DNA from: Raillietiella orientalis
Taxonomy: Eukaryota
Assembly (NCBI GenBank): GCA_036172245.1
Contig: JAYWIR010000112.1
Coordinates: forward strand, 124,001 to 156,909
Direction: 5' to 3'
Length of the DNA: 32,909 nucleotides
In this document: in pieces, positions 1-32,909 of the stretch
Numbering within the stretch: position 1 is the first letter of the stretch
How the letters are laid out: every line of letters starts with the position of its first letter
Notes under the pieces: model-generated
The model's input: only the letters and a program-made list of their open reading frames with translations
The model's database searches: none
What the model was told of the DNA's origin: nothing
Translations under genes and position numbers: made by a program

Positions 1-1
1 A

Positions 2-1884
2 TCACGGCTGGGAAAGCGAGGCCGTGGTGCTCGCCTCACCCGGCGAGCGGGCAGTAAGCAGCACGACGGGCTGGAGGGCACGGTCGCCACCGGCCTCAAC
101 TGTGCTGCACGTAATCGGGTGCTCCTCCCCGGGTGCAGAACCTGTGGGTTCCGGGGTGAGCACTCGCCGTTCCGCGGCGAGTGTGTCACGCCTCAGGGTT
201 TCAGCCCTTCGGGCGCTCGCTCCCTCGCGAGTAACGCGTCGTTCAGCGGCCCTATCGGACTCCTTTGCGGAGTCTGATGCTCGCACGATGGACGTGCGCT
301 TGCATCCGTCCGATTCCACCGGGATGGTCTTCTCGGCGGTCACATAAGCAAACTTGCACGCGTTGAAGGCGCTGGCTTTTTCCTTGGAAGAGGCACAAGC
401 CGCGAGTGTTTTCGTATTCCCACGACTGCTTTTTCCCTTGGAAGAGCTCAGGGATAAATGTTGCGGAGCTTTTTTTGGAGATTTTTCTTTCCTGCTCTCC
501 ACAACCTTCCATTCGCCTTCGCGATTTTCGGAGGCTTCCGCGACAGTAGTTGCGGAAACCTCCGGGATTTTCGCTGCGTTCTCTGGGGGCGTTGCTTCAT
601 CTACGCCTTTAAAAGGCGGCAACGGAGTCACCTTCTTGACAGTCGGGAGATTTCTCCTCTCTTGCCGAGTCGGAGATGGGGCGACTGCATTCAGCGTCCT
701 TTTGCTCGTCGCAACGCTGCTTTTTACGGCTTTCGTAGCCATTGCAGAGGGGTCTGCGCTGCAGTGGGGCTTCCGGAACTGGGTAGGGACAACGGAACGG
801 GGCAAGAATTCTTAGCACTGTTGCGATCTTCCTGTTTTTCCATCTTTCCATCCAGGGTGTTACGGAGATTTCCTGGTTCCTGGCTAGAAGAGGTGCTTGC
901 GAGTTCGGCAGAGAGAGAAGGCACGGCACACGTCAAACCCTTGCGCCCCTTTTTAATTGGCTTCCCCGCCGTGACTTTCGCCTTTCTGGGCGTTGCGGTC
1001 GGGGATGCTTTCTTTTCATCCGCGGATCGCTCGTGGTTTTTTGCGAGTTTCTGTGGACGAGGTTTTTTATTTGCCGCTGCGGCTTTTCGTGCAGTGGTCT
1101 CTTGAACCCGACGAATTTCCGCTGCGGCTCTTTTTCTTGCAAGTACCGGTCACTTTTTGATTTCGTGCCCGGAATCTTTGCAATAGCGGCATATTGGAGA
1201 GGGGCACTCTTTAATTCGGTGCCCATCCTTTACGCAATGCTCGCACTCGCGAGTCTGGCGTAAGAACCACAGGTGAACGACCGTGCCGTTCACCTGCAGC
1301 TGCTCAGGCACAACACGCCTGTTCGCGACGGTGATCCGCGCGGAGGCTTGTCCAATGTGGACAGAGGGGAAATCCTTTAGAGGATTTGGCCTCCTCCACA
1401 GAGCGTGCACGCTGGCGAACTTCGCAAGCACACTTACGACATCGCGGTCGGAGATTTCCGGTTCGATTTCGCACAATTGAACGACAAAAGAGTCGTCCAG
1501 CGCGGTAGGTAGGACTTCCTTGCCATTGATGGTCAACGGCGTACGGAGAAGGCGCTGCACAAGTGCTGCGTTCTTGCACCGAATCTTCGTATATTTCATC
1601 CTGCCAGCAGGCATTATGCTAAGGAGTTCCTCCTCGCGAACGCCGATCCGGACGAGCTCATCATTGAGCTCACGACCGATTCTCCCGTTAAGGGGCCCAC
1701 TGACCTTATTACGGAGTGCAGGCATGTATCCTGATGACACATATGCCTGGAACTCCGCATCGCAGGGTCCTGGTCTTGAAGAGGTAACGGCGGCGTAACT
1801 CCTAACCGGGGGCGAGGAAACCATTACGGAGGATGCGGCCACTTCAAGTGCAGCTGAAGTGCATCTAGTGGCTTGCTCCTCCAC
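2..1884 (-). pseudogene. L1/Tx1-type ORF1 (gag-like, two CCHC knuckles), copy A; one premature stop and one frameshift
   Basis: ORF 1150..1884 ends in CEHCVKDGHRIKEC-PSPI-CRYCKDSGHEIKK*. The TGA at 1150-1152 replaces the last Cys, which is intact in the copy at 31570. The frame reads on to about 770, then shifts into the low-complexity K/S/A-rich ORF 2..805. Confidence 0.9.
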
Positions 1885-3883
1885 ACTATCCTGTGTACTG
1901 GTGATGTTGCACTATGCTACTTGGCAGATTGCACAGGAACACACAAGTGCGAGCGAAAACGCAGGCACAAAGTTGGCCGACCGTTGCCGCGGATAGACGT
2001 GGAAACACGTCTGCACTGTACGAGCGCAGGAGATCGAACGCATCTTTGGAGGGCGGCTGTGGTATCGGTGTGGAACATCGAGAAGTTGCAGTGTCGCCTA
2101 CCTGCTTCGGCTCGCCATCGAGGCCGCCGCCCGTGGAGTGCGGTTAAACGATCACGGTCGTGTCGACCAGCTCACTATCAGTTGTTCCGACTCGATCGAC
2201 CTCAAAGTCACGAACGTTTACGCCCCGAGCGGAGCGGGCCTGACGAACAGGAGGGCCAAGAAAGAATTTTTGCTGGCCCTCCATCGCGACTGGTTGACCG
2301 AGGCAGGCGTGCGGAATGCCCATCTGGTTGCAGGCGATTTCAACGTTCGCCTGAAACCAGATGGGCAGAATCCCGAGCGTGACCTGGTCGACGAGGTGTG
2401 CATGGCGGTGCACACCTGTAATTTGTTGGCCAGTGCACAGGGGATGTAAGACAGCATTGACCACGTGTTTCTTGACGAGCACCTGCGCCCTCGCGTGGGC
2501 AGGCGCGTGGCAAGTTACCGTGCGAGCCGTCCGACCATCGCCCGCTAGTCCTCGAGATCCATCCGCGCGACAGGGGCCCACCCTCGTCAGCGTGGCGTTT
2601 GCCAGGGGACTGGCTAAATCTCCCGGAAGCGAAGGAACTTCTCTGCACGTTTATACGGAGCTTTAGGATGCAGACACTAGAGGATTGGGACCGCTTCAAA
2701 CGGTCGGTCCAGGAGTTCTGCGACCAGTTCCCTCTGCACTGCCTACCTGAGGGATTTGGGGACGGGGTACGTAACGAACGAGCCTATCTGCAGGCTCGCC
2801 GTTACGCCAGGACCCCCGACATCCGCAGGCTAACGAAATACAAAGCGGGAGTCGAGAGGCAAGCCTGGCAGTCAGGATCGGCCAGCTTGCTGAACGATCA
2901 CGGCCAGGAGCATTCGGCACCCGCTCAGATCCGCGGTTTCCTGAGGCGTTTTCGGTCCACCTTGTACGCAAGAACGCCTCCTGAGCGGAATTTCTCACGA
3001 ATTCTGCTTCCATAAGGCGCTCCTTGGATGGCGGAAGAGTAGAAAAAGTCCCTCGACGAGTCTTTCACGATGGGCGAGATCATCTCGGCCATCGGAAAGC
3101 TCAAGCGGCGAAAGGCTCCAGGGGACGACGGCCTGTACGCGGAGTTTTAGCAAACTTTCGCGGCTGAGCTAACCCCCCTGGTACATCAACTCACCTTGCT
3201 GATACGCAAGACAGGTGACGTTCCCGCCTCGTTTCGTTCGGCAAAGGTGCGGCCTCTCCCTAAGGGAGGAGATCTGAGGAGCATGAACATCTGGTGTCCC
3301 ATCACAAAAGTGAATGCGGATGGCAAGTTGATAGCTAAGGTTTGGGCTGAGCGCTTGGGACGGGTTGCAAACGCCTTCATCAGCCCGGAACAGACGTATG
3401 TTGTTCCGGGGCGAAGCATTAAGACGAACATGTTCCACGCTTTCACCTGACTAGAGCTCCAACACGAAAGGGGCTTGATGCGCACCGGGAATTCCGGTGA
3501 GTCCGCAGTCATTCGACGGATGGTCGGATGGGGGAGGGAGCACTTGCGGTCGCTGTCGACTTGCGTAAAGCATTCGACAGCGTCGACCAGAATCTCCTGC
3601 TAAAGCTTTGGAACGCTTGGGCTTCCCGGCCTCATTATTGGCCTATCTGCGCTCTAGCTGGGGCGATTCGCAAATCAATGTAACTTTCAGCGGGCATACT
3701 GTTCACGGCGTGCCGGTGCGACGTGGGATCCGGCAGGGAGACAGCCTGAGCCCCTTGCTTTTCAGTACCTACTTTGAGTTGGTACTGAGAGCGTACAGGG
3801 AAACTCTCGCACCTGCCGCATGAATGCGCCGGAACGGCTGCGGTTTCAGCATATCCGGACGACCTTCTGCTACTGCTCCCTAT
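663..3883. repeat. Left arm of a ~3.2 kb inverted repeat (partner ~29575-32788)
   Basis: ORF1 1150..1884(-) and ORF1 31570..32610(+) are near-identical proteins. The junction 1860-2100 matches the reverse complement of 31350-31595, and homology continues through EN and RT to the YADD region. Confidence 0.9.
2002..3883 (+). pseudogene. ORF2 fragment (APE endonuclease from the QE motif to RT YADD+6), multiple stops and frameshifts
   Basis: Motifs NVYAP, AGDFN, IDHVFL, SDH, KAPGDDG, DLRKAFD (~3558-3578), GIRQGDSLSP (~3725-3755) and YPDD (3852-3863, a mutated YADD). Stops include 2447, 3148 and 3448. Confidence 0.92.
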
Positions 3884-3895
3884 GCGCCGTCGCGA

Positions 3896-4150
3896 TTAAC
3901 ACCCGGATGTGCCGGGGCATTTATTTCTTAGAAATAAAAATACACGAAATTTCGCGTGGCGAACCCGAAGGTTCATCACTCCAAAACAGCTTGCTGATTA
4001 CCGGCTCCATGCCGGAGAGGTCATTCCGATGCGCGGGGATGGGAAATAAAGAAAAACAAAAAGAAACAAAAAGTTCAAATGTGGGGGGGGAACAAATGTT
4101 GTAGGGGTGGGAGGGCCGGGAAGGGATCACGGCGCGCGTGGAAAGGTCCT
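3896..4150 (-). other. 3' UTR with U-rich tract, hairpins, AATAAA and terminal stem-loop
   Basis: Minus strand shows CCGGC-atgga-GCCGG, GAACC-TTCG-GGTTC, AATAAA (3925-3920) and CCCGG-cacat-CCGGG (3916-3902). Confidence 0.75.
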
Positions 4151-5360
4151 CTAGATCCTATTCAGGATCCGCACAAGCTGAGTCCTTTCAGCGCCCAAGT
4201 GGCGCCACTTGCAGACACTGCGCGCGAAAAGGCGAGTCCAGTGTAAGGCGTTGCCGGTTGGCTGACGCCTTCTTCTGGTGGCGTTCCGAGCCGCCACTAT
4301 TCCTCTGATGCAGCAGAGGACTGCTACACTAGCGGGCGGGGACAAGGCGTCACTACAGAAGAGGCGCCTGTAAACGTCCTTTGGGCCGCATCCGCGCAAG
4401 TCCAGGATCGCCGCGAGACGATCCCACAAAGGGCGGAGGGCGCTGCACTCAAGGAGAAGGTGGGGGAATGTTTCTTTTTCCCCACACCGGTCACAATTGG
4501 GATCCACAGCCCCCCGGGTGGTGTGGTGCAGGCGTGCTTTGAATGGTTATCCCCAGAGTACCACAAGCAACGCCACATCCTGCCATTTCAGGGGGAGGGA
4601 TGCACTGTTCCAGGACGCTGGGGGCCACTTCATCTCCTCCGGAGATAGTCCGAGTAGCTCGCCCCAGCGTCGAATTCCGTTGGTCGGGACACTCGGCGTC
4701 GCGATTCCGCAAGAGAGGCGCGCGACTTCATCGATCGGATTCGCGCGGCTCCACATCGCGTGCACTGTGGCGAACGCCTCTAATGTAACAATGATGTCGC
4801 GGTCCGTGATTCTCGGCTGAATGCCCGAGAGGTGGACCACGAACGATTGTTTCAGGGCCGAGGGGACCATCCCCTTCACACCTGATCTTCAGGGGCTTTC
4901 GCAGCAGGAGCTGGACGAGAGCTGCATTCTTGCAGTGCACCTCCCTATGGCCTACCGCTCTCACTGGCATAAGTGCCAGGAGATCGTTTTCTCGCGCCCC
5001 TACGCGTTCCAGCTCTCTCCAGAGCTGTTTGCTCGTCCCATCCCAGTAAGCAACACTGATCTTGTGGCACAGAGGGGGGTTGTAGCCGCTAGCGGCGTAC
5101 GCCTGTAGCTCTGTCTCGTCAATGGGGCTCCGTGAGCCGCCGTTGCCTTAGCAACGGCGGCGAAACTTCTCGCTGGAGGCGAGGGACGATCGTTGGAGGC
5201 TTTTACTCCTCCCGAAGAAGGTCCTGAGCTGCATGGGGATTCCTCCACCTCGAATTTGCGGGCACTGGCTTCATTTTTAAATGAAAATGATCATCACACC
5301 CAAAAGAAACAGCCGCAAAAAACACCAAAGACGTAGCGCAAGAATGCACGTCTGAACATT
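3896..5360 (-). mobile_element. Internally deleted non-autonomous copy (5' UTR, ORF1 N-terminal part fused to ORF2 C-terminus, 3' UTR)
   Basis: ORF1-like pieces SPPARSFAAV, HCKNAALVQLLLRKPL and FATVHAMW run directly into the ORF2 C-terminus (RRWGELL..LPLKWQD, DPNCDRCGEKETFPHLLLEC, stop at 4151). A U-rich 3' UTR and AATAAA follow. Confidence 0.85.
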
Positions 5361-5394
5361 GGAAGAGGGCGGCTATTTATCACTCGCGTGTGCC

Positions 5395-5781
5395 GGGGCC
5401 GCTGCGCGGTGCGTGCGGTTTGACGATCACGGTCGTGTCGTCCAGCTGACTCTTAGGTGGTCCGACTCCATCGATCTGATCGTGACGAACGTGTACGCTC
5501 CAAGCGGCGCGGACCTGAAGAAAAGGAGGGCGAGGAAAACATTTTTCCTCGACCTGCGGCGCGACTGGCTCACCAAAGCAGGCGTGCAAATTGCCCATCT
5601 GGTTAGAGGCGATTTGAAGTTTCGCCTAAAACCAGGTGGGCAGAATCACGAGCGTGACGTGGTCAACGAAGTGTGCAAGGCGGTGCACACCTGTAATTTG
5701 TTTGCCAGTGCACCGGAGATGGAGGACATTATGGACCACGTGTTCCTTGTTCAGCACCTGTGAACTCGCGTTGGCAGGCGC
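5395..5781 (+). pseudogene. APE endonuclease fragment (internal part of ORF2)
   Basis: AAARCVRFDDHGR..NVYAP..GDLK(GDFN)..MDHVFL, colinear with ORF 9361..10416. Confidence 0.88.
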
Positions 5782-6779
5782 TCGGCCCTGGCCTTATACT
5801 CCGCCAGACTCCGGACGTCCGGGCATCGTGAAAAGGTACGCGCCTGCAGATGGGATCTGCTGTTCGCGACACCCTCCCAGAAGCCGAGGATAGGCAGGTG
5901 CAAGGGGAACCGGCAGCAGAACTCGCGGACCGATCTTTTCAGATCGACCCAGTCCTCGAGTTCATAGATGGCGAAGCCCCGGAGGTGTTGACGGAGATGC
6001 TCCGCCGCCTCCGAATTGCTAAGCCTGTCGGCCAGCAACCTCCAGACATTCATCAGAGGCCCTTTGCCAGGCGGGAGGAGCTCGAACTCCAGTCTAGGAT
6101 GATCCAAAATCGCGGACAGCAGGCGCCCTCTCCGACCTACTCGTGAGAGCAGGTGTTCATCGAGGAACGCATGGTCCGGCGATCTCTGCATCCCGGGCTC
6201 ACCAGCAAGCAAGTTTTGCACGCGCACGGACGCGCATACCTCGATCACCAGTTGCTTCTCCCTCAAGCGGCATCTCTCCTCTGTTAGCAGGTGGACGTTG
6301 AAGTCTCCTGCGAGGAGGTGCGCCACGTTAGGGCCGGAGTCAGCGAGCCAGCGGCTGCGCAGGCCACCAAGGAATGCAAGTCGCTGGGAGTAATGCCGGC
6401 CGCCGCACGGCGCGTAGATGTTCGTAACGACCAGGTCGATCCATTCGGACCACTTGAGGACAAGTTGGCCCACACGACCTTCCTCGTCGAAACAAACGTT
6501 CCGCACCGCCTCCGCCACCCTGCCTCGGACGAGGAACGCGACTCCGCACGTGTGCGCAGAGCCTTGCCGCCAGTGTAGCGTCCCGCCCGCGCGCTCTTCC
6601 AGATCCGATGCCTGCCGTTCGGAGATGCTATGCATCTCCTGCAGCAGCACCAGATCGAACGCGCGCAAAGCGTTGGCTACCATCCGCTTTTTGTCAGCAT
6701 CACGTAGCCCGTTGACATTCCAACAGGCCACGCTGACGCGACGAGCGGACGCGAGTCCACGCATGACTGCTGCGGACAT
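5777..6779 (-). pseudogene. ORF2 N-terminus of copy B: uninterrupted APE endonuclease and linker, truncated before RT
   Basis: ORF 5751..6779 carries WNVNGL, LLQE, NIYAP, AGDFN, PDH and LDH. Homology ends at AEYKARAER. It is a divergent subfamily relative to the 9361 copy. Confidence 0.92.
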
Positions 6780-8706
6780 GACGGCGAGCTCCTCGCCCCT
6801 TCCGGCGAGAAGTCAGCTGGTAGGAGAGCGGATTGGGAAGCGGAATCGCACCCGTTCGCCGCCACATCGCCCCCAGCTGAGTCCTGGGAGCCGAGGATCA
6901 TCGAATCGGTCTCCGTGCAGGAGCCGGAACCGCCTCCGGCAACAGGCTCGTGCTTTCGCACTTTAGCACGGCGCGCTACCGGCTTACCCCGGCATGCGCG
7001 CTCCATTTGTTTGCACTCGGACTCCACCTCGGAGTCCGAGTGCCTGGCGCGAGACTGGCGTTTTGCCAGTCTCTTTTTGTTTCGGCAGGTGGAGGCTTGC
7101 CCTGCCCGGGCGGGGGTCGTCGCAGTCGCCAACGCAGCTTCCGGAGCTTTGGCTTCCGCAGCCGCCCTCTCGCGCGAAGCGACGGAGACAGAGCACGCAG
7201 CCGTAGTGCGTAACTGGGTACGCACCTTCCTCGGCGTGCTTCTCCTTTGCCTCCCACCTACCTTAAGGATGGGGAATATTGAAGGGTCAACCTTCTTCTC
7301 CCGCTTTGTGGGCGTTCTGGAGACTCGAGTCCAGCTTGCGTCGGAGACGCCCTCCTGGGAGGCCGACGTCTCCCTCAATTGTTTGGCCGGAGATGCCAGC
7401 TCACGTTTCGCGCTCGCGGCGGGAGACGGCTCCGTCCCCGTTACGCACTGCACCTGCTCCTTAGCCGATGCGGGCGAAACGGCGGTCATTGCCGTCGTCC
7501 CGCGAGGCGCTATTGCAGCCTTCGCTGCTCGTGCCTTCGGCATGGAAGACTTGATCTCCACCGCCGTAGGAGGAGACTGCCGTTCAGAGGCAGCTCTCAG
7601 GGTACGCGCGCACGGTTTCCCGTGTGCTCCGCTGGACGCGCAAGCGGACGCGGACGGATCAGCAGCCTTGATTGAGTGCGTGCCCGCACTCTTAGGCTGC
7701 TTCGAAGGGGGCGATTTGCCCCCAGGGCGACGTGGCATCTTTCCCTTCTGCGCGGTTGTCTGGGATGGTGGCTTTCCTGAAGCAACCGCGCCCTTTTTCG
7801 CGGGACCGCCACTCGAAGATGCCCCGCCCTTCGCGCCCGATTTCTCCCGTGGCACAACGGGGGATCTTTTCGGCGCGAACAAGGTTGATTGTTGGCGGCT
7901 TTTCGCCTCCCTCTTTCTCTTCAGCTCGGCGCACTCTTTGATGGAGTGGCCGGGCTGTTTACAATAGCGGCAGTTGCGTGAAGGACACGTCCACAAACGG
8001 TGACCCTCTGCACCGCAAATGCCGCAAGCCGGTCGCTGACCGGCAAATTTAAGGTGGACGATCGCATCGCCCACCTGCAAGTGCGGAGGCATTTGCCTCC
8101 TATCCGCCATGGTAACACGCGCCATGGAAGTCCGCTGTGGAGAGATGCAATCCTTTTGATCGGATTTTCTGCTCTCCACAGCGCGTGCACCGTGGCGAAT
8201 GCACTTAGTGCAGCGACGAGCACGCGATCGGGCGTGTCCACCTGGACGGCGGACAATCGGACCACGGACGACTGGTCCATGGCCGACGGGACGACCTCCT
8301 TCCCGCGGATATTTAGCGAGGCTCGGAGAAGGCGCTGGACTAGGGATGCCTCTTTGCAGTGCACCTCCCAGTGTCCGAGCGCGTTAATCGGCATGACGGC
8401 CAGGAGGTCGTCCTGTCGGACCCCGAGGCGCAAAAGCTCGTCTCACAAATTTTCTCCGACCCCGTCGGAGTTCGCAGCACTCACCGGATAGCAAAGCGCA
8501 GGCTTGTAGCCATGGGCTGCATATGCCTGCAGCTCTGCTTCGCTGGGCGGTGCTCCGTTGGCTACCGCCGCCTTGACGACTTCGGCGAAGCTTCTCGCCG
8601 GTGGCGAGACACAAGAATCAGAGGCGGACCGGACATCTGGAGTAGAGTCTAAACTGCCAGTAGCAGCCCCCACATCCATCTTTTGCTGCAGGGGCTCCGT
8701 GGACAT
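6677..8706 (-). pseudogene. ORF1 of copy B (two CCHC knuckles), frameshifted, with its end overlapping the ORF2 start
   Basis: ORFs 8443..8739, 7921..8433 and 6677..8179 tile one ORF1: SPPARSFAEV, HCKEASLVQRLLR, CGICGAEGHRLWTC, CRYCKQPGHSIKEC. Confidence 0.9.
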
Positions 8707-8843
8707 CCCAGTGTACGCACTCGGGCACACCACACACAAGAAGACGGAAAGGAATCACGCTCGACGAGCAACACAGAACACGTCAGTGCACCGTTGTCGT
8801 CGAGCGTATTCCATACCGCTGCGAAAAAGAACTCGCCGCTACT

Positions 8844-9346
8844 GACGGCAACCCCTCTGTTGACTCTGTCAACAGCGAGGGGAGCGAGCCGGCGGCGGCG
8901 TTGTCATCGACACCACCATCGATGACGTAGCCTTCGCGCTAGCCGCGGAGGAGCTGGCGGCATCGTTGGTGCCAGAACCCTGCAAGGCTGGCAAGAAGGC
9001 CGTAAGGCGTCCGGCCTCCCCTCAGGAGTCCCCCACCTCCGACCCCGAGGTGGAGACCGGAAGCGCAGCCTCCGTTTCCACGGCGCCGCGCAAGAAGTGT
9101 GGACGTAAGTCCACAAAGCCAAGGAAGCTCGTCTCCCCCGTCAAAGGGGAAGAGATGGCTTCCGCAAGCGAGGGTGCCATGAGCGTAGGAAATTCTCGGG
9201 ACCCATCGCCCGAGAGACTCTTACGCGCGGACACGGAGGGGATGGAGGGGGTGGAGGCCGAACAGGTGCCTGAGGTGCCTGAAAAGGACGAAACCCCCAT
9301 GGACATCCCGCGCGCCTCGCAAGAGGAGGGCTCCCCCACACCTTAA
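8844..9346 (+). pseudogene. ORF1 C-terminal fragment
   Basis: DVAFALAAEELAASL..KAVRRPA matches DVTFTKAAEELTATL..KAVRRPA in the ORF1 at 14805..15431. It stops 14 nt before the ORF2 ATG. Confidence 0.75.
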
Positions 9347-9360
9347 TCTTCCCAGAAGTA

Positions 9361-12300
9361 ATGCCGGGAATCTCCTCCCGCCGTCGTCTGCGCATCGCCG
9401 TTTGCAACGTAAACGGCATGACAGACGCCGGCAGGAGGCGAGACATGGCCGCCCTTCTGGAGTCCTACGACCTTGCGCTGCTGCAAGAGATCCACGTGAT
9501 CTCTGCAGAACAAGCGCAAGAGATCGAACGGATCTCCGGAAGGCGGCTATGGTACAGGTATGGGAGAGCGAAAAGTTGCGGTGTCGCCTACCTGCTTCGG
9601 CCAGCCGTCGAGGCCGCGGCTCGGGGCGTGCAGTTCGACGATCACGGTCGTGTCGGCCAGCTGACTCTCAGGTGGTCCGACTCGATCGATCTGATCGTCA
9701 CGAACGTGTTCGCACCGAGCTGCGCGGACCTGATGACCAGGAGGGCGAGGACAGAGTTTTTCCTTTCCCTGCGGCGAGACTGGCTGGCCGAAGCAGGCGT
9801 GCGGAATGCCCATCTGGTTGCAGGCGATTTCAACGTTCGCCTGAAACCAGATGGGCAGAATCCCGAGCGTGACCTGGTCGACGAGGTGTGCATGGCGGTG
9901 CACACCTGTAATTTGTTGGCCAGTGCACCGGGGATGGAAGACAGCATTGACCACGTGTTTCTTGACGAGCACCTGCGCCCTCGCGTGGGCAGGCGCGGCA
10001 AGTTACCGTGCGAGCCGTCCGACCATCGCCCGCTAGTCCTCGAGATCCATCCGCGAGACAGGGGCCCACCCTCGTCAGCGTGGCGTCTCCCAGGGGACTG
10101 CCTGAAGCTCCTGGACGCGGCGGAACATCTCCGCACGTTCATACCGAGCTTCAGGCTGCGGACACTCCAGGATTGGGACCGCTTCAAGCGGTCGGTCCAG
10201 GAGTTCTGCGACCAGTTTCCTCTGCACCGCCTACCTACGGGTTTTGGGACCGGGGTCCGTAACGAACGAGCCTACCTGCGGGCCCGTCGTTACGCCAGGA
10301 CCCCCGACATCCGCAGGCTGGCGGAATACAAAGCGGGAGCAGAGAGGCAAGCCTGGCAGTCCGGATCAGCCAGCTTACTGGACGATCAGGGCCAGGAGCA
10401 CTCGGCCCCTGCCTAAATCCGCGGCCTGCTGCGGAGTTACTACTCCTTCCTGTATGCCAGGGCACCTCCGGAGAGGAACGTCTCACGACTCCTGCTTCCG
10501 GAAGGCGCTCCAGCGATCGGGGAGGAGCAGAGAAAGACCCTCGTCGAGCCTTTCACGATGAACGAGATCCTCTCGGCCATCGGAAAGCTCAAGAGGCGAA
10601 AGGCTCCAGGGGAGGACGGGCTGCCTGCGGAGTTTTAACAAACTTTCGCGGCTGAACTTTCCCCCCTGGTACAGCAACTCACCTTGCAGATACGCGAGAC
10701 AGGTGACGTTCCCGCCTTGTTTCGTTCGGCAAAGGTGCGGCTTCTCTCTAAGGGAGGAGATCTGAGGAGCATGAACAACTGACGTTCCATCACAATAGTG
10801 AATGCTGATGCCAAGTTGATAGCTAAGGTTTGGGCTGAGCGCTTGGTACGGGTTGCAAACTCCTTCATCAGCCTGGAACAGACGTATGTTGTTTCTGGGC
10901 GAAGCATGGAGGCGAACCTGTTCCACTCTTGCACCTGACTAGAGCTCCAACACGAAAGGGGCTTGATGCGCACCGGTAATTCCGGTGAGTCCGCAGTCAT
11001 GCGACGGATGGTCGGATGGGGAAGGGATTACTTGCGGTCGCTGTCGACTTGCGTAGAGCATTCGAAAGCGTTGACCAGAATCTCCTGCTGGAGCTTTTGG
11101 AACGCTTGGGCTTCCCGGCCTCATTATTGGCTATCTGCGCTCTAGCTGGCGCGATGCGCTAATCAATGTTACTTTCAGCGGACATACTGTTCACGGCGTG
11201 CCGGTTCGACGTGGGATCCAGTAGGGAGACAGGCTGAGCCACTTGCTTTTCAGTACCTACTTTTAGTTGGTACTGAGTGCGTACAGGGGAACTCTGGCGC
11301 ACCTGCCGCACGACTGTGCCGGCACGCCTGCGGTTTCAGCATATGCGGACGACCTTATTCTACTGCTCCCTATTTCATCCCCGGTTTCGGCAGTCGAGAA
11401 GTTGTTTGACCTGCTAAATCGAGGAACCGGGCTTACGGTGAACAGGGCGAAGTCGTCCGTGATGTCAGTTTGTGCAGCGTAGGCAGGGCAGCAGGACTGG
11501 GTCCGTTTGGGGATCCCCACGGTGAGGTACTTCAGGTTCCTTGGTGTGCCGTTGGGGGACTACTCCCCTGCGGAAGCGTGGTCCGGCTGCCTCCAAAAAG
11601 TAGAGACGGAGATCGGCCCGTTCCGAGGCGGGAGGTTTTTCCTGCCTGAACGGGCCGCGGTTTGGAACACGTTGGCGGCTCCTCTCCTCCGCCTCCTGCT
11701 TTTTGTTTGCCCCCCCACAGAGAGAATTAAAAAGCGGACAAAGGACCTCCTCCGTATCGCCCTTTCGGGCAACGGAAGGCCCGAGACCGCTTAAAGGACT
11801 TGTGCGCTCCTCATCGGGATGGTGGTCTGGGCCTCCTGACGCTGGAGCGGCTGGAGCTTCAGCTTCAGTTCCGATTGTCGGCACTCGTTCCAGAGTTGTG
11901 GTGCACCTGTTGGGGCGTCCCTGCACGTCTCCTTCTCCAGCAAGCCACCGGCAAGACGGGACTGACTTCGTTTCTTGCACTCCGTCGTCGCGTCAACCAT
12001 TGCGGACTCCAGCTACGGAGGGTGGCTACGCTGTATCGGAAAAACCCAGGATTGCTCACCTGTCGCCCTTTCTAAGGTAGTGCCTGGTTGCAGGAAACCG
12101 TTCGAACGTGGGGATAGTTCGGCATGCAACTCTGCCAACGGGAACGAAGGTTCCTGTTTGGGGGTTACAGAAGTAGCACGCTCTGCGAGATCCTGGAGGA
12201 TCCAAAGAACAGAGCGTGGGCAGGAAGAAACCCCCTCACTGCTGCGCTGCCCTCCCTGATGGAAGATCTGGACAGCGATGTTGCGGCGAAGTGGGAGGTT

Positions 12301-12939
12301 TCAGTTACAATCTCCGGAAAGAAGAAGAAGATAGGAGAGTGGAAGACGGGCCAGTTAACAGACGCTGCGTCCCCGAGTACGCCTCCCAATGGACTTCTGC
12401 GCTGGGGCGCGGTCCTCGATGTTCCCATTGTACATCTGAAGTGGCTCCCGGTGCTCATGAACACTTCCGCCCTCCCCTTAAAATGGCAGGATTCGGCTCT
12501 CCTGTTGCAGCACTGGGGACTCCCCTGCAACGCCCGCCCACACCACTGGACCTGGGGAGCGGTGGACCCCAATTGCGTCAGGTGTGGGGAACGGGATTTC
12601 CTCCGCCACCTGCTAGTGGATTGTGTTGCCCTTCGGCCCCTTTGGTTTCGCTTTGCCGCGGCCATCGGAATCCCCTGCGGCAACCCGAGGGACGCACTGA
12701 AAGCCCTCTTCGTTGCCGACGCCCTTCGGCCAGCGGCCTCGTTAGCAGCTTTGTGCTGCCTACGCGGGATCGTCACCGCTTGGAGCAAGGCTACGGGAGG
12801 ACAACGCGACCAGAGTGCCATCCAGCCAGCCTCCCAGTTCCTGAGGAGGGCGTCCCGATGGCCCCATTTGGATCCAGAAATACAGAAGGAGCTTGCCGGG
12901 ATCCTGCAAAGGATGCAACGGCCCCACCAGCAACTGTGA
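9361..12939 (+). pseudogene. Full-length ORF2 (APE endonuclease, RT, C-terminal zinc finger), inactivated
   Basis: EN in ORF 9361..10416, then KAPGEDG, YADD at 11342-11353, FRFLGVPL, DGGLG and CVRCGERDFLRHLLVDC. Many stops (e.g. 10414, 10636, 10936) and frameshifts. Confidence 0.95.
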
Positions 12940-13156
12940 TCCCTTTATTTACCCTCCCAACTTTTCTTTTCTTTTTTGTTTTGTTTTTTGTTTTTCCCCC
13001 TTCCCCCTGCTGCCGTGGTGGACCATACCGGTCTGCGATCCGGTGACCCGGCAGGCTCTGTGTTTCTTCGTGCGTGGCTGGAGCAATGGTCCAGCCACCG
13101 CACGTCTTTGTAAATGTTTATTTTACAATAAACGCCCCTGCGAAATATGGGTGAAA
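12940..13156 (+). other. 3' UTR with U-rich tract, hairpins, AATAAA and terminal stem-loop
   Basis: T-rich tract 12962-12995, hairpin CGTGCGTGGCTGGA..TCCAGCCACCGCACG (~13069-13104), AATAAA at 13127-13132, then CGCCC..GAAA..GGGTG. Confidence 0.8.
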
Positions 13157-14010
13157 ATCGAACGCTTTATGCAGATCGACTGTGATCGCTAGGGCCCCCT
13201 TCCCCACCTGGGATTCCTGTCCGTGCCCGGCTGACGCCTCCAAAGCTGGGCTGCCAATCATTCCCTCTTCCTTTTCTTCACTTCTCTGCACATGAAACCA
13301 TGTGCTCGCGAAGAAGTGGTTGGACTCCATACTTTGCCTGGGAACAGCGTAATTCTGCTCCGGGCTAATTATGGAATTGGCCACCTGCCCCAGACGCGAA
13401 GCCCACATTGCGGCGATCAGCTTGGCGTATGTATTCACAATTGTGATCGGACGCCAGTTGCTGAGTTTCCTGAGGTCTCCTCCTTTCGGAAGGAGCCTCA
13501 CTCTGGCTGACCGAAACGAGGCGGGTACATCGCCTCCATCTCGGATCAGCCTTGTCAACTCAGGCACCAGGGGTGCCAACTCTGCCGCGAGCATCGAAAA
13601 AACTGCGCGCGCAGGCCGTCCTTCCCTGGTGCTTTCCGCTTCTTGAGCCTTCTGATACCGGCGAGAACTTCGCCGGTGGTATAAGGCTCGTCGAGGCTTT
13701 TCTTCTCCTCCTACTCTATTGCCGGGGCACCGTCCGGAAGAAAGCGCCGAGAGGCATCTTGGTCCGGGGGCGCCCTGGCGTAAAGGGAGGGATAATAACG
13801 CCGCACGAGGTGCCGTATTCTAGCCGGAGCCGAGTGCTCCCGGCCCTGGTCGTCCAGCAAGCTGGCCGACCCGGATTGCCGGGCTTGACGTTCGGCCCCG
13901 GCTCGGTACTCTGCCAGGCGACGGACATTGGGGTTTCTCGCGTAACGACGGGCATACAGGTACGTGAGATGGTTATGGACCCCTTCACCAAATTCCCGGA
14001 TTGCAGACAT
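13118..14010 (-). pseudogene. Antisense ORF2 fragment (EN-RT linker to RT motif DLHKAFD) lying between copies C and D
   Basis: ATG at 14010 opens MSAIREFGEGVHNHLTYLYARRYAR. After a stop at 13711 and a frameshift it reads NWRPITIVN..SPEQ..DLHKAFD. The last 12 codons are the antisense of copy C's 3' end. Confidence 0.88.
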
Positions 14011-14089
14011 GTTTTTCCGTTGCTCCGTCAACGAGTACCGGAAAGCGGTTTCTTCTTGGGAAGTGTGTGTTTTTTCACATCGTTGGTGT

Positions 14090-15387
14090 CCATTGGCATC
14101 GCTGCCAGTGGACACCACGATGAAGCTAGTCGTTGAGGAGGCAAATATTCCTCACGGTTTACTCGAGCAGGGGCATTCGCCCCGGATTCATCCCCGGAAA
14201 AGCCGAGGACGTGGAGCGCCATGGTTTTCGCGCCTAGCGCGGAAACCCTGGCGGAGCAAGCGGCCTACAGGGATTCCGGATATCAACCATCACTGGTATA
14301 TAAGGTAGGACCCCTGTTTGATGGTCGCACCGCCCGGGCCTTTAGCAAGGCATCACAAGATTTTCTTGTTCGCGAGGAGGATCTTGACGGCCTTTCCTTA
14401 CTCAGCGGGGGCAGCGAGTGGAGGTCGTCTGCAAAGACGTAGCCTTAGCACAGCGCTTCATAGACACCTCGCTGAATGTGGATGGCCGGAAGATCCTACC
14501 GGGTAGCACTACGGAGCGGTCCATCTAACCGGGATAACGAACCGCATGACGCGTTCTGCGGTGAACGACGAACTAAAAGAGTACGGTAAGGTACACGCGC
14601 TGTGGGCAAAGCCAACCATCTTTGATGGCTTTCATAGCTATTTCGGAGGGCAGGCTGCAGCGCGTGTCACCGTAAATGAGAGTGCTGGGTTGCCCCACAA
14701 ACTGGAGATCGCAAAAGAATCCGTCGACCTCTGGTACGTGGGAAAACCCCGCTACTGTGCCTACTGAAATGCAGTAGGGCACTTGCACAAGCGGTGCCCG
14801 AAAATTGTGTCACCTATGCGGGGAGAAGGGGCACATTCGACGCGTGTGCCCTAAGCTTCTCACGCCGATGCCCCCTGCTGCCAAAAAGGCACAGGGAAAG
14901 CGTGGAAATCTGGTGGAAAGACCAGCGCGTGACAATGGCCCGCCCCAGCCGCCATCTCCTCCTCCTCCCACGCAGACGTCGGATGATAAAACCGCGGAAG
15001 ACGCGGAAATTGAGGAGGGATGGCAACTGGTAAAGGCCAGGAAGGAGAAACAAGTGGTGGAAGAAGCACTGAAAAAAACGGAGAAAAAGTACACGGCCGG
15101 CAAAAAGAATAAAGCCGCGTCGCTGTCAAAAAAAATTCGCGAGTGCTCGGTAGCACTAAATCGCGTAATCGTTCCTCAGGCTTTCACCCGGGGCTACGAG
15201 CCTCCCCTCTCCGTTTGCGCCGCGCACGAGGTTCGCGACAACAAACCTTCTGTTTACACAGAGGTGGAGCCGAGCGACGCGCTCGCCGCCGGCGAGGACG
15301 TCACCTTCACGAAGGCGGCGGAGGAGCTCACGGCTACGCTGGCCGAGCGTGAGAACCCCTCTCGCAAGGCCGTGCGAAGGCCGGCTC
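14090..15387 (+). pseudogene. ORF1 of copy D (divergent subfamily), 3'-truncated
   Basis: ORFs 14221..14442, 14546..14767 and 14805..15431 give YGKVHALW, GQAAARVTV, CAY*NAVGHLHKRC and CHLCGEKGHIRRVC. Confidence 0.87.
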
Positions 15388-16339
15388 TCTTAGTTTCCTT
15401 GTGTCTTCCTTATGGAATCGCCTGCGCTTAACTGACCAACTGCCCCAGTGATCCGGTCAACCGGGTGAAGTTTGTTGATGACTCAACAGATTTAGTCTGT
15501 GAGGGAAAAGTAGTAAGTACAGATTATGCATCTCCCACCCTTTCAAGGAGTGGCCTACAGCACGGCATGGCTAATGAGATTGTTCATAGCTCATCAGATG
15601 GACCATCATCTGAAGCGAATACTCAATTCAAGATCGCGGTGAAAACATCGTATTAACAAATTTTCTTCCTAGGGTTTAATCGTATAAGCAGCACATTCCC
15701 ACCAACGAATTTATGGTTGACGGAATTACAAAGCTCGGATTTTGGATTTCCACTTTTTCATTCGAGGTCGATGCGTCTCGCGATCGTTTCTCGCAGTACG
15801 CCTATTTTGAAATGCAGATTGAGAAGATGCTTGGAAGTGTACCATATGAAGGGAAGTATAGAGGTAAGAGATAAAGTAAAGGCGTTCAATTTGCCCAATT
15901 TTGGGCGTCTCACACGCAGACTTGCTGTCACGTTGGTACACCATCCGATGGCAGCCAGTTTTCCAGCTTTCAGTCGCCGACTAGCCGATAACCAGGCTAG
16001 AAACGCTCGTAGTTCGCAGTAAGCTTTATGCTTTTCTTCGAAATGAATTGCTGTCCATCCTTTGTGGGATCACTTTCAAATATTCTGTTGTCCACCAGTA
16101 TAGCCGATGAGAGAAGCGAATTCTTTTTGATGTACATGAATTTTCCTATGTGCTTTTCAACTGTTCAAGGAAACTCAAAGAAACAGCTGAATCGAACACT
16201 TCATGATCTCCTGACCACTTCATAATGCTCTGAGAAATTCAAGCAAGAAGAACAATAAAAGGTAGTGTAAAGTAAGAAAACAACTTGCTGATAATTTTCG
16301 ATTGCCCTGTACGGTGATTACCTGCAAATGATTTCCTTC

Positions 16340-16890
16340 ATGGTTACAGATCTGTTCCTCCTACTCCTTGGAGAGATTAGGCCAGCTTACGGTTATCCGC
16401 GAGAAAACGATCATGAAAGTTCAGGGTTACGTTTTCGTCAGGAACGCGTTGTTAACTTTTTGTTGAAGAGTGGCCGTTACATAGCTGTGATCTCCACACT
16501 AAGCGCCCTGCCGATGCAACTGAAAACACCTTTCGTCAATTTTCAAGCAGTTTCCTTCTGCCTAACACAACTCTGGTATTTTTCCAATTTGCTAACTGAG
16601 CTAGCGCTCTTGGGATGAGGCAGGATCTGTGAGGCTAGCTCTAGAACAAGTGGTGCAATGGAGATCCCAAGCCGATTACTTAGGCTGCAATTCCGATCGC
16701 TTCTAGGCGCAGTAGATCACGCCTTTTTCTTCAGATCCACACATATTCCCAGCAGTTGCAGCCGTAAATATTTCCGCACCCTGGAACTGTTTCTTGGATA
16801 CAGGCAGTGCAGCTGGTTAGCATTAGGGAGATCCAAGTGTTCTCTTGCATCAGAGGAACCATTTGCTGCTGCATATGGCCATATTCTCTC
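16340..16890 (+). pseudogene. Highly degenerate relic of the ORF2 post-RT region
   Basis: Colinear weak matches to copy C: RFRQERVV ~ RFFLPERAA, LALLG*GR ~ IALSGNGR, RLLRLQFR ~ RLELQLQFR, CSWL ~ SAWL. Confidence 0.4.
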
Positions 16891-16899
16891 AGGCTAATC

Positions 16900-17450
16900 T
16901 CGTTCCGCACGGCAATCGACGAGAGCACTTCGGATGGTGGCGGTCTTCTAGAGAGACTCTTCCTGTGCTCACAAAGACGTGGTCCATTGCTTCATCACAA
17001 GTGCACGTCCTCTGAACTGGAGCTCCAGCCCTAATCTCTGCAGAGTAAGAAGGCTTGGTCCACCATTCCAGATGGGAAAACACAATTCTTTGAATTGGAC
17101 ACGGGATCTCTCTGTACAGAAAAGAAAGAGAAAGAAAAGAGAAACAACAGGAGAAACTATCAAGAGAAACAACGTGGAGAAATCCTTATACCGCTTTTTC
17201 ATGGTGACAAGGCTCTTCGCAAAGAGGACAGAAATTCTCAGTGCTAACGAGTGACATGTGAACGGGTGGCTCCTCAAGCATTGCGGGTCGTTCTTTTTGG
17301 CTGACAGTGGAAACTTGGCAGATGCGTAGGAGTTAGGTACTTGGCCTATCTCCCGATCATTATCGCTAATCCGTGTGAGCAAATTCTGCAGCAGAGTTTC
17401 CAAAATTCTTCGGAAAACTCGCACGCGGAGAAGAAATGTTGGCTCTCTCC
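16900..17450 (-). pseudogene. Degenerate relic of the ORF2 post-RT region
   Basis: RSRVQFKELCFPIWNGGPSLLTLQRLGLELQFRGRALVMKQW aligns with RARVRLKDLCAPRRDGGLGLLTLERLGLQLQFRILALVLELW (ORF 28648..29283). Also MKKRYKDF ~ IKKRTKDL. Confidence 0.75.
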
Positions 17451-18269
17451 TCTGTAGTGGCTGCTGCATTCGTTTCCTCGGGAAAAGTCCCGAAAGACGG
17501 CTAAAGACTCCTCCTCCGACAGCGTGCTCATGGCTGCTTGCAGCGGCTCTGTAGCTCACTTTTGTTCAAAAGGCGCACTTGCTGACAACGGTGTTTCACC
17601 ACGTGGCCTGCGTGCTTGGTCGCGGAAAACAATTAGTCAGACTTGTGGAAGGCCTGCTGCACCGTGGCAAGCTCAGCAAATTACTTTTTCCCTAGAAACT
17701 TTGGGGTGCCTTCCTCCGTTCGTTCCAAGTAATTTCATTGCGCTGAAGTACTTCAATTCGATGTCGAATATGGTTACTTGATGCTGTAGAACCAGTGAGG
17801 AGCTTTTTCAGAGGACTTGTGATCCTCCGAAAGCAGAAGCCCCCAGAAAGTGGTGTGAATGGAGAAAAAGTATCGCTAGTGTTCTTATTTGCCTAAAGCC
17901 CCTTTCACCCTTGGCATCGCCTTGTTCACTAGAACTGCTGCTGGCATTCCATACCGTGAACTCTGCTACATTGTCCCTTTCGCAGTACCACTTTCTTCCT
18001 ATAAAATGCCCTTTCTGGTAAGCATCTAGCTTCCTGCTTTCGGTGCGCCACATTCTTCAGGCAGTATACCTTCCGAAAATTGTTTGGTATCTAGTTGAGT
18101 TGGAAGCATGTACTGCATCTTCCGATTTCTAAGGCGATTACAAAGTGACTACGTCCCTTGTGCCCAAAATCTTTTTGTGGGAATTTGTGGCTGTCGTGCA
18201 CCTATTTCTATTTCATTAGTTTGCCACGTTTCCTGCAAATGAAACATTTTCGCATCTTTACAGCAGAGA

Positions 18270-18560
18270 GAGCGCCTGATGTTCGTTTCCTGTGACCTCA
18301 CAGAGTGCACAACTTTGGGCCTGACCAAGTAAAACCTGACGATTTTTTGTTAAGGCATAGTTCCTCTGAGATATGTGACCTATTCGCTGCACGCGTACGC
18401 ATTTTTTCCAGCCCACTGTACGTGCTGAAAGCCTGGTGTAACACTTTCTTGGTGGCAACCATCATGAACAGCACCGAACTTTGAAAGCTTGGTCGCCACC
18501 GCAACTTTCTGCTTATCGGCGGCAATCCTCCTGGATGGTGCAACACGGAATCGCCCTAGG
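18270..18560 (-). pseudogene. Degenerate relic of ORF1 (RRM-like region and first knuckle)
   Basis: VATKLSKFGAVH..PGFQHV, YSGLEKMRTRAANRSHISEELCLN and CALCEVTG align with VSVLAKFASVH..KDFPSVHIGQASARITVANRRVVPEQLQVN..CEHCVKDG. Confidence 0.6.
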
Positions 18561-21500
18561 GGATAGAAGACGTCACATCTCACCTTTCTATATACATTGA
18601 TTTCTTTAGTATGCAGTGTACCAACGCTATAGTTATACAGCAGTGCTCGATTAAGGTACCGCTACCAGCACTTACCAGCACTCTTCAAGCTCTCTGGAAA
18701 ACGTTGAAATTTCTGAAGGATCCAAATGGAAAAGAAGTTTGATACCTGATGTACTTGTATTTAAGAGGAACTGTTGCATCCATGGACCTCAAGACCAAAA
18801 GAAGTCCTGGTCAGCAGGCATATGTTTTTATCCCTGCTGATTGAGGCAGCCATGACTTTCAAAGACATCTCCAATGAAGCTTTTGTCACAAGGAAATAAT
18901 TGGACCCAACTTTTGAAGAGCCAATTCATGTTAAGGGGTCATCTAAAATGTAAAACCTCTCTTTGCCATCCAAGCCTCACTTGAAATGAAAAGCGTTGCT
19001 CACCTGTAAGATCAGCCGAACAACATGCGCACAGAGAGGGCGACAGACACCATCGTCTCTTTAGCGCAACCAGGAGAGAAGGCTTTTCTTGTAGAGTACG
19101 ACCCAATATACTTTACCACCAGAGCGGATGTTATTGCCTTAGAATGTGGACCTGCAGCCTTTTTCTGATCGCTCGCTCGGCGACTCTGAGCTGCTTCCAC
19201 ACCTTGCAACATTCGAAAGAGCTACTTCCCCTCCGGCTGAAGTTCTTCCTCTCAGAGTAGACAGGGCTGTGAGAAGCTTTCTGCTAAGTGATCAAGAAGA
19301 AAGCAAAACTCAAAAGGCTCGTTGTCATCGAAAAGAATCGTCAAGCCAGCGAAGTTAATCCCGAAGGAGAAGCCATCCACCACCCCAATGTGCGTAGTGC
19401 TTGGTCTGCTCCTGTTGAAAAGAGAGGACGTCGCTCAGGGAGCTCGAGAACCTCAAAGCACTCGCTTGAACGTAAACCTCACAGTGGATTGACTTGCTAA
19501 ATACTTATTATGCGGAAAAAAATACTCCCTTCTATTTGAAAAAGATTGCATGAGAACAAAATGGAAGCGGTTGCCAATACGCAGTGATTCCACTTTTTTT
19601 CCCGCTACCTCATTGCAGCGACCCAAATGTGCTCGAGCCATCCCGTAACAGTATGATCTACAAAATCCATGTGATTTACTGCGGAATAGGAATGACTTCA
19701 AAACATATGTTCTTGGTACGTAAGGCGGAATTCCTCTTTATCTTTGATTACCTTGTATTTGGATTTTGTTTGAATGAGTTGCTGCTTTCAGGGAACATGT
19801 AAGGGCAGGCCGGCTTCCAGGCTCTTTCAGGCAGTTTTATCTGACCAACTACGAAACGGTGTGCAGCTGCCTACCCGAAACCTTTGCGATATTTCTCTCC
19901 GGCGAGGAACGAATACGACCTAGAAAATGGGATTGCCATCTGTGAGGATATTGCCGGTTTTCTTTTTCAGCACTTGCGTCTAGGTTTGAGGATTTCGTGA
20001 TAACTGAATGTGGGCTGACCTAATTGTGTAGCCGGAAACACTTGTTCAACGGTGGAATCTGCATTTATGCTCAATAAATAACTCTCACCTTGCAGTTTAC
20101 CATTACAACTTACGTGGCGTCTTGTTGCCGCATCGAAGTCTCCAGTGGGCATCAGTAGGCAATCCACAGAAATCCGGCGGAATGATTCTCCCTAGGATGT
20201 ACATGGTGAGAGTATTTTCAATCCTTCTCTCCTCAGTTAGGCGGACGGTAATAACATGCGTGCCCACTCTTTAGTGGAACCAGCGCATAGTGGCAAAGCT
20301 TCGACCGGTCGGCTTGTTTCCTTCAAAGTTTTTCTCCTCCTTCACAACACATAGTGGGCAACTGAGAGCTCCTCGGCCTGCATCTTTGGATGCTTGAGCA
20401 GTCAGTCTTCTACTTCCGCGGTTGCCAACCGCGAATCGCGACTACTGGCAGTTCGTTGCTTCTATGCGGATTGGCACTCGTAATCGTTTCTCGAACCGCT
20501 GTGGGATGCAGCACGCGCGTTGCCACTACTCACAGATAGCACCGTTAGATGCGGATTGTGCTCAACTTTGATCCTACCTTGCATCATTACCATTAGAATT
20601 GTTATACTATTTTTTCGGATGACATGACGACGTTTCTTGTTAAACTCTCAAGCTTATGCGGTAATGCGCTTGCGGGTGCAAAGATGAAGACTCCTCAGGT
20701 AAAATTTCATCAGAAGCAGACTGAAACTTATGCTGTGCGATGCTCAGGATGCCTTACCGGTGAAGTGCGGAACTTCAGAAGGCTTCCGATGTTGAGGTGC
20801 ATCTCAGGATAACATCGCAGTATTCTAGGGAGGGCAAAAACAAGGAACTGTACATATCAGTGGGAATCGTTGAGTTGTTCAAACTTAACCACAAGGAATG
20901 CGCGGCGCTGTAATATCGAGAAACACTGTTTGTTTCTGTCGAAGACTTTCACGCGCGTGGGGATTCGAGGTGGTTTCATGCCACTTGGGTTCTTTTGCTA
21001 CATCGAATCCTGGATCCTTCCATGGATCAAGCACAACGTTGAAAAATTTCGCAAAAAAATGAATCATATATTTCAGCTGCTGCTGCAGGCGCTAGTGCTT
21101 CTCTTGGGAATCGGCATTCCTGCCGCAACCGGGTTGAGTTGCAAACAGCTCTGGGAGCACTTAAAATTTCGGAAGTTTACTGGAAATTGTTCGTTCTATT
21201 TGGAAATTCCGTTTGAAGACTCACCGCCTTTAACTGCTTGTAGGGCAGGATGGGGACCTGATACACGGCCAACGGAAAGTAGAGAACGATGCTCTGTCAG
21301 TGTCACGGTAAGATGACAATACACACTGAGAAATCATATCTTGGTTTCACCAGACTGACAATGGTCTCCCGGAGGATGTAAGCGTCTTCATGAACGGTGC
21401 CTGTAATGGTGCTTGCACATTTTCTCCTGAAAATGGGTAAGAGACCTTCCCATTTTGGCATCCAAGCATGCACGTTGCTTTCCCTTTTTTGCATTGATAT

Positions 21501-24500
21501 TTCCTCATGAATACCGCATGCAATTTAAATTTGGACTTCTGTTCTGCGCCTCGATGAGATTTTCATGACAGGATAAACGTGCAACTCTTTGCTTCTTAAT
21601 TTCCTCATTTTTAAAGGAACGAATGCATGTCGATGATCAGCGATGCTTTGTTTTCGTGGTGTTTTCATCACTCCTGATAAACCTGCAAGGAAATGGACCC
21701 TCGCAACTGTAAAAAAATTCACTGCGTGGCTCAGGGTGTTAAACTTTACATTAAGATTTTTTCCGATTTGAACACAGCTTTTGAGATGCAAATGAGGAAG
21801 TAAAAATGCAAACTCCTCATAAGAATGATTCAATGCGTTCACCAAACTCGCGGCATGAAAGCATCCATCCAATCCGTTGCTGGACAGACTTCCTTTTCAA
21901 AGAGCATATATTTCATTCAACCAAAACTGTATTTATTTCAGTGACCCTGTAGTTTTAAACTATATCCTGCGAATATCAACTCCGTTCAATGTTTCATGCA
22001 ATTTTAAAAAGAAATCTACATGCTGGCTGGAATTCGGTCCATATGAGTGATAGGGAGGTCCAGACAAAGGCGTAGAACATCATCCCGTAAAATACCTTGC
22101 AAGAACCTAATAATGATAGGAAAACTAATCATTTGTGGCTTTGCAAATAAACCGTTTACGGTTCTTATTTATTCCATTTACTAATATGGCAGCACCATCG
22201 AAGAAGCTCATCAATCCACAGAGCATTCAAACACTTGATCACCAGGACTGTGACTTACGTTCCGAGTCCCAAGTAACTGCAGTGCACACACTGATGGCAG
22301 TTCGAGAGTGAGGTGCGTCCGGGTGAAAGATCATCTGATCATCTGACCTGTTTGCGGACACCTTCAGTGCTCTTTCTGAAAGTCATGCAGATGCGCACAA
22401 TTGATGGGTCCCTAGAAGGAAATTTCTCGGCACATGCACAGCGTGCTGCTACATGAATAGGGAGCGAACTCGCTGCTTCGCCGTTTGAAAGCATTCGCAG
22501 CGATGGGTGGGTTTCCAGAATCTCCCGTCTGCGGCAAGCAGCCCAATGGCGATCAATGCACGGAATCGCACGCAACCGACCAGCCAAGTTTACGCCCGCC
22601 AGGCATAAGCAATCACGGCTTTACGCTGCTGCTATGCGTGTCCGAAAATTGGTTAACTGATACGAGAAGCGCGAATGTTGCACCTCATAATGGAATTGTG
22701 ATCGTAATCTGCACACCAATCCCGAGAATCATAGCGTTGCTTCCATATTCCGTGTGATTCAGCTAAGTCTGAGATGAGCACGTGAGAACCTCTCCGGAGT
22801 TTTTGTATGCAACCTGGAATCTCATCTGCGAAATTATAGCGGGAATTGTAAGTATTCTTCATCTACTGGACCACTTGGATGAAAACAACCAAAGTTACGT
22901 GTCTCAATAAAGCAATGCGTCTGCAACCTTGAGATGAGCCAGAATAACCTTCTATTTTGAGTTGTACGTGCACTACTCAAAGAATTGCGCTTAAACAAAA
23001 AGTTCTGGATTTGTCTTCAATGATCTCTTCTGTTTGGAGGCAGACTTGAATTTAGCACGCGATCAATGACGAAGGCTAAAGCAAGCTTCTGCAGCACCCC
23101 CCATGATTCTTGCAATGGGATATTCCCTATTCAATTTTCTCCTCGAAACATGCGAGGTTTTCAGCATATCATGCATGGAAAACATCGCGCGCATCTCTGT
23201 TACAGCTTCCTTACTTTCTACAGAGGATGCATCGTAGGCGTCTTCGCGGTCAATTGGAAGAATTCGCGCTTCAGCTGTTTCTGGAAGAAAAATTTCTATG
23301 GAACACGACGACCTACCCGCATTCCTTCTTACCAAGTTCTTGCCAACTGGTAATTCCAGTGGCTAAGGAGACTTCTAGCATTGCCTGCGTACCCCACTGA
23401 GGTGAGCAGAGGCAATCTCTCACCGATAGTCCATGCCGATGATTTCTCTAAATTATTTCCAAAAATTCTGCCTGCACTAATTTTTACTCTTTTCTTTCGG
23501 GCCATTTGCATCATGAACAGTTGCGTTACCTACTGTCCTCTGCTTCCCTTGATGATTCAACAGCTGATTGTGATCATTAAGACGACTATCTTCATCCATC
23601 ACATTTCTTCAGTCGCACTAATCCAATGCATGCAATATCGAAACGAATAACATCGTCTTCTCTCCTTCCATTTTCAGTTAATACAAATCTTATAGTTCAA
23701 TCCATATCATATCATCCAGATCACCACGGGAAACATTCTCTCTTTTGTATTCTGATATCGTCCCATCATTCTCACACCGCCATTTCCACTTGTTACCATG
23801 CAAGCAGCTGTAGCACTTATTCAAGGTTACATAGCCTTTATACTAAAAACTCTCAATTTACAAAAATGCATTCGATATCAACACACCCAGTCTGTTTTTA
23901 ACCCTTGAAGCAGAACTCAGCACTCACACTTTTTCAGCTTCACCGATAATTCTTAGACTAATCTTTACATACGCAAGAAGACACTCTTTTTCTATGTTAC
24001 AAATTTAGGTACATTTATCCAGCAGAACAGCAGTTTGAATTTCTGTGTATATTTGCAAAAATGAAAATTTGCAACCAACACTGCAACGTTCAAATCCATT
24101 CTGCGAAGAACTGTCTCACTCACTGCTTTCTTTTGAACATTCTTCAATCTTAGATTGTGAGTAAACTGAGAATTCACCTTCTCCAGACACTCGTTTAACA
24201 GATTTTCTGGATACGGATGGAATGCAATGGTCTTTGCTCGACAGTATTCACTGCTATGGTAATCCGAAGTTATTGAGTAATTGCTGGGTTTCTTTGTTCT
24301 AAAATGATTTTGTTTTGAAGTTTTGTTTTCTTACTTTCTTCTTCTTGAGGTCTCTCTGTGTAACCCACACATCATCGATGTCGAGTGAGTATAATTGATT
24401 TGAACTCAGGAATACCACTGTTAAGGCAATTCATTTCCTGAAATCAAAACACCTCAGAATTTCAGTAGACTGTCCTTCATACTGCTTGGCGCCTAGAGAA

Positions 24501-24649
24501 TTGTGGCGCATTGGTAAGCTCCAAGGAAAAATTCAGTACTGAATAGTAAGTAAAGATCATTCGGATCAACGTTCGAAAGGAGAAACACTTTGCCATCATG
24601 CCTGCTGAAAGGACTGAATATACGAAGACACGGTACTCAAACGCGGCAC

Positions 24650-24830
24650 TCGTGTTGCGTCTTCGGGGAGAAAACGCCCCTGATGCAGTAGGCTGTGGGG
24701 GTGGGCAAGCCTCCCCCACTCCTACCTCCATCGTGGTGTCCTCAGGTAAGGTTGCCATCGGACACCAACGATCTCGCACACACCAAAAACGCACAAAGAA
24801 ACCTTCCTAGAGACTCTTTCGGGAGCGCCG
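24650..24830 (-). mobile_element. 5' stub of an element (5' UTR and ORF1 start), homologous to 14015-14190
   Basis: RWCPMATLPEDTTMEVGVGEA matches RWCPLASLPVDTTMKLVVEEA. Both share ATCGTTGGTGTCC and GACACCACGATG. Confidence 0.75.
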
Positions 24831-24837
24831 GGAAAAC

Positions 24838-25427
24838 ATGTTTGCTCACCACGGCGAAGGCAAGGCAGTCAGAAACGAGCGGGCGTACCTTCATGCCCGC
24901 CATTATTCCAGGCGTCTTGACATCCGTCGCCTAGCGGAATTCAAAGCTGAGCAGATGTAGAAGGTCTGGCAGTCAGCTTCGGCCTGCCTGCTGGACCATC
25001 AGGGCCAAGAACGCACCAGCCCAGCTGAGGTAAGCCGTATCGTGCGACAGTTCTATTTGTCCTTATACGAGACTTTATCACCTGGGCGCCATTTCGCGCC
25101 GCGCCTGCTGCCGGATGGCGCTCCCGCGCTCGAGGAGAAAGTTCGTTCTAGGTTGACGGATCCGTTTACAATGGCGGAGATCATCGCCATCAGCAAGATG
25201 AAGAGAAGGAAGGCACCAGGGGACGACGACCTGCCCGCGGAGTATTACCAACGTTTCGCGCCAGAGCTGGCCCCCCTGGTGCTCAGGATAAGTACGCTGA
25301 TCCGCGAACACGGCGAAGTTCCCGCCTCGTTCCGGTCAGCAAAAATTCGTCTCCTGCCGAAGTCAGGATACCTACGCAACAATGGCAACTGGCGTCCCAT
25401 CAGCGGTGAATGCGGACGCAAAGTTGC
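24838..25427 (+). pseudogene. Antisense ORF2 fragment (EN-RT linker to RT NWRPI..NADAKL)
   Basis: ATG at 24838 opens MFAHHGEGKAVRNERAYLHAR. One TAG at 24958, then in frame with ORF 25042 (KAPGDDDLPAEYY, NWRPIS). Confidence 0.87.
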
Positions 25428-25432
25428 ATGTT

Positions 25433-26630
25433 GCCACGCGGTCACTCCGGGGCGTTTATTACAAATTCTCTATAATTCGTGGTACGAGGCCTCACTACGG
25501 CCAACTCAACTGGACCTGGCGGGTTGCCGGTACGCAGACCGGCGCGACTCTCCTCGGCAGCGGAAGGGGGTGGAGGGAAAAACAAAAAGAAAAATAAAAC
25601 ATAGAAAACAAAAACATTTGGAAGGGTTGGGGAGGGATCATTGACCACTGGGAGGAGCGTCCATCCTTTGCAGGATTCCCTCGAGGTCCGTTCGTATGAT
25701 TCCCAGGTGGGCCATCTGGTCGCAATCCGCAGGTAGCGGACTGCAAGTACGACGGCATCCCTATCGTGGGTCGGGCTTCTGACCTGGCTCTAGCACGTCA
25801 CAATCCCGCGGACGCAGCAAAGTGCAGCCAGGGCAGCGGCTGGTCGCAGGGCATCCTGCACGAACAGAAGCCGAAAAACGCCCCTTGGCTGCCTGCCATC
25901 CTGGATCCGTAGGGAGGCACGAAGAGGTTCCCACAGGTATCGGAGGGCAGCACAATCAACAAGGAGGTGGGAGAGGGTTTCCCGTTCCCCACACCTGACG
26001 CAGGCAGGATCTCCTCGAGTCCTGGTCCAGTGGTGGCGGCGTGCGTTGCAGGGTAGACCCAATGCAACAACAGAAGCGCCCAATTTTGCCACTTCAGGGG
26101 GAGGATCCTAGAACCAATTAATACCGGGGGCCACTTCAGGTAATCCAACTGGATTCCGAGTAGCTCGCCCCATCTCTCAAATCCTCTCGGCAGGACACTA
26201 GGGGTAGTGGCGTCCGCCAGTACCCTCGTATACCAGCCGCTTATCAACTCCTCCTTGCCTGCGATGCGGCAGGAATCTTGCCACCTAGGCTTGCGGCTGC
26301 TGGAGAGCGCCCTTTCCAGGAAGGGCATCGTCGTAGCTAGGGGAGTTGTCTCTGCTTACGTGCTTCTCGCGGGACACTAAACTATCTTCCTCAGAGTGCA
26401 GCGAGAATATGCGCCGCGTCGCAGGCAGTTCCACATTTCTTCATTTTGTTCATCAGTCTTCGCCCACGTGCCAGATGCCTCCTCCAGCCATGCGGAGGAG
26501 TTGGCGGGGTTGCATACCATCCAGCCATTTTCCTTAGCCAGAGTTTCCATGCGTCCCAGGAGAAGTCCGCATCTCTTGATCTTCGAGCGACGGCAAAAAA
26601 GATAAGACGCGAGACCCTGCTTCTGATTAC
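25433..26630 (-). mobile_element. 3' part of an element (ORF2 C-terminus with zinc finger, plus 3' UTR), divergent subfamily
   Basis: GLASYL..RCGL..SAWL, FERWGELL..LPLKWQ and DPACVRCGERETLSHLLVDC. TGA at 25640-25638, U-rich tract, GCCGGT-ctgcgt-ACCGGC, AATAAA at 25460-25455. Confidence 0.88.
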
Positions 26631-27227
26631 TACCCCCAGCCTTCTCCATATTACTCCTCAGAATCCTGCATTCAAAAGGACCTAGAGCAGGATGAACTTT
26701 ATATCCCCCCTTCACTAGAGTCCCATTTAGACCATCCATAAGAATTGATCTAACCATCTTCTCCCTCCATCTAGCCGGAAGTTCGTTGTTATGGATTGTG
26801 GGTCCTGGTTGTGAGAGTTCTAGTCGGATGATGAGTCTGAGGGAGGTGCCGAAGATACCAGCTCAGGCTCTGAAAATGAAGTATAGAGTTCCGATGTCTT
26901 TGTGATTAGTGGATATGAGTCATCGTTGAATTATTTTCATGAGATTTTATATTTTTAACTTTGAAGGTTAATAGTTTATTTAACTTATAATCTTAGGGTG
27001 GTAAAATGGCTGAGAAAAGCGGTAAATTGTAAATTTATTAATGATGGAATCTTTTATCATTAATGTAGTATGAATATTCTTGAGTTTATAGAATTGCAAG
27101 TTCTATGTTATATAAGAATTAATACACGTCTGGCAAGGAGTCGGGACGGAACGCACCAAGGGGTGCTCCATAACTTCGCTGCGATGGCGAAGGCTCGCCA
27201 CTGCAGCTAAATCTCTACTCTCTACGC

Positions 27228-27827
27228 ATCGGCGAGGAGGAACGCGCTCGTCTCGACGAGCCATTCACGTTGGAGGAAGTTTCTTCCGCCATCGCAGGAC
27301 TCAAGAGACGGAAGACGCCAGGTGAGGACGGACTGCCCGCGGAGTTCTATCAGAGCTTCGCGTCGGAACTCGCCCCACTGGTTCTTAGAATCTCGACGCT
27401 GATGAGGGTGACCGGCGATGTCCCTTCTTCCTTCCGCTCAGCAAGGGTGCGTCTCCTTCCGAAAGAAGGGGATCTGCGCCAACTCAACAACTGGCGTCCG
27501 ATCACATTAGTGAATACGGACGTCAAGTTGTTTTCGAAGCTGTGGGTCACGCGCTTACGGAAAGTCGCGGAGTCCGTGGTAAGCCCGGAGCAGTCTTACG
27601 CTGTACCGGGTAAATCCATGGATGCGAACCTTCTTTTCGCGCGCAACTGGTGGCAGCTTCAAGAGCGCGTTGCGCCGGATAGCCGAACAGCGGCAAGACC
27701 TTCTGCCGACTGCGTGCACCAGTGCGGACGGACAAGAGAAAGGCCGGGAGCCTTGGCACTAGCAGTAGATTTGCACAAAGCATTTGATTTTTACCCGGAT
27801 TTCTCCGGGTCGTTTATTGAAAAATAA
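27228..27827 (+). pseudogene. Antisense ORF2 fragment (RT N-terminal half ending at DLHKAFD), open frame
   Basis: ORF 27270..27827 reads KTPGEDGLPAEFY, NWRPITLVNTDVKL, SPEQ and DLHKAFD. The tail FYPDFSGSFIEK* is the antisense of copy E's 3' end. Confidence 0.9.
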
Positions 27828-28002
27828 ACTTTATAGAGTAATTATTAATGGGTGTGGCAATGCTCCAGCCAGAAGCTACGAATCACGGAGCCTGCCAATT
27901 CACCGGTTTCTAGACCGCTACGGTCCACCAAGGCAGCAAAGGAAAGGAAAAAAACAAAAACTAAACAAAAAGAAACAAAGGGTGGGAGGGAAGGGGAAGG
28001 GA
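27789..28002 (-). other. 3' UTR of copy E with AATAAA and a GAAA-tetraloop terminal hairpin
   Basis: Minus strand reads AATAAA (27818-27813), then ACCCGGA-GAAA-TCCGGGT (27810-27793), then AAAA. Confidence 0.82.
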
Positions 28003-31000
28003 TCACTGATGCTGCTGGGGCCGCATCATCCCTCTCAGGATGCTGACAAGCTCTTGTTTGTTATGAACATCCACGTGGGGCCATCGCGACGCCCTACTCA
28101 GGAATTGGGAGGCGCACTGGATGGCGTCCATATCCCTAGGTCCTTCCGTCGCCGTGCTCCAGGGGGCGACGATCCCACGAAGGCAGCACAAGGCTGCTAT
28201 CGAGAAAGCTGGCCGCAGGGCGACGGCATCGAAGAAGGATTCTAGTGCGTCCCTGGGGCTGCCGCAAGGGATACCGATAGCCTCGGCAAAGCGGAACCAA
28301 AGGGGCCGAAGGGCAACACAATCCACTAGGAGGTGGGGGAGCGACTCCCGTTCCCCGCACCTTACACAATTAAGATCCACCGCTGCCCAGGTCCACTGGT
28401 GACGACGGGCGTTGCAGGGGAGTCCCCAGTGCTGCAACAGGAATGCCGACTCTTGCCATTTTAGGGGGAGGATGGAAGTGTTCATAAGAATCGGGGGCCA
28501 CTTCAGATGTTCAATAGGAACATCCAGTAGCGCTCCCCAGCGCAGAAGTCCATTAGGGAGCGTACTCGGGCTCGCAGCATCAGTTAGCTGGCCCGTCTTC
28601 CACTCTCTCTGCTTCTTCTCCTTCCAGGGGATTTTTATTGGAACCTCTTACTTCGCCGCAACATCGCTGTCCAGATCTTCCATCAGGGAGGGCAGCGCAG
28701 CAGTGAGGGGGTTTCTTCCTGCCCACGCTCTCTTCTTTGGATCCTCCAGGATCTCACGGAGCGTGCAACTTCTGTAACACCCAAACAGGAACCTTTGTTC
28801 CTGATGGGAGGGTTGCAGGCCGAACTGTCCCCACGTGCGAACGGTTTCCTGCAACCAGGCACTACCGTTCGCGGGGAGACAGGTGATCCATCCTTGATTT
28901 TTTCTTGCCAGCGCAGCCACCCTCCGTAGTTGAAGCCCACATCGGTTGATGCGGCTTCGATGGAGTGCAAGAAACGACCTAAGTCCCGTCTTGTAAGTGG
29001 CTTGCTGAAGGAAGAGTCGTGCAGGGACGCACCAACAGGTGCACCACAACTCCAGCACAAGTGCTAAAATCCGGAACTGGAGCTGCAGCCCCAGCCGCTC
29101 CAATGTCAGGAGGCCGAGACCACCGTCCCGACGCGGAGCGCACAAGTCCTTTAAGCGGACTCGGGCCCTCCCGTTGCCCCAAAGGCGGATACGAAGGAGG
29201 TCATTCGTCCGCTTTTTGATCCTCTGTGGGGGGGGCAAACAACAAGCAGGGAACGGAGGAAAGGAGCCGCGAACATGTTCCAAACCGCGACCCGTTCAGG
29301 CAGGAAAAACCTGCCGCCTCGGAACGGGCCGATCTCCGTCTCTACTTTTTGGAGGCAGCCGGACCACGCTTCCGCAGGGGAGTAGTCCCCCAACGGCACA
29401 CTGAGGTACTTGAAGTACCTCATTTTGGGGATCCCCAAACGGACCCAGTCCTGCTGCCCTGCCCACGCCGCACCAACTGGCATCACGGACGACTTCGCCC
29501 TGTTCACCGTAAGCCCGGTTCCTCGATTCAGCAGGTCGAAGAACTTCTCGACCGCCAAAGCCGGAGTGGACATAGAAAGCGGTAGCAGGAGTTCGTCCGC
29601 ATATGCTGAAACCGCAGGCGTTCCAAAGCATTCATCCGGCAGGTGCGCCAGAGTTTCCCTGTACGCTCTCAGTACCAACTCAAAGTAGGTACTGAAGAGC
29701 AAGGAGCTCAGGCTGTCTCCTTGCCGGATCCCACGTCGCACAGGCACGCCGTGAACAGTATGCCCGCTGAAAGTTACATTGCTTTGCGAATCGCGCCAGC
29801 TAGAGCGCAGATAGGCCAATAATGATGCCGGGAAGCCCAAGCGTTCCAAAAGCTCCAGCAGGAGATTCTGGTCGACGCTGTCGAATGCTTTACGCAAGTC
29901 GACAGCGACCGCAAGTGCTCCCTCCCCCATCCGACCATCCGTCGCATGACTGACGGACTCACCGGAATTCCCGGTGCGCATCAAGCCCCTTTCGTGTTGG
30001 AGCTCTAGACAGGTGGAAGCGTGGAACAGGTTTGCCTCCATGCTTCGCCCCGGAACAGCATACGTCTGTTCCGGGCTGATGAAGGCGTTTGCAACCCGTT
30101 TCAAGCGCTCAGCCCAAACCTTAGCTATCAACTTGCCATCCGCATTCACTATTGTAATGGGACGCCAGTTGTTCATGATCCTCAGATCTCCTCCCCTAGA
30201 GAGAAGCCGCACCTTTGCCGAACGAAACCAGGCGGGAACGTCACCTGTCTCGCGTATCAGCAAGGTGAGTTGATGTACCAGGGGGGTTAGCTCAGCCGCG
30301 AAAGTTTGATAAAACTCCGTGGACAGGCCGTTCTCCCCTGGAGCCTTTCGCCTCTTGAGCTTTCTGATGGCCGAGATGATCTCGCCCATCGTGAAAGACT
30401 CGTCGAGGGACTTTTTCTCCTTTTCCTCGATCGCGGGAGCGCCTTCCGGAAGCAGGATTCGTGAGAAATCCTGCTCGAGAGGCGTTCTTCCGTACAGGGA
30501 GTAAAAACGCCGCCGCAGACCGCGGATCTGAGCGTTTACCTAATTTTCCCGGATCTGATCGCCCAGCAAGCTGCCCGATCCTGAATGCCAGATTTGCCTC
30601 TCGGCTCCCGCTTTGTATTCCGCCAGCCTGCGGATGTCGGGGGTCCTGGCGTAACGGCGAGCCTGCAGATAGGCTCGTTCGTTACGGACCCCTGTCCCAA
30701 GACCCGTAGGTAGGCGGTGCCGAGGGAACTGGTTGCAGAAATCCTGGACCGACCGTTTCAAGCGGTCCCAATCCTGAAGTGTCTGCATCCTAAAGCTCCG
30801 TATAAACGTGCAGAGAAGTTCCGTCTCTTCCTGGAGATTTAGCCAGTCCCCTGGCAAACGCCACGCTGACAAGGGTTGGCCCCTGTCGCGCGGATGGATT
30901 TCAATCACGATTGGTCGATGGTCGGACAACTCGCACGGCAACTTGCAGCACCTGCCCACACGAGTGCACAGGTGCTAGTCAAGGAACACGTGATCGATGT

Positions 31001-31452
31001 TGTCTTCCATCCCTGGTACACTGGCCAACAAATTGCAAGTGTGCACCGCCGCGCACACCTCGTTGAGCAGGTCACGCTCGTGATTCGGCACATCCGGTTT
31101 CAGGCGAACGTTAAAATCGCCTGCAACCAGATGGGCATTCCGCACGCCTGCCTCGGTCAACCAGTCGCGATGAAGGGCCAGGAAAAATTCTCTCCTGGCC
31201 CTCCTGTTCGTCAGGTGCGCTCCGCTCGGGGCGTAAACAATCTCGACGATCAGGTCGATCGAGTCGGAACAACTGAGAGTCAGCTGGTCGATACGACCGT
31301 GATCGTCGAACCGCACTCCACAAACGGCGGCCTCGATGGCGGGCCGAAACCGGTAGGCGACACTACAACTTCTCGATGTTCCACACCGATACCACAGCCG
31401 CCCTCCGTAGATGCGTTCGATCTCCTGCGCTCGTACAGTGCAGACGTGTTTC
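28003..31452 (-). pseudogene. ORF2 of copy E, lacking roughly the first 40-45 aa, inactivated
   Basis: EN in ORFs 30975..31316 and 30540..30959. A 412-aa open RT core (29151..30389) has DLRKAFD, GIRQGDSLS and YADE. The C-terminus is in 28648..29283 and 28003..28485 (CVRCGERESLPHLLVDC). Confidence 0.95.
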
Positions 31453-32788
31453 CACGTCTATCCGCGGCAACGTTCGGCCAACTTTGTGCCTGCGTTTACG
31501 CTCGCACTTGTGTGTTCCTGTGCAATCTGCCAAGTAGCATAGTGCAACATCACCAGTACACAGGATAGTGTGGAGGAGCAAGCCACTAGATGCACTTCAG
31601 CTGCACTTGAAGTGGCCGCATCCTCCGTAATGGTTTCCTCGCCCCAGGTTAGGAGTTACGCCGCCGTTACCTCTTCAAGTCCAGGACCCTGCGTTGCGGA
31701 GTTCCAGGCATATGTGTCATCAGGATACATGCCTGCACTCCGTAATAAGGTCAGTGGGCCCCTTAACGGGAGAATCGGTCGTGAGCTCAATGATAAGCTC
31801 GTCCGGATCGGCGTTCGCGAGGAGGAACTCCTTGCCATAATGCCTGCTGGCAGGATGGAATATACGAAGATTCGGTGCAAGAACGCAGCACTTGTGCAGC
31901 GCCTTCTCCGTACGCCGTTGACCATCAATGGCAAGGAAATCCTACCTATCGCGATGGACGACTCTTTTGTCGTTCAATTGTGCGACATCAAACCGGAAAT
32001 CTCCGACCGCGATGTCGTAAGTGTGCTTGCGAAGTTCGTCACCGTGTACGCTCTGTGGAGGATGCCAAATCCTCTAAAGGATTTCCACTCTGTTCACATT
32101 GGACAAGCCTCCGCGCGGATCACCGTCGCGAACAGGCGGGTTGTGCCTGAGCAGCTGCAGGTGAACCGCACGGTCGTTCACCTGTGGTTCATACGCCAGA
32201 ATCGCGCGTGCGAGCATTGCGAAAAGGATGGGCACCGAATTAAAGAGTGCCCCTCTCTAAGTTGCCACTATTGGAAAGAATCCGGGCACGAAATCAAAAA
32301 GTGCCTGGTACTTGCAAGAAAAAGAGCCGCAGCGGAAAATCGTCGGGTTCAAGAGAAAACTGCACGAAAAGCCGCAGCGGGAAATAAAAAACGTCCACAA
32401 AATCTCGCAAAAAACCACGAGCGATCGGCAGATGAAAAGAAAGCATCCCCGAACGCAACGCCCCGAAAGGAGAAAGTCACGGCGGGGAAGCCAATTAAAA
32501 AGGGGTGCGAGGGTTTCACGCGTGCCGTGCCCCACTCTCTTCCGAACTCGCAGGCACCTCTCCGAGCCAGGAACCAGAGAATCTCCGTAACACCCTGGAG
32601 GGAAAGGTAGGAAAACAGGAACATCGCAACAGTGCGAAGAATGCTTGCCACGTTCGTTTGTCTCATCCGAGTTCCGGACAGCCCCACTGCAGCGCAGGCC
32701 CTTCTGCAAAGGTTACCAAAGCCGTAAAAAGGAGCGTCGCGACGAGCAAAAGCACGCTGCATGCTGTCGCCCCATCGCCGACTCGGCA
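29575..32788. repeat. Right arm of a ~3.2 kb inverted repeat (partner ~663-3883)
   Basis: Same evidence as the left arm. Homology ends at CCCATCGCCGACTCGGCA (~32788). Confidence 0.9.
31570..32788 (+). pseudogene. ORF1 copy A', divergent from copy E ORF2; frameshifted and 3'-truncated
   Basis: ORFs 31570..32610 and 32505..32834. Knuckles CEHCEKDGHRIKEC and CHYWKESGHEIKKC (second Cys of the second knuckle changed to Trp). Confidence 0.9.
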
Positions 32789-32909
32789 GTTTTCTCCAAG
32801 TCCCGCGAGGAGTGGAATAAATTTATTTTTCTAAAATTTTTCTATAAAAACATTCACACTACAATCTATCCATACCACTTTTTCTTAACCACTCTGAAGT
32901 CCTTGGTTT

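Follow-up and report, generated by a model that had tools for sequence, protein, structure and literature searches.

Same-orientation copies of an L1-like LINE family in the genome of Raillietiella orientalis are separated by opposite-strand pieces of the same family, which raises the question of what these antisense spacers are: parts of a mobile unit, or what is left of older copies? The window, meaning the whole stretch of DNA analysed here, is 32,909 nt long (assembly GCA_036172245.1, contig JAYWIR010000112.1, forward strand, 124,001-156,909) and was the sole locus examined. A preliminary description of this DNA offered two explanations, a propagated unit carrying an antisense cassette and strict antisense self-insertion. 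The second fits much better than the first. From this one window, we give about an even chance to antisense self-insertion with inversions of the twin- or dual-priming type, guided by microhomology.

An L1-like family in two LINE-only blocks

We mapped the fragments using tblastn with the window's own ORF pieces as queries. Two blocks, 1-15393 (15.4 kb) and 24553-32909 (at least 8.4 kb), are purely LINE, without host DNA between copies, as in a Zepp-type clustering into existing copies. The sole foreign DNA within them is an AT-rich insert of ~500 bp in the fragment here called F; the blocks themselves are separated by AT-rich non-LINE DNA (after fragment D and before the fragment called frag).

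The family is GC-rich and L1-like, with an APE endonuclease, a reverse transcriptase (RT) and no poly(A) tail. Pfam matches beyond the cut-offs were obtained for Exo_endo_phos in fragments C (E-value 9.6e-14) and B (4.5e-12), and for RVT_1 in fragment E (1.6e-21). The arrangement that defines the L1 clade, an APE-type endonuclease and then a reverse transcriptase within a single ORF2, is present. Two zinc-finger families stayed below their Pfam thresholds: zf-CCHC reached 19.6 bits (cut-off 20.8) and zf-RVT 24.6 and 19.1 bits (cut-off 27.5). CCHC patterns can be seen when the ORF1 of A, B and D is translated. The poly(A) or A-rich tail of the L1 clade was not found, as none of the four true 3' ends has an A-run; all four end ~22-30 nt past AATAAA in a GGGT-type tail. 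When a conserved 3' stem-loop was sought, just four weak pairs were predicted.

Searching a protein database with the longer proteins gave 25 matches, the nearest relatives being 27-29% identical, while the frame of spacer sp3 gave one match (43% identity). Metagenome scans returned no relative by protein and 0 matches by DNA pattern, and Pfam found zero families in ten further ORFs (nine in the AT-rich middle and one inside F). Among sequencing runs, one DNA run (X1, with a 0.05 share of words) and no RNA run came up; 399 contigs of X1 matched, mostly less than 90% alike, and these are diverged copies of the family, not the window's locus.

The left block starts with A (1..2015, minus strand), the 5' UTR and ORF1 of a full-length-type copy, the ORF1 being similar to those of B and D. 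Its 5' terminus, placed by alignment, lies at 2006-2015 (motif TGCAGACGTG), and its part 663-2015 is duplicated in A', at the far end of the window. A2 (2010..3886, plus; found by tblastn) runs through ORF2 from the endonuclease (~aa 73) to just beyond the Y-x-DD box of the RT. It serves as the spacer between A and del (3887..5356, minus), an internally deleted copy in which the N-terminal half of ORF1 is fused to the C-terminus of ORF2; both of its ends are true ones, the 3' end near 3887 and the 5' end with its motif at 5347-5356. The adjoining endonuclease fragment, ENfrag (5357..5790, plus; ~aa 100-241), belongs to the C/E/A2 subfamily and is 80% identical to A2, hence no duplicate of it. 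B (5778..8790, minus) comes from a subfamily that has diverged to 48% aa identity with C; its 5' terminus lies at 8779-8790, and it comprises the 5' UTR, ORF1 and the endonuclease as far as aa 355. C (8791..13156, plus) holds the C-terminal tail of ORF1, the entire ORF2 (ATG at 9362) and the 3' UTR; its 3' end is a true one, with AATAAA at 13128 and no A-tail. The spacer sp1 (13157..14001, minus; found by tblastn) covers ORF2 from ~aa 320, in the post-endonuclease linker, to the KAFD motif of the RT, in a frame with one in-frame stop and one frameshift. D (14002..15393, plus) opens with a true 5' end (TGCAGACATG, 14002-11), continues through the 5' UTR and a decayed ORF1, and stops at nt ~1400, where non-LINE DNA starts.

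At the left edge of the right-hand block is frag (24553..24663, plus), a short ORF1 piece corresponding to aa 85-121 of A's ORF1. It is followed by stub (24664..24846, minus), which holds ~180 nt from the start of a D-like copy, true 5' end included (AGCAAACATG, 24837-46), and by sp2 (24847..25430, plus), which covers ORF2 from ~aa 320 to ~aa 143 of the RT piece and has one stop and one frameshift. F (25431..27221, minus) derives from a diverged copy, of which it keeps the 3' 1.3 kb and, near 25431, a true 3' end; the AT-rich insert splits it at 26620-27122, and some X1 contigs skip 26618-27122. The spacer sp3 (27228..27788, plus) extends from RT aa 37, where it meets F and is cut short, to KAFD, and its frame is otherwise open. 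E (27789..31444, minus), a relative of C (82-89% identity), runs from aa 73 of ORF2 to a true 3' end. The block closes with A' (31439..32909, plus), which duplicates A and has its 5' terminus at 31439-48. Long open frames are carried by E and sp3, while those of D, sp1 and sp2 are broken.

Strand alternation and element termini

The separation of same-orientation elements by opposite-strand family pieces is borne out across the window, with a strand switch at all 13 junctions between neighbouring fragments. For this single window, P = 1.2e-4; counting the duplicated junction once gives 2.4e-4, and also counting two shared-position pairs once each gives ~1e-3. At 10 of the 13 junctions, a true element terminus is joined to an internal antisense site. 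As the preliminary description had it, termini consistently meet antisense sequence: all four true 3' ends (C, E, F and del) adjoin antisense RT-coding sequence, and all six true 5' ends (A, A', B, D, stub and del) adjoin antisense family sequence, which is ORF2 for five of them and the ORF1 tail of C for B. The accompanying statement that no terminus lies in unique DNA holds for the true termini. Non-LINE DNA does touch the outer block edges at 15393 and 24553, both of which are internal break points rather than element termini.

Two of the junctions, A|A2 and E|A', both exist but go back to one event, copied by an inverted duplication in which 663-3884 matches the reverse complement of 29571-32788 (91.7%). 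E and A2 are likewise 91.7% identical, and their differences are flat over codon positions (0.11 / 0.10 / 0.07). This evenness marks them as a DNA-level duplicate and provides a control for neutral decay. The shared boundaries reported earlier are also real, sp1 and sp2 beginning at one ORF2 codon (~aa 320) and sp1 and sp3 ending after KAFD. Altogether the window has three distinct 5' junction sites and three distinct 3' junction sites.

Short matches at the junctions

Each of the five independent 5' termini (A/A', B, D, stub and del) carries the terminal motif TGCAGAC-R-TG or its variant (T)GCA..GAC-R-TG, and the flanks beyond the motif are mutually unrelated. The terminus reads CATG in D and stub and CGTG in A, B and del. 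Where the partner site in ORF2 can be judged it is TCTGCA, which in reverse complement gives the six bases that open the 5' terminus. The sense strand of C has exactly two such sites, at 9502 and 10221 (0.95 expected), and these are the ORF2 positions to which A/A' and D/stub are joined.

The 3' ends of C and E lie directly after the KAFD codons of two different spacers. The last ~9 bases of the C transcript (ATCGAACGC) are the reverse complement of the A-F-D codons, and the 3' tail of del resembles antisense KAFD sequence though del sits at another site. Because the spacers are so diverged, we take the users of the KAFD site (two of the four 3' ends) and of the aa ~320 site (two of the five independent 5' ends) as independent.

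Two further observations concern these 3' junctions. That only two of the four 3' ends use the KAFD site counts against self-insertion, as does the identity between C and E, which declines gradually over the junction (0.72 to 0.67) and not sharply.

Possibly, though we would not bet on it, the family homes into its own coding sequence by means of its RNA ends, with the transcript end matching the A-F-D codons of RT motif A in reverse complement, and the first six bases likewise matching TCTGCA sites in ORF2. Both ends of a new copy would then be steered into older copies on the opposite strand, and strictly alternating, host-free arrays would arise automatically. This would be a self-targeting 'safe-haven' strategy, and the arrays might serve as a centromere-like block or give rise to double-stranded RNA. 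The tail-guided idea draws on one degenerate tail, that of del, and an 8/12 match.

Proposed antisense self-insertion and its rivals

Antisense self-insertion, our preferred reading, would proceed as follows. New copies of this tail-less, L1-like family would enter older family copies on the opposite strand, and the spacers would be what remains of these older copies, not parts of a mobile unit. The 3' end of the incoming cDNA, or the nicked target strand, would anneal at short matches, which would set both the position and the antisense orientation. Repeated hits at KAFD may reflect pairing between the last ~9 bases of the RNA and the A-F-D codons, and a tail complementary to A-F-D could come by read-through from a copy already at the KAFD site. 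True 3' ends are joined to the sense strand of RT-coding sequence, as target-primed reverse transcription from a nick there would give. The head-to-head pairs would be products of twin priming, or of dual priming from two RNAs, and the inverted duplication (A+A2 / E+A'), the internal deletion and the 500-bp insert would be later DNA-level events.

Twin priming had been set aside in the preliminary description, which was too quick. Each true 5' end lies head-to-head with a 5'-truncated copy, and these junctions have exactly the twin-/dual-priming topology in all five independent pairs (A'/E with its duplicate A/A2, B/C, D/sp1, stub/sp2 and del/ENfrag). As far as is visible, three of the pairs (D/sp1, stub/sp2 and A'/E) are compatible with an origin from one RNA. 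For B|C, with ~1.8 kb of overlap at 48% aa identity, and for del|ENfrag, in which del is a whole element, such an origin is impossible.

For C, E, F and del, the two flanking pieces never add up to an uninterrupted stretch of a single older copy. Overlapping flanks stem from different copies: sp2 and sp3 are 66% identical with coding-like differences, and A2 and ENfrag 80% identical, below A2/E. Simple nesting, with the left part of a target, an insert and the right part of the target, therefore fails for C, E, F and del, and large target deletions or inserts bridging two copies must be assumed. For the same reason we rejected a long target-site duplication (an 820-bp or 320-bp piece on both sides of the insert), and comparing the window flanks revealed no target-site duplications around the insertions.

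Three other reconstructions were discarded. Snap-back copying of an element's own ORF2 does not suit sp1, which is just 68.5% identical to the ORF2 of C. C|sp1|D could be taken for a circularly permuted unit, since the start of C and the end of D both map to one stretch of ~175 nt in ORF1, but where they overlap their identity is just ~68%, and we consider this a coincidence. A hidden ORF2 piece as the 5' flank of B was unsupported.

Might the pattern instead reflect an old repeat block that was scrambled at the DNA level? Inverted copies would then have undergone inversions, duplications and deletions among themselves to yield the arrangement, shared junctions would have been inherited, and gene conversion would keep C and E more alike than the spacers. 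Some remodelling of this kind is consistent with the large inverted duplication (663-3884 / 29571-32788, 91.7%), with its neutral divergence, and with the internal deletion in del and the foreign insert in F as later changes; the C/E alignment also passes the junction without a sharp drop in identity. However, recombination between repeats joins homologous internal points, not termini to antisense sites as at 10 of the 13 junctions. The spacers have diverged under coding constraint, which dead DNA would not, and the junctions coincide with short matches belonging to the termini themselves. We consider scrambling unlikely as the main explanation.

It is similarly improbable that the alternating chain was made at once, by the RT or annealing nascent 3' ends hopping at short matches between several sense and antisense family templates within a single integration. 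Such concatemers would need a single complex to contain antisense templates, or free cDNAs, from several subfamilies, and the unequal decay of the pieces (E and sp3 open; D, sp1 and sp2 broken) suggests different ages. They would nevertheless explain the non-contiguous flanks and the side-by-side pieces of different subfamilies, and at both kinds of junction a terminus is complementary, over a short stretch, to an internal site. For human L1, too, ends are reported to have been extended on different mRNAs (bioRxiv 10.1101/2024.12.14.628481).

Origin of the spacers

The spacers are clearly diverged from one another, as first described, at 63-66% identity; their identity to ordinary ORF2 is 64-70%. 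Differences between spacers amount to about 0.29-0.35, 0.19-0.26 and 0.50-0.53 at the three codon positions and look like coding divergence. Over this region C and E share 88% identity and differ at 0.14 of third positions (vs 0.51 for sp1/sp3), and the tree distance is 0.91 for sp1-sp3 vs 0.25 for C-E, making sp1 and sp3 ~3-4x more diverged than the elements they flank. A rooted ML tree places the spacers as a ladder (paraphyletic), with no clade; forcing their monophyly costs 9.3 lnL (p-AU 0.06, formally unrejected). None of the three spacers has an intact reading frame. Nor is there a long duplex, since perfect matches between spacers and elements in the window reach 15 nt at most.

These figures weigh heavily on the first explanation in the preliminary description, that an element and an antisense truncated-RT cassette are copied as one piece, the cassette being kept for a ~295-aa linker-plus-fingers protein or for dsRNA. 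Set beside normal ORF2, the spacers show neither a clade nor co-divergence with the elements. The recurrence of both spacer boundaries and the coding-like divergence would suit such a unit, as would the in-frame ATG at the start of sp1 and sp2 and the stop 12 codons past KAFD in sp1 and sp3. But the ATG is part of the conserved 5' terminus and the stop part of the conserved 3' UTR, so both follow from conserved termini meeting ORF2 at fixed sites. There are three different junction sites at each end, and an X1 contig runs from the end of sp2 into more RT (joining 25430 to 27745). Taken with the third-position contrast, the paraphyly, the broken frames and complementarity of at most 15 nt, this makes a propagated cassette very unlikely, even with the p-AU of 0.06. 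An assembly artefact, a repeat-rich region wrongly stitched together, is barely credible: the region is highly repetitive and run X1 holds diverged relatives only, but copies 63-92% identical are too different for collapse or mis-joining, and the junction types recur between diverged copies with a conserved terminal motif on one side.

As part of antisense self-insertion, and with the same roughly even chance, the spacers would derive from different, once-active lineages or subfamilies, as remnants of older copies. Judged by sequence, sp1 is probably best explained as one of several older-copy leftovers in a dense pile of LINE fragments. If the pattern proves genome-wide, this LINE would confine itself to its own dead copies, with an orientation fixed by short matches at the RNA ends. 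Self-targeting LINE clusters are already known, some of them marking green algal centromeres, and the family would contribute a simple mechanism for them as well as a naturally occurring case in which twin and dual priming can be studied. If it fails genome-wide, the locus would be an ordinary scrambled repeat block.

Comparison with known systems

The likeness to Zepp, an element that carries poly(A) tails, is one of description, the nearest database relatives of our family being 27-29% identical. Zepp and ZeppL are described as self-targeting L1-clade LINEs in nested clusters of green algae, where the clusters stand out as GC peaks (PMC3446292, PMC8226300). The window family is likewise a GC-rich, L1-type LINE with LINE-only clusters, and on our preferred reading its copies would enter one another. 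Zepp clusters are described as nested or tandem arrays mostly of 3' ends (PMC3446292, PMC8226300). Unlike Zepp, our family shows a strand switch at every junction, commonly has full 5' ends and lacks an A-tail.

A second point of comparison is the published work on twin priming, on dual priming from two mRNAs and on ends extended along different mRNA templates (PMC2837659; bioRxiv 10.1101/2024.12.14.628481). As in L1 twin and dual priming, a 5'-truncated sense piece meets an inverted piece head-to-head, the internal junction shows microhomology, and, as in dual priming, two RNAs may be the templates (PMC2837659; bioRxiv 10.1101/2024.12.14.628481). Unlike in L1 twin priming, in all five independent pairs the inverted piece extends as far as its template's extreme 5' end, the junction recurs at one six-base match, no flanking target-site duplications are seen, and antisense family sequence surrounds the 3' ends too.

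What appear to be independent copies occupying one nucleotide of a conserved target recall the site-specific LINEs (R1, R2, Tx1, TRAS/SART). In R1, target-matching bases at the 3' end of the RNA start reverse transcription precisely. Here, in contrast, the family would target RT-coding sequence of its own, on the opposite strand, at a site used by only two of the four 3' ends, and the endonuclease is of the L1 APE type.

Finally, although we see no evidence for a chromosome end or for head-to-tail, same-strand arrays as in the telomeric HeT-A / TART, or for small RNAs, the window resembles both those arrays and piRNA-cluster-like graveyards in being transposon-only, with no host DNA between copies. 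As in such graveyards, its mixed orientation could give rise to both sense and antisense transcripts.

Composition of the repeat blocks

Two GC-rich stretches of the window (1-15.4 kb and 24.5-32.9 kb; 58-63% GC) encode an APE-type endonuclease and a reverse transcriptase (RT) recognised by Pfam, with weak, sub-threshold matches to a zinc-binding C-terminus of the plant-L1 type and to ORF1 CCHC knuckles. Because of these predicted domains, we assign the repeat family to the L1-like non-LTR retrotransposons, in a eukaryotic genome. Protein collections contained no close relative (the best of 25 matches had 29% identity), the spacer frame as a protein query gave one match (43% identity), and two metagenome scans for relatives of the family gave none. 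The only sequencing run found contained diverged family copies other than this locus (399 matching contigs, 258 of them less than 90% alike).

Between these stretches, GC content is 42-48% and there are no recognisable genes. This otherwise non-LINE, AT-rich middle contains an isolated 55-aa RT-like fragment (16978-17142, minus strand; 51% identical to copy E), adjoined by a short purine-rich (A/G-rich) tandem repeat (17118-17182). CpG observed/expected is about 1.0 in both LINE blocks (1-15400 and 24500-32909), so no CpG depletion is seen there, and 0.81 in the middle (15400-24500).

Fragment order and element termini

Fragments were mapped by tblastn, with the window's own ORF pieces as queries, and by self-blastn. 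From left to right these are copies A (1-2015, minus) and A2 (2010-3886, plus), an internally deleted copy, del (3887-5356, minus), an endonuclease fragment, ENfrag (5357-5790, plus), copies B (5778-8790, minus) and C (8791-13156, plus), the antisense ORF2 spacer sp1 (13157-14001, minus) and copy D (14002-15393, plus). After the non-LINE DNA follow a short fragment (24553-24663, plus), a stub (24664-24846, minus), spacer sp2 (24847-25430, plus), copy F (25431-27221, minus), spacer sp3 (27228-27788, plus), and copies E (27789-31444, minus) and A' (31439-32909, plus). The strand switches at all 13 fragment-to-fragment junctions (chance P = 1.2e-4, for one window). Counting the duplicated junction and the two shared-position pairs only once each raises P to no more than about 1e-3. 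The alternation is thus confirmed as non-random.

True 3' ends are present in four copies (C, E, F and del), whose common 3' UTR comprises a T-rich tract, AATAAA and a GGGT-type tail of about 25 nt. None carries an A-run, and all four are joined to RT-coding sequence in antisense orientation. The terminal motif (T)GCA..GAC-R-TG, with TTT..CC after it, is common to the six true 5' ends (A, A', B, D, stub and del); the flanks beyond the motif are mutually unrelated, but each is antisense family sequence (6/6). The preliminary description had noted that elements abut antisense family fragments and that spacers share boundaries, and both observations hold: sp1 and sp3 end directly after the KAFD codons of RT motif A, and sp1 and sp2 start at the same codon in the linker after the endonuclease.

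The sequence at 663-3884 is the reverse complement of 29571-32788 with 91.7% identity, and its differences are even across codon positions (0.07-0.13). The A/A2 and E/A' junctions are therefore a single junction that was duplicated later at the DNA level. Along ORF2, C and E share 82-89% identity, with only a modest third-position excess of differences. The A/A' duplication ends at 663 and 32788; the final 120 nt (32789-32909) have no match to A, placing a further junction at about 32789.

The start of C (8838-9015) and the end of D (15240-15393) fall in the same ORF1 C-terminal stretch of about 175 nt (about 68% identity), so that C/sp1/D has the appearance of a circularly permuted unit whose terminal overlap has diverged; this may be coincidence (chance about 6%). 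Two short imperfect palindromes (86-87% self-complementary) lie in the 3' UTR of C (13069-13104) and the 5' UTR of D (14078-14122), the latter immediately upstream of the likely ORF1 start. An AT-rich insert of about 500 bp (26620-27122) interrupts copy F. It has a tRNA-like Rfam match (27000-27059, plus; 35.4 bits) and no ARAGORN call; contigs of the sequencing run lack it, passing directly from 26618 to 27122, and a further one carries 26780-27120 at 97% identity. The insert may derive from organelle DNA or represent a tRNA-derived SINE.

Junction sites and proposed mechanism

At the 5' junctions, the partner sequence adjoining the terminus is TCTGCA (A2/E, sp1) or TTTGCT (sp2). TCTGCA is the reverse complement of bases 1-6 of the 5' terminus, and C has it at exactly two sense-strand sites (9502 and 10221; 0.95 expected), which are the ORF2 positions of the A/A' and D/stub joins. 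These joins have the signature of microhomology-mediated joining of a full-length cDNA end to a strand of an older copy; since the motif sits on the ORF2 sense strand, joining of this kind imposes the antisense orientation.

All four 3' junctions retain the sense strand of ORF2 as the target strand. This strand ends in the A-F-D codons in two cases (…TTCGAT in sp1, …TTTGAT in sp3), at a similar AAAG..TTG.AT string in sp2, and right past the Y-x-DD box in A2. The bases after C's tail, ATCGAACGC, correspond to the A-F-D codons in reverse complement, and AATAAA lies 24 nt upstream of this junction; del, at another site, has its own related tail, ATCGCGACGGCG (8/12 matching). This hints that the transcript of a copy at the KAFD site ends a few bases into the flank. 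Going by these very few cases, such a tail might direct priming in other copies to this same site.

Each true 5' end lies head-to-head with a 5'-truncated copy (A'/E, B/C, D/sp1, stub/sp2, del/ENfrag), which is the layout of L1 twin priming. B and C, however, overlap by about 1.8 kb at 48% amino acid identity, and del is a whole element, so neither B/C nor del/ENfrag can derive from one RNA. These two pairs instead have the layout of dual priming, where the ends are extended from different RNAs; both processes are described for human L1 (PMC2837659; bioRxiv 10.1101/2024.12.14.628481).

The best reading, which we rate at about even odds, is antisense self-insertion in a refined form: new copies would join older ones antisense, guided by microhomology, head-to-head inversions would arise by twin or dual priming, and a later duplication would have added to the pile. 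This is a refinement of the second alternative of the preliminary description. Simple insertion does not fit, since lifting out any element restores no contiguous older copy: the sequences on either side of C, E, F and del come from different copies. As seen in one window, this may mean that an insert joins two older copies and the DNA between them is lost, that template switching lays down chains of pieces in single events, or that later rearrangements erased the history. A long-duplication model is excluded where flanks overlap (sp2/sp3 66% and A2/ENfrag 80% identical).

The proposed reading of the spacers as a propagated cassette

Propagation of element and antisense truncated-RT cassette as one tandem unit, initially the favoured explanation, now seems very improbable. 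For comparison, the three spacers and C, E and A2 were placed in the reading frame of E. Among themselves the spacers share 63-66% identity, and with C, E and A2 64-70%; their differences amount to approximately 0.29-0.35, 0.19-0.26 and 0.50-0.53 at first, second and third positions. As this pattern is unlike neutral decay within the locus (E vs A2: 0.11/0.10/0.07), the spacers diverged from one another while still parts of working ORF2s. Had C+sp1 and E+sp3 descended from one composite, the expected difference between sp1 and sp3 would be close to that between C and E wherever these are unconstrained. Third positions of C and E differ by about 0.19 across the entire ORF2, and their 3' UTRs by 0.26, whereas sp1 and sp3 differ by 0.51 at third positions (tree distance 0.91 vs 0.25 for C-E).

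In the ML tree, rooted with five distant outgroups, the spacers form not a clade but a paraphyletic ladder (sp3, then sp2, then sp1 beside C/E/A2; UFBoot 94 and 67). Forcing a clade costs 9.3 lnL, with p = 0.06 in the AU test, short of formal rejection. No spacer has an intact reading frame (0/3). The in-frame ATG at which sp1 and sp2 start is part of a CATG in the conserved 5' terminus of the adjacent element (CGTG in A, B and del), and the stop 12 codons past KAFD falls in conserved 3' UTR sequence read in antisense; once the sites of joining are set, both result automatically. Perfect matches of a spacer to any element extend to no more than 15 nt, which would make a hairpin formed by read-through poorly suited to yielding specific small RNAs.

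Comparison with known self-targeting elements

Zepp and ZeppL of green algae are self-targeting L1-clade LINEs in nested, GC-rich, host-free clusters (PMC3446292, PMC8226300). Their arrays are nested or tandem, with mostly 3' ends, and the descriptions in these two sources, as far as consulted, include no strict strand alternation. The literature searched, which did not extend to the original Zepp descriptions, contained no account of strict alternation or of these junction motifs.

Follow-up and report, generated by a model that had tools for sequence, protein, structure and literature searches.

Evidence for repeated antisense insertion of a LINE family into the reverse transcriptase motif of related LINEs in Raillietiella orientalis

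The window analyzed here (32,909 nucleotides) comprises the last 32.9 kb of contig C112 in the 210 Mb assembly of Raillietiella orientalis. Nests of related non-LTR retrotransposons (ORF1, followed by an ORF2 with an APE endonuclease, a reverse transcriptase (RT), and a zinc-binding region) occupy both of its ends, and a segment of 42 to 50% GC with almost no LINE homology (∼15500–24500) lies between them. Copies A, C, and E belong to one family, termed the inserting family below, and are accompanied by pieces of sister families (Table 1). Copy C, with its endonuclease recognized by Pfam and its RT and zinc-finger regions by tblastn, matches a full-length copy at 89% from −4373 to the 3′ end; the adjacent host fragment 1 matches family proteins at 57 to 79% by tblastn and the inserting family at 70% in DNA. 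The same GCTG^TCGAA variant of the RT site as in E is present in copy A at 3567–3581. An inverted repeat of 3.2 kb and 92% identity (663–3884 versus 29571–32788) runs across the A/E interruption joint and reflects either a duplication or parallel insertions. Copy C is apparently mosaic: its identity to E is 91% around the RT and 74% over the last 250 nt, and its RT site is of the E type but its 3′ end is of a different type. A GTTA-type 3′ end (3885–3925, minus strand) abuts the RT of copy A in antisense, just past the YxDD region, and a GCGACGGCG flank similar to that of this end was seen at locus L079 in another host region.

Table 1. Elements, host fragments, and junction features of the window (TSD, target site duplication).
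Feature	Position	Strand	Description
Copy A, inserting family	2010..3884	+	5′ interruption point common to E; cut at 3884 by the 3′ end of another family
Element B, sister family (ORF1 and endonuclease)	5778..8784	−	5′ end abuts C in antisense and displaces the 5′ part of C
Copy C, inserting family	8785..13157	+	3′-terminal 4.37 kb, from the end of ORF1 through the APE endonuclease, the RT, and the zf-RVT region to the 3′ UTR
3′ terminus of C	13127..13157	+	AATAAA, short CC(C)GG-loop-CCGGG-type stem (degenerate in C), TGAAAA; without poly(A)
Expected downstream TSD copy of C	13158..13171	+	Host codons H-K-A-F-(D) read in antisense; no upstream counterpart seen at C
Host fragment 1	13158..13992	−	Sister-family ORF2, from the endonuclease end to DLHKAF-D, broken at the junction
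Host fragment 2	27220..27787	+	RT from a different sister lineage, broken at DLHKAF-D; host clade differs from fragment 1
Copy E, inserting family	27788..31444	−	3′ 3.65 kb; cut within the endonuclease region by an opposite-facing element
3′ terminus of E	27788..27818	−	AATAAA, CCCGG/CCGGG stem, TAAAAA
RT site of E, antisense-strand reading	29877..29891	+	GCTG^TCGAA variant (F-D-S), uninterrupted; variant rarely used

An earlier reading made from the letters of the window (the sequence-only reading) had placed the ends of two elements at the identical nucleotide of a DLHKAFD motif on the opposite strand, DLxKAFD being a catalytic RT motif. Both 3′ ends do adjoin the reverse strand of DLHKAFD, but the exact base is shifted by one: the breaks had been put right after the Asp codon, and the target site duplications (TSDs) at other loci start with TCG rather than ATC, which locates the junction inside that codon. 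Because TSDs elsewhere begin at TCG, the last A (13157 in C and 27788 in E) is assigned to the element, and the corrected junctions are 13157/13158 (C) and 27788/27787 (E). Empty GCAG-type hosts have GAC at the Asp codon, which the last A of the element converts to GAT. The 12-residue tails and stops of both fragments translate as originally given, the host fragments are indeed more diverged from each other than the C and E ORF2s (67 to 70% versus 83 to 91% identity), and the A and E ORF2s do read DLRKAFD. A function for the 12-residue tail was considered and rejected; the tail arises where the conserved 3′ terminus is read in antisense, and the fragments that carry it are broken. Folding of the C terminus gave nothing beyond shuffled sequences (z = −0.87). 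C and E are both cut on their 5′ sides by other elements (at 8785 and 31444) and the window ends where the contig ends; TSDs of C and E are not visible, with no matching TSD within 10 kb to the left, and the 5′ halves were not found. When the junction pattern was searched genome-wide, 177 exact matches were obtained, compared with 0 for the reversed control; the recurrence of the DLHKAFD junction is far beyond chance.

The 3′ end of the inserting family is GGGTRAAAA, without poly(A). We listed 215 such ends genome-wide by patterns blind to the downstream sequence, and a second list of 202 came from a search that rejected ends with G at one position downstream. TCRAANGCYTT, the antisense of the K-A-F-D codons, directly follows 119 of the 215 ends (55%). 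For closer inspection 80 loci were taken in list order from the first 100 of each list, 40 at 8 to 10 kb (202-end list) and 40 at 6.5 kb (215-end list); two duplicate C13 rows were skipped and a few duplicates remain. The motif follows 35 of these 80 ends exactly, 47 with at most one mismatch, and 51 with at most two (one of the 51, L136, is not RT-like). Exactly four A residues terminate 79 of 82 ends, 40 of the 82 having been chosen by a pattern that required four A, and no long A tail was seen by eye among 100 listed 3′ ends. Some loci enter the genome counts more than once through assembly or segmental duplication (C11/C13 pairs, L166/L167); at C11:4.62–4.64 Mb and C13:2.46–2.48 Mb, sets of junctions match each other in inverted orientation, which suggests one such duplicate.

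The 5′ boundaries carry the other half of the footprint. A TSD was found at 46 of the 80 loci, 22 of the 51 on-target and 24 of the 29 others, and many of the 29 on-target loci without one are cut by further nested insertions. The TSDs are 8 to 24 bp long (mode 14, median 13–14) and nearly all start at the T of TCG. Upstream of the on-target TSDs, 14 nt correspond to antisense C-V-D-Q codons, the majority base being present in 15 to 22 of the 22 loci at each position. Host RT resumes at approximately residue 217 of the query beside the 5′ end of the element (L069, L070, L075, L077, L079, and L080), and in several loci the rest of the host RT, the zinc-finger region, and the 3′ end continue past the element. 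Isolated host fragments have been hit as well (L073, L075, and L077). Element lengths range from 22 nt to 5.6 kb with differing truncation points. All 12 distinct full-length 5′ ends are located at the motif in a fixed register, five of them directly behind the 3′ end of another copy; the sample is biased, as the loci had been selected for a nearby 3′ end or target site. At L080, L142, L170, and L181, insertions of 22 to 24 nt consist of the bare terminal stem with full TSDs, and L181 apparently shows serial mini-insertions at one site. Taken at sequence level, these observations make it very probable that the inserting family has entered the RT motif of its relatives repeatedly, site-preferentially, and in antisense. 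The suggestion of sequence-specific targeting of a conserved RT motif is thus borne out by the number of instances, by the trees described below, and by the TSDs; the many further termini followed by the motif (177 exact; 119 of 215 ends) and the post-KAFD continuation with a TSD at the 5′ end (22 on-target loci) had been named as the things to look for, and both are present.

The same reading had offered an old, maintained junction as the alternative. In 29 element/host pairs with at least 400 nt of element plus enough host RT, the distances among elements show hardly any relation to those among hosts (Mantel r = 0.11, p = 0.07), and ∼8 host lineages are spread across the element clades. The element and host trees are thus incongruent, which points to repeated targeting. 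The C of the window, for example, differs by 5% from the element at L062 and by 24% from its host, and E differs by 5.5% from the host at L166 and by 27% from its element. That a single ancient junction was multiplied in one piece, whether through segmental duplication or through 3′ transduction, appears highly improbable. It would agree with the slightly positive Mantel coefficients (0.11 as above; 0.12, p = 0.16, among the 30 best matches of C), with the 92% identity of A and E over 3.2 kb, and with a few true duplicate pairs (L166/L167, L005/L006, and L022/L023), and may hold for single pairs. The host lineages, however, are up to 58% apart and are paired across element clades, and the TSDs and the missing host half occur at 5′ ends whose truncation points differ from 22 nt to 5.6 kb; the TSD-flanked insertions in unrelated hosts refute a maintained junction as the general cause. 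Nor do the instances reduce to two copies in a uniformly diverged segmental duplication: none of the 29 closest look-alikes of the C junction shares the outer flank of C at uniform divergence, similarity beyond the host fragment being 50 to 58% in 27 of them and 62% and 69% in two. Twin priming, in which the antisense RT piece would be an inverted part of the incoming RNA, internally primed at KAFD in tandem arrays, is practically untenable. Head-to-head joints between opposite-facing pieces are common, but those examined are 5′ ends of other elements, and the antisense pieces are mostly 70 to 80% identical to the inserting family rather than parts of the same copy. The post-KAFD host half adjoining the 5′ end of the element with a TSD is not predicted by twin priming, and the split-host geometry at L069, L075, L077, and L079 refutes it.

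We propose that the repeated insertions arise by target-primed reverse transcription by a LINE family with an APE endonuclease, for which the preferred host site would be 5′-AARGCNTTCGA^CTGC-3′ (K-A-F-D-C) on the coding strand of the RT gene of relatives. The junction sequences show that the first nick falls inside the Asp codon, that the element is inserted antisense to the host, and that the second nick lies ∼14 nt away. The host ORF2 is split in two, and regeneration of the site on the 5′ side allows later copies to stack in tandem. The endonuclease is predicted to read a short core, G-N-M-S^TCGA-R (insert strand), deduced from 23 TSD-confirmed off-target sites; this core occurs by itself at the off-target ends (35 to 45% of all ends). 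The 23 sites have G at −4 (21), G or C at −1 (23), and TCGA at +1 to +4 (20–23 each); +5 is a purine in 18, and farther out they have little in common. Among the 23, a tblastn match to family proteins was obtained for one only, and a second, L074, lies in antisense in the zinc-finger region of a sister.

The short core is insufficient to explain the preference for KAFD. The KAF context surrounds 499 of 17,356 GCASTCGA sites versus 119 of 215 ends (∼19-fold), and at most 499 of 2,932 GCAGTCGAA sites (17% availability); among TSD-confirmed insertions at exact GCAG^TCGAA, 12 of 15 are in the strict KAF context (p = 1.6e-7). Under a matrix derived from the 23 off-target sites, a crude model with that sample size, KAFD sites would receive 0.5% of the expected insertions, and the other matrix-good sites in 2 kb of ORF2 around 23 empty sites carry 1.5 times the KAFD weight. 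A perfect core also exists in the sense strand at S-A-V-E/A-L-E (ORF2 residue ∼702), where it is uninterrupted in 12 of ∼70 segments, and it followed none of the 80 element ends (by eye; the tblastn check covered only 30 of 82 flanks). Because the core predicts 0.5% of insertions at KAFD and the residue-702 site was hit in 0 of 80, an additional layer of specificity would be needed, one that raises the KAFD site at least 20-fold above the core prediction. A very unlikely alternative dispenses with special targeting: an endonuclease with a short motif would insert widely, and selection or LINE-rich chromatin would leave survivors mainly in LINEs. KAFD-C comes close to the best possible match to the off-target core (score 12.1), and all 23 off-target TSD-confirmed copies are shorter than 1.9 kb compared with up to 5.6 kb on target, which hints at purging of long copies; overall lengths on and off target do not differ (p = 0.67). 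Neutrality or chromatin should hold for any good LINE site, yet the S-A-V-E/A-L-E site was hit in 0 of 80, other ORF2 sites outweigh KAFD under the matrix, and the isolated host fragments noted above (L073, L075, and L077) were hit too. Moreover, 6 of 29 RT sites were interrupted (by eye, 30 GCAS-KAF sites having been sampled) versus at most 1 of the 23 off-target insertions at ∼2,400 non-KAF GCAG^TCGAA sites.

The extra layer could be base pairing of the nicked host strand with target sequence at the ends of the element RNA, a reading whose probability we place slightly short of even. The full-length copies seen all lie at KAFD, so RNA with a leader or read-through portion would match further KAFD sites across at least 11 nt. 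The upstream TSD copies at L081 and L087 each have two positions unlike the usual codons of the host family, and that at L079 departs from the downstream copy after 11 nt. The loop subfamily of the element is associated with the synonymous base of the target (3 of 23 versus 35 of 65, p = 6e-4; tallied by hand on the first 100 of the listed ends, 12 of a third type being left out). These three 5′ junctions, the fixed 3′ end, the location of the full-length copies, and the subfamily association fit RNA pairing, and annealing between RNA and target in SART1Bm and R1Bm, as proposed in excerpts of PMC7265360, provides a precedent. On the other hand, at six sites a non-consensus base is retained in both TSD copies, so the downstream copy begins with bases of host rather than RNA origin. 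In the off-target sites, no residual similarity to the motif was seen past +5, where graded pairing might be expected to leave some. A fixed 3′ end could arise just as well if synthesis began at a constant distance from the terminal stem, and the subfamily association could mirror changes over time in host abundance. Strand exposure, or some other cause, is unlikely to form the extra layer.

Recognition by protein-DNA contacts alone, with ORF2p reading a longer or bipartite site, is a tenable although somewhat doubtful explanation; it would leave the targeting claim unchanged and replace the RNA layer. In its favor, the Tx1L endonuclease nicks its own target almost exclusively in vitro, according to the excerpted text of PMC1950540. 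A bipartite site could consist of the inverted pair GCRGTCGA-N14-TCGACTGC (A-V-D...F-D-C), bound by two protomers or by a second DNA-binding surface. Two of the 80 insertions lie in the A-V-D arm, in sense, in a host family with a weaker GCAA FDC arm (L066 and L088), and CG at +20/+21, the second-arm position, was found in 8 of 23 off-target sites against a background of 9.4% (p = 8e-4). This CG signal was not replicated in a later set, however (2 of 11, p = 0.27; 2 of 14 with three more sites), the median TSD of 13–14 differs from the 22 expected for a second-arm nick, and the second arm is absent in some hosts that were hit (L065, L077, and L080).

Returning to targeting in general, the sites differ in how often they are used. 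Copies of the inserting family themselves have GCTG or GCAA before TCGA, in both arms, and most TSD-confirmed hosts have GCAG: the 22 on-target TSD sites include 16 with GCAG, 2 with GCAA, and 0 with GCTG. Site totals are 403 (GCAG), 440 (GCAA), and 191 (GCTG), from a filter that drops some occupied sites. Among the first 100 listed of each, inspected by eye, 14 GCAG, 6 GCAA, and at most 3 GCTG sites were interrupted; the GCAG occupancy thus does not differ significantly from that of GCAA (14/100 versus 6/100, p = 0.10) and differs from that of GCTG (3/100, p = 0.009). In the unfiltered sample, approximately one in five GCAG-type sites is interrupted (6 of 29 RT sites, by eye). Strict self-immunity was considered and is ruled out by self-insertions at L081 (at GCTG) and L087 (at GCAA). 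The evidence for partial self-avoidance is weak, a lead, because self-insertions exist, the GCAA contrast is not significant, and family age is a confounder; the GCAA and GCTG lists consist largely of near-identical families that are probably young, and several sister families share the variants. A broader scenario that we regard as rather doubtful is RNA-assisted, self-reinforcing homing among LINEs, in which donors sited at KAFD would aim their RNA ends at codons that rivals cannot easily change, the family and several young sisters would have shifted to less-hit synonymous or Cys-to-Ser variants, and the sister families would each have their own fixed site, as in a retrotransposon arms race within one genome.

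The inserting family is an APE-type non-LTR retrotransposon of the L1 group with a footprint of target-primed reverse transcription (5′ truncation, intact 3′ end, and TSD). Pfam identifies Exo_endo_phos, RVT_1, and a weak zf-RVT domain, the endonuclease matches L1 endonuclease structures at E ∼1e-4 to 1e-5, an ORF1 lies upstream of the endonuclease in L070 and L079, and Atlas neighbors have the same domains. Mammalian L1 elements have a variable poly(A) tail; the inserting family has a fixed four-A end instead. Its alignment to L1 endonuclease variants was too weak to read the recognition loop. L066, with an uninterrupted ORF2, served as the search reference and has substitutions in catalytic motifs, so it gives no evidence for current activity. 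Beyond its own small clade, no protein found exceeds ∼38% identity to the RT. The representative proteins include one at 75% and one fragment at 65%; 18 metagenome loci at 22 to 37% identity include none of the inserting family, and no look-alike stretch was found in the other genomes compared. In the RT tree, the family forms its own clade (100/100) on a long branch in an open polytomy among L1/Tx1-like proteins, outside a group of turtle and pseudoscorpion proteins that are presumably Tx1-like, as judged by their DQEKAFD motif. The label Tx1 that had been suggested for these elements describes a resemblance to target-specific Tx1 LINEs, in their target preference for repeats; membership in the clade is at most putative.

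Several known systems share parts of this behavior. Tx1-clade elements prefer other transposons (excerpts of PMC4640811 and PMC1950540): Xenopus Tx1L inserts into Tx1D, crocodilian Tx1-Mar into Mariner-N4_AMi, Tx1-9_AMi into Harbinger elements, and Tx1-8_Crp and Tx1-4_AMi into LTR retrotransposons (excerpts of PMC4494074). Common to them and the inserting family are the APE endonuclease, RT, and zf-RVT region, a repeat as landing pad, and TSDs; tandem re-insertion around a TSD is also described for SINEU-3 in the same source, and the 55% (119/215) of ends at the motif lies above its 20% flank criterion for target specificity. Here, in contrast, the target is a protein-constrained coding sequence of LINEs of the same lineage, in ∼eight host lineages and almost only in antisense. 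The off-target core suggests an endonuclease that would read only 8 to 9 bp. Zepp (Coccomyxa) and ZeppL (Chlamydomonas) are L1-type LINEs that insert into existing copies and form nested clusters rich in 3′ ends; as far as the excerpts of PMC3446292 and PMC8226300 go, Zepp is arranged in tandem arrays with one cluster per chromosome and ZeppL is absent elsewhere. The inserting family forms tandem stacks at the regenerated site and shows two self-insertions, but it lies antisense to its hosts, which are mostly sister families. In this assembly, which does not reach chromosome level, large contigs carry several scattered sites apiece, and off-target copies occur in DNA outside LINEs. Two Chlorella vulgaris RT proteins, of unverified identity, are far from the inserting family in the tree. 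R1Bm and SART1Bm of the R1 clade may serve as a model for how the 3′ junction is kept precise and how the extra specificity arises; they differ in clade and in targets (28S rDNA and telomere repeats), and SART1Bm needs a poly(A) tail (PMC7265360, in excerpt), pairing here being inferred. In the open full-text literature, we found no report of a LINE aimed at the RT codons of related LINEs, and a prior description elsewhere is possible.

The significance of the preference lies in the nature of the landing pad. Target-specific LINEs are usually seen as sheltering in harmless multicopy DNA; the pad proposed here is an enzyme motif conserved among relatives of the element itself, and every insertion would break a potential competitor. 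The inserting family would thus act as a parasite that uses and breaks its relatives, and conflict between transposable elements becomes countable through site variants, occupancy, and family age within one genome. The short nicking core set against the strong site preference offers a case for separating the share of the endonuclease from that of RNA-DNA pairing in LINE targeting, and it adds an APE endonuclease with a GC-rich, non-T-tract core.

Other types of 3′ ends also recur in genes of relatives. They were found in antisense at ORF2 residues ∼79 (three cases), ∼88 (two), and ∼512 (one), and in sense near residue 178 (six, some possibly duplicates); 27 of 49 such ends have no protein match downstream. 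Corresponding 5′ joints were also seen, among them the one that interrupts E. The ends of one family lie in antisense at the RT D-A-K-L codons, ∼250 nt upstream of KAFD, in the window (25410–25470, minus strand) and at L062, L063, L163, and L165. In addition, 5′ joints recur at approximately −2360 of the inserting family. A GAGAAA-ended sister family recurs in antisense at endonuclease residue ∼71–79, at the interruptions of E (31444) and A (2010) and at L098, L150, L166, and L172. Ends of the GATAAA, GAAAAA, or AATAAA type are followed by sense codons just past the endonuclease G-D-F-N in six cases, some possibly duplicates (L010, L011, L021, L027, L062, and L099), and a GTAAA/GGAAA-ended family meets the same CCTCCAAGGC-type sequence four times, apparently in ORF1 of the inserting family (L098, L141, L158, and L166). 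At the 5′ ends of several families (8785 and 31444 in the window; L062, L078, L079, L081, and L087), a GACGTG/CACGTG box is followed by a T-rich run and is possibly an internal promoter.
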